NCBI GenBank assembly: GCA_016932115.1
Contig: JAFGDM010000152.1
Span: 1 to 52,039, forward strand
Source of the DNA: Deltaproteobacteria bacterium
Lineage (GTDB): Bacteria > Desulfobacterota > DSM-4660 > Desulfatiglandales > HGW-15
Length of the DNA stretch: 52,039 nucleotides
Direction: 5' to 3'
Shown here: positions 1 through 52,039 of the stretch, one piece after another
Numbering within the stretch: the first letter of the stretch is position 1
How the letters are laid out: each line of letters starts with the position of its first letter
Notes under the pieces: model-generated
The model's database searches: none
What the model saw: the letters and a program-made list of their open reading frames with translations, nothing else
What the model was told of the DNA's origin: nothing
Translations under genes and position numbers: made by a program

Positions 1-187
1 CCTGTCAAGTAATTTTTTGGTTCCAGTGATATCAAGGGATTAGAAAGGCTGCCTCCTCATCCTTCTTCCCCAAGTTGCTTTAAGAACCTATGTCCTTCTT
101 ATTTAGCGTTGGTAACAGTTACGGCAACAGATAACTTCTGAAGCAATCCCGATTGGACTTTGCGCCCTTTTGTGATATGGTTTATAC

Positions 188-604
188 ATGATACGCTTCA
201 AAAGGATACCGGAAGACATCCATAAACGGCTCGATCTCTTAGCCGATCTTTTCATGGAAGACCCTAATATTATCTTCGTTTACCTTTTTGGGGGCATGGC
301 GAAAGACAAAAGAAGACCCTTGAGTGATGTCGATCTGGGGATATACATAAGGGATGTAAAGAGATTAGACTTTCTTTCGGTATTCAGTGAAATTTCACGA
401 ATTCTCGGGACCGATGAGATCGACTTGGTAGTCCTGAATTCCGCGCCCATTAGCCTTGCTGGAAGGATTTTGCGGAAAAGAAAAACCTTGATTGATAAAG
501 ATCCTTTTCTGAGACACCAATATGAATCTCGAATACTGAGAGAATTTTTTGATTTTGCCATAAAAGAAAGAGAAATCCTGCATAGGAGGTACGGCATTGG
601 TTGA
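188..604 (+). CDS. mntA: MntA-type minimal nucleotidyltransferase (antitoxin of a HepT/MntA pair)
   Basis: 138-aa ORF starting at ATG 188. It carries the nucleotidyltransferase motif LFGGMAKDKRRPLSDVDLGIY (G-G/S-x9-11-D-x-D). It overlaps the downstream DUF86 ORF by 8 nt. Confidence 0.8.
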   Translation: MIRFKRIPEDIHKRLDLLADLFMEDPNIIFVYLFGGMAKDKRRPLSDVDLGIYIRDVKRLDFLSVFSEISRILGTDEIDLVVLNSAPISLAGRILRKRKTLIDKDPFLRHQYESRILREFFDFAIKEREILHRRYGIG

Positions 605-1031
605 TAAGCTCTTGATAGGGAGGAAGATTGCTCAGATAGATACCTATCTTAAACAGATTGGGGATTTCTCCGAAATTTCTCTGAATCAATACAAAGTCAA
701 TTGGAAAACTCAGCGGATCGTTGAGAGGACATTACATATTCTTATCGAGGCTTGTGTCGACATTGCGAATCACATTATTTCTGATCAGGACATTAGGCTA
801 CCAACTGGGTATGCCGATACTTTTAAGGTTTTGATGGAAAACAAGGTGATTGGTAAGAATTTATGCGGAACATTAGAAAAAATGGCGAGATTCAGAAATG
901 TCGTTGTTCATCAATACGAAACCATCGATCCCACGATTGTTGTCTCAATTCTTCACCGAAATTTGGGGGACTTTCAAAACTATAAGAAAGCGATCATCAA
1001 ATACCTATCTTCCCAAAAGAACGGAAAATAG
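597..1031 (+). CDS. hepT: HepT (DUF86/HEPN) toxin
   Basis: 144-aa ORF with the HEPN R-x4-H-x-Y motif in RFRNVVVHQYETID. It is translationally coupled to the upstream nucleotidyltransferase. Confidence 0.8.
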   Translation: MVDKLLIGRKIAQIDTYLKQIGDFSEISLNQYKVNWKTQRIVERTLHILIEACVDIANHIISDQDIRLPTGYADTFKVLMENKVIGKNLCGTLEKMARFRNVVVHQYETIDPTIVVSILHRNLGDFQNYKKAIIKYLSSQKNGK

Positions 1032-1193
1032 CCTGCCTGATCTGCTTATCGTCTTACGCCAAAAATGCGCACGAGGAAGCGTATCGAATCTCCCTTGCTT
1101 AGTTTGTACTGAAGTGGCGATTCTGCTTACACAGATTCTTAAATCAACCCGTCAGACTTCTTCGAAAGCGTGATATTACTTACTCAAGTCACG

Positions 1194-3068
1194 TTAGCGA
1201 GCAAGTGGAATCACGGGCAGAAGCACATGGGATTTCCCAAAGTGAATGTGATGGGTAACCGTGCGCATGAACGGCAAGTGGTACACTCCCCAGGTTCCCA
1301 GTCTAGAGAGGAGGTCATCTTGGTTTCTGATAATCAGTTCTATCGAATGACCTTTAAGGAAAACGTTCGATGTTGGCATCATGGCAATAGCGTACTCGAC
1401 AACTTCCCCTGCAGGGACAGGAACAGGATCCTGGCGCGGATGTATGGGTTGATAGGGCAAAGACTTTGTGGTGTCAAGCGCCCTGTGCGCCGCTTTGAGG
1501 TAACCTGCACTCACTAATTGCCTTTTCCCATCCGGATCGACATCCACTAGATCAACCATCCAGTTGGTATCATCTATGTCAATGGAAGCTTCAAGGTAAA
1601 GGGCGAGAGGGCCTGTCACCTCCATATCAGCTCCCAATGGCCCTGTACTATACACCAGGCAGTAGACGGTGGGGTCGAGATAAGGGGCCGGCTGAGTGAA
1701 GGAGTCCGGCGCAGCAAAGGTCGGTGCGTCTATCCCTAGACCTTTTCCAGGCTGGAGGTAGAACTTAGTCCATTGAGTCCGGGCAAGTGGCCATTCGTTC
1801 TCGAAGCGCCACTTATTGATACCCATAACGAACATCTTTATCGGCGGCTCATCCATAATACCGGTGTCAATCCCCTTAAGCCAATAGTCGTACCAGCTCA
1901 CGAGTTCGTCGTGGTACTCCACATAAGGCCTATCAGGAAAGTTAGGCGGGTAAAGAATTAACTTGTTGTTCTTTCTAGAGGTCCCTGTTTTCTCCCATAC
2001 GTCGAAGGTGGCAAAGATATAGAACCTCGTAATCCAGGGTGCACCCTGATAGATGGGAAGGGTTATCTTGTTGATGCCCTCAGGATGCAAATCCGCGTCA
2101 ATAAAATTGTCGAACTCAGCTTTGGGATGAAAGGACGACAGAAGGTTATCGAAGAAAAGCGGGAACTTCCTCGGATATCTTAGATAGGAGTACCATTTGC
2201 TGTTGTATCTGATGTCAGGGTGATTCAATGCATCCTCAAGCCGTCGCTTGATGTCGGGGTGGTTGAGAAACATGGGCGGCAATGGCGTGAAATCGTAGTT
2301 TGGGGCGGGAAAAGCGCTGTCATTTCCGTGCCTGCCCATGAAGATATGGTACACAAGCAGATCGTAAATACCCTTAAAATAGTCTCCAGAGCCTGCGCAG
2401 TTTTCATCTGGATGAAGGGCTACTAGGTGTGGAGGCTTCATGATACCCGCATGGATTTGATTAACCGAATAAGATGAAGGTCCCATCATGCCGACCTTCC
2501 CATTACACCAAGGCTGAACTGCAATCCATTCGACCATGTCATAGATGTCCCACATCCCAACTGAGCCGAAGCCCTCAGAATTTCCTATCCCTCGTGGATC
2601 GGGAATGATATGGGCATACCCCCTGGGAACTGTGAAATTGTAATTCATGGCCTCCATGTTCCCATCCCAAAAGGGGCTGTGATAGTACTTCTGCGGCTTG
2701 TCGGCCAGCCATCCTATTGCCTCCTGTGCATCCTTGCCCCACATACCAAAGGCGAGAAGGGCAGGGAACTTTTCCCCTTCGACATCCGGGCGGTATACGT
2801 CAGTCGCAAGCCGAACCCCATCACGCATGGCGACCATGATGTCCTTTTCAATGCGCACATTGTAAACAGGTTTTGATCCCTCATTCTTCACCAATTGAGG
2901 ATACCCGTCAAAAAGGCTACCCTCTACTTCAGCCCCATAAGGGATGCGCACAGGGATAGGCCTGTAATCTTTAATGTTGTATCTAATGGAATCCCCTAAA
3001 TAGACACTCTGCTTCTCTGTGATATGCACCGTGCCATTTTTATCTTTGATCCTATTGTCGTCCTTCAT
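1194..3068 (-). CDS. CocE/NonD family alpha/beta hydrolase (S15 X-Pro dipeptidyl-peptidase-like esterase/amidase)
   Basis: The N-terminal part (GVRLATDVYRPD...FPALLAF, PDPRGIGNSEGFG, NGKVGMMGPSSYS nucleophile elbow) matches the cocaine-esterase family. The preferred start is ATG 3068, preceded by GAGGAGG. The ORF track extends to a TTG at 3104. Confidence 0.8.
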   Translation of the reverse strand: MKDDNRIKDKNGTVHITEKQSVYLGDSIRYNIKDYRPIPVRIPYGAEVEGSLFDGYPQLVKNEGSKPVYNVRIEKDIMVAMRDGVRLATDVYRPDVEGEKFPALLAFGMWGKDAQEAIGWLADKPQKYYHSPFWDGNMEAMNYNFTVPRGYAHIIPDPRGIGNSEGFGSVGMWDIYDMVEWIAVQPWCNGKVGMMGPSSYSVNQIHAGIMKPPHLVALHPDENCAGSGDYFKGIYDLLVYHIFMGRHGNDSAFPAPNYDFTPLPPMFLNHPDIKRRLEDALNHPDIRYNSKWYSYLRYPRKFPLFFDNLLSSFHPKAEFDNFIDADLHPEGINKITLPIYQGAPWITRFYIFATFDVWEKTGTSRKNNKLILYPPNFPDRPYVEYHDELVSWYDYWLKGIDTGIMDEPPIKMFVMGINKWRFENEWPLARTQWTKFYLQPGKGLGIDAPTFAAPDSFTQPAPYLDPTVYCLVYSTGPLGADMEVTGPLALYLEASIDIDDTNWMVDLVDVDPDGKRQLVSAGYLKAAHRALDTTKSLPYQPIHPRQDPVPVPAGEVVEYAIAMMPTSNVFLKGHSIELIIRNQDDLLSRLGTWGVYHLPFMRTVTHHIHFGKSHVLLPVIPLAR

Positions 3069-3178
3069 ATGACCTCCTCTCGATTTTGCCCTAAAGCAAT
3101 ACAATATCCGCCTAGGTTCGCTTGCATTTCTAAAAATGCTCCCTTAGCGATTTCTAAATTTTTACATGTTTGTTGCGA

Positions 3179-4423
3179 CTAGGCTGGTTGAGCCTTAGAG
3201 ACCAATCTTGGAGCAGTTTCTCGCACAAAAAAACCGCACAAACCACTTACTATGAGGAAAACGGGCCCCATATAAACCGTTGCTGTTAACCCAAGGCTAT
3301 CCGCAATGCTGCCACCCACTATTGGCAGAATGCCCCCACCGATAAGTTCCCCCACACCGATAGCGGCACCTATTGCCGTTGCCGCTAACGCAAATCCGAC
3401 TGTTTCAGCAGCGACCGAGATGAGTATAGGAGAGGATCCACTGGAGAAAAACGCTGCTGCAAATATGAAAGCGAAAAGGACAGGCATGCCGGTGCCTGGG
3501 CTAAGGGACGCAAAGATGAGACCAGGAATGCCTCCGACCACCTGGCACAGGATAAGCGTCTTCCTGCGGCCGATACGATCGGAGATCATGCCGACAATAG
3601 GAGCACCCAAAAAGACGCCGACACCAAAACCAGACATCACCAACCCGATGGAAGTCATTGGCATATGGTGCACTTTTTCCAGATAGAGTACGCCGAAGGA
3701 CGTAAAAATATAAAGCCAGGCCATGTTAAAAATCCATGTTATCATCATGAGGACTATGTTACGCGATTTGAACACGTCCCAATAGCCAATTTCGTTTCCT
3801 TGATCATCCAATCGTCTTTGCTTCTGCAATCCCCGGCTTCGAGCATCGATGGCTGCCCGCGTAGAGGCCGGCTCCTTCATCACGAACCATATCAGGATGG
3901 CCAACACAAGGGCCGGGAGAGCATACACATAGAAGACAAGTCTCCATCCGTAGTGCACCATCAATTGGGTGCTAAGCACGGGCCCGATGGCGCCGCCAAA
4001 AAGCACAAAGAAACCAGCCAGTAAACCCGCGTTCCGAGCACGGCTTTCAGGAGGTGACTCTTCAGTGACGGTAGCCGCGGCAGGACCATAGATTCCTCCC
4101 TCGGCAAATCCCATGATAGCCCGAATAGCTAATAAGAAAGCGAAACTTCCGGCAATACCCGTAATCCAGCTGCAGAGCCCGCCGACTATCAGGAGACCGA
4201 CTATAACAGGTCGCCTTCCAATGTAATCGGAAAGACTACCCATAGCCCATGTACCTATTGCCCATGCTAACCCAAAAATAGCGATGATTGTGCCGCACTG
4301 GGAGTAGTTTAATCCAAAATCTTTTTGCACGCCAGGGAGTACGAAGCCCATCACCATGCGCTCTAGTCCTACAACTCCCCACATGAGCACCAACAATATA
4401 AGGATTTTGTGGAAGTATTTCAT
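3179..4423 (-). CDS. MFS transporter
   Basis: About 12 hydrophobic segments and the MFS loop motif DYIGRRP / SDRIGRRK. The preferred start is ATG 4423 (MKYFHK); the track extends to 4450. Confidence 0.8.
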   Translation of the reverse strand: MKYFHKILILLVLMWGVVGLERMVMGFVLPGVQKDFGLNYSQCGTIIAIFGLAWAIGTWAMGSLSDYIGRRPVIVGLLIVGGLCSWITGIAGSFAFLLAIRAIMGFAEGGIYGPAAATVTEESPPESRARNAGLLAGFFVLFGGAIGPVLSTQLMVHYGWRLVFYVYALPALVLAILIWFVMKEPASTRAAIDARSRGLQKQRRLDDQGNEIGYWDVFKSRNIVLMMITWIFNMAWLYIFTSFGVLYLEKVHHMPMTSIGLVMSGFGVGVFLGAPIVGMISDRIGRRKTLILCQVVGGIPGLIFASLSPGTGMPVLFAFIFAAAFFSSGSSPILISVAAETVGFALAATAIGAAIGVGELIGGGILPIVGGSIADSLGLTATVYMGPVFLIVSGLCGFFVRETAPRLVSKAQPA

Positions 4424-4482
4424 AAGACACCCCCCGTTTTTTGGTTGCATAAAAAGGACAGCATTCTCTTCTGTTTTAAAAA

Positions 4483-4498
4483 AGCACCAAATTTACCA
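4483..4498 (-). promoter_or_regulatory. Weak sigma-54-like -24/-12 element upstream of the MFS gene
   Basis: The minus strand reads TGGTAA-ATTTG-GTGCT. The GG-N10-GC spacing is correct, but only about 8 of 11 consensus positions match TGGCAC-N5-TTGCW. Confidence 0.25.
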
Positions 4499-4649
4499 AT
4501 GCCCTATATAGTTGACTCCCGGAGAAACCATACTGAAATGCACATTTGACACTTCGCCACATATAATCAGTTTGTGCTTAGTTCAAATCACTCGGCATGT
4601 TCGCGCTTTTATATCTCAAATCCCTTCTTTTTGAACTCTCAACACGGCT

Positions 4650-5447
4650 TCATACCACTCTATCCTGTCGCAGCCTGAGTATTAGCTTCCCGACTTTCTC
4701 TTCGGCTGATTGTCCATCGATAAAAAAGCAGTTTCTCGCCATTAGAGGAGGAGGTGTTATGGCCCGAATTGCTCTTTTCCTCAGCAGTGCCGGGTCGACA
4801 CCAAGATCTCCACGTCTCCAGACAGTCACCTGTTTTTTCCGGGCCTCCTGTATAGCCTTGAGGGTCGGCAGCCTGAGATCTCCTGCCTCGCTGCTTACCG
4901 TGACTAATGCAGGGAGGTGCGTTTCCATCACTTCGTAGCCATTGCGCCGTAACCTCTGCACGATAATTGAGCCATCCTCCATATCCACTTTCTGAACGAG
5001 GCTTATGCCCGGTATTTTCAGTATTCCCGCAATGAGGAGGCCCACCTGTCCAGAATCCCAGTCCGCCGACTGCCGTCCTGTAACAATCAGATCGAAGGAT
5101 TTAATCTTTCTTATTCCCCCCGAAAGAACCTCCGCAGTCCCAAAGCTGGTAAGGTCTTTGAATACAGGATCTTCAAGAATAATCAACTCGTCAGCCCCCA
5201 CACTGAGTGCCTTTTTCAGAATGGGACTAGTGGCCTTTTCGGACATATTGAGAGCGATCACCTTCCCGCCCCAATGATCCTTTATTTGCAATGCCAGCTC
5301 AAGGGCGTTCTCATCATAGGGATTGATGACCGGGGGGATCCCTACCGCAACCACCCTCTTGATGTCACTTTGTATTTCGTAAGAAGAGCGGTGCCCTTCT
5401 GGATCCGGAATATCCTTTATGCACACAATAATTGTAGGTGGATTCAT
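4650..5447 (-). CDS. etfB: Electron transfer flavoprotein beta subunit (copy 1)
   Basis: 265 aa with a typical EtfB N-terminus (IIVCIKDIPDPEG). It contains GRQSADWDSGQVG. There is a 4-nt overlap with the upstream etfA. Confidence 0.85.
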   Translation of the reverse strand: MNPPTIIVCIKDIPDPEGHRSSYEIQSDIKRVVAVGIPPVINPYDENALELALQIKDHWGGKVIALNMSEKATSPILKKALSVGADELIILEDPVFKDLTSFGTAEVLSGGIRKIKSFDLIVTGRQSADWDSGQVGLLIAGILKIPGISLVQKVDMEDGSIIVQRLRRNGYEVMETHLPALVTVSSEAGDLRLPTLKAIQEARKKQVTVWRRGDLGVDPALLRKRAIRAITPPPLMARNCFFIDGQSAEEKVGKLILRLRQDRVV

Positions 5448-6457
5448 TGCAATTCCATCAGTTGCTTTATCAAAGCAGGTATAATATCTTCATACCGTCC
5501 GACAACCCCATAATCAGAGGCTCCAAAGATAGATGCATCAGGATCCTTGTTTATCGCTAAAATTTTTTTTGCACCCGCTATTCCTGCCATATGCTGTGCA
5601 GCGCCTGATATGGCGACCGCAATATAAAGTTGGGGGTTTACTATCTCTCCTGTCTGACCGACTTGGTGCGAATGCGACACTAGTCCCTCATCCACAAGCG
5701 CTCTGCTTGCTCCCAATTCAACCTTGCTAAAATACTTTTTCAAGACTTCCACAAGCTTTTGGAGTTCTCCTATCCCCTCAGCGGTCTTTACACCTCTGCC
5801 ACCGGCAACAATGGCATCCGCCTGGGTAAGGCTTACCACATGCCCTTCGGGAACAATCTCAAGCGATTTCGAAAGCGCATCGGTTTCGGAAACCTTATGC
5901 CAAAAGGGTATAATTTGACCTGCGGAGACGCCTTTTTCCAAGGACTCCGTAGACTTAGGCCTCAGGGTCACGATCTGCGGCTCTGTGTCAAGCTGAAATA
6001 TTGCATATGCGTTGCCGCCATAGATTGGCTTCGTGCACAAAAGACACCCTGTTTCTGAGTCCCTCTCTATCTTAACGCAATCCGTGATAAGGTCGTTCTT
6101 CATCTTGCATGCCAGTTTCGGGGCCACTTCCCGGTTCTCATAGTTGTGTCCCATTAGCACTGTGCGAGGACCGAGCTCCCGGCACAAGCCTTCGAGGGCT
6201 GATGCAGAGAGATCCGCATGAAATTCCGAGAGAAGCACGTCGTCAATGACGTAAACCTCGTCGGCATAGTAGCTGATTGTATCGGGAAGCTTGCGTACTT
6301 TATAACCTAGGATACAAGCGCACACAAGCTCGCCTCCCCCCACTGAGAGCTCTGTTGCTGATCTTAATAACTCAAAAGTAATGGAATCAGTTTGCCCATC
6401 TGGCTTTTGTTGTACAACGACGAATATTCGCTTTCTTCCCTTTGTCACGACCCTCAT
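5444..6457 (-). CDS. etfA: Electron transfer flavoprotein alpha subunit (copy 1)
   Basis: C-terminal FAD-binding region GGRGV...SRALVDEG...QVGQTG...PQLYIAVAISGAAQHMAG. The preferred start is ATG 6457 (337 aa). The TTG at 6526 would add an atypical 23-aa extension. Confidence 0.85.
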   Translation of the reverse strand: MRVVTKGRKRIFVVVQQKPDGQTDSITFELLRSATELSVGGGELVCACILGYKVRKLPDTISYYADEVYVIDDVLLSEFHADLSASALEGLCRELGPRTVLMGHNYENREVAPKLACKMKNDLITDCVKIERDSETGCLLCTKPIYGGNAYAIFQLDTEPQIVTLRPKSTESLEKGVSAGQIIPFWHKVSETDALSKSLEIVPEGHVVSLTQADAIVAGGRGVKTAEGIGELQKLVEVLKKYFSKVELGASRALVDEGLVSHSHQVGQTGEIVNPQLYIAVAISGAAQHMAGIAGAKKILAINKDPDASIFGASDYGVVGRYEDIIPALIKQLMELQ

Positions 6458-6526
6458 AGCCTCTATTTTTATTTTACCCCCGCAAGTCCATGCGCCCGTT
6501 CGCCGGACTTGCGGAGCATTGCCCAA

Positions 6527-8113
6527 TTATGGAAATACCGGCGGTACGTAGGCTGACCAGTCACCTAAATTATTCGGATCTAATGCGTCCTTTATTTTCG
6601 TCAGCCACACATCGTAATTATCATAGAGAGGGCCCCAATTTTGAACGACGTGGCTCACAGGCTCAATCTGGAGACCTCCGCCAAGACAGGGAACCCCAAA
6701 TTTGCCGAATTTTCCCTTAGGATCGAACGTCTCGGCTGTCCATTCTCTTACGCCCTGAAGGGAGTTATCATCGTAAGGGTCGAACATAAATATACTCTCT
6801 ATGTGTGAACCAACGGAATAATTCTCATAGGGAAGGTGGAATGGGGATGCCCCGGGTTGCATGATTGCACCTTTATGTACGTAAGGCATTATTCCTTCCA
6901 GCATTGCCGTGTTCTGGTGTTTAATCATGTCCTCGGTAGCATCAGTGCATGGTGTTATAAAAAATTCACCGCAGGGCCGGAAAGTTTCTCTGACCGTGCC
7001 GATGCTCCAGAGCATGACAGCAGATCTAAGAGCGAGATACATAGGGTCATTCAATTGTGGTAAAAAGTGGCCGCGCCATTTATCAACTATTTTGCGCAGA
7101 CACTTCTCCCGATATTCCATCTCTCTCGCACTGTTCGCACCAATTACCACTAACAGGGATTGTGCAAGGCGCTGCATCTCCGCCGGATCCATTTTCTGAA
7201 ACATCTCCCAGAACTCGTCATTACCCTCACACATCTCACCCCCTATCAACATCCAGACGGAAAACCCTATCGCTGCCTGCCCGACTTCGCGTAATGCGTC
7301 ATAGGCGTCATCCCTGGTATCGAATGTAGCGCCAAATGCCTTAAAACCATCAGGGACCTTGTCAAGCCGTTTCAACGCAGGCGGTGAGCCTTTCAGTTCC
7401 CATTCTGGAGGTCCATACCAGTGATAGAGTTTGGCACTGCATTTTGTGATAACGCCATGTCCTCCGTTTGCTCCTGAATGGCCTCTTAGAATCCCTCTCA
7501 AACTGAACCCCGGCCCGTCAGCAGAATACCAATCGTTACACGCCTCAGCGGATCCCATCCTCAATATTTCCCCTGTTGGAAGGACCCATTCACAGCCGAG
7601 AACATTACGACCAAGGCCACCAGCGTAGACCTGGGTAGTACCCGATCCGAAGTGGCAACAGTGACTTGCGATTACGCCGGCCTCCGGACCAGCTGAGATC
7701 GTGCCTATGTAAAGGCCATGTTTTGCGAGCTCCATCTCGAGCCGATACACGGAAACATAAGGTTCCACTAACGCATGCATGTTCTTCACATCGATGTCCA
7801 GGATTCTGTCCATCCTTTTGAGATCAAGAATGATGGCATTCTCGCTAGCCAGTGCTGTAGACATAATCTCAAATCCTGAGGAGAAGGGTTTGAAGGAGAT
7901 CCTGTATCTGTTGCACGCTCGCACAATAGCCTGGACCTCCCCGGTGCTCCCCGGCATAACTATGGCAGCCGGTCGCGTAGACCATTTCTCATCAAAGACC
8001 AGCTTATTGCCCCATACCTGATTGTAGGTCTCCCTTACTGCCAAGTCTTGGGATATATTTTCTGGACCTACGATATCCTCTAATGCCCCGTAAGCGTCCT
8101 TTGTCAAATCCAT
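6527..8113 (-). CDS. FAD-binding PCMH-type (FAD_binding_4) oxidoreductase with a long atypical cap/C-terminal region
   Basis: RPAAIVMPGSTGEVQAIVRACNRY and IILDLKRMDRILDIDVKNMHALVEPYV are typical of GlcD/VAO-PCMH flavoproteins. ATG 8113 is preceded by GAGGAGGT. The C-terminus (DPNNLGDWSAYVPPVFP) lacks the usual NPG ending. Confidence 0.75.
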   Translation of the reverse strand: MDLTKDAYGALEDIVGPENISQDLAVRETYNQVWGNKLVFDEKWSTRPAAIVMPGSTGEVQAIVRACNRYRISFKPFSSGFEIMSTALASENAIILDLKRMDRILDIDVKNMHALVEPYVSVYRLEMELAKHGLYIGTISAGPEAGVIASHCCHFGSGTTQVYAGGLGRNVLGCEWVLPTGEILRMGSAEACNDWYSADGPGFSLRGILRGHSGANGGHGVITKCSAKLYHWYGPPEWELKGSPPALKRLDKVPDGFKAFGATFDTRDDAYDALREVGQAAIGFSVWMLIGGEMCEGNDEFWEMFQKMDPAEMQRLAQSLLVVIGANSAREMEYREKCLRKIVDKWRGHFLPQLNDPMYLALRSAVMLWSIGTVRETFRPCGEFFITPCTDATEDMIKHQNTAMLEGIMPYVHKGAIMQPGASPFHLPYENYSVGSHIESIFMFDPYDDNSLQGVREWTAETFDPKGKFGKFGVPCLGGGLQIEPVSHVVQNWGPLYDNYDVWLTKIKDALDPNNLGDWSAYVPPVFP

Positions 8114-8139
8114 TTTTACCTCCTCAATTTTTTTGCTCA

Positions 8140-9414
8140 CTACACTGCTTGACTTACAAGTTCCACAATGTCGTAGACATCCATTTTACGCCCGGTTTCC
8201 TTCACCGTATCAATGAAATTCCTGGTGCACCAAGGACATGCGCTTACGATTGCCTTGGCTCCCACCGCCTCTGCTTCTTTCAGCCTCTCTGCGCCGGTCC
8301 AGATGGCAAAATCAGGGTATGCCTCTTTAACTCCGCCACCGGCACCACAGCACCAAGCAGATTCTCTTATTCGGTACATCTCGATAAGTCTCAAGCCTGG
8401 GATACTCCTTAAGATTTCCCTGGGGATATCATAAACACCATTGGCGCCACGCCGGTATTTCTTCGGCGGATCGTGAATGATCATTTGGCCGAGGACCTTT
8501 ACCTCCTTGCCCTTCCAATGTACCCATGGTTCTGCAAGGCGGCCGAGATGGCATGGATCATGATAGGTAATGGTCAAGGGGACCTTTTGCGTGAACTTGA
8601 TGGTTCCTTCCCTGATCAGCCGATGGATGTACTCGGTAATATGGAGCACTTCAATATCGAGCTTTTGGCCTACCTTGTCATAGAGCACCTTGAAGGTCTG
8701 ATACCCGTCAGAGCAGGGGGTAACAAGCGTTGTTACGCCTGCTGCCTTGAAGACTTCCCTGTTATGCTCCGCGAACTTAATGAGTTCACCCAGGTATCCC
8801 ATCTCGTATGCGCGTCCCCCGCAACAAGCTTCATCTCGTCCCATGATACCTACATCTACGCCTGCTTTCATGAGCAGGGAAAGACCGGCTCTGGCCGTGG
8901 GCCACAACTCTTCGTCAAAAGAATATCGGCAACCGACATGGTAGAGAACCTTGGCTTTTTCCCTGGTAAGGTCCTTTACCGGTATACCTTCTGCCCATTT
9001 CCCTCGATCTGCCTTCTTGGCCTGCATCATGTTGTCTTCTTTTTTAAGACCCTCTATAACGAGCATGTGGGAAGGGTTGCCCTGACCATCCTGAACGCAT
9101 CTAATCCTCAATTCCTGCATATTCTGGAGAGGTTCTATCTCCTGAACCGCTTTACACGAGACGTCGCAACTACCATCCATTTGGCACCTGAAGACCGCAT
9201 CTGAGAAGCCCTCTGTATAGTCTATCCTGCCCTTCATAAGAGACAGGGCAAGATTGAACTTTCCACCTGCAGCATAGGCATGAAAATTGTATCTTGATGC
9301 CGATGGGCATCCTTGCATGAAATCCGGGTGACGCATACTCTCCCAGGGTATCCATTTGCAGAAGGAGCACCTCGTGCATCTTAAGGAATCGTGTTCGTAT
9401 TCTTCTATCGCCAT
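8140..9414 (-). CDS. Fe-S oxidoreductase with 4Fe-4S dicluster and two CCG domains (GlcF / HdrD-like)
   Basis: Cys clusters CTRCSFC...C and CQMDGSCDVSC. CCG-type motifs: HVGCRY...ACCGG and HDPCHLGR...WCCGAGGG. ATG 9414 is preceded by AAGGAGGG. No obvious transmembrane segment. Confidence 0.8.
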   Translation of the reverse strand: MAIEEYEHDSLRCTRCSFCKWIPWESMRHPDFMQGCPSASRYNFHAYAAGGKFNLALSLMKGRIDYTEGFSDAVFRCQMDGSCDVSCKAVQEIEPLQNMQELRIRCVQDGQGNPSHMLVIEGLKKEDNMMQAKKADRGKWAEGIPVKDLTREKAKVLYHVGCRYSFDEELWPTARAGLSLLMKAGVDVGIMGRDEACCGGRAYEMGYLGELIKFAEHNREVFKAAGVTTLVTPCSDGYQTFKVLYDKVGQKLDIEVLHITEYIHRLIREGTIKFTQKVPLTITYHDPCHLGRLAEPWVHWKGKEVKVLGQMIIHDPPKKYRRGANGVYDIPREILRSIPGLRLIEMYRIRESAWCCGAGGGVKEAYPDFAIWTGAERLKEAEAVGAKAIVSACPWCTRNFIDTVKETGRKMDVYDIVELVSQAV

Positions 9415-9430
9415 CGCGGTCCCTCCTTTC

Positions 9431-10897
9431 TCAGAAGCATAATCTTCCAGGGTTTAGTACATTGTTAGGATCGAAGATCTTTTTCACCTTTCTCTGCAGG
9501 ATGTTGGTCTCTGCAGCACGACTATAGGCGATCTTCGCCCAGGTTCCGTAAGGTCGGGAGAAGAAGGCTCCCATGTTGGCTAGGTCATAGGCCCCTTCAG
9601 TAACCAGTGACTGTGCTCGCTCCGTCTGAGTGCTATCGGTCGCGTCATAGAAAAGGTCAAATTCCAGGTGGCAGCTTGTGCCCTGGACAATGGGCTGGAT
9701 ATAGACGCCTATGTCTTCTGATGGGAAGCGGCGGGAATGAGCCAGGGTATGCATTGCTCCGATAAAAGCAGGGGAATTGTCGAGTGTGTTGAGGAAGAAG
9801 ATATCTGAAAAACCTCCTTTGTAGCGTAGCTTCCAGTAGGGTTCATCAGAAGGTTTTGTCAGGAGCTTTGTTATATCGTCCTCACTGAAACTCAAGACAT
9901 TTTGTAAATGTCTTAAATTGCCGGCCTGTTTGAGCATGTCCCGGAAATCCGCCTCCTGGTATTCTACCTTCCCCTCCGGCAATGGGCCATACCCCTCCAA
10001 CGTAACCACAAGAATCCACCGGGGAAGCGCGGCCCTTAGCTCCCTAATCTCCTCCTGATTCTTCCCTAGCAGGGAAGCAAATTTCAGATCATTGACGATG
10101 AAGCAGGTTTCACCAAGTCTAACCCGTATCAGACGATAGCTGAGATCTAAAAGAGGCTCGATGGTTTCAGAAGAAATGAGGAAAGTCCGGGTACGGGTTG
10201 ACGAAGGCCGGCACTTTACTGTTGCCCAGGTAATGATCCCGATCGTTCCCTGAGCGCCTGATATGAGCCTGCTCTCATCAAACTGGCCTAGACCAAAAGG
10301 GACCATTTGAGCCTTGCCGATTTTCCATTGATCTTCAATGGAGTCTGGTCCTGCAGCCTCTCCGCTTCGGAGTTTGTCTCCGGTTCCAAAGATGATCTCA
10401 GCACAAAGGAAGGGGTCGAGGGCGTCCCAGTGATGGGCGGGTATAGTGATGGGTTCTCTTTCCAGCATGCTTAGCGCAACCGACTTAGACCCCCTGGGAC
10501 ACAAGGGCGTATAGGTAGATAAGCCTGCCTTTTCCAGTTCCGGCTGAAGTTCACCAAATGTCACTCCGGGTTCTACCATGACTACCCAGTTTATGGGGTC
10601 AATGCGGATGATCTTCTTCATTCTGCTCAAATCGATTATGACCGATCCGCCCATGGCGGGAATCGTGTCACCCCTAAAGTGAGGGGGCCCTGAGCTCACC
10701 GGAACAAGAGGAGTCATCGTTTCATTAGCCCACTTTACTATCCCCTGAACCTCATCCGCAGTGCTGGGTTTTGCCACACATCTTGGTCTCCTACTGGGAA
10801 CGAAACTCAGGTCAGACGAATACTCCCTTAGAATGTCTATACCATCCAGGACATTTCCAGTACCCACAATGTCTTCTAACGCATTATTGTCTGACAT
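9431..10897 (-). CDS. FAD-binding oxidoreductase, GlcD / D-2-hydroxyacid (D-lactate) dehydrogenase-like
   Basis: 488 aa. FAD_binding_4 signature (KPSTADEVQGIVKWANE, VIIDLSRMKKIIRIDPINWVVMVEPGVTF) and the canonical C-terminus KKIFDPNNVLNPGRL. Strong SD (AAGGAGGAG) before ATG 10897. Confidence 0.8.
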   Translation of the reverse strand: MSDNNALEDIVGTGNVLDGIDILREYSSDLSFVPSRRPRCVAKPSTADEVQGIVKWANETMTPLVPVSSGPPHFRGDTIPAMGGSVIIDLSRMKKIIRIDPINWVVMVEPGVTFGELQPELEKAGLSTYTPLCPRGSKSVALSMLEREPITIPAHHWDALDPFLCAEIIFGTGDKLRSGEAAGPDSIEDQWKIGKAQMVPFGLGQFDESRLISGAQGTIGIITWATVKCRPSSTRTRTFLISSETIEPLLDLSYRLIRVRLGETCFIVNDLKFASLLGKNQEEIRELRAALPRWILVVTLEGYGPLPEGKVEYQEADFRDMLKQAGNLRHLQNVLSFSEDDITKLLTKPSDEPYWKLRYKGGFSDIFFLNTLDNSPAFIGAMHTLAHSRRFPSEDIGVYIQPIVQGTSCHLEFDLFYDATDSTQTERAQSLVTEGAYDLANMGAFFSRPYGTWAKIAYSRAAETNILQRKVKKIFDPNNVLNPGRLCF

Positions 10898-11225
10898 CCT
10901 GCTCCTCCTTTCTTATTAGCGCTGATAAATCTGTGTTTTTTCCTAACAGTTAACCCTGAGGTGTGTTTCTTACGTTTGGGATTTTGAACACAGTCCAGCC
11001 AGTGGCCGGCAGTGCGACCAGATTGATCGAACAGATAAGTTGACGCTTTTCTCAACAATCCCGTCCACCCTTCGATACTTCAGGATGAACTCTTAAAAGT
11101 AACAAGTATTCTGTTTTCAGTTCGACGATATATGCCTAACGGAATAACGAAAACGCCTACTCGGCCTTATTCGAAAACATCAACCTTGGAAGATTTATAC
11201 AAAAGACATGAATAATTAGGTAAGA

Positions 11226-11241
11226 TGCAACACTTATGCCA
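11226..11241 (-). promoter_or_regulatory. Sigma-54 (-24/-12) promoter reading toward the flavoprotein/Etf operon
   Basis: The minus strand reads TGGCAT-AAGTG-TTGCA, against consensus TGGCAC-N5-TTGCW. It lies between the operon and the divergent sigma-54 activator gene. Confidence 0.6.
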
Positions 11242-11305
11242 AGTCACAGCAAATTGTTAACTTACTGGAATATTGATAATAAACTGCTTCTTCCCGATTA
11301 TTATA

Positions 11306-11337
11306 TTCCATTTTGGCATTTTTAATTTCCATTTTGG
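11306..11337. promoter_or_regulatory. Two perfect 11-bp direct repeats TTCCATTTTGG, 21 bp apart (candidate enhancer/UAS for the adjacent activator)
   Basis: Repeats at 11306-11316 and 11327-11337. They lie about 65-100 bp upstream of the -24 element (relative to the minus-strand promoter) and about 70 bp upstream of the activator start codon. Confidence 0.4.
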
Positions 11338-11406
11338 AAAATACCTTGATAGTTTGCAACAAAGGTTTTGATATACCCATTTCGAGAAAAGGGAGGATTG
11401 GATCTG

Positions 11407-13023
11407 ATGAAAGCAAGCGACCTTGATCTCCGGAATCTTTTATCCTTTAATCCCGGAGGCGGTATTATTCAATTGATGGGGGATCGTGTCATTTTGCTTG
11501 ATGTGGTTGCTATGGGCCTCTTTCGCAGAGAACTGATTAACAGCCTCGGCTTCTCTGCGGCACGGAACATCCTGACGCGTTTTGGATACGCACACGGATG
11601 GCTCATCGCCGACAAGTTGGCCACCAATTATCCGGATCTGGCTAAAGAACCGTCATACGGACCTGTATTGCACATGTTGCAAGGAGTGGTTGATGTCAAG
11701 GAATTCAAGTCCACTGTGATCGGTGATCCACTTTATCACGTGACCTCTATCTGGGACAATTCCTACGAAGCAGAGCAGCATGTCCTTCAATTTGGCATAG
11801 CAAACGAGCCGGTATGTTGGACTCTGACCGGCTACGTCAGTGGATACAGTAGTCGCATTAGTGGTCGAGAGACCTATTGTATTGAGCACAAGTGCCGAGG
11901 AAAAGGTGATGCGCTCTGTCACATCGAAAGCCGTTCTAGGGAGGATTGGGGAGAAGCTATAGATGATCAACTGCTCTTCTTCCAAGAAGAAACTATAGAC
12001 GGCATACTCAGGGACATAGTCGCTAAACTTCGCCGTTCCGAGAGGCGTTTGTCAAAGCTCAAGAAGCTTATCGACAGCGACATATACCCACCGGGTATAA
12101 TAGCAAATAGCCCGGCTATGCAGCATGTCCTGGGTATTGCGAAACGTGCTGCAAAAGTCGACTCTACTGTTCTGATAACCGGGGAAAGCGGTGTCGGAAA
12201 AGAAATGATTGCACGATTCATTCATGATGAATCATCGCGAGCGGGCCGACCCTTTGTGGCCGTCAACTGCAGTGCCATTGCGGAGACACTTTTGGAAAGT
12301 GAGTTTTTCGGGCATATAAAAGGAGCATTTACCGGTGCAGATCGTGACCGTGTAGGCCTTTTTGAAGCTGCGAACGGCGGTACAATATTCCTCGATGAAA
12401 TCGGAGAGATGCCTACAGGCACCCAAACAAAGCTTTTGCGAACTCTGCAAGAAAAACAAATAAGGCGCGTGGGGGAGAGCAAGACTCGTCCTGTTGACAC
12501 CAAAGTTATCGCCGCCACAAATTGCGATTTAGCAAAAGAGATCGAATCTGGTCGATTCCGACAGGACCTATTTTACCGTCTGTGCGTTATCGAGCTCGAA
12601 GTCGTGCCGCTTCGCGATCGGGTTGAGGATATCTTACCACTGGCACGCTTTTTCCTGGGTAAAACTACCGAAAAAATGGGGCGACCGGTGAATGGATTTT
12701 CTCCAGCCGCCATCGAGCATCTTTTGATTTATAACTGGCCCGGCAATGTGCGCGAACTTCATAACGTGATCGAACGGGCTGTAGCCCTGTGTTCGACAAG
12801 TCAAATCCAATTGGAGGATTTACCTAAAGCCCTCCGGAAGGGCATACCCAAACCCAAGAGCGATGACGATATCTATCCTCTTTCAGAGCTTGAACGGAAA
12901 TATATTTTGGCGACACTGGAAATTACAAAAAACGACAAAAGATTAGCAGCACGCAAATTGAATATAGGCCTCACTTCCCTTTATCGAAAATTGAGAGAGT
13001 ACGAAGCTAATGTCTCTGTGTGA
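11407..13023 (+). CDS. Sigma-54-dependent transcriptional activator with a XylR/DmpR-type N-terminal sensor (XylR_N + V4R)
   Basis: The N-terminus aligns by eye with DmpR/XylR (RVILLDVVAMGLFRRELINSLG, EPVCWTLTGYVSGYSS, CRGKGDALC). AAA+ core with GESGVGKE, GAFTGA and ESEFFGH. C-terminal Fis-type HTH. ATG 11407 follows GGGAGGA; the track starts at TTG 11368. Confidence 0.9.
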   Translation: MKASDLDLRNLLSFNPGGGIIQLMGDRVILLDVVAMGLFRRELINSLGFSAARNILTRFGYAHGWLIADKLATNYPDLAKEPSYGPVLHMLQGVVDVKEFKSTVIGDPLYHVTSIWDNSYEAEQHVLQFGIANEPVCWTLTGYVSGYSSRISGRETYCIEHKCRGKGDALCHIESRSREDWGEAIDDQLLFFQEETIDGILRDIVAKLRRSERRLSKLKKLIDSDIYPPGIIANSPAMQHVLGIAKRAAKVDSTVLITGESGVGKEMIARFIHDESSRAGRPFVAVNCSAIAETLLESEFFGHIKGAFTGADRDRVGLFEAANGGTIFLDEIGEMPTGTQTKLLRTLQEKQIRRVGESKTRPVDTKVIAATNCDLAKEIESGRFRQDLFYRLCVIELEVVPLRDRVEDILPLARFFLGKTTEKMGRPVNGFSPAAIEHLLIYNWPGNVRELHNVIERAVALCSTSQIQLEDLPKALRKGIPKPKSDDDIYPLSELERKYILATLEITKNDKRLAARKLNIGLTSLYRKLREYEANVSV

Positions 13024-13074
13024 TACTGAAATTTTATGGTCTGAGTAATCAAGGACGTCATGATGGGGTTTACT

Positions 13075-13365
13075 CTACTCTTGGTCGTCGCCTGGCTGAT
13101 TATATGCCTGAATCAAATCCGCAACCACCGTTTGAATTTGCTCCACGCTGGTAAGCATGAACATGGGTACATCAGGCAATTCAGATAAGTCGGCGCAAGC
13201 CCGCGGGCATCCCTGGACAACTATAACCGCCTCGGCTTCACCCGAATCCACCGTGACCCATTCCACACGGTTTCCCAACTTTTCTTTCAACTCATTTGTC
13301 GCCTCTCTCCGATTATACTGCGGGTTGCATCCCCCGCAGTATTTCAGTGCGATTTTATTCCACAC
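13075..13365 (-). CDS. Small Cys-rich protein (CxxC...CxxxC); possible thioredoxin-like Fe-S/metal-binding or CGGC-domain protein
   Basis: 96-aa ORF with a GTG start that overlaps the upstream gene by 11 nt. It contains YCGGCNP and QGCPRAC. No strong SD. Confidence 0.5.
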   Translation of the reverse strand: MWNKIALKYCGGCNPQYNRREATNELKEKLGNRVEWVTVDSGEAEAVIVVQGCPRACADLSELPDVPMFMLTSVEQIQTVVADLIQAYNQPGDDQE

Positions 13366-14800
13366 CGGCTAGCTTCTTGGCAGCCCGGATCTTCTCCCGC
13401 ATGTTGATCCGCCTACCGATCATGATCCGTTGAGCTTGAGGTGAACCGGCTCCATGCATAGATTCAGTTAGGTAACCCACGGCTGCGGTCCCTAGGGTCA
13501 GGTTTTCTATAAGCCTCAGAATCCGGAGGCGATTCTCCATCGGTATGCCGTCTTTGGCCTTGAAGTACTTCTTCAGCAAATGGCCTACCTCCCCAGACGA
13601 GAAGTCCGCTTCCGCGGGCATGGTCACCATGAGCCCACCGGCGATATCCTGAGCCAGTCGCGAGATCTCGTATGGAAACCGGGTGACATTGTGTTTGTGG
13701 ACATTAGCCAATAAAATGTCCACGCAGTAAGTGCCGCTTGGTTCCTGATGCCCTTCCGAAGCACAGGCAATGCATCCGCAGTACAGCGTTTCATTTAAAT
13801 GGTTCATTTCAACAATCTTGTCTTTGATATGGGATGCCTTCTCGACTCCGATATATTCCGCAGATGCCTGAGCGGCGCCTATGAGTACGTCCCCTACTCC
13901 GACCTTGCAAGCATAGCTCTGCCTATGGTAGGCGGCGAACAGTTCCACCAAGCGGCCGGCAAAATCGTATTCCCTGTACATAAAAAGTCGTTCCCAGGGA
14001 ACAAAAACGTCTTCAAATATAACAAGAGCTTCATGGCCGCCGAACATTATGTTCCCCTGGTCTCTCTTCCCCGGTTCAAGCTTTCTGGTGTCGCAGGATT
14101 GCCGCCCCATGACGTAAGTGATGCCCTCGGCATCTGAAGGCAGGGCAAATGAAACAGCCCAATCGGCGTCATCCGGCCCCATGGCTTGGGTAGGCATAAC
14201 TAGGATCTCATGGCTGTTCACCGCTCCGGTCTGATGTGCTTTGGCCCCTCGGACTACAATACCTTCCTTGCGCTTTTCAACGACGTGCAGGAAGGCATCG
14301 GGATCAGGCTGCTTGTGGGGAGGCAGACTGCGGTCGCCTTTCGGGTCGGTCATGGCACCATCCACGGTCAGGTCATTGATTTGCACATATCTCAAATAGT
14401 TGAGTAAACGTTGATTATATTTCGTAGCGTATTTCAAGTCGATGTCGTAAGTAATTATCGACAAGGCATTTAAAGCATCCATGCCCACACAACGTTGAAA
14501 ACAACACCCTGTCTCCCGCCCAAGTAGGCGGCCCATTTTACTCTTTTTAAGGAGATCCTCCCGGTTTTGGTGAATATGAGTGAAACGGTTTATCTTTTCT
14601 CCGGTCAGATGACTCCGGACTGTCATCAGGTCCTCGTGTTCAGGGTCATGGGCCAGTTCATAGGTCTTGGCCACCGCCAGCGCCGACGGCCTGATAATGA
14701 GGTCATCCACCGGATTTGATACCCGTCGGCCGAACATGTATACCTTCAGGTTAAGTTTCCTCAGGCTGTCAAGGTACTCTTCAGCAGTCATCAACGGCAT
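13355..14800 (-). CDS. 4-hydroxybutyryl-CoA dehydratase / vinylacetyl-CoA isomerase family protein (AbfD/HpaB fold)
   Basis: The N-terminus MPLMTAEEYLDSLRKLNLKVYMFG is typical of the family. Candidate [4Fe-4S] ligands GCCFQRC and YHRQSYAC are present. ATG 14800 is preferred over TTG 14818. Confidence 0.8.
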   Translation of the reverse strand: MPLMTAEEYLDSLRKLNLKVYMFGRRVSNPVDDLIIRPSALAVAKTYELAHDPEHEDLMTVRSHLTGEKINRFTHIHQNREDLLKKSKMGRLLGRETGCCFQRCVGMDALNALSIITYDIDLKYATKYNQRLLNYLRYVQINDLTVDGAMTDPKGDRSLPPHKQPDPDAFLHVVEKRKEGIVVRGAKAHQTGAVNSHEILVMPTQAMGPDDADWAVSFALPSDAEGITYVMGRQSCDTRKLEPGKRDQGNIMFGGHEALVIFEDVFVPWERLFMYREYDFAGRLVELFAAYHRQSYACKVGVGDVLIGAAQASAEYIGVEKASHIKDKIVEMNHLNETLYCGCIACASEGHQEPSGTYCVDILLANVHKHNVTRFPYEISRLAQDIAGGLMVTMPAEADFSSGEVGHLLKKYFKAKDGIPMENRLRILRLIENLTLGTAAVGYLTESMHGAGSPQAQRIMIGRRINMREKIRAAKKLAGVE

Positions 14801-14827
14801 GGTGTAACCGCCTTTCAAAAAACATGA

Positions 14828-15721
14828 TTATACCGACAGTGCAGCTTGGCTGTGCGCGCATTTATCTTGAATTCCGGCCCATTCGCGATCGACCCACTCT
14901 TGAAAATCAACCCTTCCTTCCAAAGAAAGTCCCTTGAACCGGCCTTGAAGATCAAGATATTCATCTATCGGTATTTTAACAGGCATCGGGTTGATTTTCC
15001 ACTCCAGACCGCCAAATATCTCATATAAAGGAAATACACGGCTTTCCACCGCCTTGCGCGCCACTTCTAAGGTAAGCTGGGTTTCATGACGCCACCCGGT
15101 GGGGCAAGGAGCTAAAAGATGGATGAAACGCATCCCGCTCAAGTCCTTGGCCTTACGAACCTTGTTCATGACATCGTAGGGATAGCCTAAAGAGGTTGAA
15201 GCTGCATAGGTTATCCGGTGAGCGGCCATTATTTCCATGATATTCTTCTTGGGCTCCCGTTTCAGGGCTCCAGCCGGAGTAGTAGTCGTCCAGCAACCCC
15301 GGGGTGTGGCAGATGATCTCTGAATACCTGTGTTCATATAGGCCTCATTGTCATAGCAGACATAAATCATGTCTACGCCTTTTTCGGCGGCACCGCTAAG
15401 AGCTTGTAACCCGATATCGAAGGTCCCGCCATCACCTGCCCAACCCAGTACCGTATCTCTCCGGCCTTGCCTGTCCAGGGAAGCCCTAACACCAGAAGCG
15501 GTAGCAGCGGTAGTCGCGAAGGGAACCGACATCACAGGCACCTTAAGTGTGGTGCTGGGATACAGCCCAACAAAAGTCGGCCAGCACCCGGCAGGCATAA
15601 CCACCACAGTGTTTTCTCCCAAAGCCTCCAGGACATAGCGCATGGCTAGGGATGCCCCACAGCCGGGACAACCCATATGTCCGGGAGTCAAAAGATCCTT
15701 TTGAAAAACACTTTTGGTCAT
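14828..15721 (-). CDS. 2-oxoacid:ferredoxin oxidoreductase beta subunit (TPP-binding)
   Basis: GCPGCG and GDGG TPP motifs. ATGA overlap with the alpha subunit stop, and GGAGGT before ATG 15721. Confidence 0.85.
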   Translation of the reverse strand: MTKSVFQKDLLTPGHMGCPGCGASLAMRYVLEALGENTVVVMPAGCWPTFVGLYPSTTLKVPVMSVPFATTAATASGVRASLDRQGRRDTVLGWAGDGGTFDIGLQALSGAAEKGVDMIYVCYDNEAYMNTGIQRSSATPRGCWTTTTPAGALKREPKKNIMEIMAAHRITYAASTSLGYPYDVMNKVRKAKDLSGMRFIHLLAPCPTGWRHETQLTLEVARKAVESRVFPLYEIFGGLEWKINPMPVKIPIDEYLDLQGRFKGLSLEGRVDFQEWVDREWAGIQDKCAHSQAALSV

Positions 15722-16878
15722 ACGATTACCTCCACCCAAGTAGACTCGCCCAAAAAGACACTATCTCCCGTTCCGGAAAGGGCTTGGCGTACCATTTCAA
15801 TCAATTTTTCAGGAGTTATATCGTTGCCGCCGATTCCCGCCACAAACCCATGCACCTGGGCAAAAGAACGTCCGTACAAACAGGCCTTTATTTCTTGAGC
15901 AACTATGCCTTCAGCTCCAAAGGAAATATCTCGATCAAGAACCACAATATGTTTGGCCCCCTTGACCGCTTCGGTAAAACTGCGCTTGGGAAAAGGTCGT
16001 ATCAGCCCCAACCTTAGACTACCCGCGGCCACTCCCTCACGCCGCAGACTTTGTGCCGCTAGAAGCGCCGCCCCTCCCGCAGTACCGATGGTGACGATGA
16101 CCACCTCAGCATCTTCAGACATATAGGCTTCAACAGTTGGGTGTAATCTACCAAATGCATTGGCAAAATCATTCGCAGCTTCCAGCCAGGCTTCTTCCAC
16201 AGCCAGCATGTCTTTCTGACGGCGGCACTTCAGAGAAGCATAAAGATCCGCTCCGCACACCGCGCCGTATGTACTTGGAGCATCAGGGTCCACCTTTTCG
16301 GCAGGTTGGTAAGCAGGCAAATACCGGTCTACTTCCATTTGAGAGGGTATATCCACAATTTCGGAGGTATGGGTCAGATAGAAACCGTCCAGATTGATCA
16401 TAATCGGAAGCATCGCTTGCTCGGCCACTTTGTAGGCAATCAGGATGCTATCCAAAACATCCTGAACATCACTGCAATAGAGCTGTATCCAGCCCGTATC
16501 CCGCTGGGACAACGAGTCGGTGTGGTCACAGTAAAGGTTCCAAGGTGGCGACAAGGCCCGGTTGGCATTCAACATGACTATCGGGAGTCGTCCGCCGGCA
16601 GCGTGATGCAACATCTCGTGCATCAAGGCCAAACCATGCGAAGAGGTGGCCGTAAAAGTCCGGCAACCGGTGGCTGACGCTCCCACGCAGGCGGCCATGG
16701 CTGAATGTTCAGATTCAACAGACAAAAATTCGGCTTCCAATTCGCCCGTAGCCACGTAATTTGATAATTCCTCCACCGTTACGGTTTGTGGCGTAATTGG
16801 ATAAGCAGCCACCACCTGCACCCTGGCCAGAACAGCTGCCAAAGCGGCTGCCTCAGTGCCCATGATTACTTTCTTCAT
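15718..16878 (-). CDS. 2-oxoacid:ferredoxin oxidoreductase alpha subunit
   Basis: MKKVIMGTEAAALAA...AYPITPQT is typical of PorA/VorA/KorA. ATGA overlap at 16875-16878 with the upstream gene. Confidence 0.85.
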   Translation of the reverse strand: MKKVIMGTEAAALAAVLARVQVVAAYPITPQTVTVEELSNYVATGELEAEFLSVESEHSAMAACVGASATGCRTFTATSSHGLALMHEMLHHAAGGRLPIVMLNANRALSPPWNLYCDHTDSLSQRDTGWIQLYCSDVQDVLDSILIAYKVAEQAMLPIMINLDGFYLTHTSEIVDIPSQMEVDRYLPAYQPAEKVDPDAPSTYGAVCGADLYASLKCRRQKDMLAVEEAWLEAANDFANAFGRLHPTVEAYMSEDAEVVIVTIGTAGGAALLAAQSLRREGVAAGSLRLGLIRPFPKRSFTEAVKGAKHIVVLDRDISFGAEGIVAQEIKACLYGRSFAQVHGFVAGIGGNDITPEKLIEMVRQALSGTGDSVFLGESTWVEVIV

Positions 16879-18023
16879 GGCAAGTACTCCATATTCATTA
16901 CTCCTCGGGGACACTCGTAAGAGCATATCCCGCAACCTTTACAATGATAAAGATCGATTATTATTTTACCCTCGTCTTCATCCAACCGGCAGCACGCATC
17001 AGGGCAGGCTATAATGCAGCTTTGACATAAGTTGCAGGTTCCACAGGACAAACACCGAGCGGCCTCGGTAGCAGCGGCTTCATCAGGACCGCCTTTCGCC
17101 CTTTCCAGCAAATCAATAGTTTTTTGGTCCGGCAACCTGCTGAATTTCAGTTCTCCTTTATCCAAAGCAGTAAATGGTTGCGATTCTTCAGTAAAGGCAG
17201 TGCCAAGGATCTGCTCAGTTTGATTGGACGCCCACCTTCCCAAAGCCACAGCTTCTGCCACCTGTACTACCTTGAAACCGGCACCGCCTTCTTTATTTTC
17301 AACATCCAGGTACTGGCCAGCTGAACTAGCAAACTTTTCCAAGGCCCGAGCCTCTGGACTCTCGCTTGGATAAGCTGTCCGATCCAATAGCACCAGATCG
17401 TACTTCCTAGCTCTCACTTCCGAGGCATTTGTTTCTATGTCGAGGCCACTGACCGAGATCAGCCTCCTTATCTCTCTTTCCAGCACTTCGGAGGATAGTC
17501 TCCCTTCCGGTAAATCTCTCAAAAAACCCCCCAAACGGTCTGAAGGTTCCAAGATTGTGATCAAATAACCCTTCATAGCCAAAAAATATGCGGCGGAAAG
17601 CCCGGCTGGCCCGGAACCGCAAACAGCAATCTTTCGGCCCTTGGCAGCTCGTCTAGTTAGCCTGGGTATCCCGCCCTTATCCGCCGTAAGACGTTCCAAA
17701 TCCTTTATCGAAACGGCACTATCCAGATCTTTTCTCACGCATGCGGTCTGGCAGGGGTGATAACACAAACGCCCCGTTATGCCGGGCATAGGATTGACCT
17801 CAAGCAGCCTGACTAAGGCCGTTCCCCAGTCACCCTCCAGAACGGCTTGAATAAATTGGGGAATGGGTTGACCTATGGGACAACCTCTTATACAAGGCGC
17901 GATCTTGTTCATCCACACCGGGGTTAAGAGGCGCCATGTCCCCGTCTTGTTCCAAGTCATATCCTCAATGGTCAAAGGCATCACCGGTAGTTGCTTGATC
18001 GATTCGATCTTGCATTTCTCCAT
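16875..18023 (-). CDS. Fusion protein: GltD-like N-terminal Fe-S domain + one FAD/NAD dinucleotide fold + C-terminal 2x[4Fe-4S] ferredoxin (OFOR delta-subunit position)
   Basis: CIRGCPIGQPIP...CYHPCQTAC; KIAVCGSGPAGLSAAYFLA; C-terminal CLSCGTCNLCQSCIIACP and CKGCGICSYECP. It sits between the gamma and alpha genes, where porD normally lies. Confidence 0.7.
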   Translation of the reverse strand: MEKCKIESIKQLPVMPLTIEDMTWNKTGTWRLLTPVWMNKIAPCIRGCPIGQPIPQFIQAVLEGDWGTALVRLLEVNPMPGITGRLCYHPCQTACVRKDLDSAVSIKDLERLTADKGGIPRLTRRAAKGRKIAVCGSGPAGLSAAYFLAMKGYLITILEPSDRLGGFLRDLPEGRLSSEVLEREIRRLISVSGLDIETNASEVRARKYDLVLLDRTAYPSESPEARALEKFASSAGQYLDVENKEGGAGFKVVQVAEAVALGRWASNQTEQILGTAFTEESQPFTALDKGELKFSRLPDQKTIDLLERAKGGPDEAAATEAARCLSCGTCNLCQSCIIACPDACCRLDEDEGKIIIDLYHCKGCGICSYECPRGVMNMEYLP

Positions 18024-18589
18024 CAGATCTTCTCCTGGATCTCAACTAGCTCGTAGGCTTGGTATGCAGCCGCCGCATTTTGTTTCTGTTTGCTGGGTAC
18101 GCTCTCTTTAATGGCCTCAATCAGATTCTGCATCTCCAATAACGGTTTTCGAACCACTTTGGCGTATGCACCAAGGATTACCGTGTTTACAATTGGTGCC
18201 AGCCTAGAACCAAGACCGTGAGTCAGCGCAATCTCGTTTGCATTAACTACAGCCTGAATCCCCACTGCTTTAAAGGTCGGAGCATTAGAGGCCACAGGAT
18301 AGTTTAGTATCAAAATAGATTCGGAAGCTAATCCCTTGGTCACATCCACCAGCTCCAAAAGTTTGGGGTCCAAGACCACACAAACATCCGGATTAGTAAT
18401 TTCCCCCCGGGCGCGAGCCCGCGTAACATCCACCCGAACGTAAGCGGCCACAGGTGCTCCCCGACGTTCCATGCCAAAAGCAGGGAAAGCCTGAACAAAA
18501 AGCCCCTGACGGAAATACGCCTTAGCCAGTATCTTGGAGGCGACTACTGCACCTTGACCTCCTCTACCATGTATCCGAATGCCTAGCAT
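18023..18589 (-). CDS. 2-oxoacid:ferredoxin oxidoreductase gamma subunit
   Basis: 188 aa; IRIHGRGGQGAVVASKILA is typical of PorG/VorG. GGAGGAG precedes ATG 18589. Confidence 0.85.
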   Translation of the reverse strand: MLGIRIHGRGGQGAVVASKILAKAYFRQGLFVQAFPAFGMERRGAPVAAYVRVDVTRARARGEITNPDVCVVLDPKLLELVDVTKGLASESILILNYPVASNAPTFKAVGIQAVVNANEIALTHGLGSRLAPIVNTVILGAYAKVVRKPLLEMQNLIEAIKESVPSKQKQNAAAAYQAYELVEIQEKI

Positions 18590-18660
18590 CAGCTACTCCT
18601 CCACTTTCCGGCTAGTTACGTAATAGCCCAACTGACTTACTCGTCACCCATGGATAAAGT

Positions 18661-18698
18661 AAAAAACAAGCCTCTGTTTCCGCATAAAGAGCCGAGGC
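18661..18698 (-). terminator. Candidate intrinsic terminator or attenuator between the lactonase-like gene and the OFOR genes
   Basis: On the minus strand there is a GCCUC...GAGGC hairpin with inner UUU/AAA pairs, followed by TTGTTTTTT. It lies in a 210-nt spacer. Confidence 0.35.
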
Positions 18699-18799
18699 AC
18701 ATGTAACGCCTCTTGCCCTCCATGTTGGCAAGGAACTTTGCTGAGAGCCGGAGAAACCGCCAGCGCCCTTATTGAGGTGTATTGCTCTGACTTCTCCCG

Positions 18800-19891
18800 T
18801 CAGTCTATCTGATATTTGGTGCCTGGTCCGTATTCCAAACTGGTGCGCCAATCCACACGCTCCCTATTATCCGGGTACCGGCACCGCCCTGCATCCATAT
18901 CATCCGGATGGATATATCGGGTTCCCGGCAGCAAGCTGACAACCTTCATCTTGGGGCGGCCTGATTCCTTATTCTTACGTTCCACTATGTCCTCCAGGTA
19001 TGCCGGATCTTCATAGCAATTGGCCCAATTGTCATGATGCATGGGCAGTATTACTTTTGTTCCCAAAGCCTCGGCCACTCGCCACAGGTCCCAGGGAGAC
19101 ATCTTGTCGGTATAGCCGGGAGCGTTGTTACCCATAGCCATGGAAACGACGTCGATTTTGTATTTATCGCCCACCATCTTGTAAGCGTTATCGTAAAGCG
19201 AGTCCCCCAAAAAGGCGATGTTGCCTCCTTGCGTGTTGAAAATATATGCTACCGCCACTTCCGAGAAGGGAGGCGGGGTATCAAAGCCGGTCTTGGTTGC
19301 TATGATGTCATAATTTGGAGCAAAATCGATCTTCATATCTTCGATCTGAACGCTTTCTCCGACTTTGGCCACGATGAGTCGATCATCAGGGATACCCATG
19401 TTCTTCTTCATGCGGCGAGCTGCTTCGGGCGGCGCAATAAACTTGCATTTGGAGGTTTGCAGGGCCGCGCTGATAGTATAGAAGTCCATGTGGTCCTGAT
19501 GATGATGGGTCACGCAAACCGCATCAATCCTCTTGAATTTCCAGGGATCTATGACCATGGGGTGAATACGCATCCACCACAGCTTGTCGGCCCCGCTGGT
19601 CCGGCAGACACCGCAGTAGGACCGATCGGTAAAGAGACTGGGACCGGCATAGTTGTCAATCAGAAAAACCGCCCCAGCCTGGCTCTTAATGGCGCAGGAC
19701 ATAGCCCCAAAATACCACAGAGCTCCGGTGCCGGGCTTTACCTCAAATTGGTCTATTTCATAATTGAGGTAAGCTCCCCATTCAGGGAAAACTTCCTTCA
19801 GCCAGATGTCTCGATTCATCTCGCGGGGCAAACCAATGGTGCCCCCGTCCATAACTCCTCGTTCATCATACTTGACGACCTTTTCACTCAT
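18800..19891 (-). CDS. UlaG-family metallo-beta-lactamase-fold lactonase/hydrolase
   Basis: Aligns by eye along its whole length with E. coli UlaG. Matching segments: FPEWGAYLNYEIDQFEVKPGTGALWYFG, IDAVCVTHHHQDHMD, YTDKMSPWD, PMHHDNWAN. ATG 19891 is preceded by AGGAGGG. Confidence 0.8.
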   Translation of the reverse strand: MSEKVVKYDERGVMDGGTIGLPREMNRDIWLKEVFPEWGAYLNYEIDQFEVKPGTGALWYFGAMSCAIKSQAGAVFLIDNYAGPSLFTDRSYCGVCRTSGADKLWWMRIHPMVIDPWKFKRIDAVCVTHHHQDHMDFYTISAALQTSKCKFIAPPEAARRMKKNMGIPDDRLIVAKVGESVQIEDMKIDFAPNYDIIATKTGFDTPPPFSEVAVAYIFNTQGGNIAFLGDSLYDNAYKMVGDKYKIDVVSMAMGNNAPGYTDKMSPWDLWRVAEALGTKVILPMHHDNWANCYEDPAYLEDIVERKNKESGRPKMKVVSLLPGTRYIHPDDMDAGRCRYPDNRERVDWRTSLEYGPGTKYQID

Positions 19892-19997
19892 TTTTCCCTC
19901 CTGCAGATCAATTATTCTAGGCAATCTTCATTTAAATAATCTTTTTCCTTATGCTGACTTCGGAAACGTCATAATCATGCCTCCGGTCAGATCTTTC

Positions 19998-20294
19998 TCA
20001 CCAAAATGTCAGCACGTCTCCCTCCTTTATTAAGGTTTCGGGGTCAACGATGCTGAAGCTTGGGTATCCTTTGCGTCGACAAATGATAGCCGTATTCTGA
20101 TTGAACATGCCATCCGGCGGGTTATATACATTCATAAACCCAGGGTACGCTGCCTCCAGACGATCTAGGACGCCTGCAATATCTTGCGTGCCGGTGATAT
20201 CCAGAGCCTCCCGCACGCGACCAGTCATAACTGCCGTCCGGCCGACGTATTTGACATAAACATATTTTCGGGGGGATTTGTGCTCTTCGGACAT
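19998..20294 (-). CDS. MoaD/ThiS-like beta-grasp protein lacking the C-terminal Gly-Gly
   Basis: The pattern VYVKYVG...LIKEGDVLTFW resembles MoaD (..DGDEVAFFPPVSGG), but the protein ends right after the F/W. The start overlaps the end of the AOR gene region. Confidence 0.55.
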   Translation of the reverse strand: MSEEHKSPRKYVYVKYVGRTAVMTGRVREALDITGTQDIAGVLDRLEAAYPGFMNVYNPPDGMFNQNTAIICRRKGYPSFSIVDPETLIKEGDVLTFW

Positions 20295-20308
20295 AAATCC
20301 TCTCCTGG

Positions 20309-22210
20309 TCATGCCAGCAACCCGCGTTGCTTCAGATCATCCGCAACAATCTGCAAGCCCAAATTCCTCAAAGTTTCTTCCTTGGGAATGGCTGTTTTCT
20401 GATCCCACCCGCGAATCTCATAATATTGATCCAGCATCACTGACAGGTTTTCTCCGATTGGCGGTATGCCGTGTTCTACTATGGGATCTTCCAACATCCT
20501 GCGGGGCAAGGTATCATGTTCGCGGCGGAAACCCTCCCGCACAATATACGCCCTCTCTAAGTTGACGATACGGGTACCAATTTTTAGAAATTCCTGGACA
20601 TCGCCTTCTTCCCCAGTGCACGAGTTATAAAGGTCCAACCACAAGCTCATATCTATGCCCAATAAGCCCCTAATCATATACACACAACTGGGCAAGCTCT
20701 CAACAATGGCGCGGCTATCGTATAGCCACTTGACCAGCCGCCCTTTATCTTCGACCGACCTAGTCTGAAAAGCCGAATAAGGATCAAATGGCAACTCCAT
20801 ATCTGAAGGAATGGACTTCGGATTGGGGGGATAGGGAGGATACCAGCGAGTATGGTCCGGGCCACACTCACACACCGCCAATGCCAAAGCCATTTGGTAG
20901 CCGTTCCTCTGGGGCATCCTCTCAATTTCTTTGCCTTTGATGCTCAAGGTATATCGTTCTGAGCCTCGCCCCACAAGTCTCGCTGCCTCGTCTACTCCTT
21001 TGGCCAGCACGTCTCCAAACCCCTTGCGCTGAATAATGCGCTCAGTCATGGTTAGAAATTCATCGGCCTTGCCGAAGCGAAGTTCTAATCCATCCGTGTC
21101 CTTGCGACTGATGATGCCACGTTCGTAACACTCCATTGCCCAGGCAATTGAATACATGGCCTGATCCTCATCCAGCCCTGCTCTGTTACACATGTCCCTG
21201 AATTTTATCACATGGGGATAAGAAGCAATTCCAACTATTGGTGCAGCCTGGGCAAATCCGACTTCACGCTCATCCCCACCGGTGCCCGCAAAAAGTCCTT
21301 CCTTGATCTCGTAGCGCCGCCCGCAAGCCGGAAATGGACAACAAAAACTGGACTCGGGCCTAACCACATAGCGGTCAAGGTACTCTACGTCATTGAGCAT
21401 GGGTTCAAAAAACCCCCTTTGCCCATTGTGAGCATGAACCCAACCGTTCTCATTGAATAGTTCAAGCAGCATATTTGCGCTGTTGAAAGACCAGGAAGGA
21501 ACAAACAAATCCTTGGTGCTTTTCAAGTCAAAAGTCTGCCTAAACTTCCTGTAAGTTTCCAGAAAGCGTGTTCCATCGGCAAGGGACACTATGCCTGATC
21601 CCTTTACAGCGATTGCAGCCAGTTTTTTGTCCCCCATGATCGTGCCGCAACCCTTACCGCCAGAATGGTCTAACGTAAATTGCACCTTGGCATTGGCCAC
21701 CAGATTTTCTCCAGCCGGTCCAATTGAAGCAACATGAATTCCGCTGATACCTGTCTTTGCCCGGATTAGCTTGTGCTTTTCCTTGGTGTCTTTACCCCAA
21801 AGCCAAGCGGCATCCAGAAGTTCCACCTGGTCATCCACAATAAGCAACCAGACCGGACTGGCCGCCTTGTTTTCCAAAATGATCACGTCGTAACCGGCAA
21901 ATTTCAGCTCAGCCGCCCAGTGCCCCCCTGCCCCGCCCTCTCCAAGAAACCGGTTGGGATGCTTAGTGAGAATGGAAACTCGCCCCATGCCGATGGGGGT
22001 CCCCTCCAGGGGCCCAGCCCCAAATATAAGTTTGTTTTCCGGATCGAACGGTCCTATCTCAGGTCCGACTTCACTGTAAAGGTAAGCTGTATTGAGACCG
22101 CGACAACCTATGAAATCGCGAGTCATTGTGCGGGAAAGCTCTTCCTTGGTCACCTTACCCGCAGCTAGATCAACCCGGAGTATTGTCCCTGTCCAACCAT
22201 GCCAAGTCAT
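20309..22210 (-). CDS. aor: Tungsten/molybdopterin aldehyde:ferredoxin oxidoreductase family enzyme
   Basis: The N-terminus MTWHGWTGTILRVDLAAGKVTKEE...FIGCRGLNTAYLY...ENKLIFGAGPLEG is typical of AOR. 633 aa. ATGA overlap with the upstream ferredoxin, and AAAGGAGGAG before ATG 22210. Confidence 0.9.
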   Translation of the reverse strand: MTWHGWTGTILRVDLAAGKVTKEELSRTMTRDFIGCRGLNTAYLYSEVGPEIGPFDPENKLIFGAGPLEGTPIGMGRVSILTKHPNRFLGEGGAGGHWAAELKFAGYDVIILENKAASPVWLLIVDDQVELLDAAWLWGKDTKEKHKLIRAKTGISGIHVASIGPAGENLVANAKVQFTLDHSGGKGCGTIMGDKKLAAIAVKGSGIVSLADGTRFLETYRKFRQTFDLKSTKDLFVPSWSFNSANMLLELFNENGWVHAHNGQRGFFEPMLNDVEYLDRYVVRPESSFCCPFPACGRRYEIKEGLFAGTGGDEREVGFAQAAPIVGIASYPHVIKFRDMCNRAGLDEDQAMYSIAWAMECYERGIISRKDTDGLELRFGKADEFLTMTERIIQRKGFGDVLAKGVDEAARLVGRGSERYTLSIKGKEIERMPQRNGYQMALALAVCECGPDHTRWYPPYPPNPKSIPSDMELPFDPYSAFQTRSVEDKGRLVKWLYDSRAIVESLPSCVYMIRGLLGIDMSLWLDLYNSCTGEEGDVQEFLKIGTRIVNLERAYIVREGFRREHDTLPRRMLEDPIVEHGIPPIGENLSVMLDQYYEIRGWDQKTAIPKEETLRNLGLQIVADDLKQRGLLA

Positions 22211-22590
22211 AACTCCTCCTTTCTCAGTTCGCGCCAAGGATAAGGATACTTCCAAGGTACAATCAATTTAAAGACAGGCTGAACCCTCCGGGCCTTCTCC
22301 CACGAGGTCCTTTTTCTTTCAAAATCCTCTCGGTTGGTAAAAATCAGACAACCGGTAGGGCACATTTCCACGCAAATCGGTTCTCCAACTTCGTTCCTTT
22401 CGCATATTCCTGAACAATCCAGTTCAGGGATATTCAATTTGCCTTCCATGTCAGAATGCAAATGGATGTGACCAGCATCCGGAGCAAACCCCCTACGCTT
22501 ACCGGTTATGAACCCACACCAAATTTCACAGTTGCGGCATCCGCTGCAAAGGTCACTGGATACAACGAAAACCTTGGAATCAGAGTCCAT
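22207..22590 (-). CDS. 4Fe-4S dicluster ferredoxin-like protein (probable electron-transfer partner of AOR)
   Basis: CSGCRNCEIWC and CSGICERNEVGEPICVEMCP Cys motifs. Translationally coupled to the AOR gene. Confidence 0.75.
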   Translation of the reverse strand: MDSDSKVFVVSSDLCSGCRNCEIWCGFITGKRRGFAPDAGHIHLHSDMEGKLNIPELDCSGICERNEVGEPICVEMCPTGCLIFTNREDFERKRTSWEKARRVQPVFKLIVPWKYPYPWRELRKEEL

Positions 22591-22612
22591 GTTAATAGAT
22601 GCCCTCCTCGAG

Positions 22613-23221
22613 TCACACTGCCACCGCCGATATACCTTTTCGGAAAGCGGTCAGGTTCAGTTCCGTCTTGCTGCCAGGAACCGAGGTTTTAATCTCTTCC
22701 TCCACTAAGGAGGCCTCCAAAGGCAAAAGTCCCACACCCACCAGACCGCCCAGCATGACTATATTGACTACTATCGGGGCTCCGAGATCCAAGGCCATGC
22801 GGGTAGCATTGAAGAAAAAGGCCCGACCCGAAGCCTTGGACACAGCCCTGCGGATGTCATCCTCTCCTGGGTACTCGGCCCTTCGCGATAATACTGCCAC
22901 CGGGTATATGGGCTCTGTGTTCACAACAGCTGCCACCTTTGGGTTGCCATAACGGCTTAGCACCCTGAGAGCTTCCAGGGCTTCCAGGCTTATTATGGCG
23001 TTGGCGTGACCATCAGGTACGATGGGTCCGTAAATCCTTTTTTTAGAGATCCTAACTGCGGAAAATACGGATCCGCCTCTCTGTGCGGCTCCGAAGGTTT
23101 CCCCTATATTCACGTAATATCCGGCTTTGAACATTAGGCGGCCTACTATGCGCGACAATAGAATGTTACCTTGTCCACCGATGCCGGATACAATCAAGTT
23201 GAAAGGATCAGGCCTAATCAT
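22613..23221 (-). CDS. iorB: Indolepyruvate:ferredoxin oxidoreductase beta subunit
   Basis: 202 aa; VSGIGGQGNILLSRIVG is a gamma-type OFOR domain. 4-nt overlap with iorA. Confidence 0.85.
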   Translation of the reverse strand: MIRPDPFNLIVSGIGGQGNILLSRIVGRLMFKAGYYVNIGETFGAAQRGGSVFSAVRISKKRIYGPIVPDGHANAIISLEALEALRVLSRYGNPKVAAVVNTEPIYPVAVLSRRAEYPGEDDIRRAVSKASGRAFFFNATRMALDLGAPIVVNIVMLGGLVGVGLLPLEASLVEEEIKTSVPGSKTELNLTAFRKGISAVAV

Positions 23222-25131
23222 CTCCGAACATCTTTCTTTTTTATGATGGCCTTAAAGGGGCATATATCCGCGCAAACGCCGCAGCCGGCACAAAGCTCAT
23301 GCTTCAGTCCAGCCTTGCCGGTGACCGGATTTTGGAATATAGCCGGGCAGCGAAAAGAACTGCTGCATATGGCGCACTCCTCTCCCTTACAGGCCAATTC
23401 ATCAATTTCTATATCAAAGGGATGCGTTTTTTCAGCCTTCATGCGTACGATTTCGCAGCTTCGGTGCATAATTAGAACTTGAACGCCTTCTCGTTTCAGC
23501 AAGTTTCGAATAGTTCTGACGGAAGCCTTGATCTCGAAAGGATCAGCAACTGTGACTTGGCATCCTAAGCTCCGGCAGATTTCGGCTATATCCATGCGGG
23601 GAGCCTCATCCCCCAACGCATTCTTACCTGTTCCTGGATGTGCCTGAAACCCGGTCATGGCTGTTGCGGAGTTATCCAGTATGATTTGCAGCATCTTAGA
23701 ATTGTTGTAAACAGCATTGATCAGTCGTGGCACGGAGCTATGGAAAAATGAAGAATCTCCGCACACCGCTATGACTGGTTGAAGGTATTTGAAGGGTTCT
23801 AATTGTCCCAAACCTGCTGCAGAACCGGTACCCGAGCCCATGGAATGAAGGAGCTTGATCTGCTCCTTGCCCTCAGGGAAAACATCGAGAGTTGAGCAGC
23901 CTATTTCGCCGGTCACATACGCGTCCCGGCCGTCGGCTTTGACCGCTTTGTCAAGGGCCCAAAAGCTGGCGCGATGAGGACATCCTGCGCACCAGGTCAG
24001 GCCGCGGTTGATGATCAAGGGATTCAAATCTTTCTCGATTATGTCTCGATAATCCTGGCTGAAAGACTCGTAAGGGATGCCGGTAATGTCGGCTAGCGCT
24101 CTGGCAACCGGGTCCGGGGCGATCTCGCCTACCAAAGGCAAATGTCCCGAACCCTGCCCATAGATTTTTATACCGCTCATGCCGCCGTCCAAGATGCTCT
24201 CTTTAACCAAAGACTCAACAAATGAGTCGACTTCCTCAACGACCAGAACTTTGCCGGCTTTTTTTAGGTGTTTGCGCACAAACTTGGACGGAAAGGGCCA
24301 AAGCGTGACAAGTTTTACGAACCCAATCAGGTCTTGCAGCCCTAATAGCTCAGCCGCTTCATGCGCGCAGAGATATCCTGCACCCGAACAAACGATGATC
24401 AGATCGGGCTTCTCCGGCCCTTCATAGCTGTTAAAGGGGCAAGCCTCAAACTCCCGCCGGATCTTGTCCAGCTTTTCCGATAGAGCTGTGTGTTTGGTAA
24501 TCGCCAAGTAAGGATTTAGGCTTATGGAAGTGTCCGAGTACAGCTGATTTTGTTTCCTGCGAGTCCTACCCATGGTCACCGGACTGCTGGAATGGCAAAG
24601 GCGGGTATAACCGCGGTAAAAAATGAGTTGCCCGTGTCGTTCCGAAAGGTCGAACGCGTATTTTACCAGGTCCAGGGCCTGCTGACAGGTGAGGGGCTCC
24701 AGCATCGGAGTAGAGGCAAACCGGGCCAACCAGCGGGAGTCTGTTTCATCGCCGCTGGAGTGCCCGTGAGGATCGTCGCAGACCACGGTAACCATGGCAC
24801 CGTCACGATTCCCCAGACCCGTGTAAGCAAAATGGGTTAAAAAATCCAATGCCACACTCAAGCCAGCGTTCTTCATGGCTGACAAGCTTCGCAGACCCGC
24901 TGTGGCCGCTGCTCCTGCTCCTTCCACAGCAGCCAGTTCGTTGGTGGACCACTCTACATGAAGACGACCCTCTGCAGCTACCTGAGCTAAGGTCGCAACG
25001 ATTTCCGAGGAAGGCGTACCGGGATATCCGGTAACGAAATTCACACCGGACTCCAGCGCGCCCCTTGCTATAGCCTCATTGCCAAGAAGAAAATGTGTGC
25101 TTCCTGTTTCATATTGATCAATTGTCGCCAT
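23218..25131 (-). CDS. iorA: Indolepyruvate:ferredoxin oxidoreductase alpha subunit
   Basis: 637 aa. The N-terminus LLGNEAIARGALESGVNFVTGYPGTPSSEI, TPP motif GDSSFFHS, and C-terminal CAICSSSFRCP / CAGCGVCADICP clusters are present. Confidence 0.9.
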   Translation of the reverse strand: MATIDQYETGSTHFLLGNEAIARGALESGVNFVTGYPGTPSSEIVATLAQVAAEGRLHVEWSTNELAAVEGAGAAATAGLRSLSAMKNAGLSVALDFLTHFAYTGLGNRDGAMVTVVCDDPHGHSSGDETDSRWLARFASTPMLEPLTCQQALDLVKYAFDLSERHGQLIFYRGYTRLCHSSSPVTMGRTRRKQNQLYSDTSISLNPYLAITKHTALSEKLDKIRREFEACPFNSYEGPEKPDLIIVCSGAGYLCAHEAAELLGLQDLIGFVKLVTLWPFPSKFVRKHLKKAGKVLVVEEVDSFVESLVKESILDGGMSGIKIYGQGSGHLPLVGEIAPDPVARALADITGIPYESFSQDYRDIIEKDLNPLIINRGLTWCAGCPHRASFWALDKAVKADGRDAYVTGEIGCSTLDVFPEGKEQIKLLHSMGSGTGSAAGLGQLEPFKYLQPVIAVCGDSSFFHSSVPRLINAVYNNSKMLQIILDNSATAMTGFQAHPGTGKNALGDEAPRMDIAEICRSLGCQVTVADPFEIKASVRTIRNLLKREGVQVLIMHRSCEIVRMKAEKTHPFDIEIDELACKGEECAICSSSFRCPAIFQNPVTGKAGLKHELCAGCGVCADICPFKAIIKKKDVRR

Positions 25132-25151
25132 TAGACCTTCCTAAACAATCT

Positions 25152-25868
25152 CTACAACTTAACTCCTAAGCAACGCTCGACTTCATCCTGACAGGCGTGC
25201 AATTCCTCTGATGTGCCGCTCAACTTGATTTGTCCTTTCTCCAGGATGTAGGCTCGGAGATTATCGCTTAGCGACAAAGAAACCTGATAATTCTGTTCGA
25301 CTAGGAGAATGGTGGCGCCGTCCCTTTGTAAGCGCCGAAGTATTTCGCCTATCTCCTCCACTATCAAAGGAGCGAGCCCCTCCGTGGGCTCATCTATCAT
25401 CATCAAATCAGGTTTTGATACCATAGCTCGGGCAATGGTCAACATTTGTTGCTCACCACCCGAGAGACTTTCTCCCATCTGATTGACTCGCAATTTCAGT
25501 TTGGGGAAATACTGGTAGACCATGTCAAACCGCTCCGCGACATTGAGCTTTTTCTTTTTGTGTAAAATGCCCAGCTTCAAATTTTCCTCGACCGTTAAAT
25601 TGGGTATGATACGCCTGTCTTCGGGGATAATTGCCAAACCCTTTTGAACATTCTGATAAGGCTGGTTGCCGGTAATCTCCTCCCCTTTGTACAGTATCTT
25701 ACCGGTCTTTGGAGGTTCAATACCCATGATCGATTTTAAAGTGGTTGTCTTCCCCACCCCATTGCGGCCTAGAAGAACGACTATCTCACCAAGGTGAACT
25801 TCCAGAGATACGTCCTGCAAGATATGACTGTCGCCGTAGTAGGTATTAATGTTCTCTACTTTAAGCAT
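25152..25868 (-). CDS. livF: Branched-chain amino acid ABC transporter ATP-binding protein (LivF type)
   Basis: Walker A GRNGVGKTT, signature LSGGEQQ, Walker B MMIDEP. Confidence 0.85.
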   Translation of the reverse strand: MLKVENINTYYGDSHILQDVSLEVHLGEIVVLLGRNGVGKTTTLKSIMGIEPPKTGKILYKGEEITGNQPYQNVQKGLAIIPEDRRIIPNLTVEENLKLGILHKKKKLNVAERFDMVYQYFPKLKLRVNQMGESLSGGEQQMLTIARAMVSKPDLMMIDEPTEGLAPLIVEEIGEILRRLQRDGATILLVEQNYQVSLSLSDNLRAYILEKGQIKLSGTSEELHACQDEVERCLGVKL

Positions 25869-26616
25869 CCCTAGAAGCCCCTTTCCCCAAATAAACGTTC
25901 TGGACGATTTCGTTCGCGCTTATTTCATTTGGTGTTCCCTCGGCCAGCTTTCGCCCTTCATGAAGAACCATGATCTCGTCTGAAATTTCCATGACCACGC
26001 TCATGTCATGTTCGATCAAAATGATGTTCAGACTCAGCTCTTTGGCAAGACGACTAATTATGTGTGTCGCCTCAATTGTTTCGGCCGGGCTCATGCCGGC
26101 CGTAGGTTCGTCCAGCAACAGGACTTCGGGCTCCGTGGCTAGTGCAATCCCGATCTCCAGGTACTTCTTCTCCCCATGGCTCAGTTCTGCAGCAATGCGC
26201 GACTGAACCTTCAGCAGACCCAAGTGCTCCAAGACGGCCAGAGCCTTGTCATTAACCTCGCTCAGGCTGTACGCCCTGCGCCAGAAATTGAAAATGGTGT
26301 GTCTTGATTGAGCTGCCAGACGAACATTTTCGAAAACGGTCAACCGCGGGAATATATGGGTAAGTTGATAGGTTTTGGTTATTCCCAGTTGTGAGCGGTC
26401 ATTTATGGACATATTCGAGATGTCCTTATCCTTAAAAAGAATACTGCCATGTGTCGGCGCGTATAATCCCGACACCAAGTTGAAAAAGGTGGTCTTGCCA
26501 GCGCCATTGGGGCCGATGATAGATTTGAGTCGGCCCTGCTCGAGCCGGAAATCAACATCGTCTACGGCTTTCAACCCTCCGAAATATTTGCAGATGCTTT
26601 TTGTCTCCAATAGCAT
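25861..26616 (-). CDS. livG: Branched-chain amino acid ABC transporter ATP-binding protein (LivG type)
   Basis: GPNGAGKTT, LSHGEKK, LLLDEP. ATG 26616 (MLLETKSICKYFGG) is preferred; the track extension to 26742 would overlap livM. Confidence 0.85.
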   Translation of the reverse strand: MLLETKSICKYFGGLKAVDDVDFRLEQGRLKSIIGPNGAGKTTFFNLVSGLYAPTHGSILFKDKDISNMSINDRSQLGITKTYQLTHIFPRLTVFENVRLAAQSRHTIFNFWRRAYSLSEVNDKALAVLEHLGLLKVQSRIAAELSHGEKKYLEIGIALATEPEVLLLDEPTAGMSPAETIEATHIISRLAKELSLNIILIEHDMSVVMEISDEIMVLHEGRKLAEGTPNEISANEIVQNVYLGKGASRDA

Positions 26617-26627
26617 GAGCGCCCTTT

Positions 26628-27629
26628 TTATAGTTTTGAATGATAGAAACGTTTTTCGATTAAATTTAAAAGGCTTCCCCAAATCCCTTCTCGGAACAGC
26701 AAAATCAGAACCATAAACAACGCACCAAGCCACAGTTCCCAACGATCCGTGTACTCACTGATAGTGCTGCGCAGAAATAGGAAAACGCCCGCCCCGATCA
26801 CTGGACCGAAAAAAGTGTGTGTGCCACCCAAAACCGTTTTCATCACGATGACGCCCGAGGTCATCCAGAAAAGCAGGTTAATGGATGCAGCTCCCAAGTA
26901 AACCACCAAAAGTCCTCCGGCAAGGCCTGAAAAAAGCCCGGAAAAGATTAAAGAAAGGAATTTGACCCTACTGACGTTGTAACCGCAGGCCCTGATGCGG
27001 TCTTCATTTTCCCGAATCGCTCTAAGGACATGACCGAAAGGTGAATTCAAAATACGCCATTGGGCCAGCGTGGCCAAGCACCCTATGGTAAGTATGAAAA
27101 AATACAGATGAAGTTGGTTGGACAAATTCACATACAGCGGAAAATCGATAGACAAGGGCGGCAGCTTTAGCCCGTCTTCACCGCCGGTCCAGCGCGTCAA
27201 CGGGGATAGTGTCAAAAAGAAAAACATTTGGCCTATGGCCAGGGAGATCATGGCGAAATAGGCTCCCTTTCGCTTTATGGCCAGAATGCCTATCATGATT
27301 GCCACCAGAAGCCCACCAATAGTTGCCGCTAAAAGCGCCAGCCAGACTCCCACTTCACCATAAAACACAATCATGGCTGCGGAATACGCCCCGACTCCCA
27401 AATAAGCCGCATGTCCAAAGGATATTATTCCGGTGTGCCCCAGCAGCAGATTAAATCCCAAGGCAAACAGTCCATAAACGATAATTTCCGTGGCCAAAGG
27501 TTTGGAAATAATAAAGGGCAAGAAAGGGGCGAAAATAAATGCAACGATCATAGCACGGAATTCAAACCGGGTACGCCAGTCTCCCTGCCTATTGATCATG
27601 CTTTTATTGCTACCATTTGATTTATGCAT
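26628..27629 (-). CDS. livM: Branched-chain amino acid ABC transporter permease (LivM type)
   Basis: 333-aa polytopic membrane protein in the canonical liv gene order. Confidence 0.8.
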   Translation of the reverse strand: MHKSNGSNKSMINRQGDWRTRFEFRAMIVAFIFAPFLPFIISKPLATEIIVYGLFALGFNLLLGHTGIISFGHAAYLGVGAYSAAMIVFYGEVGVWLALLAATIGGLLVAIMIGILAIKRKGAYFAMISLAIGQMFFFLTLSPLTRWTGGEDGLKLPPLSIDFPLYVNLSNQLHLYFFILTIGCLATLAQWRILNSPFGHVLRAIRENEDRIRACGYNVSRVKFLSLIFSGLFSGLAGGLLVVYLGAASINLLFWMTSGVIVMKTVLGGTHTFFGPVIGAGVFLFLRSTISEYTDRWELWLGALFMVLILLFREGIWGSLLNLIEKRFYHSKL

Positions 27630-27632
27630 AAT

Positions 27633-28511
27633 TTACGCCCTTCCCTCCTCTCCAAAAAGCCCTCGGGGTCTGACGACAAGGATTACGGCCATGGCCATAA
27701 AAATCGCTACATTCGACCAGTCCGGATATAAAAAGGAGACGAAGCTGACCACCTGTCCAAGAAGCAGTCCACCGAGAACAGCCCCTCCTAGACTGCCCAG
27801 ACCTCCGATGACTACCACCACAAACGATTCCACCGTCATTTCGTCTCCCATGTTGGGGATGGTCTGAACCATAGGCGCCGCAATGACCCCGGCCAACGCG
27901 GCTAGTCCAACCCCTAACATAAAGCCGACAGTCCAGACCCTCGAAACGTTGATCCCCAAGCAGCTAACCATCAGCCGATCCCGCGTGGCAGCCCGTATTA
28001 TCATTCCAATATCGGTCTTATTCATGAAAAGCCACAGAGCCAGTAAAACTACGCCCATCAGCACCACCAGAAATATCCTGTATTTGGGCAAAATTAGAGT
28101 ACCCACAAAGGCGGCCCCTTGAAAAATTTTGGGGTACTCCACTACTTTGCCGACCAATCCAAAAATAAGCTTGATGACGTCCGGCATAAAGATCGAAAAC
28201 CCGAAGCAAAGCAGAAGAGGATAAATCGGTTCTGTCCCGTAAAGGCGTTTGAGTAGCGTTATTTCAAAGAGGCCTCCAAGAAGAGCTACTATGACAATGG
28301 CCGATACCATGGCTATCCAAAAATTGCCACACAACGATATGGCTACAAAAACAGCATAGGCCCCCAACATGTAAAAAGTTCCATGGGCGAAATTGAGCAC
28401 ATCCAGGAGACCAAAAATTATGGACAGACCACTGGCCAAGATGACATAAATAGCCCCTAAAGCCAACCCCATGATAATTTGCAGAATTATTATTTCCCAG
28501 GTCAACTCCAT
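27633..28511 (-). CDS. livH: Branched-chain amino acid ABC transporter permease (LivH type)
   Basis: 292-aa polytopic membrane protein in the canonical liv gene order. Confidence 0.8.
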   Translation of the reverse strand: MELTWEIIILQIIMGLALGAIYVILASGLSIIFGLLDVLNFAHGTFYMLGAYAVFVAISLCGNFWIAMVSAIVIVALLGGLFEITLLKRLYGTEPIYPLLLCFGFSIFMPDVIKLIFGLVGKVVEYPKIFQGAAFVGTLILPKYRIFLVVLMGVVLLALWLFMNKTDIGMIIRAATRDRLMVSCLGINVSRVWTVGFMLGVGLAALAGVIAAPMVQTIPNMGDEMTVESFVVVVIGGLGSLGGAVLGGLLLGQVVSFVSFLYPDWSNVAIFMAMAVILVVRPRGLFGEEGRA

Positions 28512-28571
28512 TGGTCACCTTTAGGCTTGCCATCCCGAGGTGGCTTCCGCCAACCTCAGGACGACGGGTTT

Positions 28572-29804
28572 TTATTTACCAGGCAGGTTTTTCAGCACCG
28601 GGCCATAAGGGATGTCTTTTAAGTCGTTTTCACAAGACTGTAAAGTCTTATCCGGACCAACTTCGGCCACAACAGTGGCCAGATCCCAATTCTTAGCTTT
28701 GTCGCCCATCCCCTGCAAAATCACCACTGTTTGCTCGCGAACATGGTCGCAAGCCCGATATTTCTCAGTTCCATGGTTGAGATTCCATGTCATGGTTTCC
28801 AGTGTGTCAATGATCTTTTCGGTATCTGTTTTGCTGCCAACCGTTTCCATCGCCTTGAACAGGGTCCAGGCGCCAACATATCCGGAATCGGCATCGGCAT
28901 CCGGTACACCTCCATATTTCGCAACGTATTTCTGATAAAATGGCTTGGCATTTGGATACTTTTCATACAATTTCCAGTACCAAGTCACTGCGCCATAAAT
29001 GCTCTCATCGTAAGCGGCGCCGCATTCTTTCATAATCGGCACAGCAGTCTTGGGCAATACGAGTTTGGTCCTCTTTGTCAAGCCTAGTTCGTTGAATTGT
29101 TTCACTGCGGCCACAAGATCCGATCCAAAGACCGCAAGGACTACAAAGTCGGGTTTTAGAGCAAGGATCTTTGGAACATAAGAGGAGAAATCACGCGTGC
29201 CGATAGGAGTGTAAATAGCCTCAAGGAATTTACCGCCCGCCTCCTGGCTCTTTACTACAAAAGCCGCAACCTCATCGTGGCCCCATCGGTAATCAGCAGC
29301 AATAACCATCCATTTTTTCCCAAGTTTATCAAAGGCATATTCCGCCAGTGCATTTCCAGTCATATAAGACCGAATACCGGAAGTGAAACCGTAACGGCCT
29401 CGATCCGCTTCCCCCTGCCCGATGTTATTGTGGCAGGTGGACATATAGAGAATTTTATTTTTGTTAGCCCACTGATTGATAATCATGGAAATACCGCCGG
29501 ACAGGTTGCCGCCCACAATGGGGACACCGGAGTCCACATATTCCTTCATGCGGCGGAGGGCGACATCCGCCTTCAATTCTGAATCCCTTATTAACACTTT
29601 AATGGGTCCCCCAAGTATGCCGCCTTTGGCGTTGTATTCCTCAACCGCCATTTCCACCCCGCGCTTCATTTCTTCCGCGTAGGCGCCGTAAGGACCAGTC
29701 AACGGAAACACCCAGCCGACATCGGCAGGACCCTGGGCCTTGGTGCCTGCAGCAAATACCAAAATAATGGCCGTTATTAGCATCAGAATGCTGGCTTTTT
29801 TCAT
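28572..29804 (-). CDS. ABC transporter substrate-binding protein (LivK/type-1 periplasmic binding fold)
   Basis: Signal peptide MKKASILMLITAIILVFAAGTKAQG. GGAGGT lies 7 nt before ATG 29804. Confidence 0.85.
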   Translation of the reverse strand: MKKASILMLITAIILVFAAGTKAQGPADVGWVFPLTGPYGAYAEEMKRGVEMAVEEYNAKGGILGGPIKVLIRDSELKADVALRRMKEYVDSGVPIVGGNLSGGISMIINQWANKNKILYMSTCHNNIGQGEADRGRYGFTSGIRSYMTGNALAEYAFDKLGKKWMVIAADYRWGHDEVAAFVVKSQEAGGKFLEAIYTPIGTRDFSSYVPKILALKPDFVVLAVFGSDLVAAVKQFNELGLTKRTKLVLPKTAVPIMKECGAAYDESIYGAVTWYWKLYEKYPNAKPFYQKYVAKYGGVPDADADSGYVGAWTLFKAMETVGSKTDTEKIIDTLETMTWNLNHGTEKYRACDHVREQTVVILQGMGDKAKNWDLATVVAEVGPDKTLQSCENDLKDIPYGPVLKNLPGK

Positions 29805-29955
29805 CACAAATACCTCCATCAGAAATTAATTTTAACCGATAACAAATTCACGATACACAAAAAGCCTTAAGTCTTCGAACCTCCTTTCATCACCTCCTTT
29901 CATTTCGCTTATTTTGACCCACTGTGTCGCGGACTTGATTTAAAGGAGAAAAGCG

Positions 29956-31683
29956 TTATTCGTCCATAAATGCGCCTTTCATGGCCGAAGCGGCATACTT
30001 AGTATAGCGGCTCAGCAATCCCTTTGGATGTCCTTGCTTGGGTGGATGCCAACCGGCTTGGCGCTTGGATAAAACACGCTCTACCTCCTGCGGAGACATT
30101 CTTTCACCTCCGCATCCCACCAGCTTCAAGCACCGGCCCGGTATATCTATCCTTATTAAATCATCATTTTCAACTAAGGCAATGGGACCGCCTGCTTGGG
30201 CCTCAGGTGAAACATGACCGATACAGGGTCCTCGCGTAGCTCCGCTGAAACGACCGTCAGTAACCAACGCCACCCGGCTCAGCTCTGGCATGCTGGCGAG
30301 GGCCTCGGTAGTAGCCAGCATTTCAGGCATTCCGCTTCCCCGGGGTCCCTCATAACGGATGATGACGACCGATTCGGGCTTGATTTTGTTTTCTAAACAA
30401 GCAGCCAGGGCTTGCTCCTCCCGATCAAAAACCTGGGCAGGTCCTTCATGAACCAGCATATCTTCAGACACAGCTGAAAATTTCACCACTGAACCTTCCG
30501 GAGCTAAGTTCCCGGTCAATACCGCTATGGATCCTGTCCCCTTGGCCGAACTTACAGGCCGGATGACTTCATCGGGTGTGATCTGATAATTGGCCAAATA
30601 ACCAGCGCCCCGCTCAAAGAATCCATCTTTCCATAAGTCTTCCAGGTTCTCTTCCAGAGTTTTGCCTGTGACTGTCAACACTCTTACATCCAGCATATCA
30701 CGCAATTCCCACTGCACCCTAGGAATGCCCCCAGCGTACCAAACCAACTCAGTCAAATATTTACCCGATGGCTGGATATCCATAAGGAGCGGAATGTCTT
30801 TATTGGCCCTATCGAACAGTCCCCCATCCACCACTATACCGCCTTCAAAGGCGATGGCCGGTAGATGGATCAGAGCGTTAGTGGAACCGGAAATTGCGGC
30901 ATGAACTTTGATAGCATTTTCAAAGGCAGCTCTCGTCATGATGTGAGATGGTTTTACTCCTTTTTCAACCAAATGTATGACTGTACGCCCGGCCTGTCGG
31001 GCCAGCCTTCTGATGTCCTGAAGGCTGACCGGAGCGAGAGCAGACCCTGGCAACGCCATGCCCAAGGCCTCGGACATACATTGCATCGTGCTTGCCGTAC
31101 CCATGAATTGGCACGCTCCCCCAGTTCCTGGACATCCGGTGAGCTTGTAGTTGCGAATAGGGCCGGAGACATCTTCCCCTCGGCGCATCAGTGTTGCATC
31201 CTGACCGGTGAAAACACTGTGACTCATCCAAGGACCTATGCGGTTGCTGCCGCCGGGGATGTGCAACCCAGGTATATCCAGTCGCAGCATAGCCATAAGA
31301 TGGGCAGGAATTATCTTGTCACAGGTGGAAACAGCCACGACGCCATCCCATGGAATAACTCGACCATGGGCTTCGAATAAGTCGCAGTAAACCTCTCTAG
31401 CAGGCAAAATATAATTCATTCCGTCGTGCAGCATAGCCCAACCATCACAAATATCGGTGCCATGGAAGTTCGCTGGTCTACCTCCCTTCTGATACACACC
31501 GATTTTCACTTCCTCAGCCAATTCATTCAAATGCACGCTGCCCGGGTGACTATCTCCATAAGCATCTTCGATCAATATCTGCGGAGCCCTAAGGTCCCCC
31601 TCATCCCAACCCGTTCCGCAGGAAAGGGCATCGATTTGAATCCAGTCCTCACGTACTTTCTTACTCCTCTGTAAAATTCCCAT
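29956..31683 (-). CDS. IlvD/Edd family dehydratase (dihydroxy-acid or sugar-acid dehydratase)
   Basis: [29 protein letters not shown] and [19 protein letters not shown] are typical of the family. ATG 31683 is preceded by AAGAGGTG. Confidence 0.85.
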
Positions 31684-31808
31684 ATCACACCTCTTTAGAA
31701 ATTTTTGTCCAGTACACGCTCCCATATCTTAGAAAAACTAGGACACCTAAAACAGTTATCATTGCTCAGACCCCTATACAATCTCAAATTACTAAGCCGA
31801 CCGGGCTT

Positions 31809-32693
31809 TTACAGCTCTGTCTGTGAAAGTAATTCGATGGCCTTGACTATGGAAGAATGATCCCAATCCAAACCATCCATGGCTGCCAAAGAATTCCATA
31901 TCTGGCTGACCATAGCCGAGCCGGGCATGTAAACGCCCACTTTCTTCGCCTCTTCCAGAACAATGTCGATGTCCTTCTTGTGCAACCTAACCTTACCGCC
32001 GGGAGTGAAATTGCGTTCTATCATACGCTTACCGTGCAGTTCCAGCACACGGCTTTGGGCAAAGCCACCCATCATGGCCTCACGAATTCTTTCCGGATCA
32101 GCCCCATTTTTCTTAGCAAAAACGAGGGATTCACTGACCGCCTCAATAGTAATAGCGACTACCACTTGGTTGCAGGCCTTAGCTATTTGGCCGGAACCAT
32201 TATCCCCCACATGCGTAATATTTTTCCCCATTTTTTGAAGCACTGGCAATACCTTGTGGAAGGCCTCTACAGACCCTCCCACCATAATGGAGAGCGTGGC
32301 CTCAATAGCACCAACATCCCCCCCGCTCACGGGAGCATCCAAAGCCATACTGCCCGCTTCTGCAAGGGCCGCGGCCACCTTCTTTGTGGTAGTGATAGAA
32401 GTCGTACTCATATCCACAAAAACGGCTCCCTCTTTCATGCCTTCCAAGATCCCGTCTGGTCCCAACGCCACCTTCTCGACAATAGGGGAATCGGGAAGCA
32501 TGGTGATAATGACATCGGAGTCGATGGCAGCCTCGCGGGGTGAACCGACCCGCACGGCACCCTTGGTCACGGCCTTTTCTATCAGGCTCTCTAGTACGTC
32601 ATAGACAGCTACCTTGTAACCAGCCTTCAACAAATGGCCAACCATGGGTTGTCCCATGATGCCTAGGCCTATGAAACCGATTTTTTCAATCAT
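31809..32693 (-). CDS. NAD(P)-dependent beta-hydroxyacid dehydrogenase (3-hydroxyisobutyrate / tartronate-semialdehyde / succinic-semialdehyde reductase family)
   Basis: N-terminal IGFIGLGIMGQPM Rossmann motif with family-typical downstream blocks. ATG 32693 is preceded by GGAGGG. Confidence 0.85.
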   Translation of the reverse strand: MIEKIGFIGLGIMGQPMVGHLLKAGYKVAVYDVLESLIEKAVTKGAVRVGSPREAAIDSDVIITMLPDSPIVEKVALGPDGILEGMKEGAVFVDMSTTSITTTKKVAAALAEAGSMALDAPVSGGDVGAIEATLSIMVGGSVEAFHKVLPVLQKMGKNITHVGDNGSGQIAKACNQVVVAITIEAVSESLVFAKKNGADPERIREAMMGGFAQSRVLELHGKRMIERNFTPGGKVRLHKKDIDIVLEEAKKVGVYMPGSAMVSQIWNSLAAMDGLDWDHSSIVKAIELLSQTEL

Positions 32694-32809
32694 TCCGCCC
32701 TCCGTCTTAATTTTCATCTAAAGTTTTTGCGTTTAATATTCCAGGCCAATGGATAAGCCTGCCTCGCTATTTCTAAAAAATTTTCTTTGTCAAATACTTT
32801 TATAAAGTT

Positions 32810-32828
32810 ATTTTCGTATTATGAAAAT
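32810..32828. promoter_or_regulatory. Inverted repeat ATTTTC-N7-GAAAAT upstream of the dehydrogenase/dehydratase genes (candidate IclR operator or promoter element)
   Basis: Perfect 6-bp arms. It shares the 13-mer ATTTTCGTATT(A/G)T with the region just upstream of the iclR start. Confidence 0.35.
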
Positions 32829-32829
32829 C

Positions 32830-33582
32830 TTAGCTAATTTCCGAAGATATTCTTTCAGCAGTGTCTTTGACTAATTCTATCAATTGTTCGTTGATCAGCT
32901 CCATGGTCATAGAAAAAATTGAGCCAGTTAAGCTCACAGCGGCTATGATCTTGCCCCTAAACCGGATAGGAGCCGCCACGCACCTCACCCCAACATAATG
33001 TTCTTCATTATCAATAGCATATCCCTGTTTTTTAACATTATCCAATTCATCCATTAAATGGGCCAACCTCGTTATGGTATTCTTTCCATGGAGTTTAAGC
33101 GGTCTATCCTTGTAAATTAACTGCACATTTTTCTCACCAAGCTCGGAAAGCAAAACTTTTCCGGCAGCAGCTGCATGCGGGTCCGTACTGAAACCAATGT
33201 AAGTATCGAGTGAAAGTCCTCCGACTTTGGATATCTTGTCGAGGATAGTTACTTTACCATCTCGGTAAATCCAAAGGTTCACCGTCTCATTCCATTTTTG
33301 ATGCAACTCACGGAGATGATTATAAGCTTTGCTACGAACATCAAAGCCCATTAAAATACCGCTGCTAATTGTCAAGAATTTGAACCCTAGATAGTACTTC
33401 TTAGTCTCAGGGTCTTGATCGATATATCCGTAGGAACAGAATGTAGCCAGAATATGATGAATTGTACCAGCCGGAAAACCAAGTAGTGCTGTCAGTTGGG
33501 AAAGGCTAAGGCCCCTTGGGTGTTTACTTAGAACATCGATAACCAAAAGACTTTTTTCGAGGGATAGAAGCTTCATTTTCAT
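32830..33582 (-). CDS. IclR family transcriptional regulator
   Basis: 250 aa. N-terminal wHTH (LSLSQLTALLGFPAGTIHHIL) plus a C-terminal IclR effector domain. Confidence 0.9.
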   Translation of the reverse strand: MKMKLLSLEKSLLVIDVLSKHPRGLSLSQLTALLGFPAGTIHHILATFCSYGYIDQDPETKKYYLGFKFLTISSGILMGFDVRSKAYNHLRELHQKWNETVNLWIYRDGKVTILDKISKVGGLSLDTYIGFSTDPHAAAAGKVLLSELGEKNVQLIYKDRPLKLHGKNTITRLAHLMDELDNVKKQGYAIDNEEHYVGVRCVAAPIRFRGKIIAAVSLTGSIFSMTMELINEQLIELVKDTAERISSEIS

Positions 33583-33587
33583 ATCTT

Positions 33588-33615
33588 GAAAATGGTTTTC
33601 AAATTTTCGTATTGT
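33588..33615. promoter_or_regulatory. GAAAA-TGG-TTTTC palindrome plus a second copy of ATTTTCGTATTGT directly upstream of iclR
   Basis: Lies 6-33 bp upstream of the iclR start codon. The 13-mer matches the copy at 32810-32822 in 12 of 13 positions. Confidence 0.35.
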
Positions 33616-33949
33616 ATTCTCATTTTTTTGTCAAGCATTTTTTCTGTAGTTAAGACATTAAAACGAACCCGGCTATACCCACCCACAAAAGAGTCTGCCA
33701 GTTTATATATTCGAGCGGGGAAATGATCAGCGACAATTAAAATTCCCGTGCCCAGGAAAAATAATTGACGTGAGTCATAAAGACTCAAATCTGGATCGCG
33801 GTATCGGTCTACCTGCTCGTTGCAATAGTAAAAAAACAACGCAGGGTGAAAGGTTCATCCGGTTAGTCGAAATCGTCCTTTCCTGTCGATGGTAAACAAA
33901 TATCTGTGAAGGAGTCCCTACTTATTTTCCGTAAGCAAGGATGATGGCT

Positions 33950-34810
33950 CTATTTCCCTTTTTTCACATTCTCGGCATAGTTTATATTCTTCGCGGCGCA
34001 GTGCTCCCATCTGTGATCTGCACACTTGGCCGGCCCAGCGACCTTCTCTTCTACTACTTCCTTTCTTAGAAGATCATAAACATCAAGGATCATTCCCACC
34101 TGATTCTTTTCTCCTTTCACCAAGAGGGCAACGGATCCCTCGCCTCCTGAAACCCCTCCGGCGGCTATATGGTAGACTTCCACACTGGCGATCTGCACCA
34201 TAGCCTCAATCTCAGTGACCACCTTGCCAGCAATGGGCATCAGCCCTACCGGCATACCCGAGCAATAGTCCAGCCGATGGATTCCCATCTCCCTTGCATG
34301 GTCTGATACAGAACCCTTCACCGTTTTTTCGAGGCCGACCGGGATCACAAAATGCATGCCCTTGGCCATAACATGGCCGACAGCCTTTCCCAAGGTCCCT
34401 CCGTTTTCCATCCCCAACAGAACACCAGCATGGCCCAGGAAATCGATAGCATTGGCACCCTTAATGAAAACGTCTTGAGCAGTGCATCCGGCAAGCACCT
34501 CGTCCAGATTCTCGGTTTGAACTGGTGCGCCCTTTTCAAAGTACCAATATTTTGCGTGACCGTAGGCACCCAGAAAATCGGTCATCCCGCGTCCCACACA
34601 AAGCCCTTTTCCTGTAACCATTCCGCACGCAAGAGGCCCTTCAGGCCATTTGCCGACAAGTTCCCGATAGATATGAGATGTAGTGCTGCCTGTGGAAATC
34701 ACTACTTTGCTGTTTTCAAAGGCTTTCCTCACCTGGGGCAGGGTAGCCACCCCTTTTGCAATGAGCCCTTTAGAGAGGGCGGGCGTAAAATTCAGAAGGG
34801 CACGAACCAT
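33950..34810 (-). CDS. Conserved hypothetical protein, possibly LUD (LutB/LutC-like) fold
   Basis: 286-aa ORF with AAGGAGA before ATG 34810. The central segment FIKGANAIDFLGHAGVLLGMENGG...HFVIPVGLEKTV resembles the LUD-domain signature as I remember it. The family assignment is tentative. Confidence 0.55.
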   Translation of the reverse strand: MVRALLNFTPALSKGLIAKGVATLPQVRKAFENSKVVISTGSTTSHIYRELVGKWPEGPLACGMVTGKGLCVGRGMTDFLGAYGHAKYWYFEKGAPVQTENLDEVLAGCTAQDVFIKGANAIDFLGHAGVLLGMENGGTLGKAVGHVMAKGMHFVIPVGLEKTVKGSVSDHAREMGIHRLDYCSGMPVGLMPIAGKVVTEIEAMVQIASVEVYHIAAGGVSGGEGSVALLVKGEKNQVGMILDVYDLLRKEVVEEKVAGPAKCADHRWEHCAAKNINYAENVKKGK

Positions 34811-35335
34811 TGTTTTATCTCCTTACGCATTGCGGCCGGGCTGGTATCCTACATCTAGATTTGCACGCTCCGGACTTTATCCGTTTCCAGTCAACACGCC
34901 TGAAGTTCTCCTAAGGTTCCGCACCATGCGTACATCTTCCTTTTCGAGCATGTGGTCCCGTTAGTTTGACTGATACTGCGGCGGAACCAACAGCTATCGT
35001 ACTAAATTGTGGAAACATCAGCTTCAAGTTCCTTTTGCTGATCCCTTTATGCGTTGTGGTAAGTTGTGCAATTATCCTCGCGAGCCTTCAGATTAGAACC
35101 CGATTGAGCACCGTATGTTTTCTTTCATCAGCAATAACTCGCTGGCCCATCCTTCGACCGATTATGAGACTGCTATCAAATTTTCCCCAACGATCAAAAT
35201 CTAGGATGGTCTTAAAATCCTTTCGGCCCTTCATTTTAAAAAAAATCAAAAGGCCATCCCCATCTGTGATAAGGAAATTAAAGCAGTTACATGAAGCAAA
35301 CTATTACACTAAAAGTCCAAAATGGAATTCCTCCA

Positions 35336-36964
35336 TTAGTCTAGAGGAAAATGGCAATTGATTTTGTGCTGGTACTTAGCCGCTTTGTTCTGCCACATTC
35401 CTTTCCTTTTTACTCTTCCATGATCAAGGATAAGCCTGTGGGTAATAATACTCGGTATCTCTTCAGGGAGATGCGTCACATAGATGATTGTAGAGCCGAA
35501 CTCTTTTACGGCTTGGTCCACAATGCTCAATATTGTTTCCCGACTGGAAGCATCAAGACCTTGGCAAGGCTCGTCCAACAATAAAAGCACAGGCCGCTTT
35601 AGAAGAACTCGGGCCAGCATAATCATACGTTGTTCTCCCTCAGAGATGCTATTGAATTCTTCATTCTGGTAATTCCCAACACCGACCGCCTCAATCCATT
35701 CGGACGCAACTTTTTTTTGCTCAAGAGAGCAAGACCGATAAAGTCCTACCGTATCGAAAAATCCCGAACATACTACCTCAAAACAGGACATCCTTTTCGA
35801 AAAAAAATGAATATGTAATTCAGGTGAAAAAAATCCAATCATTTTCTTTATGTCCCATATGCTCTCGCCTGAACCTCTAACTTTTCCGAAAAGAACAATT
35901 TCGTTGGCATATGCCTGTGGATTATCACCGTATATAAGGCTTAGCAAAGTGGATTTACCTGCTCCATTTTCTCCCATAACCAACCAATGCTCTCCTCTTC
36001 GTACTGTCCAGTTTATTTTTCGGAGAACTGGGATGTGCCCATAACAAACACTGACGTTATTAAAACCCACAAAAACCGGGGCTTCGCTATTACAAGAGTG
36101 ACTTAATCCTGCTCCTTTTGGCAGGCAATGATGTAGTGCCACTCTTCGCTCTTCCAGGGTTTTCCGTAGCAGCTTTCCCTGAAGAATTTTCTGCAGCGTG
36201 CCCCGTGATATTATATGATAATTGTGGAGTACCAAAGCATGAGTGACTCCCAGTGGAATTTCCTCAAGCATAGTTGCCGCCACAATGAGTCGCATATGTC
36301 CTTTCATGAGCCTTTCCAGGATTTTTTTTAACCGTTTAGTATGATCTTCGTCAAGACCAGCAAAAGGGCGATCCAGAATGAGAAGCATGGGCTTTCGGAG
36401 AAGTGCTTTCGCGATAAGGAGCATTCTCCTCTCACCATTTGAAAGCTGAATAACCCGCTTGTTCAATAATTCTCGAATTCCGAGCTGCGTGATAATTTCA
36501 TCCCCCTCTTTACAAGTCGTAACAGCATTGCACCGATCCCTTTGAGTATGAAAAATGCTTGTTCGACTGACACATCCTCCAGATAAATAATCCGAAACAA
36601 GGGATGAATCCTCAACAACGAGACTGTTCCATCGAGCTTGATAAAATTTGCTCTCCTGGTTCATAAGCCTTCGATGGCCCTCAAATGAAACAAACTCAAT
36701 TAAACGCTGCGGCAACGTCGTCTTCTTCGTTTCGCACCCCACCGTATCCTGGAAATGGTATACTATTTGACCCTGAAAAGGCAGCCTCCCGCAAATCGCC
36801 TTTATTATAGTCGACTTTCCTGAACCGTTTTTACCGAGAATGGCCCAATGCTGGTCAGTTCGGATTTCCCAGTTTGTCTTTGAAAACATTATTTTTCCGT
36901 GTGACCAAATCGAGAAATCTTTGAGTGAAAGAAAGCTGGCTGATCTTTTAAATTGCTCCTTCAT
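35336..36964 (-). CDS. modF: ModF-like soluble ABC ATPase with two nucleotide-binding domains
   Basis: NBD2 closely resembles E. coli ModF (GENGAGKSTLLSLIYGDNPQAYANEIVLFGKVRGSGESIWDIKK). NBD1 has GKNGSGKST. There is no permease partner. The start is ATG 36964 or TTG 36976. Confidence 0.8.
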   Translation of the reverse strand: MKEQFKRSASFLSLKDFSIWSHGKIMFSKTNWEIRTDQHWAILGKNGSGKSTIIKAICGRLPFQGQIVYHFQDTVGCETKKTTLPQRLIEFVSFEGHRRLMNQESKFYQARWNSLVVEDSSLVSDYLSGGCVSRTSIFHTQRDRCNAVTTCKEGDEIITQLGIRELLNKRVIQLSNGERRMLLIAKALLRKPMLLILDRPFAGLDEDHTKRLKKILERLMKGHMRLIVAATMLEEIPLGVTHALVLHNYHIISRGTLQKILQGKLLRKTLEERRVALHHCLPKGAGLSHSCNSEAPVFVGFNNVSVCYGHIPVLRKINWTVRRGEHWLVMGENGAGKSTLLSLIYGDNPQAYANEIVLFGKVRGSGESIWDIKKMIGFFSPELHIHFFSKRMSCFEVVCSGFFDTVGLYRSCSLEQKKVASEWIEAVGVGNYQNEEFNSISEGEQRMIMLARVLLKRPVLLLLDEPCQGLDASSRETILSIVDQAVKEFGSTIIYVTHLPEEIPSIITHRLILDHGRVKRKGMWQNKAAKYQHKINCHFPLD

Positions 36965-37233
36965 TTCGCGCCCCAAGTGGCGGGGAATTTGACCCTGAGA
37001 GATTAAATGGTAAACCTCATTAGAAATATTCTCTTTATCTCATACTCAGATAATTTTGAGTAAATAATCCAGGCTTTAATATCTCCCCCCATAGGAAGGG
37101 CAAGGTTCTACCCTTGGAGGGACGCGCCTGAGTTGCGTCGCATTGGCCCCCTTAGATTTAACGCTTTAGTTGTTCTATCTGACGCTCCTTTTGCTCCTAT
37201 CATCTGTATTAAACTTGGCAGGCTTGGATTCAA

Positions 37234-37267
37234 AAGGAGAGGCCGATGGAACTCCATCGGTCTCCTT
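37234..37267 (-). terminator. Strong hairpin just downstream of the acyl-CoA dehydrogenase stop (possible terminator)
   Basis: AAGGAGA(GG)CCGATGG-AACT-CCATCGGTCTCCTT forms 14 bp with a 2-nt bulge. Only a short TT follows on the minus strand, so the U-tract is weak. Confidence 0.35.
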
Positions 37268-37290
37268 GTTGAGCGGGCATCGTAGACCCT

Positions 37291-38439
37291 TCACAGGCGG
37301 AGAAGTGTCTTGGCCACAATGGTTTTTTCGATCTCCTTGGTCCCTTCGTAGATCTCTACGATCTTGGCATCGCGGTAAATTCTTTGCACTTTGTACTCGT
37401 CGATGTAGCCATACCCGCCGTGCATCTGAACGGCCTCATCCGCGCATTTCACGGCCATCTGACCCGAGTACCATTTTGCCATGGCCGTGAGGGCATGATC
37501 CATCGAGCCTTGGTCCGTCAGCCATGCTGCTTCGTAATAAAGATTCCGCGCCGCCCGGATCATGGTGGCCATCTCCGCGATCTTGAACTGAAGCCCCTGG
37601 AAAGAAGCCAGAGGAGTCCCGAACTGGTGCCTCTTCTTGATGTGGTTGATACTCTCTTCCAGGGCCGCCCTCGCAATCCCCACAGCCATGGCGCAAATGT
37701 GAAGTCTGGTCAGGTTGAAAAAAGCCATCAATTCTTTAAAGCCGTTCCCTTGCCGACCGATCAAGTTCGAGGCAGGAATTCTCACATCTGAAAAAGAGAC
37801 CTCGGCCGTATCGTTGGCCCTAATACCCAGCTTCCCGTGGAGCTTGTTCGCCTGATATCCCTTTCTGTCCGTTTCCACAAGAAAGAAGCTATGCCGTTGG
37901 TGCCTGCTGGGATTATCCGGATCGGTCAGGCAGAAGACATTCAAATAATTGGCGATTGTGCCGTTGGTAATGAACATCTTGGAGCCGTTGATGATCCACT
38001 CATCGCCGTTTCGAACGGCGCTTGTTATGGCGCCCGTGACGTCGGAACCTGCATCCGGCTCGGTGATGGCGGTACCGATAACGGCATCTCCGCTCACCAA
38101 AGGAGGCAGGTATTTCCTCTTTTGTTCTTCTGTGCCGAAAAGCTGTAGAAGTTCCGCCCCGAAACTGCTTGTGATGATGGCATTGCCCATGCCTGCATCG
38201 ACGGCCCAAAATTCTTCCGTTATCAGGCAATGCTCCAGGAATCCCAGACCCGCGCCGCCGTATTCTTCTTTGATGAAGACCCCCACGAACCCGAGATCAC
38301 AGGCTTTCTTCCTGATTGCCGGATCAAAGGTCTCGTTTCGATCAAACTCCTGAGCTTTTTCCGGAAGGAATTCACCAAGAGCAAATTCTCTCGCCGCCTT
38401 CTGGATATCTCTTTGTTCTTTTGAGAGCGTGAAATCCAT
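37291..38439 (-). CDS. Acyl-CoA dehydrogenase (short/branched-chain type)
   Basis: MDFTLSKEQRDIQKAAREFA, AITEPDAGSD, and the catalytic Glu context IYEGTKEI. ATG 38439 is preceded by GGGAGGGAAGGG. Confidence 0.9.
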   Translation of the reverse strand: MDFTLSKEQRDIQKAAREFALGEFLPEKAQEFDRNETFDPAIRKKACDLGFVGVFIKEEYGGAGLGFLEHCLITEEFWAVDAGMGNAIITSSFGAELLQLFGTEEQKRKYLPPLVSGDAVIGTAITEPDAGSDVTGAITSAVRNGDEWIINGSKMFITNGTIANYLNVFCLTDPDNPSRHQRHSFFLVETDRKGYQANKLHGKLGIRANDTAEVSFSDVRIPASNLIGRQGNGFKELMAFFNLTRLHICAMAVGIARAALEESINHIKKRHQFGTPLASFQGLQFKIAEMATMIRAARNLYYEAAWLTDQGSMDHALTAMAKWYSGQMAVKCADEAVQMHGGYGYIDEYKVQRIYRDAKIVEIYEGTKEIEKTIVAKTLLRL

Positions 38440-38575
38440 CCCTTCCCTCCCGAGCAATCACTTCAGTTGTTACACAAAAGATCAGGATTCCTACCCCCCT
38501 TTGAATTGGGGGCTCGAAATTCAGTCGCGGCACAGCTTCCAAAAAAAGAGGGATCCTGCGTTTAATGGAAAATCC

Positions 38576-39541
38576 TTATGCCAGTTTCGCTTTGAGCGCT
38601 TCTGCGACCTTGAATAAATCATCCACCACCCCAAAGTCGGCCACCCTGAAAATCGGCGCCTTCTTGTCTTTGTTTACAGCAATAACACATCCCGCGCCGC
38701 TGATGCCGGCCACGTGCTGAAAGGCACCGCTGATTCCGAAGGCTAAATAAACCTTGGGTTTCACCGACTTCCCTGAAGTGCCCACCTGGTGATACTTGGG
38801 CAGCCAGTTTTTGTCCACCACAGGCCTCGAGCATGAAAGAACGCCACCCATAAGATTGGCCAGTTCCTGCATGGCGGGGACCTTGTCGGCTTCTCCAACC
38901 CCTCGGCCGATGGAAACAAGAAGGTCCGCCTGGGTTATGTCAATCGCCCCTGCTCCCGCATCCTCAAAAGCCACGAACTCGCGCCGGGCTGTCGGCAGAT
39001 CCGGTGGTATATCCTTCTTGATTACTTCACCTTTGTGTTCGCCCGCCTTGTCTATGGAAAAGGCGCCGCTTCTCACGGTGATCAGATACCCTTCGGAATC
39101 CTTAAAGGCGACCCTGGAAAAGATTTTCCCTGCATAGATCTGGCGAACCACTTTGGGACGGCCGTTCTCAAAGATAACATCCACACAATCCGTGGCCAGA
39201 GGATACCCTGTCTTAATGGAAATGGAAGGTGCATAGTCCATTCCCCATGGTGTGTGCCCGATCAGGGTGAGAATAGGCTTGTGCTCCTGGATCAGCCTGA
39301 CGAGCAATTCCTTGTAAAGATCCCCGTTGAAATTCTTGATTCGCTCGTCTTCAAAAAGGATTACTCTATCCGCCCGGTCATTAATCTCGCTGATAAAGTT
39401 CTCCTTCTCGCCGCATAGGACCACCGCCGTCAATGTGTGTGATCCTTTCCGACAGAGTTCGTCGGCTTTCCATAGAAGCTGATAGGTAATTTCTCTGATC
39501 TCCCCGTTCCTGTGTTCAACAACCACAAAGATCTCACTCAT
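38576..39541 (-). CDS. etfA: Electron transfer flavoprotein alpha subunit (copy 2)
   Basis: 321 aa; GRGVG...SRPVVDKNWLPKYHQVGTSGKSVKPKVYLAFGISGAFQHVAG. Confidence 0.9.
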   Translation of the reverse strand: MSEIFVVVEHRNGEIREITYQLLWKADELCRKGSHTLTAVVLCGEKENFISEINDRADRVILFEDERIKNFNGDLYKELLVRLIQEHKPILTLIGHTPWGMDYAPSISIKTGYPLATDCVDVIFENGRPKVVRQIYAGKIFSRVAFKDSEGYLITVRSGAFSIDKAGEHKGEVIKKDIPPDLPTARREFVAFEDAGAGAIDITQADLLVSIGRGVGEADKVPAMQELANLMGGVLSCSRPVVDKNWLPKYHQVGTSGKSVKPKVYLAFGISGAFQHVAGISGAGCVIAVNKDKKAPIFRVADFGVVDDLFKVAEALKAKLA

Positions 39542-40321
39542 CTATTTTTTCACCCCCTTTTCCTTCAAAATCCGGAGTATCTCTTCTGCGACCGTGGCCG
39601 GATCGCCCTCAAGGAACTGCGCTCCTTCCGTCTCGGGGGGAAGGAACAGCTCCTCTACTGTTGTCATCGGGGAAAGGTCGTTCCGGGAAAGACTCAGATC
39701 CTCAATTTTGACCACATTGAGTTCTTTTTTCGCCGCTTTTCGAATACCCATGATGGAAACATATCTTGGCTCGTTAATGCCTGTCTGGATGCAAAGCAGG
39801 GCCGGAAGTTTGATCCTGGACACCTCTTCCACCCCCCCCTCAAGCTCGACCCGAACGGTTGCTTCTTCCCCCTCAGCCGTTACGCCCGTCACGACGGCCG
39901 CATGTGCGAGGTCCAATAATTCCGCCAACATGGTCCCCACTGATCCTTCGTTCAGGTCATCCGCCTGGACACCCGTCAACACTACGTCATGGGGCATACC
40001 GCGAATCACCTGGGCCAATATTTTGGCAATTCCGAAGCTATCCGGGAGAAGGTTTCCCGGATCGACTCGAATTGCCTTGTCGGCCCCCATGGCCAAGCTT
40101 CTCCTCAAAACCTCTTCGTCCTCCTCAGTGCCGACAGTGACGGCAACGACATTGCCCCCATGCTTTTCCTTAAGGACAATCGCCTCTTCAACGGCATAGT
40201 TGTCCCACTCATTGATGGAGTAGGCCAGCATGTCCCTCCGGATATCGGTCTTCTGGGGATTGATCTCCAGGTCGACTTCCTGTGTAAGCGGAACCCTCTT
40301 GACACAAACGATTATCTCCAT
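39542..40321 (-). CDS. etfB: Electron transfer flavoprotein beta subunit (copy 2)
   Basis: 259 aa with an MEIIVCVKRVP N-terminus. It directly abuts etfA. Confidence 0.9.
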   Translation of the reverse strand: MEIIVCVKRVPLTQEVDLEINPQKTDIRRDMLAYSINEWDNYAVEEAIVLKEKHGGNVVAVTVGTEEDEEVLRRSLAMGADKAIRVDPGNLLPDSFGIAKILAQVIRGMPHDVVLTGVQADDLNEGSVGTMLAELLDLAHAAVVTGVTAEGEEATVRVELEGGVEEVSRIKLPALLCIQTGINEPRYVSIMGIRKAAKKELNVVKIEDLSLSRNDLSPMTTVEELFLPPETEGAQFLEGDPATVAEEILRILKEKGVKK

Positions 40322-40400
40322 GCTCCAATCCTCCTAACCCTTTGATGCGTCCCAACTTGTCGCTGATAACCTATCGATTTTCGAGTTTCTTCATCCATTA

Positions 40401-40422
40401 AATGAATGAACTCTCATTCATT
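40401..40422. promoter_or_regulatory. Perfect palindrome AATGAATGA-ACTC-TCATTCATT (candidate repressor operator of the etfBA-acd operon)
   Basis: Two 9-bp perfectly complementary arms. It sits immediately downstream of a sigma-70-like -10 element on the minus strand. Confidence 0.45.
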
Positions 40423-40429
40423 CGCTGAG

Positions 40430-40458
40430 ACGTTACCACATGAGGAAAATCAAGTCAA
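40430..40458 (-). promoter_or_regulatory. Sigma-70-like promoter for etfB-etfA-acd
   Basis: The minus strand reads TTGACT-N17-TAACGT, about 110 nt upstream of the etfB start. Confidence 0.4.
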
Positions 40459-40584
40459 ATTTTTTTGACCAATTTTGAACGCATGAAGACGCGAAAGGGA
40501 GGAAACTGTGATGCCGGGTCTTTGGTGGTAGGTCCCGGAAACTTGGTTGTGGAAAACCAATATTCGGGAATATGAGACGGTGCA

Positions 40585-41988
40585 CTAACTTTTGGAGCGA
40601 AGGCCTTCCCTCGCAGATTGGATTTTGTTTTTCAGCAACCGGTCCGATCCCGCCAATTCCTCCGCTTTCTGAAAATGAAATCTTGCCTTGTCCACCACTC
40701 CGGATTTCATGTAATAGACGCCGAAATTGTAATGGGCCTGAGCAAGTTTACCGTCTCGGCCATAGGACATTCCCAGGTGGTAGTAAACCTCGTCTTTGAC
40801 GGGTGTCAATGAGGCCAATCTCTCAAAGAACACAATCGACTTGCGGTAATCTTCCAGGGACCTGTAGGATAAGGCAAGGAGAAAAAGGGCCGTCCTGTCT
40901 TTGTCGTCGATGCCGAGGGCCTTCTCAAGAACCTCCACGGCCCTTTCATTCCTGCCCTCTATCTGATAGGCTTCCGCCAGAGCGGTCAGAACGGGCAACA
41001 TTCGGGGTTCCAATAAAAGAGCTTTTTCCAGGTGCTCCTTCATATCGCCGTATCGCAATTGCTCCTTTCTGAGGAGCCCCATTCCAAAATGGGCCGGCGC
41101 CGAGAGCGGGTTTTTTTCAAGCTCCCTCTGAAAAACCCTCTCCCCATAGCCGGCATCGTCCGACTTGGCGATAACTGCGGCCTTCATATAAGGAAAGAGC
41201 CTGCGGAACCTCGCATTCTCTTCGTTCTCCGGTCCTGCCGTATAATCTTTTAACCTGATCTCCATAGCGGATACCCTCTCAGGTCCGCTGGGATGAGTCA
41301 AAAGATAAGGGGGAACGGCGTTAGCGTCAATCCACATCGCCTGTTCAAGTTTTTTCAAGACAACCGCCATCGCTCCCGGGTCAAACCCGGCCTTGTCCAT
41401 GTATTTAAAGCCAAGCTGGTCCGCCTGTCTTTCATCATCACGACTGTAGCTGAGTTGCTGCTGGATGCCTGCCGCCACGGAGCCAGTTACCAAGGCGCCC
41501 GCGGCCTTTCCACCGATAAGCATGCCTGCCAGTAGGCCCGCGATCGTAGCCAGTGTGACTATCTTGTTTTGCTCAATCCTTTCCGAGATATGTCGGGCCG
41601 AGACATGCGCGATTTCATGGGCCATAACAGCCGCCATTTCATCGACGCTGTCCATCGCGCAAATGAGGCCGGTAAAAAAGAAAACATGCCCGCCGGGCCC
41701 GGCAAAAGCATTGAGATCATTCTTGTGAGCAATGTAAAACTGAAAGGGGAAAGGCTTGGTCTCCAAAAAGGTTGTCAGGTACTGGCCAAGGTCATTGATA
41801 TAAGCTACACAGAAATCGTCGTCAAACATATCAAGTTGCTTTCGCACAGTCTCCCTAAAGGTCTCACCCGCAATTCTTTCCTCTTCGATGGACAGAGCGT
41901 ACCCTTCCACATGAAGCTGAAGGGTCAAGGCAAAACACACAAGAAAAGCTAAAAAAATTCTCTTGGCTTTTTTAAGACTTCTCGGCAT
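40585..41988 (-). CDS. M48 family zinc metalloprotease with C-terminal TPR repeats (BepA/YfgC-like)
   Basis: Signal/anchor peptide, the HEIAHV zinc motif, and a TPR-like C-terminal half. Confidence 0.85.
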   Translation of the reverse strand: MPRSLKKAKRIFLAFLVCFALTLQLHVEGYALSIEEERIAGETFRETVRKQLDMFDDDFCVAYINDLGQYLTTFLETKPFPFQFYIAHKNDLNAFAGPGGHVFFFTGLICAMDSVDEMAAVMAHEIAHVSARHISERIEQNKIVTLATIAGLLAGMLIGGKAAGALVTGSVAAGIQQQLSYSRDDERQADQLGFKYMDKAGFDPGAMAVVLKKLEQAMWIDANAVPPYLLTHPSGPERVSAMEIRLKDYTAGPENEENARFRRLFPYMKAAVIAKSDDAGYGERVFQRELEKNPLSAPAHFGMGLLRKEQLRYGDMKEHLEKALLLEPRMLPVLTALAEAYQIEGRNERAVEVLEKALGIDDKDRTALFLLALSYRSLEDYRKSIVFFERLASLTPVKDEVYYHLGMSYGRDGKLAQAHYNFGVYYMKSGVVDKARFHFQKAEELAGSDRLLKNKIQSAREGLRSKS

Positions 41989-42325
41989 TGATCTCCACCC
42001 TCGGCGCCTCTGCCCATAAACCCTCTAGATCGTAGAACTCGCGCACGGGCTGATAGAAAATATGAATCACCACATCTCCATAATCCATCAGGACCCAATG
42101 CCCTTCGTGCTCACCTTCTATGCCGTTAGGTCGAACACCGCACTCCCGCATTTTTCGGGCCACATGCCGGCTGATGGCTTGGACTTGTCTACTCGAGTTC
42201 CCGCCGGTAACGATAAAATAGTCGGTTATGGAAGTCATTTTCTCCACATCAAGCAAGACGGGATCAATTGCCTTCCTCTCATCAATAATCTTCATGCAAA
42301 GGAGCGCTTTGTCAAGAGATTCCAT
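41972..42325 (-). CDS. rsfS: Ribosome silencing factor RsfS
   Basis: DYFIVTGGNSSRQVQAI and YGDVVIHIF motifs. The preferred start is ATG 42325 (117 aa). Conserved position after nadD. Confidence 0.85.
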   Translation of the reverse strand: MESLDKALLCMKIIDERKAIDPVLLDVEKMTSITDYFIVTGGNSSRQVQAISRHVARKMRECGVRPNGIEGEHEGHWVLMDYGDVVIHIFYQPVREFYDLEGLWAEAPRVEINAEKS

Positions 42326-42965
42326 AAGTTTTATACAACCCGTATTGAAGTATGTAGCACCTGACGCTATCAGGAACAAGGTAACGGATGCTTTTCCCGG
42401 CAGCCACTTTTTCTCTGATTCCTGTGGAGGATATATCCATGAGTGTCGCTTCGAGATAAATCAGCTCGTAGCCCGAGGGTCCGACGAATCGGCCCTCATC
42501 CTCCTTCCGGAAAGGCAACCCGAGAGAACGTAGCCGCTCTATCATGTCCTCCGCAGGGATACCCGGTCTTCGGACCACCACGAAATGGGCATAATTGAAC
42601 AATTCCCGATAGTTCTTCCACGTTTCGATTTCCTGGAATGCATCCGTGCCGATGACGAAAAAGAGCTCCGGTCGGGGAGGGTAAAGGCGGTGGAATTCCT
42701 TGAGTGTATTAATGGAATAAGAAAAACCTTGCCGTCTTGCCTCCAGGTCGAAAGCAATGAGATAGGGCGATCCTTCAACCGCCGCTTCGGTCATTTTAAA
42801 ACGATGATGAAAGGGAGTGACGATTTTTCCGTCTTTATGGGGCGGAGACGAGGCAGGCAGTAGATAGACCTTATCAAGGCTGAACCCTTCTCTTACTTCC
42901 TCGGCAAGCCGCAGATGCCCCAGGTGAATGGGATCAAAGGTTCCTCCAAGGATGCCTAGCCGCAA
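42312..42965 (-). CDS. nadD: Nicotinate-nucleotide adenylyltransferase
   Basis: MRLGILGGTFDPIHLGHL and ISSTGIR motifs. Confidence 0.9.
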   Translation of the reverse strand: MRLGILGGTFDPIHLGHLRLAEEVREGFSLDKVYLLPASSPPHKDGKIVTPFHHRFKMTEAAVEGSPYLIAFDLEARRQGFSYSINTLKEFHRLYPPRPELFFVIGTDAFQEIETWKNYRELFNYAHFVVVRRPGIPAEDMIERLRSLGLPFRKEDEGRFVGPSGYELIYLEATLMDISSTGIREKVAAGKSIRYLVPDSVRCYILQYGLYKTYGIS

Positions 42966-42981
42966 CCCCCCGCCTCCCTTT

Positions 42982-44238
42982 TCACGGTCTCGTGTGTCCT
43001 TCGCCGTATACGATGAATTTTTGCGTGGTCAGCTCCTCCAATCCCATGGGGCCGAAAGCATGAAGTTTAGATGTGTTGATGCCGATTTCCGCTCCCAGGC
43101 CCAACTGGTTGCCGTCGTTAAATCGCGTGGAGGCATTGACAAGCACGACAGAGGAGTCAACTTCATGCAGAAAACGCTGAGCCCGCTCATAATCCCGCGT
43201 CACAATCGCCTCCGTATGCTTCGAGCCGTATCGTTCGATGTGATCCAGCGCCTCATCCATGTGTGAAACGATCTTGACGGCCAAAATGAGGTCAAGGAAC
43301 TCGGCCGGCCAGTCTTCCTCTATTGCGGGGCGCGCATCCCGGATAAAAGCTAAAGTCTTCGTGCACGCACGAATTTCGACCCCGGATTCTCTGAACCGTT
43401 GGATCATGGGCGGAAGGAAATCCGGCGCGATACTTTCGTGGACGAGCATGGTCTCCATGGCATTACAGACCCCCGGCCTCTGCACTTTGGCGTTGTAGCA
43501 GATCTCCGTCGCCACTTCCTTGTCCGCAAACTCATCCACATAAACGTGACAGACCCCCTTATAGTGCTTCAGGACCGGTATTCTCGATTGCTCCGTCACG
43601 AACCGGATCAAGCTCTCACCTCCTCTGGGGATGATGACATCCACGTCGTCTTCGAGATGAAGCAGGGCTTGCACAGCTTGCCTGTCCGTCGTGGGAATGA
43701 CCTGAATCGCTTCGTGGGGCAGGCCCGTCTCTTCAAGGGCTTCATCGAGAAACCGACCGAGAATGATATTTGAATGGATCGCCTCGGCTCCGCCTTTCAG
43801 GATTACGGCATTCCCGGACTTGAGGCAGAGTGCGGCTGCGTCCACTGTCACGTTGGGCCTTGATTCGTAGATAAAGCCGATGACTCCCAGGGGAATCCGT
43901 ATGCGGCCCACCCGGAGGCCGTTAGGTCTTTTCCACATACCCGTCACCCGGCCTACAGGATCAGGCAGGGACACCACTTCCTGAAGACCATCGACCATAG
44001 ACCGGATGGTGTTGGAATCCAGAATCAACCGATCCATCATGGCCGAGCTCAGGCCTAGATCCCTTGCTTTTAAAAGATCTTTTTCATTTTCCTTTTTAAT
44101 GAGATCCTCTTTTTCGAGAAGCAGTGCGCTCATCCGGAGAAGGGCCTGATCTTTTTCCCTTCTCCCCAGATTTCGCATAAAGCGGGATGCGTGCCTGGCG
44201 CCTTCGGCCATTTTCTTAAGCATTTCTTCTACCGACAT
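42982..44238 (-). CDS. proA: Glutamate-5-semialdehyde dehydrogenase
   Basis: 418 aa with family-typical blocks ([25 protein letters not shown]). Overlaps proB. Confidence 0.95.
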
Positions 44239-45413
44239 GCGATTCCCCCCTCTTCAAAGCTGCTGCCAAGAACTAAATTGTCACGGTGAATGACTTCATC
44301 ATCGTGTTTGTATCCAAGGGCTTTTTCGATCTCGGATGTTTTAAGTCCCATGATTTTACGGAGTTCACCGGCATCGTAATTGGCCATGCCCACGGCAAGC
44401 TCCTGCCCTTCCTGACTCAAAAGCACGACTGAATCTCCCAGTCCAAAGGCCCCTCTCACATCTTTGATCCCTGAAGGAAGAAGGCTTTTCCCACCATGAA
44501 CGATTGCCCTTTCCGCCCCCGGGTCGATCACAATCCCGCCCTTGGGGGCCTTGGTGAAAGCGATCCAGCGCTTGCGGCTGCAAAGGGTGACATCTTGAGG
44601 CAAAAAAAAGGTCCCCACCTCCTCACCCCTGAAAATATCTCGAATAATTCCCGGCTTCGTGCCGTTGGCGATGACAGTGGGAACACCCCCAAGGCTCGCC
44701 TTCTGAGCCGCCCTGATCTTGCTTCTCATGCCCCCGGTTCCCAGAAAACCGGGGATAGAACCGGCAAACCTGAAAATCTCCCTGCTCACCTTGTCAACAA
44801 CCGGGATAAGATGTGCATCTTCGTGGACACGTGGATCCATGTCATAAAGGCCCTCCAGATCGGTGAGCGAAACAAGGAATTGCGCATCAACAAGGCTTGT
44901 CACCATTGCACTCAGGTTGTCGTTGTCGCCGAATTTGATTTCATCCACTACGACGGTGTCATTTTCGTTGATGATAGGCACGATTTTCCACGCAAGGAGC
45001 GTAAAAATCGTGTTGCGGGCATTCAGGTAGCGTCCCCTATGGTTGAAGTCATCCCTCGTTATGAGGATCTGAGCTACCTTCTGACCATGACGTTCAAACA
45101 CCTTTTCCCAGGCCATAATCAGGCTGGCCTGGCCTACGGCGGCTACGGCCTGTTTTCCGGAGATGCTATCCGGCCTTTTTGTAAGTCCGATTTTGCTGAG
45201 ACCCGAGGAAATCGCGCCGGATGAAACCAGAATGACTTCGATGCTCTTTTTTCTTAGAGCGCACATATCACTTGCAAGATCACGGATAATTTTGCGGTTT
45301 AAACCGTCTTTTCCGGTAAGCACCCCACTTCCTACCTTGATAACAACTCTTCTGGCCCTTTTGATGAGAGCCTTCCTGCTTTCCTTTATATCCTTATCCC
45401 TCACTGTCTTCAT
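44229..45413 (-). CDS. proB: Glutamate 5-kinase (with PUA domain)
   Basis: [12 protein letters not shown], the NENDTV block, and a C-terminal PUA-like region. Confidence 0.95.
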
Positions 45414-46410
45414 GAAAGAATTCCTTCAGCAAAGTCCTCTTCACATCCTCCAGCCCCTGACCTGTAAGAGCGGAAATGGGAAAGGCTTCATATCCCCTTG
45501 CTTTCAATCTTTTGATCAGTTCGGCAACATCCCTGTGTCCGGGTTCGGAGAGATCTATTTTATTGATCAAGACAATTTTTTGTTTTCGAGGCAAGGAAGG
45601 GCTGTATGCTTCAAGCTCACAAGTCACCTTGTCAAAATCCTCCATTAACCCGCTTACCGGCCCATGAGTGATGTCGAGAAGGTGAAGCAACACCTCCGTC
45701 CTCTCAATGTGTTTCAGGAAACGATGGCCTAGACCCCTGCCCTCGCTTGCACCCTCTATCAGTCCGGGGATATCTGCCACAGTCAGGGTTTTACCCTCAT
45801 CAAAAACAATAACGCCTAGGTTGGGAACAAGCGTTGTAAAAGGATAGTCGGCAATTTTAGGTCGGGCCGTGGTAAGATGGGAAAGAAGGGTGGATTTTCC
45901 TGCATTTGGTAATCCGATGAGGCCGATGTTGGCCACGGTCTTGAGGACGAGCCTGAAACGTTTTTCTTGACCGGGCAGCCCGGGCTGAGCCCTCCGCGGA
46001 GCTCTGTTGGTGGAGGTGGCAAAATGTTGATTTCCCCAACCCCCTCGACCCCCTTTCAAAAGGACCAGTTCCTGGTTGTCCAAAACCAAATCGGCAAGTG
46101 GTTCACCGGTGTCGGGGTCCTGAACGGTGGTTCCGGGGGGGACTTCGACAACCACGTCCTTGCCGTCTTTTCCGCTCTGTTTTTGCCCCCTGCCGGGTTG
46201 ACCCTTTTGGGCTCTGAAAAATCTTCGATAGCGGAATGGGACCAGCGAATCGAGCCTTCTAGTGGCCCTTACGATCACATCCCCACCTTTGCCGCCGTCA
46301 CCACCGTCCGGCCCGCCTTTAGGGATGAATCGCTCCCGCCTGAAACTGACGCATCCTCTTCCCCCGTCTCCGGATTTGGCGGTAATCAAGGCTTCATCCA
46401 GAAAGTCCAT
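45394..46410 (-). CDS. obg: GTPase Obg/CgtA
   Basis: MDFLDEA...GDGGRGCVSFRRE...GGPDGGDGGKGG Obg fold, with G1 GLPNAGKST. Confidence 0.95.
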   Translation of the reverse strand: MDFLDEALITAKSGDGGRGCVSFRRERFIPKGGPDGGDGGKGGDVIVRATRRLDSLVPFRYRRFFRAQKGQPGRGQKQSGKDGKDVVVEVPPGTTVQDPDTGEPLADLVLDNQELVLLKGGRGGWGNQHFATSTNRAPRRAQPGLPGQEKRFRLVLKTVANIGLIGLPNAGKSTLLSHLTTARPKIADYPFTTLVPNLGVIVFDEGKTLTVADIPGLIEGASEGRGLGHRFLKHIERTEVLLHLLDITHGPVSGLMEDFDKVTCELEAYSPSLPRKQKIVLINKIDLSEPGHRDVAELIKRLKARGYEAFPISALTGQGLEDVKRTLLKEFFHEDSEG

Positions 46411-46444
46411 AGGGCCTCACGGGAGCATTGGGGGAAAAACAGAC

Positions 46445-46699
46445 TCAGGATGAGTAAACACTCACCTTTTTTCTATATTTGTCGAGCCTTTCAAATGTGA
46501 CTTTCCCGTCGATCTCGGCAAAGAGAGTGTAGTCTTTACCCAGCCCGACATTGGTCCCCGGATGGATCTTTGTCCCCTTTTGACGGACCAGAATATTCCC
46601 GGCTTTGACCTGCTGCCCGCCGTATTTCTTCACCCCGAACCGCTGTCCTGCGCTGTCCCTACCGTTTCTTGAGCTGCCGCCCGCCTTCTTGTGTGCCAT
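46445..46699 (-). CDS. rpmA: 50S ribosomal protein L27
   Basis: [16 protein letters not shown] starts at ATG 46699. The track extension to 46753 is not credible. Confidence 0.95.
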
Positions 46700-46756
46700 G
46701 ATTAAAGCCCTCACAATCCAAAACGCATTCAATGGTAACCGAGTTTCCTTCACACG

Positions 46757-47074
46757 CTATGAGGCGACCTCAATCCCTTCAATTTTCACCAGGGAAAAGG
46801 CTTGTCTATGCCCCCTTGTTCTGCGGAATCCCTTCCTGCGTTTGAATTTGAAAACAACTATTTTCTTTTTCTTATCGTGCAGTTTCAGTCGGCCCATGAC
46901 CTTGGTGTTCTCGAGATAAGGCTTTCCCACCTCAACTTTTTCACCGTCCGACGTCATAAGGACCTTATCAAAAACCACTGTCTCTCCCACCTTACCCGGC
47001 AGCTTTTCTAGAACAAGATCGTCCCCCCGGGCAACACGGTACTGTTTTCCACCTGTTTGAATAACCGCGTACAT
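46757..47074 (-). CDS. rplU: 50S ribosomal protein L21
   Basis: MYAVIQTGGKQYRV, with GAGGAG before ATG 47074. Confidence 0.95.
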   Translation of the reverse strand: MYAVIQTGGKQYRVARGDDLVLEKLPGKVGETVVFDKVLMTSDGEKVEVGKPYLENTKVMGRLKLHDKKKKIVVFKFKRRKGFRRTRGHRQAFSLVKIEGIEVAS

Positions 47075-47143
47075 AACCTGAAGCTCCTCAAGGTTTTAAA
47101 CATTAATTAATTATATGTCTTTGAAAGAAAGTCAAGATAAATT

Positions 47144-48331
47144 TCAGCTTGCACCTCCTTTTCGCTCAAGAACCTCCGGTGGAACCACCGCATTCTCCGG
47201 CCAACCCTTCGGAGTAATTTGATCCGGCTTCTCTCCTTTTTTGCTCTTTAAACCGTCAAGACCCGCCCGCTTGAAATCCTCTCTCGGTGCCTTTGGAATC
47301 CTGCCGTTCAAGATCGCTTCCGAGCGAAGACGCCTACCGATGGTCTTCTCCATCAACATGCCGATTTGCAGGATCCGGTCAATGTCGATGCCTTCCACTT
47401 CAATGCCCATTTCATCGATCATTACGCACATATCCTCAAAGCTGGCCAACCCTACTACATTGGGGTCTTTATAGTAATAGGAACCGGTACCGGGTACAGG
47501 CACCCTGTCCAGAAAATTGGCCGGCTGCCCCCCCAAACCACCCAGGGTCCCTTCAAAAATTTCTACACCGGCTTGAAGAGCGGCAAGAACATTGGCCAAC
47601 CCCCAGCCCCTGGTTACATGAAAGTGGCCTACATGGAGGTCCGGGTTCGGAAGTTCGTCGAGAATCATTGAAAAATAGCGATAAACCTGATCCGGAGGCG
47701 CGGAGCCGTCATGATCTGCGTGCTCGATGTCATCCGCACCTATACTCAACCATCGTTTGGTAAATTCCAGAGCATCCTCAAAGCGGGTAGGCCCTGAGAT
47801 GGGGCTGCCCCAGATCGTGCTCACAGTTCCGCACATCTTTATCCCTGCCTCCTTGCACTTCTTGATGCACCGTTCGGCTTCCTTCCAGTATTCAGGCAGA
47901 GTGGTGCCGCTGTTGGCAAAATGGTGCTGCTCGTCCGTGGAAACCATCATGAGTACCCTATCAGGGCCACGCCCTTGCTGTTTGAGCGTGATGGCCTTGT
48001 CGACCCCGGGTTCTCGAATGGTCACAGCCGTCCATTCTACATCCTCGATCTTGACACCTTTTTTGTTCAAACGCCGGATGAAGTACTCGTCATGAACTCC
48101 CTTGAGCACTTCCTCCGCATCCCTAAATTGAGGCATGACCCTAGGGTTTCCCAAATTCGTCGCCTCCAGCCTTCGCACGCCTGCAAGTGCCAGCTCCTGT
48201 AAATAATAAATTTTAGCTTCTGTGGGAACAAAGAACTCTTCGTGCTGAAACCCGTCGCGGACAGTGATATCACCCAATCGAACTTTCTTCGGCATCCTGG
48301 GATGCGCCTTGAACATATTGTGCTCACTCAT
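47144..48331 (-). CDS. HMG-CoA-lyase-like DRE-TIM metallolyase family protein
   Basis: DITVRDGFQHEE, PRVMPQFRDAEEV and HFHVTRGWGLANVLAALQAGV...GGLGGQP align by eye with HMG-CoA lyase. ATG 48331 is preceded by AGGAGGAG. Confidence 0.8.
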   Translation of the reverse strand: MSEHNMFKAHPRMPKKVRLGDITVRDGFQHEEFFVPTEAKIYYLQELALAGVRRLEATNLGNPRVMPQFRDAEEVLKGVHDEYFIRRLNKKGVKIEDVEWTAVTIREPGVDKAITLKQQGRGPDRVLMMVSTDEQHHFANSGTTLPEYWKEAERCIKKCKEAGIKMCGTVSTIWGSPISGPTRFEDALEFTKRWLSIGADDIEHADHDGSAPPDQVYRYFSMILDELPNPDLHVGHFHVTRGWGLANVLAALQAGVEIFEGTLGGLGGQPANFLDRVPVPGTGSYYYKDPNVVGLASFEDMCVMIDEMGIEVEGIDIDRILQIGMLMEKTIGRRLRSEAILNGRIPKAPREDFKRAGLDGLKSKKGEKPDQITPKGWPENAVVPPEVLERKGGAS

Positions 48332-48348
48332 GTTGCTCCTCCTATTCA

Positions 48349-50088
48349 TTAACCCTTGATGGACCTTGGCAACAACATCTGATGATGCGGGCAAAGGCTC
48401 GCGGGATTCTGATAGCAGCTTCTGACAAAAGCCACGAAGTAATCTCTAACCCTGGCCATTGGTACAACCTCATCCACCAGCCCCGCTCTGGCGCAGTAAA
48501 GGGGTCTTGACTGATCGTAGTACTGTTTCGCAAGAGCATTCATGTTTTCGATGACGGGCTCTAGAGGCTTGCCGGAATCTTTTTCCTTGACGAGTCTTCT
48601 TGCAAAAGCGGCCACGGCAGCCGTCTCGCCATGCATCACATAGATCTCCGTGGTGCCTACACCAAGCGTGAAGGCGTTGTTTCTCGTAGCCTGCGGCCCT
48701 CCCATAATGTAGTGAGCGGCTGCAGTCCCTTTGCGCAGGACCACGCACAGCATGGGCAAGTGGGAATCTTCGATTGAGTAAATCAGGGATTGGCCGAGGC
48801 CCAGAAGCTCCGCAGCTTCGGCGATGTCTCCCACGTCAATTCCGCTCGTGTCCTGGAACCAGATGATTGGGATCTTGTCACGGCCGCAAAACATGACCAT
48901 TTCGTTCATTTTGACGAGCCCTTCCCTGTAAAGCTTGCCGCCGATCCCCATGTACTTTCCTTCTGCGTAAGCCGGGTAGTCTTTCCCCAGGAAGCCTTGG
49001 CGATTGCCGATCACCCCTACGGCAAAGCCGTCGATCCTGGCAAGCCCGCAATACACTTCCGGCCCGTAATCAGGGCGATACTCCAGATGCTCGCTTCCAT
49101 CAAAAAGCCTCGCCACCACCTGTTCAAGGCTGTATGTTCTCTTCTGATTGAAAGGAACGATATAATTGAGCTCTTCCGGGGAGTAAAGAGGCACCGCAGG
49201 TTCTGCGACCCTGAAGGTGGAAGGTTCGTACATAGGCATACCCGCCATGCATTCCCTTATGGCCTGAAGCACCCCCTCTTCGGTATTAAAGACCTTTCGC
49301 ATGAAGCCGGTCTTGTTATAGTGTATTTTGACCCCGCCCGGCGGTTCTTCCTTGAATTTTCTGGTCGCATCGATGACGGCCTCCGCACCTTCCAGGTCAA
49401 AGGAACCCTTGGGAGACATGCCGCTCACGATGCCGCCTCCCCCGACAGCCATGTTGGATTTCTCATGGGCGAAAATAATGGCAGGGCTGATGGCATGATA
49501 TCCACCGCCCGCCGGGTTGGTGCCGAACATTCCCACAATGACCGGGATGCCCTTTTCAGCCAGTTCCGCGTGCCTGAAAAAGGTTCTTCCTCCGGATCGC
49601 CTGCCCGCGTAGACCTTTTCCTGCTCCGTGAGTTTGACGCCGCTGCAATTGAGGATCCACACAAGCGGAATGTTAAGCCTTTCGGCCATGTCCTGGGCCC
49701 TGAAAACATGTTCTCGCTGGCCCGGAATCCAGGCCCCTGCCAGGACCTTGTTGTCCGATGCGATCAATACAGTTTGCCGGCCTGATATTCGAGCCAATCC
49801 GGTGATGACCCCTGTGGTCCCCTCCTGGTTGAATTCCGGGTCATAGAGGCTGTCCAGGGGGAGAAAGGTGCCCTGATCCACAAGAAGGTCGATCCGTTCC
49901 CAGGCTGTTTTCTCCCCTCTTTTGTGGAGCTTTTCAGCAGGAAGCCCTGTGTTCATTCGCTGCCCCAGGGCTTCTGAAATCCCCTGATCCACTCTGAAAA
50001 TTTCCAGGGCATTTGATTCCCCTTGCTTTTTTTCATGCTCCGAAAGGGCCTTTCCGACAGAACTCATTTGATTAAAATACGCTCTCAT
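48349..50088 (-). CDS. gcdA: Glutaconyl-CoA decarboxylase alpha subunit-type carboxyltransferase
   Basis: 579 aa. Extended blocks match GcdA as I remember it: ASDNKVLAGAWIPGQ, LNCSGVKLTEQEKVY, GIPVIVGMFGTNPAGGGYH, LGLGQSLIYSI, LRKGTAAAHY, CPHHQMLLPRSI. Confidence 0.8.
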   Translation of the reverse strand: MRAYFNQMSSVGKALSEHEKKQGESNALEIFRVDQGISEALGQRMNTGLPAEKLHKRGEKTAWERIDLLVDQGTFLPLDSLYDPEFNQEGTTGVITGLARISGRQTVLIASDNKVLAGAWIPGQREHVFRAQDMAERLNIPLVWILNCSGVKLTEQEKVYAGRRSGGRTFFRHAELAEKGIPVIVGMFGTNPAGGGYHAISPAIIFAHEKSNMAVGGGGIVSGMSPKGSFDLEGAEAVIDATRKFKEEPPGGVKIHYNKTGFMRKVFNTEEGVLQAIRECMAGMPMYEPSTFRVAEPAVPLYSPEELNYIVPFNQKRTYSLEQVVARLFDGSEHLEYRPDYGPEVYCGLARIDGFAVGVIGNRQGFLGKDYPAYAEGKYMGIGGKLYREGLVKMNEMVMFCGRDKIPIIWFQDTSGIDVGDIAEAAELLGLGQSLIYSIEDSHLPMLCVVLRKGTAAAHYIMGGPQATRNNAFTLGVGTTEIYVMHGETAAVAAFARRLVKEKDSGKPLEPVIENMNALAKQYYDQSRPLYCARAGLVDEVVPMARVRDYFVAFVRSCYQNPASLCPHHQMLLPRSIKG

Positions 50089-50089
50089 T

Positions 50090-51295
50090 TCATGAAGCCT
50101 CCTTGTAATTCGCCACTTTCTGTTCCAGCGTGGCCTTCAGGCCTGCTCGAAACCTAGGGTCCCTGTAAAGCCTGGCATCCGCCTCCGCTTCCTTTTGAAC
50201 GAAATCCTGCTCATCAAAACCGCTCCGATCGTAGCTCCCGATGAGCGCTGAGAGCGCTTCGACGGATTGAGGGGCCAGAGGCCTGCCCAACTTGCCGATC
50301 TCGTCCCCGACCTCTTTGAGGGGCTTTCCCCAGAGGTGAGCATATTTTTCCGGGTCTTTTCTCCTTTCCACCTCTTCGGAGATCTCCGCCTCAAGGGCAA
50401 GAGCAGCAGGTTCCTCCACTAGAGGAATCCGAGTTTCATCACCTGTTGCAATCTCAAGCGCCCCGGGTATGAGGATCATGCCCGTTTCTTCATCGTGTTT
50501 TTCCAGCGCCTCTGCGTAGGACGCCTTATCGGCTTTCGGGTCTCCCGCCCTTTGCATCCGCGGGAAGGGGAGGGAAATATCCACCACTACGTTGTAAATC
50601 CCGATCGCTTTGAGCTTGTCCGCCTTGACCTCCTTCCCGGTCATGGCCATGGCCCGTGCATTCCGAGGCCCGGCCTTGACGATCGCCCTGGCCACCCCCG
50701 ACCAACCCGGCAGAAGGCCGATCATGGCTTCGCTGAAGCACATGCCGCTCCTGGAATCCCCCACGATATAGTCGGACATAAGCGGAATCTCCGCCGAGCC
50801 TCCAAACCGCGTGCCGCCCCCGCAGACGGCCACCGTTCGCAGGTGCTGCGCCAGCTTTCGCATCTTTCCGTGTAGAGCGACACCTTTTTTCAATCGGCTG
50901 TCGGCCCATGTGTAGAGCTCGTCTATTTCTTCCGTGGAAGCACCCGCTCTTTCTTTCTCCTTCTTCATGGCCAGTGTTTTGTCCAGTTTCTCCAGGCTTT
51001 CCTTGAGATCTCCCCCTGCGTGGACCGGATCATTGGCGCTGACCATCATGAAAAACTGCAGATCTTCCTTTCTGCCGTAGACCCGGTCAAGGCCCTCTAA
51101 ATAGGCATCGAGGGCCGGGTTTCCCACCTGGTGCACCGGGGGGTTGTAGTAGCAAAGGATTGCACCCTTTTTCCCCTGGAATGAGACTTCCTCTATAACT
51201 AAATAGATGGAGCTTTCAAACCATTCGTAAATGGTTCCGAGTCGCTCCATCCCACTGATTTTTCCAGATCTGAGAAGTCTGAGCGGGCCTTTCAT
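50090..51295 (-). CDS. Enoyl-CoA hydratase/isomerase (crotonase) superfamily protein with a roughly 130-aa C-terminal extension
   Basis: Crotonase core VAVCGGGTRFGGSAEIPLMSDYIV...FSEAMIGLLPGWSG. GGAGAGGAT precedes ATG 51295. Confidence 0.75.
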   Translation of the reverse strand: MKGPLRLLRSGKISGMERLGTIYEWFESSIYLVIEEVSFQGKKGAILCYYNPPVHQVGNPALDAYLEGLDRVYGRKEDLQFFMMVSANDPVHAGGDLKESLEKLDKTLAMKKEKERAGASTEEIDELYTWADSRLKKGVALHGKMRKLAQHLRTVAVCGGGTRFGGSAEIPLMSDYIVGDSRSGMCFSEAMIGLLPGWSGVARAIVKAGPRNARAMAMTGKEVKADKLKAIGIYNVVVDISLPFPRMQRAGDPKADKASYAEALEKHDEETGMILIPGALEIATGDETRIPLVEEPAALALEAEISEEVERRKDPEKYAHLWGKPLKEVGDEIGKLGRPLAPQSVEALSALIGSYDRSGFDEQDFVQKEAEADARLYRDPRFRAGLKATLEQKVANYKEAS

Positions 51296-51344
51296 TTTAT
51301 CCTCTCCGTATCAGTCAGCCGACTAATTCTTTACTTTTACTAAA

Positions 51345-51412
51345 TATCAATATTTGATAAATTTTTACGCTTTGTCAAGGCTTATTCACGCCTTACGGTT
51401 AATTTTATCAAA
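51345..51412. promoter_or_regulatory. TATCAA-TAT-TTGATA inverted repeat plus the complementary 9-mers TTTGATAAA / TTTATCAAA in a divergent intergenic region
   Basis: Inverted repeat at 51345-51359. TTTGATAAA lies at 51353-51361 and its reverse complement at 51404-51412. The region lies between the crotonase operon and the XRE-cupin regulator. Confidence 0.3.
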
Positions 51413-51439
51413 GTAATCCAAGGCGATCGAACTTTTTTA

Positions 51440-51468
51440 TTTACAAATACTTAAGATTTTCGATAATT
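51440..51468 (+). promoter_or_regulatory. Sigma-70-like promoter for the XRE-cupin regulator
   Basis: TTTACA-N16-GATAAT, about 30 nt upstream of GTG 51497. Confidence 0.35.
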
Positions 51469-51496
51469 ATGCCATATTCCTGGCGAGGAACTATTC

Positions 51497-52039
51497 GTGA
51501 ATCTCGGGGCTTTGATCCGCAAGAATCGCAAAGAGCGAAAACTGACCTTGAAAACAGTCGCTGAAAAAGCCGGCGTTTCCGAGGGTTTTCTGAGCCAGGT
51601 GGAAAACAGCGTGAGCTCCCCTTCGGTGGACACCCTGGTCAGTATTTGCGCCGCCATGGGCGTCAGCGCCGGGGATCTTCTGAACCAGGCCGGTACGCAC
51701 GAGACCCTCATGGTGATCCATAAGGAAGAGTGGGACGACATCGAAATCCCCAAGGCTGGTTTTGTGACCCGACGATTCATACCGCCGGAGAGCCGCTCCA
51801 TCATCGATAGCGCCGTTATCTTTCTCAACCCGGAAACAAGCATTCCTGTGCGAAAAAACATCAAAAACGGCCAGGAAGTTCTCTGCGTGCTCAGAGGATC
51901 CCTGGAGCTCCTCCATGGCGATCAGACCATACCCCTTTCAGAAGGGGACGCCGCACATTTCTACGCTAATCCCGCCAAACAGTACATCACCAACAACGGT
52001 AAAGAGGTTACGGTCGTTCTCTGGGTAGGTACAGCCTAG
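51497..52039 (+). CDS. XRE-family HTH transcriptional regulator with a C-terminal cupin domain
   Basis: HTH_3 segment LTLKTVAEKAGVSEGFLSQVENSVSSPSVDTLVSICAAMGV. Cupin-like C-terminus (G.E.L.VL.G...L..GD..H..AN). GTG start, with the stop at the last 3 nt of the window. Confidence 0.85.
   Translation: MNLGALIRKNRKERKLTLKTVAEKAGVSEGFLSQVENSVSSPSVDTLVSICAAMGVSAGDLLNQAGTHETLMVIHKEEWDDIEIPKAGFVTRRFIPPESRSIIDSAVIFLNPETSIPVRKNIKNGQEVLCVLRGSLELLHGDQTIPLSEGDAAHFYANPAKQYITNNGKEVTVVLWVGTA

Follow-up and report, generated by a model that had tools for sequence, protein, structure and literature searches.

The window, i.e. the whole stretch of DNA that was analysed (52,039 nucleotides), contains an operon of five genes with a divergently oriented regulator gene (Table 1). 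The operon order from the promoter is flavoprotein A, a CCG/Fe-S protein, flavoprotein B, EtfA and EtfB, followed by the genes of an MFS transporter and then a CocE/NonD hydrolase. The first four operon genes are separated by 16, 26 and 69 nt, and EtfA and EtfB overlap by 4 nt. No cytochrome c partner was found among the operon genes. The five-gene operon described in the earlier note was recovered, with every element at or near the position reported for it.

Table 1 Features of the operon, its regulator and the neighbouring genes within the window.
Feature	Positions	Strand	Basis
S15 / CocE-NonD-type hydrolase, 636-aa ORF, start uncertain	1194..3104	-	Peptidase_S15 1.4e-24, PepX_C 5.8e-30
MFS transporter, anion/aromatic-acid:H+ symporter type, 423 aa	3179..4450	-	MFS_1 2e-50
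EtfB, 265 aa, variant beta-FAD motif	4650..5447	-	ETF 3.5e-32
EtfA, 337 aa from ATG 6457	5444..6457	-	ETF 1.7e-27, ETF_alpha 2.4e-26
Flavoprotein B, divergent full-length paralogue of A, 528 aa	6527..8113	-	FAD_binding_4 only, 2e-23
Soluble HdrD/GlcF-like Fe-S protein, 424 aa	8140..9414	-	Fer4_8 1.4e-6, CCG 8.3e-25 (two stretches)
Flavoprotein A, VAO/PCMH-superfamily FAD protein, 488 aa	9431..10897	-	FAD_binding_4 4.3e-18, weak FAD-oxidase_C
Sigma-54 -24/-12 promoter TGGCATAAGTGTTGCA	11226..11241	-	Consensus match
Two 20-nt direct repeats with TTCCATTTTGG, 21 nt apart	11297..11337		Repeat family D1, 85% identity
Sigma-54 activator, XylR/DmpR/MopR type, 538 aa	11407..13023	+	Pfam, PDB matches

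Regulator and promoter

The true start of the regulator is ATG 11407. The protein is composed of a phenol-type sensor domain, an AAA+ core with an intact GAFTGA motif and HTH_8 (Pfam XylR_N 3.9e-27, V4R 1.4e-8, Sigma54_activat 8e-71, AAA_lid_14, HTH_8 2.5e-9). The sensor domain shows full-length homology to the phenol sensors PoxR (1.1e-27), DmpR/CapR (2.9e-27) and MopR (2e-24) in the PDB. These results verify both the XylR_N and V4R phenol-sensor N-terminus and the sigma-54 core with GAFTGA that the earlier note had proposed. The top NCBIfam model was MobR (362 bits, under its 999-bit cut-off). The MopR anchors of the phenol OH, H106/W134, are retained as H89/W116, and all four MopR Zn ligands are retained as well. 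H89, W116, C137, E160, C163 and C171 are kept in the regulator and in six related regulators, and the phenolic-OH anchors are kept in all six triad-linked XylR-type regulators. Since the MopR paper describes the relay residues as widespread among XylR-family members, the retention of H106/W134 may not be diagnostic.

The promoter sits in the 509-nt divergent intergenic region, is directed into the operon and lies about 319 nt upstream of the start codon of flavoprotein A. It is the sole match to TGGCAY-N5-TTGCW in the 52-kb window, with a chance expectation of 0.15, which agrees with the divergent near-consensus element noted previously. Among related loci, an equivalent -24/-12 element was found upstream of flavoprotein A only where a sigma-54 activator is also present. 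Viewed in the direction of the operon, the direct repeats precede the -24/-12 element by 56-111 nt, and CCAAAATGGAA also lies upstream of the promoter in loci L023 and L070. The repeats are candidate upstream activating sites for the regulator.

The flavoprotein-CCG triad and its relatives

The first three operon genes encode a triad of GlcDEF-like architecture, with two VAO/PCMH-fold flavoproteins and an HdrD/GlcF-like Fe-S/CCG protein. Flavoprotein A is closer in sequence and in predicted fold to the VAO/PCMH 4-phenol oxidoreductases than to LDHD or LctD. PCMH was its top PDB match by phmmer (4e-22), and its family profile ranked the VAO/PCMH type (1e-31) ahead of LDHD (5e-26) and LctD (5e-21). 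When its AF2 model (pLDDT 74, pTM 0.76) was searched with Foldseek, the best 38 matches were all 4-phenol oxidoreductases, with a TM score of 0.80 for PCMH. The earlier label of "GlcD/D-lactate-DH-like" is misleading for flavoprotein A. The phenolate triad of VAO/PCMH is not intact in flavoprotein A, in which the position of Tyr108/Tyr95 is occupied by Arg75, and the C-terminal Tyr-Arg pair of VAO/PCMH gave no confident alignment. The cap domain carries a conserved constellation of Y399, H410 and R448.

The ATG of flavoprotein B at 8113 is preceded by the RBS GAGGAGG. Its FAD_binding_4 match spans the whole domain, and it was aligned to the flavoprotein A family over 452 columns by hhalign (probability 99.96%, 24% identity). 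Its AF2 model had a pLDDT of 64 and a pTM of 0.65, and its cap domain is variable, with no residue between 231 and 511 invariant at 95% or more. The Fe-S protein consists of an N-terminal dicluster domain followed by two CCG domains, and in a set of 68 family members sixteen of its Cys are at least 96% conserved. Its N-terminal part has seven of the eight Cys, the pattern reported for ORM2a protein #25.

The fixed order flavoprotein A-CCG-flavoprotein B was found in 68 of 78 genomic loci, from Desulfobacterota, Dehalococcoidia, Bacillota, Actinomycetota, Acidobacteriota, Nitrospirota and one Asgard MAG. Of the 35 loci whose flank measures 3 kb or more, 14 have same-strand Etf genes within 2.5 kb, in three different arrangements, and 20 have no Etf nearby; the adjacency of Etf and triad is far above chance. 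Recurrent neighbours of the triads are aldehyde oxidoreductases, CoA ligases and Phenol_MetA_deg porins. A W-type aldehyde oxidoreductase (AOR) lies within the operon of L003, L004 and L046, together with a Phenol_MetA_deg porin, and an AOR is near the triad in L014 and L022. A CoA ligase and a Mo aldehyde oxidoreductase accompany the triad in L008 (799 bits for the latter) and, with Phenol_MetA_deg, in L088.

The two-flavoprotein, CCG and Etf set was unknown to the author of the earlier note, a view that is now outdated. Two papers of 2026 described the triad in organisms that degrade benzene anaerobically. In these, BzS1_12970/80/90 and the ORM2a "Magic" proteins #24-26 are the most abundant proteins, an Etf encoded elsewhere is the suspected partner, and the family was proposed to start anaerobic benzene breakdown (PMC13101534, PMC13416013). 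The triad of the window shares gene order and Pfam pattern with these proteins and is similar to them in size (488 / 424 / 528 aa versus 488 / 431 / 577 aa in BzS1). The window proteins are not among the 100 best BLAST matches of the BzS1 subunits, which places the identity of subunit A below about 41%. By gene order, sizes and domain pattern, the window triad is a member of the BzS1/ORM2a "Magic" family from a different sub-clade. Since the enzyme belongs to this little-known family, the better-signposted window variant could help to reveal the function of the family.

Substrate class and electron flow

From these relationships we infer, with confidence a little above even, that the operon, under the control of a phenol-sensor sigma-54 activator, encodes a soluble dehydrogenase that is coupled to Etf and acts on a phenolic or aromatic side chain. 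A phenolic or aromatic effector would activate the regulator, and the -24/-12 promoter would be opened. One flavoprotein would then dehydrogenate or hydroxylate a benzylic or alcohol side-chain carbon of an aromatic substrate, with the hydride going to FAD. The electrons would reach Etf via the [4Fe-4S] and CCG clusters, the second FAD or both, and Etf would pass them on to NAD+, possibly in confurcation with reduced ferredoxin, or to another carrier. The product in related loci is apparently an aldehyde, which would be oxidised by a W- or Mo-aldehyde oxidoreductase and then activated by a CoA ligase.

In the window lineage, the operon appears also to encode an organic-anion MFS importer and a hydrolase. 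The best NCBIfam matches of the MFS protein were the D-galactonate-transporter subfamily (4.4e-36), the aromatic acid/H+ symport family (2e-31) and MhpT (4.9e-24), and its position downstream of EtfB is syntenic in the closest relatives, L007, L015 and L033. The hydrolase gene also follows the MFS gene in L015 and L033, and its membership of the module is presumed from synteny only. The anion-type MFS and the hydrolase stand in place of the porin and AOR of the relatives, and the closest AOR in the window is 9.4 kb from the module. Thus, the module may act on a phenolic acid or ester, and its substrate may not be the one used by the relatives.

By sequence, the closest structurally characterised matches of the operon EtfAB are bifurcating Etfs. 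The PDB matches of EtfA were CarE (1.6e-50) and C. difficile EtfA (2.2e-50) versus human ETFA (2.6e-33). For EtfB they were CarD (2.5e-44), T. maritima (1.8e-31), A. fermentans (1.2e-30), C. difficile (7e-29) and LctB (3e-24) versus human ETF (5e-22 to 9.5e-22, i.e. ~1e-21), so EtfAB ranks with the bifurcating Etfs in the PDB. As an internal control, the second, acyl-CoA-dehydrogenase-linked Etf of the window ranked with the non-bifurcating Etfs. EtfB carries GRQSADWDSGQVG, with the beta-FAD motif D128-W-D-S-G-Q-V-G-L136 that is conserved in triad-linked EtfB proteins. The bifurcating-type motif noticed previously is thus present, but as a variant, DWDSGQVGL, with Trp for Gly and Leu for Pro of DGDTAQVGP. 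The EtfA ORF runs on to TTG 6526, and its alignment to CarE begins at CarE residue 69, past the CarE ferredoxin domain, which EtfA lacks. The ferredoxin domain is essential in LctC, whereas the Bcd-type bifurcating Etfs are also without one, as the alignments of C. difficile and A. fermentans EtfA begin at their N-termini. Confurcation by the operon EtfAB is possible; the pair is probably dedicated to the triad and belongs to the type for which characterised relatives show electron bifurcation.

With the same enzyme and substrate class, Etf might instead act without confurcation, as a plain one- or two-electron carrier that delivers to a membrane Etf:quinone oxidoreductase, or the CCG protein might reduce a DsrC-like disulfide. 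This is considered rather unlikely. The variant EtfB motif, the missing ferredoxin domain, the non-bifurcating GlcDEF with quinone as acceptor and the best NCBIfam matches of the CCG protein, which are thiol/disulfide enzymes (TfrB at 151 bits, DsrK and HdrB), are consistent with it. However, the operon contains no gene for a membrane partner, none of its five proteins has a transmembrane segment, the operon EtfAB clearly ranks closer to bifurcating Etfs than does the second Etf of the window, and the Bcd-type precedent weakens the ferredoxin-domain argument.

Alternative enzyme classes

The earlier note had suggested an Etf-coupled confurcating, LctBCD-like dehydrogenase of aryl-2-hydroxyacids (phenyl-, 4-hydroxyphenyl- or indole-lactate, mandelate), with aryl-pyruvate fed to IorAB. 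The GlcDEF-like architecture, the bifurcating type of Etf as in LctBC, the organic-anion MFS, the phenol-type sensor and IorAB at 11.7 kb from the module fit this proposal. The family profile of flavoprotein A also gives full-length alignments with E. coli GlcD (probability 99.3%, 21% identity) and LctD. The reference motifs of GlcD are H386-x6-H393 and G-E430-H431-G; however, the metal/His motif (HxGDGNxH, GEHG) is absent from both flavoproteins, and the corresponding positions in flavoprotein A are I400, H410, P449 and Y450, so that just one catalytic/metal position out of four is unchanged. The residues of this motif form the metal site and the catalytic base in LctD (His377, His384, Glu422, His423). 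A 2-hydroxyacid dehydrogenase is therefore not supported, and, judged by its sequence, the putative three-subunit enzyme is not a canonical metal-dependent D-2-hydroxyacid dehydrogenase. Flavoprotein A ranks nearer to VAO/PCMH, EtfA has no ferredoxin domain, the triad neighbours in relatives are aldehyde rather than 2-oxoacid oxidoreductases, and IorAB is without synteny in the nearest relatives L007 and L015. The aryl-2-hydroxyacid substrate and the link to IorAB are both regarded as improbable.

It is also improbable, and to a slightly greater degree, that the enzyme is the equivalent of the benzene enzyme, using radical or redox-neutral chemistry, e.g. co-substrate addition, to activate an unreactive aromatic ring or C-H bond, with Etf only priming or recycling electrons. 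The protein family and gene order are the same as in BzS1_12970-90 and ORM2a #24-26, several relatives have beta-oxidation and CoA-ligase genes beside the triad, which is also seen in the "Magic" cluster, and EtfA3B3 is abundant in benzene-grown BzS1. On the other hand, the window proteins fall outside the 100 best BzS1 matches, distant homologues (NaphS2, Desulfosarcina variabilis) are considered by the authors to differ in function, the window was found to have no MaoC or type III CoA-transferase gene, and the second CCG motif has four Cys versus two in ORM2a #25. The phenolic-OH anchors kept by the regulator argue for an effector that is already functionalised.

An ordinary glycolate/D-lactate dehydrogenase, i.e. 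a GlcDEF orthologue beside Etf by chance, has the JGI automatic annotation "glycolate oxidase" and the three-subunit composition in its favour and is very improbable against the low identity to GlcD, the missing catalytic motif, NCBIfam GlcD scores of 60-68 bits versus a cut-off of 568, a flavoprotein B that is not GlcE-like (hhalign probability 1.9%), a phenol-type sigma-54 activator rather than GlcC, and the Etf adjacency far above chance. An adjacent gene previously called HpaB is actually that of 4-hydroxybutyryl-CoA dehydratase.

Operon layout, promoter and regulator

The window carries an operon controlled by sigma-54 and a phenol-type sensor, in which a soluble triad of GlcDEF architecture is physically linked to a bifurcating-type Etf. 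The triad consists of flavoprotein A, a CCG-type Fe-S protein and flavoprotein B, encoded by three adjacent genes, and belongs to the family of the BzS1 and ORM2a 'Magic' triads of anaerobic benzene degraders. We infer that the three proteins form a complex and that this complex oxidizes a phenolic or aromatic substrate at a side-chain carbon.

The six genes proposed in the earlier note, an activator and a five-gene operon, were present as described when the ORFs and Pfam domains were determined (proteins MBN2033398-403). The longest activator ORF begins at TTG 11368, and a ribosome-binding site, GGGAGG, before the ATG at 11407 gives the listed 538-aa form; GAGGAGG likewise precedes the ATG of flavoprotein B. 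The five genes are tightly coupled because their spacers are only 16, 26 and 69 nt and EtfA and EtfB overlap by 4 nt. Transmembrane segments were not predicted in any of the five core operon proteins.

Positions of the operon, its control region and other loci in the window
Feature	Position	Strand	Remarks
S15/CocE-NonD-type hydrolase	1194-3104	-	after MFS gene
MFS transporter, anion type	3179-4450	-	downstream of EtfB
EtfB	4650-5447	-	265 aa; ETF
EtfA	5444-6457	-	337 aa; ETF, ETF_alpha
Flavoprotein B	6527-8113	-	528 aa; FAD_binding_4 only
Fe-S (CCG) protein	8140-9414	-	424 aa; Fer4_8, two CCG domains
Flavoprotein A	9431-10897	-	488 aa; FAD_binding_4, weak FAD-oxidase_C
Leader	10898-11225		
Sigma-54 promoter	11226-11241	-	TGGCATAAGTGTTGCA
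Direct repeats	11297-11337		core TTCCATTTTGG
Sigma-54 activator	11407-13023	+	538 aa; XylR_N 3.9e-27, V4R 1.4e-8, Sigma54_activat 8e-71, AAA_lid_14, HTH_8 (Pfam)
Dehydratase/2-oxoacid oxidoreductase operon	13355-18589	-	
Delta-ferredoxin/GltD-NfnB-like fusion	16875-18023		
Tungsten-type aldehyde:ferredoxin oxidoreductase	20309-22255	-	
Indolepyruvate:ferredoxin oxidoreductase IorAB	22613-25131	-	
Branched-chain-type ABC transporter and binding protein	25152-29819	-	
Acyl-CoA dehydrogenase	37291-38457		adjoins second Etf pair
Second EtfA	38576-39541	-	
Second EtfB	39542-40321	-	
HMGL-like protein	47144-48394	-	
Carboxyltransferase	48349-50088	-	
Enoyl-CoA hydratase-like protein	50090-51295	-	

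The sigma-54 promoter described in the earlier note as pointing into the five genes is real. The -24/-12 element TGGCATAAGTGTTGCA lies within the 509-nt divergent intergenic region, is directed into the operon, and is the sole match to TGGCAY-N5-TTGCW in the 52-kb window, where 0.15 matches are expected by chance. Just upstream of it, a 20-nt direct repeat containing the core TTCCATTTTGG is present in two copies spaced 21 nt apart, both candidate activator sites. Among related loci, identified by a survey of triads in other genomes and numbered with the prefix L, a -24/-12 element was found 5' of flavoprotein A only where a sigma-54 activator gene was also found (L005/6/9, L007, L008, L014, L015, L023, L070, and L073/77); L012 has a weaker match, with an upstream flank too short to judge the presence of an activator. 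The leader is unusually long, with about 319 nt from the promoter to the start of flavoprotein A; its length is similar in L015 (-320) and only about 100 nt in L007, L008 and L014. An Rfam scan of the window, including this leader, returned no matches, and scans for terminators and sigma-70 promoters gave background levels only and were uninformative.

The activator has the domain order XylR_N and V4R sensor, sigma-54 AAA+ core and C-terminal Fis-type HTH, all above the Pfam cut-offs, with an intact GAFTGA at residues 306-311. The aromatic-sensor assignment of its N-terminus was thereby confirmed. The sensor domain aligns over about 190 residues with PoxR (1.1e-27), DmpR/CapR (2.9e-27) and MopR (2e-24). 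MopR holds the phenolic hydroxyl through the anchors H106 and W134 and coordinates Zn with C155, E178, C181 and C189 (PMC9556785). The equivalents in the window activator are the anchors H89 and W116 and the Zn ligands C137, E160, C163 and C171, and all six residues are kept in the window activator and in six of six XylR-type regulators beside related operons. Since these MopR-type residues are conserved, the effector is probably a phenolic compound; the anchor residues may not be fully diagnostic of one. The NCBIfam MobR model scored 362 bits against a cut-off of 999. By these comparisons, the activator is a member of the XylR/DmpR/MopR family and not an orthologue of a named or characterized regulator. 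XylR-type regulators were found at six survey loci (818-914 bits), all within the Syntrophorhabdales/Desulfatiglandales-type clade; the other triad lineages have GAF-type sigma-54, TetR/MerR or two-component regulators.

The triad family and its relatives in benzene degraders

The distribution of the triad was determined by scanning one genome per species. The scan returned 79 loci, and 78 were analyzed, L085 having no scoreable flavoprotein B ORF. The order A, CCG, B was found in 68 of the 78, and the remainder were interrupted by contig ends or frameshifts. Triads occur in Desulfobacterota (Syntrophorhabdales, Desulfatiglandales and Desulfatibacillum isolates), Dehalococcoidia, Bacillota, Actinomycetota, Acidobacteriota, Nitrospirota and an Asgard MAG. 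The nearest triads come from a delta-proteobacterial MAG (L015, 91% identity in flavoprotein B) and a peat Syntrophorhabdales MAG (L007, 87%).

The neighbors of the triad vary with lineage. A W-type aldehyde oxidoreductase lies between flavoprotein B and EtfA in L003, L004 and L046 and downstream of the triad in L014 and L022; a Mo aldehyde oxidoreductase is near the triad in L008 (799 bits), with the same domain type in L088. Acyl-CoA ligases are found nearby in L003, L008, L014 and L088, and Phenol_MetA_deg outer-membrane proteins in L003/L004 and L088. In the lineage of the window (L007, L015 and L033), the MFS anion transporter and the hydrolase are conserved beside the triad instead, which suggests a phenolic acid or ester as the substrate there. 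Neither L007 nor L015 conserves the genes past the regulator; the link to IorAB drawn in the earlier note, in which the product would feed this enzyme, is therefore unsupported.

Several lineages carry the triad in settings of their own. It is present in cultured isolates, L073 (Desulfatibacillum alkenivorans DSM 16219) and L077, with members ACL05726.1 and WP_028315100.1, and in D. aliphaticivorans, a Desulfatibacillum isolate with a complete genome. Genes for an amine-oxidase-like flavoprotein and EtfAB come after the Desulfatibacillum triad, and a sigma-54 activator of about 920-940 aa and a -24/-12 element come before it; these isolates are a possible experimental system. In three Bacillota/Clostridia MAGs (L005/L006/L009), the triad stands under a sigma-54 activator with a GAF domain, has the -24/-12 promoter to match, and adjoins genes for two ThiC-like radical SAM proteins and for a CobT-like phosphoribosyltransferase of the benzimidazole/phenolic lower-ligand type.

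Two recent studies describe related triads. Toth et al. (2026) found three adjacent ORM2a proteins to be the three most abundant in a methanogenic benzene-degrading culture; the trio comprises a FAD-binding oxidoreductase, an (Fe-S)-binding protein and a second FAD-binding oxidoreductase (#24-26, WAC08368-70) and was modeled as a GlcDEF-like heterotrimer at no more than 23% identity (PMC13101534). Musat, Rabus et al. (2026) reported that BzS1_12970/80/90 account for about one fifth of the proteome detected in a sulfate reducer that degrades benzene, with a Pfam pattern identical to that of the window triad (PMC13416013). The same authors proposed that the more distant homologues retained in synteny by organisms that do not degrade benzene "likely serve other metabolic functions", and that an abundant Etf, encoded elsewhere, might accept the electrons (PMC13416013).

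Both systems resemble the window in gene order and domain pattern, with only the FAD N-terminal domain recognized in the larger flavoprotein, in a predicted GlcDEF-like heterotrimer, and in a suspected Etf partner. The subunits measure 488/424/528 aa in the window and 488/431/577 aa in BzS1, and CoA-ligase and beta-oxidation genes are frequent neighbors in the window's relatives, as in BzS1 and ORM2a. Seven of the eight N-terminal dicluster cysteines are present and invariant in the window Fe-S subunit (C13, C16, C19, C36, C77, C83 and C87), and ORM2a #25 likewise has seven of eight; the second CCG motif has four cysteines in the window subunit versus two in ORM2a #25. EtfAB is in the operon in the window but elsewhere in the genome in BzS1, and the regulator is a XylR/MopR-type sigma-54 activator in the window versus TetR in BzS1.

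A benzene-like radical or redox-neutral activation enzyme is one rival reading of the triad. The host of the window, a Syntrophorhabdales-like MAG, is not a known benzene degrader, and MaoC dehydratase and type III CoA-transferase genes are absent from the whole window, unlike in the benzene clusters. MBN2033400-402 are absent from the top-100 BLAST tables of the BzS1 subunits, whose weakest entries are about 40% identical, and no survey-locus accession matched these tables; identities within the benzene 'core' clade (BzS1, a Pescadero MAG, Pelotomaculum BPL and ORM2) are 63-89%. By gene order, sizes, domains and BLAST-table absence, the window triad appears to be a different sub-clade of the BzS1/'Magic' family, outside the benzene core clade. 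Side-chain oxidation of a phenolic or aromatic substrate is the reading followed below.

The earlier note knew of no characterized complex of this composition. A literature search on Syntrophorhabdus p-cresol genes or on the gene set returned only the two 2026 papers. The triad itself is thus already known, its function being predicted only, while the Etf-containing, XylR-type-regulated version identified here from sequence appears in neither paper. L067, with a 596-aa flavoprotein B, was considered as a 'Magic' cluster and rejected; it is a stand-alone triad with a TetR gene instead.

The operon-encoded Etf

Etf linkage was counted in the 35 loci whose flanks extend for 3 kb or more on each side. 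Etf genes lie within 2.5 kb on the same strand in 14 of these, and 20 have no Etf nearby. This adjacency is far above chance for a few Etf loci per genome. Three arrangements were found: EtfA-EtfB downstream, EtfB-EtfA or EtfB alone upstream of flavoprotein A, and Etf genes 2 kb downstream. The Etf-containing, XylR-type-regulated version in the window gives direct genomic support to an Etf partner, which was no more than a suspicion in the BzS1 study. In L054-L059 and L079, an EtfB-like gene alone stands directly upstream of flavoprotein A, and EtfA was not detected.

The operon Etf (EtfAB1) was compared with solved structures. EtfB ranks CarD first (2.5e-44), followed by the Thermotoga maritima, A. 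fermentans, C. difficile and LctB proteins, with AMP-type Etfs (human, Paracoccus and others) trailing at about 1e-21; EtfA matches CarE (1.6e-50) and C. difficile (2.2e-50). The second EtfB of the window served as an internal control, and the non-bifurcating W3A1 and human Etfs rank first for it. By sequence, EtfAB1 is thus most similar to structurally characterized bifurcating Etfs and not to AMP-containing Etf. The second EtfB has GVQADDLNEGSVG in place of the bifurcating motif (PDB matches W3A1 5.7e-45, human 2.3e-32), and its gene pair adjoins an acyl-CoA dehydrogenase gene.

The EtfB motif, which the earlier note likened to that of bifurcating EtfB, is a variant. The beta-FAD recognition stretch of bifurcating EtfB is DGDTAQVGP (PMC9232219), as in Lct, and DWDSGQVGL in the window is identical at five of nine positions, with a conservative Thr-to-Ser exchange, Gly replaced by Trp and Pro by Leu. 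Since EtfBs encoded with the triad in several phyla share the DWD[SA]GQVG form, these proteins may represent a dedicated Etf subfamily. DWD[SA]G.VG EtfBs adjoin the triad in L013, L029, L047, L051, L063 and the Syntrophorhabdales-type loci.

Two characterized systems are instructive. LctBCD of Acetobacterium woodii (PDB 7QH2) likewise encodes a VAO-superfamily flavoprotein dehydrogenase with a bifurcating-type Etf and is the precedent for confurcating substrate- and ferredoxin-derived electrons onto NAD+; it has one flavoprotein and no CCG protein, whereas the window has two and a CCG protein. CarCDE (PDB 6FAH), which supplies the best PDB matches of EtfB and EtfA in CarD and CarE, has an Etf dedicated to a phenylpropanoid substrate, but CarC is an acyl-CoA dehydrogenase and not VAO-type. 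The N-terminal [4Fe-4S] ferredoxin domain, essential in LctC and also present in CarE, is absent from the window EtfA, whose alignment begins after the CarE/LctC ferredoxin domains. Bcd-type bifurcating Etfs likewise have no ferredoxin domain in EtfA.

In the triad, electrons would leave through the Fe-S subunit and then pass to the Etf. Confurcation with reduced ferredoxin onto NAD+ would be attractive for a syntroph. A non-confurcating Etf route is a rival here; the variant motif and the missing ferredoxin domain speak for it, and the ranking of EtfAB1 with structurally characterized bifurcating Etfs speaks against it.

Flavoproteins, candidate reaction and other loci

The earlier note described the first flavoprotein as GlcD/D-lactate-dehydrogenase-like and proposed an aryl-2-hydroxyacid as the substrate. 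In LctD, His377, His384, Glu422 and His423 are the metal site and catalytic base of the enzyme class (PMC9232219). In E. coli GlcD (MG1655), the motifs are HAGDGNMH at 386-393 (H386, H393) and GEHG at 429-432 (E430, H431). A motif search found neither GlcD-type motif in the two flavoproteins. A profile of 26 diverse flavoprotein A sequences aligned with GlcD over the full length (hhalign probability 99.3%) and placed I400, H410, P449 and Y450 at the GlcD catalytic and metal positions; Y399, H410 and R448 are invariant, the latter within S447-R448-P449-Y450. Both flavoproteins lack the His-His-Glu metal site and the catalytic His of GlcD, and the LctD catalytic His and metal residues are not conserved. 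The motif search and profile alignment rule out a canonical 2-hydroxyacid dehydrogenase, and the aryl-2-hydroxyacid reading is weakened as its catalytic residues are missing.

A plain glycolate dehydrogenase is very unlikely: E. coli GlcDEF likewise encodes two FAD_binding_4 subunits and a Fer4/CCG Fe-S subunit together, yet GlcD is only about 21% identical to flavoprotein A, the 350-aa GlcE stands against a full-length paralogue in flavoprotein B, the window order is D-F-E-like, an Etf is attached, and the regulator is a sigma-54 phenol-type activator, not GlcC.

Side-chain oxidation of a phenolic or aromatic substrate agrees better with the affinity of flavoprotein A. A single-sequence search gave PCMH at 4e-22 versus LctD at 1.8e-12, and the family profile gave VAO/PCMH-type proteins at about 1e-31, LDHD at 5e-26 and LctD at 5e-21. 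In a Foldseek search with an AF2 model of moderate quality (pLDDT 74, pTM 0.76), ranks 1-38 were all 4-phenol oxidoreductases (TM 0.75-0.80, PCMH 0.80), and LDHD followed at rank 39 (TM 0.70). The AF2 models are of only moderate confidence because they were built from a shallower alignment than the diverse A2 set. By sequence and predicted fold, flavoprotein A is closer to the 4-phenol oxidoreductases; PchCF, VAO, eugenol oxidase and vanillyl-alcohol dehydrogenase are its best matches, at about 20% identity. The phenolate-binding triad of VAO is Tyr-Tyr-Arg (Y108/Y503/R504). The first phenolate-binding Tyr of VAO/PCMH is Arg75 in flavoprotein A, in a region of high-confidence alignment, so this protein is probably not a canonical member of the 4-phenol subfamily; the C-terminal Tyr-Arg pair falls in a poorly aligned stretch beside the invariant S447-R448-P449-Y450.

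Flavoprotein B is a full-length paralogue of the A family (hhalign probability 99.96%, 24% identity) and bears no resemblance to the short GlcE (1.9%). Its AF2 model (pLDDT 64) gives fold matches that fail to separate the subfamilies. It is the least conserved subunit of the triad, with no 95%-invariant residue in positions 231-511, and is duplicated in some Dehalococcoidia loci, so it may be the specificity-determining subunit. Its equivalent, ORM2a #24, was proposed to be catalytic by Toth et al. (PMC13101534). L054, L055, L069 and L079 (Dehalococcoidia and Actinomycetota MAGs) carry flavoprotein B twice in tandem, downstream of A and CCG. The CCG protein best matches PDB 9ojn_A among solved structures, a 1042-aa 'Iron-sulfur-binding reductase' (3.4e-19), which, judging by its length, may be a YdiJ-like flavoprotein-CCG fusion; the contact between flavoprotein and Fe-S protein might be modeled on it.

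For the relatives, a methyl- or alcohol-to-aldehyde type reaction is suggested by their recurring aldehyde oxidoreductase, CoA-ligase and porin neighbors, together with the phenol-type sensor and the kinship of flavoprotein A with VAO/PCMH enzymes. The chemistry of 4-phenol oxidoreductases, from phenol methyl or alcohol groups to the aldehyde, would fit the regulator and the relatives' aldehyde oxidoreductases. In Aromatoleum aromaticum, a PCMH-like p-ethylphenol enzyme is likewise under a XylR-type sigma-54 regulator, EtpR. PCMH has a cytochrome c subunit, whereas the window enzyme is a predicted heterotrimer with an Fe-S subunit and an Etf outlet; no PchC-like cytochrome domain was found by Pfam in the operon proteins, which include Fe-S and Etf proteins instead.

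That the triad and EtfAB constitute a new soluble, cytochrome-independent benzylic or side-chain dehydrogenase/hydroxylase, a PCMH analogue that would pass relatively high-potential electrons to the Etf for confurcation with reduced ferredoxin, is a speculative proposal that we would rate as improbable. If it were true, the reduced ferredoxin could stem from the aldehyde and 2-oxoacid oxidoreductases encoded nearby, syntrophs and other strict anaerobes could oxidize phenolics without a high-potential acceptor, and every member of the family, the 'Magic'/BzS1 enzyme among them, would by extension have Etf as its physiological redox partner. Confurcation, if confirmed, would extend flavin-based electron bifurcation to a new class of substrates.

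The attack of strict anaerobes on benzene is a long-standing problem, and two independent 2026 studies converge on an abundant flavoprotein/Fe-S/flavoprotein complex as the candidate enzyme, in organisms that are slow-growing enrichments with one substrate and no genetics. To this widespread family, the window clade adds signposts in a phenol-type sensor, a built-in Etf and transporters, and the relatives add aldehyde oxidoreductases and CoA ligases. The resulting predictions are testable: the partner would be Etf, the substrate class functionalized aromatics and the product an aldehyde. Syntrophorhabdus cultures, Desulfatibacillum isolates and regulator reporter assays offer more tractable routes.

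Other loci of the window were also analyzed. The minus-strand operon at 13355-18589 was considered as a phenylglyoxylate-type oxidoreductase with an HpaB hydroxylase, which would give an arylacetate link, and was rejected: the Pfam 'HpaB' gene is a 4-hydroxybutyryl-CoA dehydratase/vinylacetyl-CoA isomerase homologue (1u8v, 7.5e-198), and the oxidoreductase subunits match PorA and VorB with higher scores than PadG and PadI. The dehydratase homologue is in an apparent operon with this four-subunit 2-oxoacid:ferredoxin oxidoreductase, whose delta-ferredoxin is fused to a GltD/NfnB-like NAD(P)-binding flavoprotein. The stretch from the tungsten-type oxidoreductase to the ABC transporter (20309-29819) points to amino-acid or arylacetate metabolism and shows no synteny with the triad in the closest relatives. 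The cluster at 47144-51295 is reminiscent of the glutaconyl-CoA decarboxylase/carboxylase modules of syntrophic aromatic degraders.

Follow-up and report, generated by a model that had tools for sequence, protein, structure and literature searches.

The ORF in the porD slot of this gene cluster (hereafter delta*) encodes, by its profile matches and operon position, the delta component of a 2-oxoacid oxidoreductase (OFOR) made up of four subunits (gamma, delta, alpha and beta), and has a shortened NfnB/GltD-like module built into it. We consider it slightly better than even, at roughly 55%, that the four clusters of delta* act as an electron wire, that NAD(P)+ reduction has been lost and that electrons instead leave to a protein carrier or another one-electron partner.

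Locus and operon organization

Within the window, that is, the whole 52,039-nucleotide stretch of DNA that was analysed, delta* is an intact frame (Table 1). The adjoining genes were identified by profile matches as porG-, porA- and porB-like, giving the order gamma-delta*-alpha-beta, and the four genes are translationally coupled: the stop of the porG-like gene overlaps the delta* start (TGATG), and the delta* stop overlaps the start of the porA-like gene (ATGA). The porB-like start was set at the ATG at 15721 from homologue lengths of 292-295 aa, and its product is predicted to bind TPP and one [4Fe-4S] cluster. In the NCBIfam scan, both the alpha and the beta subunits scored below every equivalog cut-off. 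Next to the OFOR gene cluster are IOR and AOR genes that belong to aryl-acid catabolism.

Table 1. Genes of the OFOR cluster and segments of delta*, in coordinates of the window.
Feature	Coordinates	Strand	Details and evidence
porG-like gamma subunit	18023..18589	(-)	188 aa; PF01558 POR 119 bits; TIGR02175 PorC_KorC 168 bits
delta*, porD slot	16875..18023	(-)	382 aa
porA-like alpha subunit	15718..16878	(-)	386 aa from ATG at 16878; POR_N 232, PFOR_II 91, PorA_Arch 445 bits
porB-like beta subunit	14828..15721	(-)	~297 aa; TPP_enzyme_C; PRK11864 373 bits, PRK11865 341 bits
delta* 1-40, PorD N-terminal arm (N25-x-T-G-x-W-R...P35)	17904..18023	(-)	PorD match of joined sequence
delta* 41-116, GltD/NfnB/DPD-type Fe-S domain (C44, C48, C87, C91, C95, E110)	17676..17903	(-)	PF14691 Fer4_20, 60.3 bits
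delta* 128-273, FAD-binding Rossmann remnant	17205..17642	(-)	AF2 pLDDT, conservation
delta* 223-250, short variable helix-and-loop, deletion scar	17274..17357	(-)	alignment to long forms
delta* 274-316, variable linker back to Fe-S part	17076..17204	(-)	mean top-residue frequency 0.37
delta* 317-382 + stop, 'EAARC324LSC327G' then PorD ferredoxin domain	16875..17075	(-)	Fer4 329-378; PorD_KorD, PorD_Arch matches

Position of the module within PorD

Intact delta* matched the PorD family TIGR02179 (PorD_KorD) with 35.3 bits, over model positions 26-74 only. When residues 1-40 and 328-382 were joined, the score rose to 60.6 bits over positions 8-74 of 78, against a curated cut-off of 60.05 bits, and the joined sequence also matched VorD (PRK09623) over 14-101 of 105. 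Since the first 40 residues are themselves the PorD arm and joining the ends restores the PorD match, these profiles indicate that the NfnB/GltD-like module is inserted in PorD between the N-terminal arm and the two-cluster ferredoxin domain. An earlier sequence-only reading had placed the flavoprotein part in front of PorD as an end-to-end fusion, which has to be revised accordingly. Residues N25, T27, G28, W30, R31 and P35 of the arm were invariant in 60 sequences.

The ferredoxin domain contains C330, C333, C336 and C340-P, followed by C361, C364, C367 and C371-P. It had been described as a canonical 2x[4Fe-4S] ferredoxin; two motifs are indeed present, but the first is not canonical, having six Cys rather than four (C324-x2-C-x2-C-x2-C-x2-C-x3-CP), an arrangement observed in nearly all of the 149 relatives scanned.

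Comparison with full-length relatives

The Pfam scan of delta* placed Fer4_20 at residues 42-116, NAD_binding_8 at 131-166 and Fer4/Fer4_9 at 329-378. Only the start of a Rossmann domain was detected, with Pyr_redox_2 matching just 30 residues (131-160, 19.6 bits), and G.G..[GA] occurs once, at residue 136. No second Rossmann domain with a GGGNxAxD motif was found in delta* by Pfam scan, motif scan or alignment to the long forms.

The best NCBIfam match of delta* was NF009410, at 219 bits (cut-off, 516 bits) and in two stretches, one aligning residues 15-199 with model positions 21-208 and the other covering the C-terminus. As controls, a 578-aa paralogue from the same genome matched this model end to end at 482 bits and P0128 scored 525 bits; Pyr_redox_2 matched the paralogue over its full length (107 bits). 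This paralogue is encoded in a separate long-form operon at 4929-9238 of contig C57, and delta* is collinear with it at 14-199 and 317-378, with 196 residues absent between. The best Foldseek matches were the NfnABC/StnABC large subunits, NfnB, GltD and DPD, and compared with the NfnABC large subunit 9bov_A, ~160 residues are absent. As judged from these alignments, the delta* module is derived from the large full-length NF009410 family. The NF009410 and Foldseek matches, together with the neighbouring genes, bear out the sequence-only reading of a GltD/NfnB-like subunit in the porD position, and its claims of a single GxGxxG/A fold and an absent NAD(P)H domain hold as well; the missing part is larger than the 100-150 aa it had estimated.

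Residues 223-250 align to the place that the NADPH domain and GD strand occupy in the long relatives, and are variable (mean top-residue frequency 0.39; 0 of 28 columns conserved at 90% or above). The Rossmann remnant around this segment contains G136-S-G-P-A-G141, G165-G166, R175, D214 and a last helix at 251-273, and its strand 2 ends in E159. The AF2 model is confident for the core only: pLDDT reaches at least ~90 across the bulk of 110-240 and 251-270 but stays below 50 for the arm and ferredoxin domain; helices 300-309 and 315-321 were modelled at pLDDT 82-88.

Conservation of cluster and nucleotide-binding residues

Across 60 short and 111 long relatives, C44, C48, C87, C91, C95 and E110 were 100% conserved, and the ten C-terminal Cys were 98-100% conserved in both forms, so that all 15 Cys plus E110, the predicted ligands for four clusters, are kept. 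This agrees with the earlier suggestion that extra Fe-S clusters are wired into the enzyme. The two-cluster ligand set of GltD, NfnB and DPD is represented in delta* by seven Cys (C44, C48, C87, C91, C95, C324 and C327) and E110, all invariant. The N-terminal Cys-rich Fe-S domain had thus been recognized correctly, as the Fer4_20 match confirms, although the order of its ligands is rearranged, with the EAxRCxxCG pair located after the Rossmann part. In the alignment with StnC, E110 falls opposite K170, which serves there as fourth ligand to the flavin-proximal cluster; NfnB has Glu in this role (PMC10482914).

The nucleotide-binding residues display a mixed pattern. In the short clade, G136, G138 and G141 were 100% conserved, P139 98% and G165-G166 98-100%, and the end of strand 2 was acidic in 96% of sequences. 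At position 175, where this protein has Arg, 78% of the clade carry a basic residue (K or R); the position aligns with StnC R239 and NfnB R201, which lie near the flavin N5 (PMC10482914). The RYGIPxxRLP loop is mostly decayed in the short forms: R-Y-G-I-P is 77-95% conserved in the long forms, except Tyr at 40%, and in the short ones no residue exceeds 42% at any of these positions. The GD motif is gone, and the ATG motif has lost its Ala, in place of which D214 stands as an invariant Asp. Complete or near-complete invariance of D214, K251, R187, T83 and Q92 is confined to the short clade. In total, the delta* family alignment contains 55 invariant columns.

Distribution and origin of the short form

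More than 120 protein clusters of like length (369-414 aa) were found at 39-73% identity, and the short form was present in 25 species genomes, all Thermodesulfobacteriota. The gamma-delta*-alpha-beta order was observed in 26 of the 26 fetched short-form loci that were checked. Separate trees of the delta and alpha subunits each recovered the short clade as monophyletic with support 1.0; the clade is conserved down to 37-39% identity, and its alpha subunits have co-diverged. The short form arose once, by deletion within Thermodesulfobacteriota. Most independently shortened relatives likewise retain GxGxxG. Carriers of the short form include sulfate-reducing and syntrophic bacteria, among them the cultured Desulfosarcina alkanivorans PL12, whose orthologous operon is located at about 3,336,221-3,347,393 of NZ_AP021874.1.

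We clustered the ORFs flanking 27 short-form loci, including that of the window, and found no recurrent redox partner gene beside the operon. The recurrent flank genes encoded an IclR regulator (16/27), a UlaG-like MBL protein (7/27) and an AbfD-like protein (6/27), and the remaining recurrent 'clusters' were antisense shadow ORFs. A nearby gene for the missing domain was also considered and rejected: none of the 27 operons contains a stand-alone NADPH-domain gene.

Proposed electron path and alternative explanations

The ancestral long form of ~560 aa, in which the module is complete with its NADPH domain, FAD and a pair of [4Fe-4S] clusters, presumably carried electrons from the oxoacid to NAD(P)+. 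One Thermodesulfobacteriota lineage then deleted the NADPH domain and GD strand (~160-196 residues) while keeping the predicted ligands of all four clusters. In delta*, ferredoxin cluster A would be held by C330, C333, C336 and C371 and cluster B by C361, C364, C367 and C340, whereas the NfnB-type distal cluster would use C324, C327, C44 and C95 and the proximal one C48, C87, C91 and E110. Electrons would then run from TPP through the beta cluster to the two delta ferredoxin clusters and on to the two NfnB-type clusters. The Rossmann remnant would still hold a nucleotide with an adenosine part, be it FAD or a relic of the ADP/AMP type, and we place the chance that the flavin is still bound a little short of even. 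With hydride transfer to NAD(P)+ presumably lost, the enzyme is probably unable to reduce NADP+ and hands its electrons to another acceptor; ferredoxin or a comparable protein carrier, or else some other one-electron partner, is the candidate exit. The net effect would be the reversion of a pyridine-nucleotide-linked enzyme to low-potential electron output.

With ferredoxin as the acceptor, however, there would seem to be no need for the invariant GxGxxG or for two additional clusters unless the insert blocks the usual exit, and for this reason a functional terminal cofactor is favoured. The basic residue at the flavin-N5-proximal position 175 (78%) fits a retained flavin and counts against an exit through the clusters to a protein carrier. 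An alternative is therefore that FAD is retained as the obligatory exit, the loss of the NADPH domain exposing its isoalloxazine to an acceptor other than a pyridine nucleotide, for example a quinone, free flavin or a protein that docks there. Conservation of GxGxxG, P139, the GG pair and the acidic residue that ends strand 2 equals that in the FAD-requiring long family; the invariant proximal 3Cys+Glu cluster would sit beside the flavin site; position 175 aligns with the N5-proximal arginines of StnC and NfnB; and the GxGxxG of most independently shortened relatives points the same way, as does the invariance of the motif here when set beside its departures in NF045663 (see below). Against this, the flavin-side determinants have decayed, including the R-Y-G-I-P loop, the GD motif and the ATG-motif Ala, and the flanks of the operon in the 27 loci show no recurrent gene for a candidate acceptor. 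Moreover, ADP-binding motifs alone cannot separate FAD from an AMP/ADP relic; non-bifurcating ETFs hold AMP at the site where bifurcating ETFs hold FAD. Overall, we regard an obligatory flavin exit as less likely than not.

It is improbable that the enzyme is still NAD(P)+-linked, with the pyridine nucleotide bound over an exposed flavin or the missing domain supplied by a separate protein. A Rossmann NAD(P)H domain is absent from NAD(P)H-using flavoenzymes such as OYE, NQO1, WrbA and nitroreductases, and R175 is present in this protein, but delta* has neither a second G.G..[GA] motif nor more than the 30-residue Pyr_redox_2 match, conservation of the loop bearing the N5 arginine is poor within the clade, the 27 operons offer no stand-alone NADPH domain, and a separate long-form operon for that job exists in the same genome. 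A decaying or artefactual copy with a functionless insert (frameshift, misassembly or pseudogene) is barely credible: the poor conservation of segments 223-250 and 274-316 is the sole point for it, against an intact frame with coupled gene boundaries, the 55 invariant columns, the co-diverged alpha subunits, the length shared by the >120 clusters, the presence in 25 genomes and the operon order kept in all 26 loci, by which a sequencing or assembly artefact is ruled out. The suggestion in the sequence-only reading of a 'degenerate, purely structural relic' is likewise unlikely for the protein as a whole, given the monophyletic clade, its 37-39% identity floor and the co-diverged alpha.

Significance

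OFORs are treated in reviews as enzymes of one, two, four or five subunits, and the term 'glutamate synthase' is absent from a November 2026 review of PFOR diversity (PMC13768988). Our full-text literature search found no description of a short or long delta fusion, and in the literature searched we found no biochemistry on the long NF009410 family or the short form. The long delta form with a built-in NfnB-like module is nevertheless common in genomes, and the short clade represents a natural deletion experiment, in which the clusters and the ADP-binding fold were kept and the NAD(P)H site was removed. The syntrophs and sulfate reducers that host the short form depend on low-potential electrons, and a genome with both forms might switch between NAD(P)H output through the long paralogue and ferredoxin-level output through the short form. 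If FAD is retained, the enzyme would represent a new class of 2-oxoacid:acceptor oxidoreductase with the flavin as an exposed terminal redox centre, and would provide a natural 'NADPH-less NfnB' for studying the 3Cys+Glu cluster/flavin pair alone.

Comparison with known systems

Canonical PorD/VorD (TIGR02179; solved example 9bt4_G) shares with delta* the operon position, the N-terminal arm and two CxxCxxCxxxCP motifs, to which delta* adds a 287-residue insert carrying two more clusters and the Rossmann remnant. Closer still is the NF009410 / PRK12771 'NAD(P)-binding protein', an OFOR delta subunit of ~540-610 aa with a complete NfnB/GltD-like insert. Both have the PorD arm, the C-x3-CP and C-x3-C-x3-C motifs, the Glu ligand, the GSGPAGL FAD motif, the six-Cys motif EAxRCxxCGxCxxCxxCxxxCP, the second ferredoxin motif and the gamma-delta-alpha-beta operon; unlike NF009410, delta* is without the ~196 residues that comprise the NADPH domain (GGGNxAxD) and GD strand.

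Among solved structures, sequence profile and Foldseek matches (E 1e-13 to 1e-37) place the NfnB-like modules of 9n5u_A, 9bov_A and 8oh5_C closest to delta*; the middle of these solved chains is without counterpart in delta*. StnC (8oh5) and NfnABC (9bov_A, 9n5u_A) share with delta* the C-x3-CP half coming first and EAxRCxxCG following the FAD domain, and in their modules a pair of [4Fe-4S] clusters adjoins the flavin site, as proposed for delta*. The fourth ligand of the proximal cluster in delta* would be Glu, as in NfnB, and not Lys, as in StnC. Each of the StnC/NfnABC modules binds both FAD and NADPH and supplies a NuoG-like or HydBC-like partner, whereas delta* sits in an OFOR and has no NADPH domain.

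PadEFGHI of Azoarcus/Aromatoleum is reportedly an OFOR joined to a GltD-like flavoprotein (Hirsch et al. 1998). In this NADH-dependent phenylglyoxylate dehydrogenase, NAD+ is reduced by a flavoprotein that forms a complete subunit of its own, unlike in delta*. Membership in this group was considered and rejected, the scores lying far below the cut-offs for PadE (gamma, 127 versus 300 bits), PadG (alpha, 270 versus 700), PadI (beta, 237 versus 700) and PadF, with the excised delta as query (41 versus 150).

Finally, a similar NADPH-less module heads NF045663 ('diclust_near_Sec', ~760-800 aa, uncharacterised), which offers a precedent, occurs in the same phylum as delta* and was above cut-off in 21 of 301 genomes. 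Model positions 15-318 are collinear with delta* 39-340, the N-terminus being an equally NADPH-less NfnB-like module followed by RCxxC. Unlike delta*, NF045663 is no OFOR subunit and runs on into CCG/HdrD-like domains; a 'vFAGG' strand and the canonical N-terminal Cys are still present in it. Because its GxGxxG motif deviates in two of four examples, the invariance of this motif in delta* looks selected.

Domain organization of the short delta subunit

The 382-aa delta subunit of the window (hereafter the short delta) is encoded by an intact frame within a four-subunit 2-oxoacid oxidoreductase (OFOR) operon, and the gamma/delta (TGATG) and delta/alpha (ATGA) overlaps indicate translational coupling. 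Pfam and motif scans bore out the sequence-only reading of an ORF with a ferredoxin C-terminus and a single dinucleotide fold. Pyr_redox_2 matched only 30 residues (19.6 bits), and the motif scan revealed one G.G..[GA] motif, at residue 136, and no second. The AF2 model has a mean pLDDT of 73; it is confident (~90 and above) for most of the 60-275 stretch and weak for the arm and the ferredoxin domain.

Features of the short delta, its operon and related loci
Feature	Position	Strand	Remark
UlaG-like gene	window 18800-19924	-	just upstream of gamma
porG-like gamma gene	window 18023..18589	-	delta neighbour
Short delta ORF	window 16875..18023	-	
porA-like alpha gene	window 15718..16878	-	delta neighbour
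porB-like beta gene	window 14828..15721	-	delta neighbour
AbfD-like gene	window 13355-14818	-	
XylR/V4R sigma-54 activator gene	window 11368-13023		
Fer4_20	residues 42-116		Pfam
First beta-alpha-beta of Rossmann fold only	residues 131-166		Pfam
4Fe-4S ferredoxin motifs	residues 329-378		Pfam
G136, G138, G141			100% conserved in short clade
P139			98% conserved in short clade
Acidic residue ending strand 2			96% (D or E) in short clade
G165-G166			98-100% in short clade
IclR-family regulator	L002 4551-5426; L021 3587-4393		and 14 other short-form loci
Long-form operon, own genome	contig C57 (L092) 4929-9238		
Third arrangement, own genome	contig C166 (L088) 411-3409	-	

Residues 1-40 carry an N-x-T-G-x-W-R...P motif that corresponds to the PorD N-terminal arm. 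When these residues were joined in silico to residues 328-382 (95 aa in all), the match to TIGR02179 PorD_KorD covered model positions 8-74 of 78 (60.6 bits, cut-off 60.05) and that to VorD positions 14-101 of 105, whereas the intact protein matched PorD_KorD only over positions 26-74 (35.3 bits). The restored match indicates that PorD is split by a 287-residue insert. The GltD-like module previously described as fused to delta is thus present, but as an insertion within PorD rather than a fusion.

Distribution and origin of the short form

Among 5.8 billion proteins searched, >120 clusters of 369-414 aa align with the query over its entire length (39-73% identity), and a species-genome scan found the short form, which lacks the NADPH domain, in 25 genomes, all Thermodesulfobacteriota. 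Carriers belong to Syntrophobacteraceae, Desulfomonilaceae, Desulfarculaceae, Desulfobacteraceae, Syntrophaceae and Syntrophus, and Desulfohalobiaceae; Desulfosarcina alkanivorans PL12 is a cultured one. The order gamma-delta-alpha-beta was seen in 26 of 26 fetched loci checked, and 55 invariant columns are common to 60 members. The like lengths, spread and gene order rule out an artefact, and the survey likewise showed that the protein is not rare. The short delta represents a genuine, conserved and derived version of an OFOR architecture that is catalogued but unstudied. In source databases these proteins are annotated as 'NAD(P)-binding protein', '4Fe-4S binding protein' or 'oxidoreductase delta subunit'; a full-text literature search found no description of either the short or the long delta form, and the term 'glutamate synthase' is absent from the November 2026 PFOR-diversity review (PMC13768988).

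Searched exhaustively with HMMER, 1.84 billion representatives yielded 404 relatives with E-values of 1e-30 or lower, with the short form in about a dozen 50%-identity representatives. Among the best 150 of the 404, most are 520-610 aa long, or ~750 aa with gamma fused in front. The long forms share the arm, the Fe-S motifs and the six-Cys motif with the short form and have in addition a complete NADPH domain and the GD motif. In a delta tree built on shared columns, a long stem leads to the window's short clade, which is monophyletic (support 1.0), and the tree of adjacent alpha subunits independently unites the 25 short-form operons in one clade (support 1.0). Other shortened deltas lie singly among the long ones, a pattern indicative of repeated loss of the NADPH domain. 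PorG is fused ahead of an NADPH-less delta in three relatives, P0126 (602 aa), P0229 (582 aa) and P0264 (575 aa). P0126 falls inside the window's short clade; the other two may be independent losses, as they are positioned among long forms.

The window's own genome (a 3.7-Mb MAG, 95% complete) also encodes a long-form gamma-delta-alpha-beta operon, next to a LarA-like gene and a TRAP transporter. Its 578-aa delta has an intact NADPH domain and matches the full Pyr_redox_2 model (107 bits) and NF009410 end to end (482 bits), so that the NAD(P)-type and the NADPH-less type coexist in one genome. BLASTP aligned residues 14-199 of the short delta with 12-198 of this paralogue (40% identity) and 317-378 with 512-574 (43% identity). 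A third arrangement comprises a korB-like beta, gamma, a 464-aa GltD-like flavoprotein with an N-terminal ferredoxin motif of its own, and a 98-aa delta-like protein whose Fe-S part starts 'EEAGRCL'; in this layout separate genes encode the flavoprotein and the PorD-type ferredoxin half.

Fe-S ligands and nucleotide site

Fifteen Cys and Glu110 are 100% conserved among 60 short-form and 111 long-form sequences, except C327 (98% in the short set). In DPD, one cluster is ligated by C79, C82, C87 and C140, and the other by C91, C130, C136 and Q156. If the short delta follows this scheme, its proximal cluster would be held by C48, C87, C91 and E110, the distal cluster by C44, C95, C324 and C327, and the PorD-domain clusters by C330/C333/C336/C371 and C361/C364/C367/C340. 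The residue of StnC aligned with E110 is K170, which serves as fourth ligand to the flavin-proximal cluster; NfnB has Glu at the equivalent position (PMC10482914). The six-Cys motif (C-x2-C-x2-C-x2-C-x2-C-x3-CP) leaves a spacing of three residues between a ligand assigned to the NfnB-type distal cluster and a PorD-cluster ligand, which should keep these clusters within electron-transfer distance.

GxGxxG with P139, the acidic end of strand 2 and G165-G166 show the same degree of conservation in the short clade (see table) as in the long family, and most independently shortened relatives retain GxGxxG, which favours a bound nucleotide. Other features tell against a normally bound flavin: the R-Y-G-I-P-x-x-R-L-P loop, 77-95% conserved in long forms except for Tyr (40%), has decayed in the short clade, the GD motif is gone, an invariant Asp214 stands where the ATG motif has Ala, and Lys251 and Arg187 reach invariance or near-invariance in this clade only. 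Position 175, Arg in the window's protein, is mostly K across the clade (68%), with R and Q at 10% each. It aligns with StnC R239 and NfnB R201, which lie near flavin N5 (PMC10482914). It is therefore probable from these patterns that an adenosine-containing ligand is still bound, while the odds that this ligand is a redox-active FAD fall slightly short of even.

NF045663 'diclust_near_Sec' (members L097-L100, 778-851 aa) is a different, uncharacterised family that opens with the same NADPH-less NfnB-like module and goes on into dicluster and CCG/HdrD-like domains; of 301 genomes sampled across the phylum, 21 have a hit above the family cut-off. Its motif reads GSDLSS, GSGLSS, GGGLCG and GSGMSG in four examples, two of them off consensus, so that GxGxxG can drift where it is not needed.

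Genomic context and proposed function

No recurrent extra redox gene was seen beside the short-form operons in 27 loci, counting the window. In 16 of them an IclR-type regulator gene directly precedes gamma, which suggests a substrate-induced catabolic enzyme. Unlike these loci, the window operon follows an IOR/AOR block and stands back-to-back with the activator gene. Its block of liv-type transporter genes, iorAB, ferredoxin, AOR, an AbfD-like gene and a XylR-type sigma-54 activator points to aryl- or branched-chain 2-oxoacid catabolism; alpha and beta scores were all under equivalog cut-offs.

The AbfD-like gene (4-hydroxybutyryl-CoA dehydratase family) also accompanies short-form operons in five other genomes (L012, L019, L021, L022, L025), in four of them immediately following beta and in the fifth preceding gamma. 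These copies are 72-74% identical to the window's, compared with only 36-41% for the deltas of the same loci, and an AbfD-type radical dehydratase may be functionally paired with the short-form OFOR. The UlaG-like metallo-beta-lactamase-fold gene is 84-90% identical across closer short-form loci (L001, L004, L005, L007-L009), far better conserved than the OFOR subunits themselves.

In the best reading, the short delta would be a four-cluster wire that has lost the ancestral NAD(P)+ outlet, with electrons leaving to ferredoxin or another one-electron partner, whether a terminal flavin is present or absent.

Comparison with NfnB-type modules

The best NCBIfam match of the short delta is NF009410/PRK12771 (566-position model), scoring 219 bits (cut-off 516) in two stretches, residues 15-199 on model positions 21-208 and the C-terminus. 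Two approaches, a family-profile search of PDB sequences and a Foldseek comparison with the AF2 model, ranked the same chains first, the NfnB/GltD-like modules of the NfnABC/StnABC large subunits (9bov_A, 9n5u_A, 8oh5_C), followed by NfnB, GltD and DPD. The GltD/NfnB-like kinship proposed earlier is thereby upheld. Residues 98-266 and 481-569 of 9bov_A align with 39-204 and 261-336 of the short delta, leaving ~160 residues, the second Rossmann fold among them, without a counterpart. The NAD(P)H-binding domain is thus missing, as had been proposed, and the gap exceeds the original estimate of 100-150 aa; between the two BLASTP blocks the short delta has 196 fewer residues than the 578-aa paralogue. 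The NfnABC/StnABC chains and the short delta are alike in placing 'EAxRCxxCG' after the FAD domain.

Follow-up and report, generated by a model that had tools for sequence, protein, structure and literature searches.

Organization of the locus

The window analysed here is a whole contig (C182, 52,039 bp) from the genome of an uncultured Desulfobacterota bacterium of sulfate-reducer type, and near one end of it three co-directional minus-strand open reading frames (50090-51295, 48349-50088 and 47144-48394) make up an operon. The last frame is open up to 48394, and we take as its start Met22 (coordinate 48331), which is common to its relatives; with this start the transferase and lyase genes are 17 nt apart, and the crotonase and transferase genes are separated by 1 nt. 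The features are as follows:

50090..51295, minus strand: ECH401, extended crotonase-superfamily protein, 401 aa; predicted (methyl)glutaconyl-CoA hydratase
48349..50088, minus strand: GcdA-type carboxyltransferase, 579 aa; paralogue of the genome's glutaryl-CoA-dehydrogenase-linked gcdA
47144..48331, minus strand: extLyase, HMG-CoA-lyase-fold protein, about 395 aa from Met22; Gln for the catalytic Cys, 17-aa loop insertion, basic C-terminal tail
51497..52039, plus strand: XRE-HTH/cupin transcriptional regulator, 180 aa (HTH_3 48.5 bits, Cupin_2 31.1 bits)
51296..51496, no strand: divergent control region, with a candidate sigma-70-like site for the operon at 51378-51349 (minus strand)

The preliminary description of this DNA had recognized a three-gene operon of a GcdA-type transferase, an extended crotonase and an HMG-CoA-lyase-like protein between a divergent XRE-cupin regulator and rplU, and all of these are in place. 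The regulator gene, whose stop codon is the contig end, diverges from the trio, and a 72% identical XRE/cupin protein is encoded 5' of the trio in related loci; it may well be the operon's regulator. The site in the control region, TTGACA-N18-AATATT, is only a weak indication of a promoter, since 51296-51496 is not enriched in such sites over shuffled sequence. On the other flank lie rplU (46757-47074), rpmA and obgE, in this order. The window has no OAD_beta, biotinyl or biotin-carboxylase gene.

The carboxyltransferase

The transferase (Pfam Carboxyl_trans, 344 bits) matches the GcdA of A. fermentans (1PIX) with 703 bits over residues 2-578 and that of C. symbiosum (3GF3) with 676 bits, whereas its best match among MCC and PCC beta subunits is at most 164 bits. 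It has about 60% identity to GcdA over its full length and the same two-domain architecture, and these comparisons confirm it at the sequence level as a true GcdA-type carboxyltransferase rather than a member of the MCC-beta group. Unlike classical gcdA, the gene adjoins neither gcdB, gcdC or gcdD nor glutaryl-CoA dehydrogenase, and lies instead between hydratase and lyase genes. A second gcdA (contig C137, 62% identical) follows a glutaryl-CoA-dehydrogenase-like acyl-CoA dehydrogenase (ACAD) gene, and this paralogue covers the classical GcdA role. The trio-linked copies form their own clade (SH-aLRT 100), apart from the dehydrogenase-linked GcdAs of the same phylum, so there are two separate gcdA lineages. 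A single clade-specific position, M399 versus T, distinguishes them, and comparison with the dehydrogenase-linked enzymes gave no sign of adaptation to a 3-methyl substrate in the transferase sequence.

The extended crotonase

The Pfam ECH_1 model covers only residues 161-238 of ECH401 (35.7 bits). Its E169 and E189 align with the Glu pair of solved hydratases and are invariant in 21 homologues. The unusual length of the protein, which had been pointed out earlier, is due to roughly 140-160 additional residues that form a helical C-terminal region; the AlphaFold2 model (pLDDT 80.6) has a crotonase core with this extension, and in the PDB it comes closest to FadB-type enzymes, over their hydratase and linker parts. 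The ECH401 gene always lies directly 5' of the transferase or lyase gene in A- and B-type loci.

The HMG-CoA-lyase-like protein

The third protein (HMGL-like, 79.6 bits) shares with the HMG-CoA lyases of human (HMGCL, 2CW6/3MP3), B. subtilis (YngG, 1YDO) and A. baumannii (6NDS) the DRE-TIM fold, the RDG motif and the HxH metal ligands, and its model (pLDDT 92.7) superimposes on such lyases with target TM-scores of 0.91-0.95. It differs in that its GGLGGQP aligns (HMMER) with GGLGGCP of three solved HMG-CoA lyases, so that Gln replaces the catalytic Cys as had been proposed, and in that Leu is aligned where the human enzyme has a metal-ligating Asn. The insertion reported after this loop is also present; it comprises 17 residues in an alignment of 36 sequences and carries a conserved GTGxYYYxDPN motif. 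A second insertion of 13-17 aa lies earlier in the protein, and at the C-terminus about 60 residues form a conserved, basic tail. The protein falls below the NCBIfam HMG-CoA lyase cut-off (152 versus 246), and its family is present in at least 550 species.

A Carboxyl_trans protein next to an HMGL-like protein is also the pairing of the 12S and 5S transcarboxylase subunits, and some members of the lyase family are named pyruvate carboxyltransferase by NCBI; the protein might thus be a 5S/OadA-like carboxyltransferase that makes up a transcarboxylase together with a biotin carrier and the GcdA-type protein, and the lack of a cis biotin carboxylase in any architecture would suit this. We consider it very improbable, as HMG-CoA lyase is far closer (E 1e-28, TM 0.92) than 5S, OadA or PC (E 1e-13), and many loci pair the lyase with a hydratase and have no transferase. 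In addition, where 5S-type enzymes have the carbamylated Lys of the KDMAG motif, the protein has the Ala of HADHDG, as lyases do.

Related gene clusters

Among the 80 best related loci the trio, ECH401-GcdA-lyase, is found in 28, or in 32 with four more that are cut, all of them in Desulfobacterota MAGs. Other arrangements in the 80 are ECH401-lyase in 4, MCC-beta-ECH260-lyase in 7 and ECH260-lyase-acetoacetate-CoA ligase in 14. Wherever the upstream flank is present in these 80, a hydratase gene precedes the lyase. In six related operons a canonical Cys-type HMG-CoA lyase is encoded right beside the Gln-type lyase, whose job there may therefore differ. Neither an aligned Cys in the lyase, nor a transferase of the MCC-beta group with an adjoining biotin carboxylase, nor a trio confined to this genome was found, any of which might have spoken against the preliminary description. 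The absence of a cis biotin carboxylase is not peculiar to this operon; it is general for such clusters in Desulfobacterota, whatever their architecture.

Lyase homologues 64-72% identical to the present one lie in clusters of the order MCC-beta - hydratase - lyase - acetoacetate-CoA ligase, and one of these has been linked to a growth substrate. The Desulfococcus multivorans (DSM 2059) family member at G122:C1:3210195-3211304(-) was matched by its coordinates, which are those published for Dmul_28460 (HmgL); it is 63.6% identical to the present lyase and shares its GGLGGQP loop, its insertion and its tail. The D. multivorans gene order, which is unlike that of the trio and makes the experimental support for the trio an indirect one, is isovaleryl-CoA dehydrogenase (IVD)-like ACAD - 260-aa hydratase - MCC-beta-type transferase - lyase - acetoacetate-CoA ligase (the last with TIGR01217 at 941 bits, cut-off 521). 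By proteomics AcsA6, EchA2, Mcc and HmgL were detected exclusively in cells grown with 3-methylbutanoate (PMC5109826). No MCC-beta orthologue was found in the present genome or in five other trio genomes (best match at most 34% identical), nor ECH401 in five MCC-beta/E-type genomes, so in the genomes tested the trio and the form with MCC-beta and the 260-aa hydratase are mutually exclusive. The resemblance to the leucine pathway, earlier called superficial, is probably real in view of the lyase-homologue clusters, the induction by isovalerate and the lack of MCC-beta orthologues in trio genomes; of the substrates first envisaged (glutaconyl-, methylglutaconyl- or other dicarboxylic acyl-CoAs), the choice narrows to methylglutaconyl-CoA and leucine, and the others are less favoured.

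One of these others is the unmethylated series, in which the transferase would interconvert crotonyl-CoA and glutaconyl-CoA, hydration of glutaconyl-CoA would give 3-hydroxyglutaryl-CoA, and cleavage of the latter would yield acetyl-CoA and malonate semialdehyde, or the two would be joined to form it. In favour of this, the transferase is a genuine GcdA with essentially the conserved residues of the dehydrogenase-linked copies, and the remodelled lyase loop could mean a different 3-hydroxyacyl-CoA. We nevertheless think this unlikely, given the coupling of the lyase homologues to acetoacetate-CoA ligase and MCC-beta, the mutual exclusion just described, and the IVD orthologue (68-72% identical to that of D. 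multivorans) that adjoins the trio in nine trio-type loci. Moreover, ordinary beta-oxidation handles crotonyl-CoA, so such a bypass would be needless.

Slightly less likely still is removal of the 3-methyl branch from longer acyl-CoAs (Atu-like, from isoprenoid acids or branched alkane products), instead of or besides isovalerate. The oversized hydratase and altered lyase loops could fit larger substituents, AMP-forming ligases and an FAD/FeS oxidoreductase adjoin the trio in related loci, and among the carriers are lineages with the annotations Desulfatiglandales and Desulfosarcina alkanivorans. On the other hand, isovalerate is the sole experimental link (PMC5109826), the conserved partners are a short ACAD of IVD type and acetoacetate-CoA ligase, and known GcdA-type sites take a C5 dicarboxylyl-CoA.

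Partner genes and the direction of the pathway

Orthologues of IVD (68%, contig C174) and of acetoacetate-CoA ligase (61%, contig C183) are encoded in the present genome, away from the trio contig; neither an ECH260 orthologue nor a Cys-type HMG-CoA lyase was found in it. The earlier statement that no biotin-carrier or membrane subunit is encoded in cis stands, but such genes exist in trans: other contigs encode two OAD_beta (GcdB-type) proteins and a small biotin carrier, as well as the single biotin carboxylase of the whole genome. No biotin carboxylase or carrier dedicated to the trio was seen in the genome.

The GcdB-type genes, and the fact that GcdA enzymes are decarboxylase subunits, would also suit the opposite direction, from HMG-CoA through 3-methylglutaconyl-CoA to 3-methylcrotonyl-CoA, to give isovaleryl-CoA for iso-branched lipids or to conserve energy by a Na+ pump. 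Myxococcus offers a precedent in a 3-methylglutaconyl-CoA decarboxylation route (cited in PMC13614307). In the alternative isovaleryl-CoA route of M. xanthus, LiuC and AibA/AibB interconvert HMG-CoA, 3-methylglutaconyl-CoA and 3-methylcrotonyl-CoA with no classical MCC involved, but AibAB is a biotin-independent decarboxylase of CoA-transferase fold, and the route serves biosynthesis, with HMG-CoA synthase rather than a lyase at its start. The third gene here encodes a lyase, not HMG-CoA synthase, and the homologous clusters are catabolic, isovalerate-induced and include acetoacetate-CoA ligase, so we regard the decarboxylating direction as quite improbable.

A probable liu-type module

Our favoured reading is a catabolic, carboxylating one, a direction that had been raised earlier as a possibility, with substrate and direction as we infer them. 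The IVD encoded elsewhere would form 3-methylcrotonyl-CoA, and the GcdA-type transferase would move CO2 from carboxybiotin to its gamma-methyl group to give 3-methylglutaconyl-CoA, the same vinylogous chemistry as between crotonyl-CoA and glutaconyl-CoA. ECH401 would hydrate this product to HMG-CoA, the Gln-type lyase would cleave HMG-CoA to acetyl-CoA and acetoacetate, and the acetoacetate-CoA ligase would activate the latter. Candidate sources of carboxybiotin are the single biotin carboxylase, used in common by several enzymes, a GcdB-type Na+ pump running in reverse, and carboxyl transfer from another biotin enzyme.

This is the order of chemistry of the liu pathway (Pseudomonas liuABCDE; D. 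multivorans Dmul_28430-28480), namely enoyl-CoA gamma-methyl carboxylation, hydration and cleavage, and it is shared along with the homologous lyase and the IVD and ligase orthologues. The trio differs in its GcdA-type transferase in place of the MCC-beta type, its 401-aa crotonase in place of a 260-aa hydratase, its lack of MCC-alpha (biotin carboxylase plus carrier), and a lyase without the catalytic Cys of characterized LiuE/HMGCL enzymes. The operon is thus, in our judgement, probably the core of a liu-type leucine/isovalerate module in Desulfobacterota with a GcdA paralogue in the MCC-beta slot; most likely, the textbook enzymes for the middle steps of leucine and isovalerate breakdown have been replaced by a GcdA-type transferase, an oversized hydratase and a Cys-less lyase.

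The operon and its surroundings

The window spans all of contig C182 of G000, the source genome (3.73 Mb in 323 contigs), and its best relatives are MAGs labelled Desulfatiglandales and Desulfobacteraceae. The three genes of the operon, which we call the trio, are consecutive on the minus strand with intergenic gaps of 1 nt and 17 nt, and a regulator gene diverges from them:

50090-51295, minus strand: crotonase ECH401, 401 aa
48349-50088, minus strand: GcdA-type carboxyltransferase, 579 aa
47144-48394 (ORF), minus strand: extLyase, HMG-CoA-lyase-like protein, start set at M22 (coordinate 48331)
51497-52039, divergent from the operon: XRE-HTH/cupin regulator, whose stop codon is the contig end

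The extLyase start was placed at M22 because relatives of 390–392 aa begin MSE. Downstream of the operon lie rplU, rpmA, obgE, proB, proA and nadD. A sigma-70-like site is present ahead of the operon, although such sites are no commoner than in shuffled sequence. In related loci the regulator is followed by an AMP-forming ligase and a transferase like the propionyl-CoA carboxylase (PCC) beta subunit; in G000 this block is found mid-contig on C200, so either the G000 locus is rearranged at the contig end (52039) or the assembly is broken there.

The carboxyltransferase and the crotonase

The preliminary description had called the central gene a GcdA-type carboxyltransferase and suggested placing it phylogenetically, and its similarities to solved enzymes bear the assignment out. 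It matches the solved GcdA structures over residues 2–578 with 703 bits (1PIX) and 676 bits (3GF3), compared with at most 164 bits against the AccD1, MCC (methylcrotonyl-CoA carboxylase), PCC or GCC beta subunits. In a quick tree the trio-linked transferases form their own clade, apart from the GcdAs linked to glutaryl-CoA dehydrogenase (GDH) genes (SH-aLRT 100), a separation that would fit a paralogue recruited to a new set of partners. Its neighbours in the window are the crotonase and the lyase, not a glutaconyl-CoA-forming enzyme, and the expected GDH link was not found; its sequence places it in the GcdA family, whereas its genomic context does not. A second gcdA on contig C137, 62% identical to the trio copy, directly follows an acyl-CoA dehydrogenase (ACAD) gene, which is the arrangement expected for a non-decarboxylating GDH with its GcdA, and most single-copy GcdA homologues in the phylum sample likewise follow an ACAD. 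Directly after this GDH-linked gcdA (C137:20173-21992; L017:11174-12993) are genes for two GcvH-domain (lipoyl-carrier-type) proteins of 346 and 242 aa; we rejected these as candidate carriers, since in 17 other genomes of the phylum no such genes follow gcdA.

The crotonase is indeed longer than standard hydratases. The ECH_1 profile covers only the catalytic core of ECH401, in which E169 and E189 align with the two Glu of solved hydratases and never vary among 21 homologues, and in the predicted model this core is followed by about 150 helical C-terminal residues. The modelled extension recalls the linker behind the hydratase domain of FadB-type enzymes.

A lyase fold with an altered catalytic loop

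The predicted high-confidence model of extLyase (pLDDT 92.7) resembles the solved HMG-CoA lyases (target TM 0.91–0.95) much more closely than isopropylmalate/homocitrate synthases (IPMS/HCS) or 5S/OadA carboxyltransferases; in a Foldseek search 6NDS was found with an E value of 1.7e-28 (target TM 0.92), IPMS/HCS at about 1e-16 and 5S/OadA at about 1e-13. Its motifs VRDGFQ and HFHVTRG align to those of the solved enzymes, so that the RDG sequence and the HxH metal ligands are kept. The loop that reads GGLGGCP in the solved HMG-CoA lyases, and whose Cys (Cys266 of human HMGCL) is catalytic in characterised enzymes, aligns with GGLGGQP in extLyase, and the Cys-to-Gln replacement noted previously is therefore real; the Gln is present in every member of the extLyase clade examined from 80 loci. 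The insertion reported behind this loop is also there, and is 17 residues long in an alignment of 36 sequences, with a conserved GTGxYYYxDPN motif. In the same alignment the Asn position of canonical HMG-CoA lyases is Leu. To our knowledge, catalysis by every characterised HMG-CoA lyase is ascribed to the loop Cys, and extLyase lacks two residues (this Cys and the Asn) that are considered important in such enzymes. It is also extended by a basic, conserved tail of about 60 residues, and it scores 152.2 bits against the NCBIfam HMG-CoA lyase model NF004283, under the cut-off of 246.

The possibility that this protein is an analogue of transcarboxylase 5S was rejected on account of sequence, fold and motif: the NCBIfam 5S/OadA models score 15–18 bits on it, the 5S/OadA structural matches are those at about 1e-13, and the segment with the metal-bridging carbamylated Lys of 5S/OadA-type carboxyltransferases, which we take to be marked by a KDMAG-type motif, reads HADHDG, resembling the GDTxG of lyases. 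More distant Gln-type relatives (36–52% identical) have LPS, radical-SAM and polysaccharide genes as neighbours, which gave no functional lead.

Distribution and arrangement of related loci

Relatives of all three trio proteins are numerous at 67–93% identity and bear only generic annotations. When one genome per species was scanned, extLyase turned up in at least 550 species, almost all of them Desulfobacterota; it is also present in 184 of the 251 genomes sampled from the order of Desulfosarcina alkanivorans, about three quarters of the Desulfobacterales genomes sampled. A more divergent trio occurs in another family of the phylum (crotonase 55%, transferase 64% and lyase 50% identical). Among the 80 best extLyase loci, to which the counts in the following table are confined, a hydratase gene precedes extLyase wherever the flank is present, and the neighbourhood takes five forms, none of which has a biotin carboxylase in cis. 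The gene order of the window is conserved as type A.

Arrangements of the 80 best extLyase loci (ECH260, 260-aa hydratase; IVD, isovaleryl-CoA dehydrogenase)
Type A: ECH401, GcdA-type transferase, lyase; 28 loci, and 4 more cut by contig ends
Type B: ECH401, lyase; 4 loci
Type C: MCC-beta-type transferase, ECH260, lyase; 7 loci
Type D: IVD-like ACAD, Cys-type HMG-CoA lyase, ECH260, lyase; 6 loci
Type E: ECH260, lyase, acetoacetate-CoA-ligase-type gene, beside a Liv-type ABC system; 14 loci

Several features of these loci deserve mention. In the type B loci (L067, L072, L074 and L077) an Ap4A-phosphorylase/ATP-adenylyltransferase-like gene lies directly behind the lyase. The type D loci (L065, L087, L088, L091, L092 and L098) have the canonical Cys-type and the Gln-type lyase together in six operons, with no carboxyltransferase in cis; in the five type D genomes searched, a GDH-linked gcdA was present in four and MCC-beta elsewhere in one. 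The Cys-type HMG-CoA lyases of G001 and G002, two complete carrier genomes, have no liu-like context (liu being the leucine/isovalerate utilisation pathway), which speaks neither for nor against a division of labour. A second, divergent HMGL-like gene of about 310–330 aa, with REYGQ for RDG and the loop GGTGGCV, is paired with a FabD-like acyltransferase and converges on extLyase in roughly 20 of the 32 trio-type loci (for example L043–L055); in G000 it is on a separate contig among LPS-core genes (C224:1546-2538, minus strand).

Relationship to an isovalerate-induced cluster

In Desulfococcus multivorans the proteins AcsA6, EchA2, Mcc and HmgL were formed only in cells grown on 3-methylbutanoate, and hmgL is listed there as Dmul_28460 (390 aa, 3210170-3211339, reverse strand; Dörries et al., PMC5109826). 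Our lyase match in genome G122, a single contig of 4.46 Mb, lies at C1:3210195-3211304 on the minus strand, and from coordinates and size we take G122 to be that D. multivorans strain. This lyase is 63.6% identical to the extLyase of the window and has the Gln loop, the insertion and the tail in common with it. Around it lie genes for an IVD-like ACAD, for a hydratase of 260 aa, for a transferase of MCC-beta type and for an acetoacetate-CoA ligase, the last of which passes the model TIGR01217 with 941 bits (cut-off 521). Such a ligase adjoins extLyase in at least 15 related loci, and a last enzyme that consumes acetoacetate is, judging from the gene assignments, what an HMG-CoA lyase in the cluster would predict. 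Since the homologue is induced by isovalerate and its neighbour consumes acetoacetate, the extLyase family belongs to an isovalerate-induced cluster, and extLyase is a candidate acetoacetate producer in isovalerate breakdown.

We favour, with some reserve, the reading that the trio is a liu-type module in which a GcdA paralogue fills the MCC-beta slot. The system would parallel the liu pathway, and its lyase is homologous to that of the D. multivorans cluster, but it has a GcdA-type enzyme where that cluster has an MCC-beta-type transferase, and MCC alpha (the biotin carboxylase with carrier domain) was not found in G000. Neither G000 nor any of five further trio genomes, among them a complete chromosome, has an MCC-beta orthologue, and five genomes of types C and E lack ECH401, so in the genomes tested the trio form and the MCC-beta/ECH260 form are mutually exclusive around one common lyase. 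An ACAD orthologous to that of the D. multivorans cluster (68–72% identical) adjoins the trio in nine type A loci. In G000 the IVD candidate is an ACAD on C174 (68% identical to the cluster ACAD), and a ligase on C183 is 61% identical to an acetoacetate-CoA-ligase-type gene from related loci, the one whose D. multivorans homologue passes TIGR01217; in neither case does the gene adjoin the operon. G000 has no ECH260 orthologue and no Cys-type HMG-CoA lyase, and the trio, as its members are assigned here, would fill exactly the liu steps that are missing from it.

Trio-type and GDH-linked GcdAs differ at a single clade-specific position (M399/T), so the sequences give no sign that the substrate of the transferase has changed. 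This speaks for an unmethylated series, glutaconyl-CoA to 3-hydroxyglutaryl-CoA to malonate semialdehyde plus acetyl-CoA, which we nevertheless regard as quite improbable beside the liu-type module.

Supply of carboxybiotin

As originally observed, neither a membrane subunit nor a biotin carrier is encoded in cis: no gcdB or gcdC partner gene was found in the window. The whole genome has two OAD_beta (GcdB-type) genes, on C92 and C302, with no alpha or carrier genes beside them, and its sole small biotinyl protein (70 aa, C202) is encoded beside methylmalonyl-CoA mutase. There is only one biotin carboxylase in G000 (C38, beside a PycB-like gene), and a single one, far from the cluster, is also found in the complete trio genome G002 and in the D. 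multivorans genome. Each of these three genomes has four to six genes for carboxyltransferases, of GcdA, PCC-beta-like, MCC-beta or AccA/D-like type, to its one biotin carboxylase gene, which suggests that a single carboxylase or carrier serves several of them, or else that biotin enzymes hand carboxyl groups on to one another. One PCC-beta-like gene of G000 has a neighbourhood unusual for a carboxyltransferase, flanked on one side by a hydantoinase-B/oxoprolinase-family gene and on the other by a FadB-like fused dehydrogenase-hydratase (C116; L020:6994-12476).

Candidate carboxybiotin sources for the trio are thus a shared carboxylase, a reversed GcdB-type pump or another biotin enzyme. A bolder proposal, which we make tentatively and think rather unlikely to hold as a whole, is that 3-methylcrotonyl-CoA would be carboxylated without a dedicated ATP-dependent carboxylase and that HMG-CoA would also be cleaved by a new, cysteine-independent lyase loop. 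The GcdA paralogue would take carboxybiotin from a reversed GcdB/GcdC-type Na+ pump, or by transcarboxylation from another biotin enzyme, and the lyase loop might work through the conserved Tyr triplet.

Significance

In anoxic sediments the branched-chain fatty acids that protein decay releases rank among the major substrates, and Desulfobacterota are the main complete oxidisers of such acids. The pathway probably concerned, liu, is a known one; the combination of a GcdA-type transferase, ECH401 and a Cys-less lyase appears to be a new form of it, and we found no description of the trio as such in the searchable literature that links glutaconyl-CoA decarboxylase with isovalerate, isovaleryl-CoA, methylglutaconyl-CoA or HMG-CoA lyase. 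The ATP-using half of methylcrotonyl-CoA carboxylase is missing from the liu-type clusters of this analysis, and in a large uncultured group the transferase has additionally been swapped for a glutaconyl-CoA-decarboxylase-type enzyme. Automatic names such as "glutaconyl-CoA decarboxylase" and "pyruvate carboxyltransferase" would mislead metabolic reconstructions based on metagenomes. An extLyase without the catalytic Cys is a natural test of the accepted HMG-CoA lyase mechanism, and the trio is a concrete three-protein set with which to ask how energy-limited anaerobes pay for a costly carboxylation.
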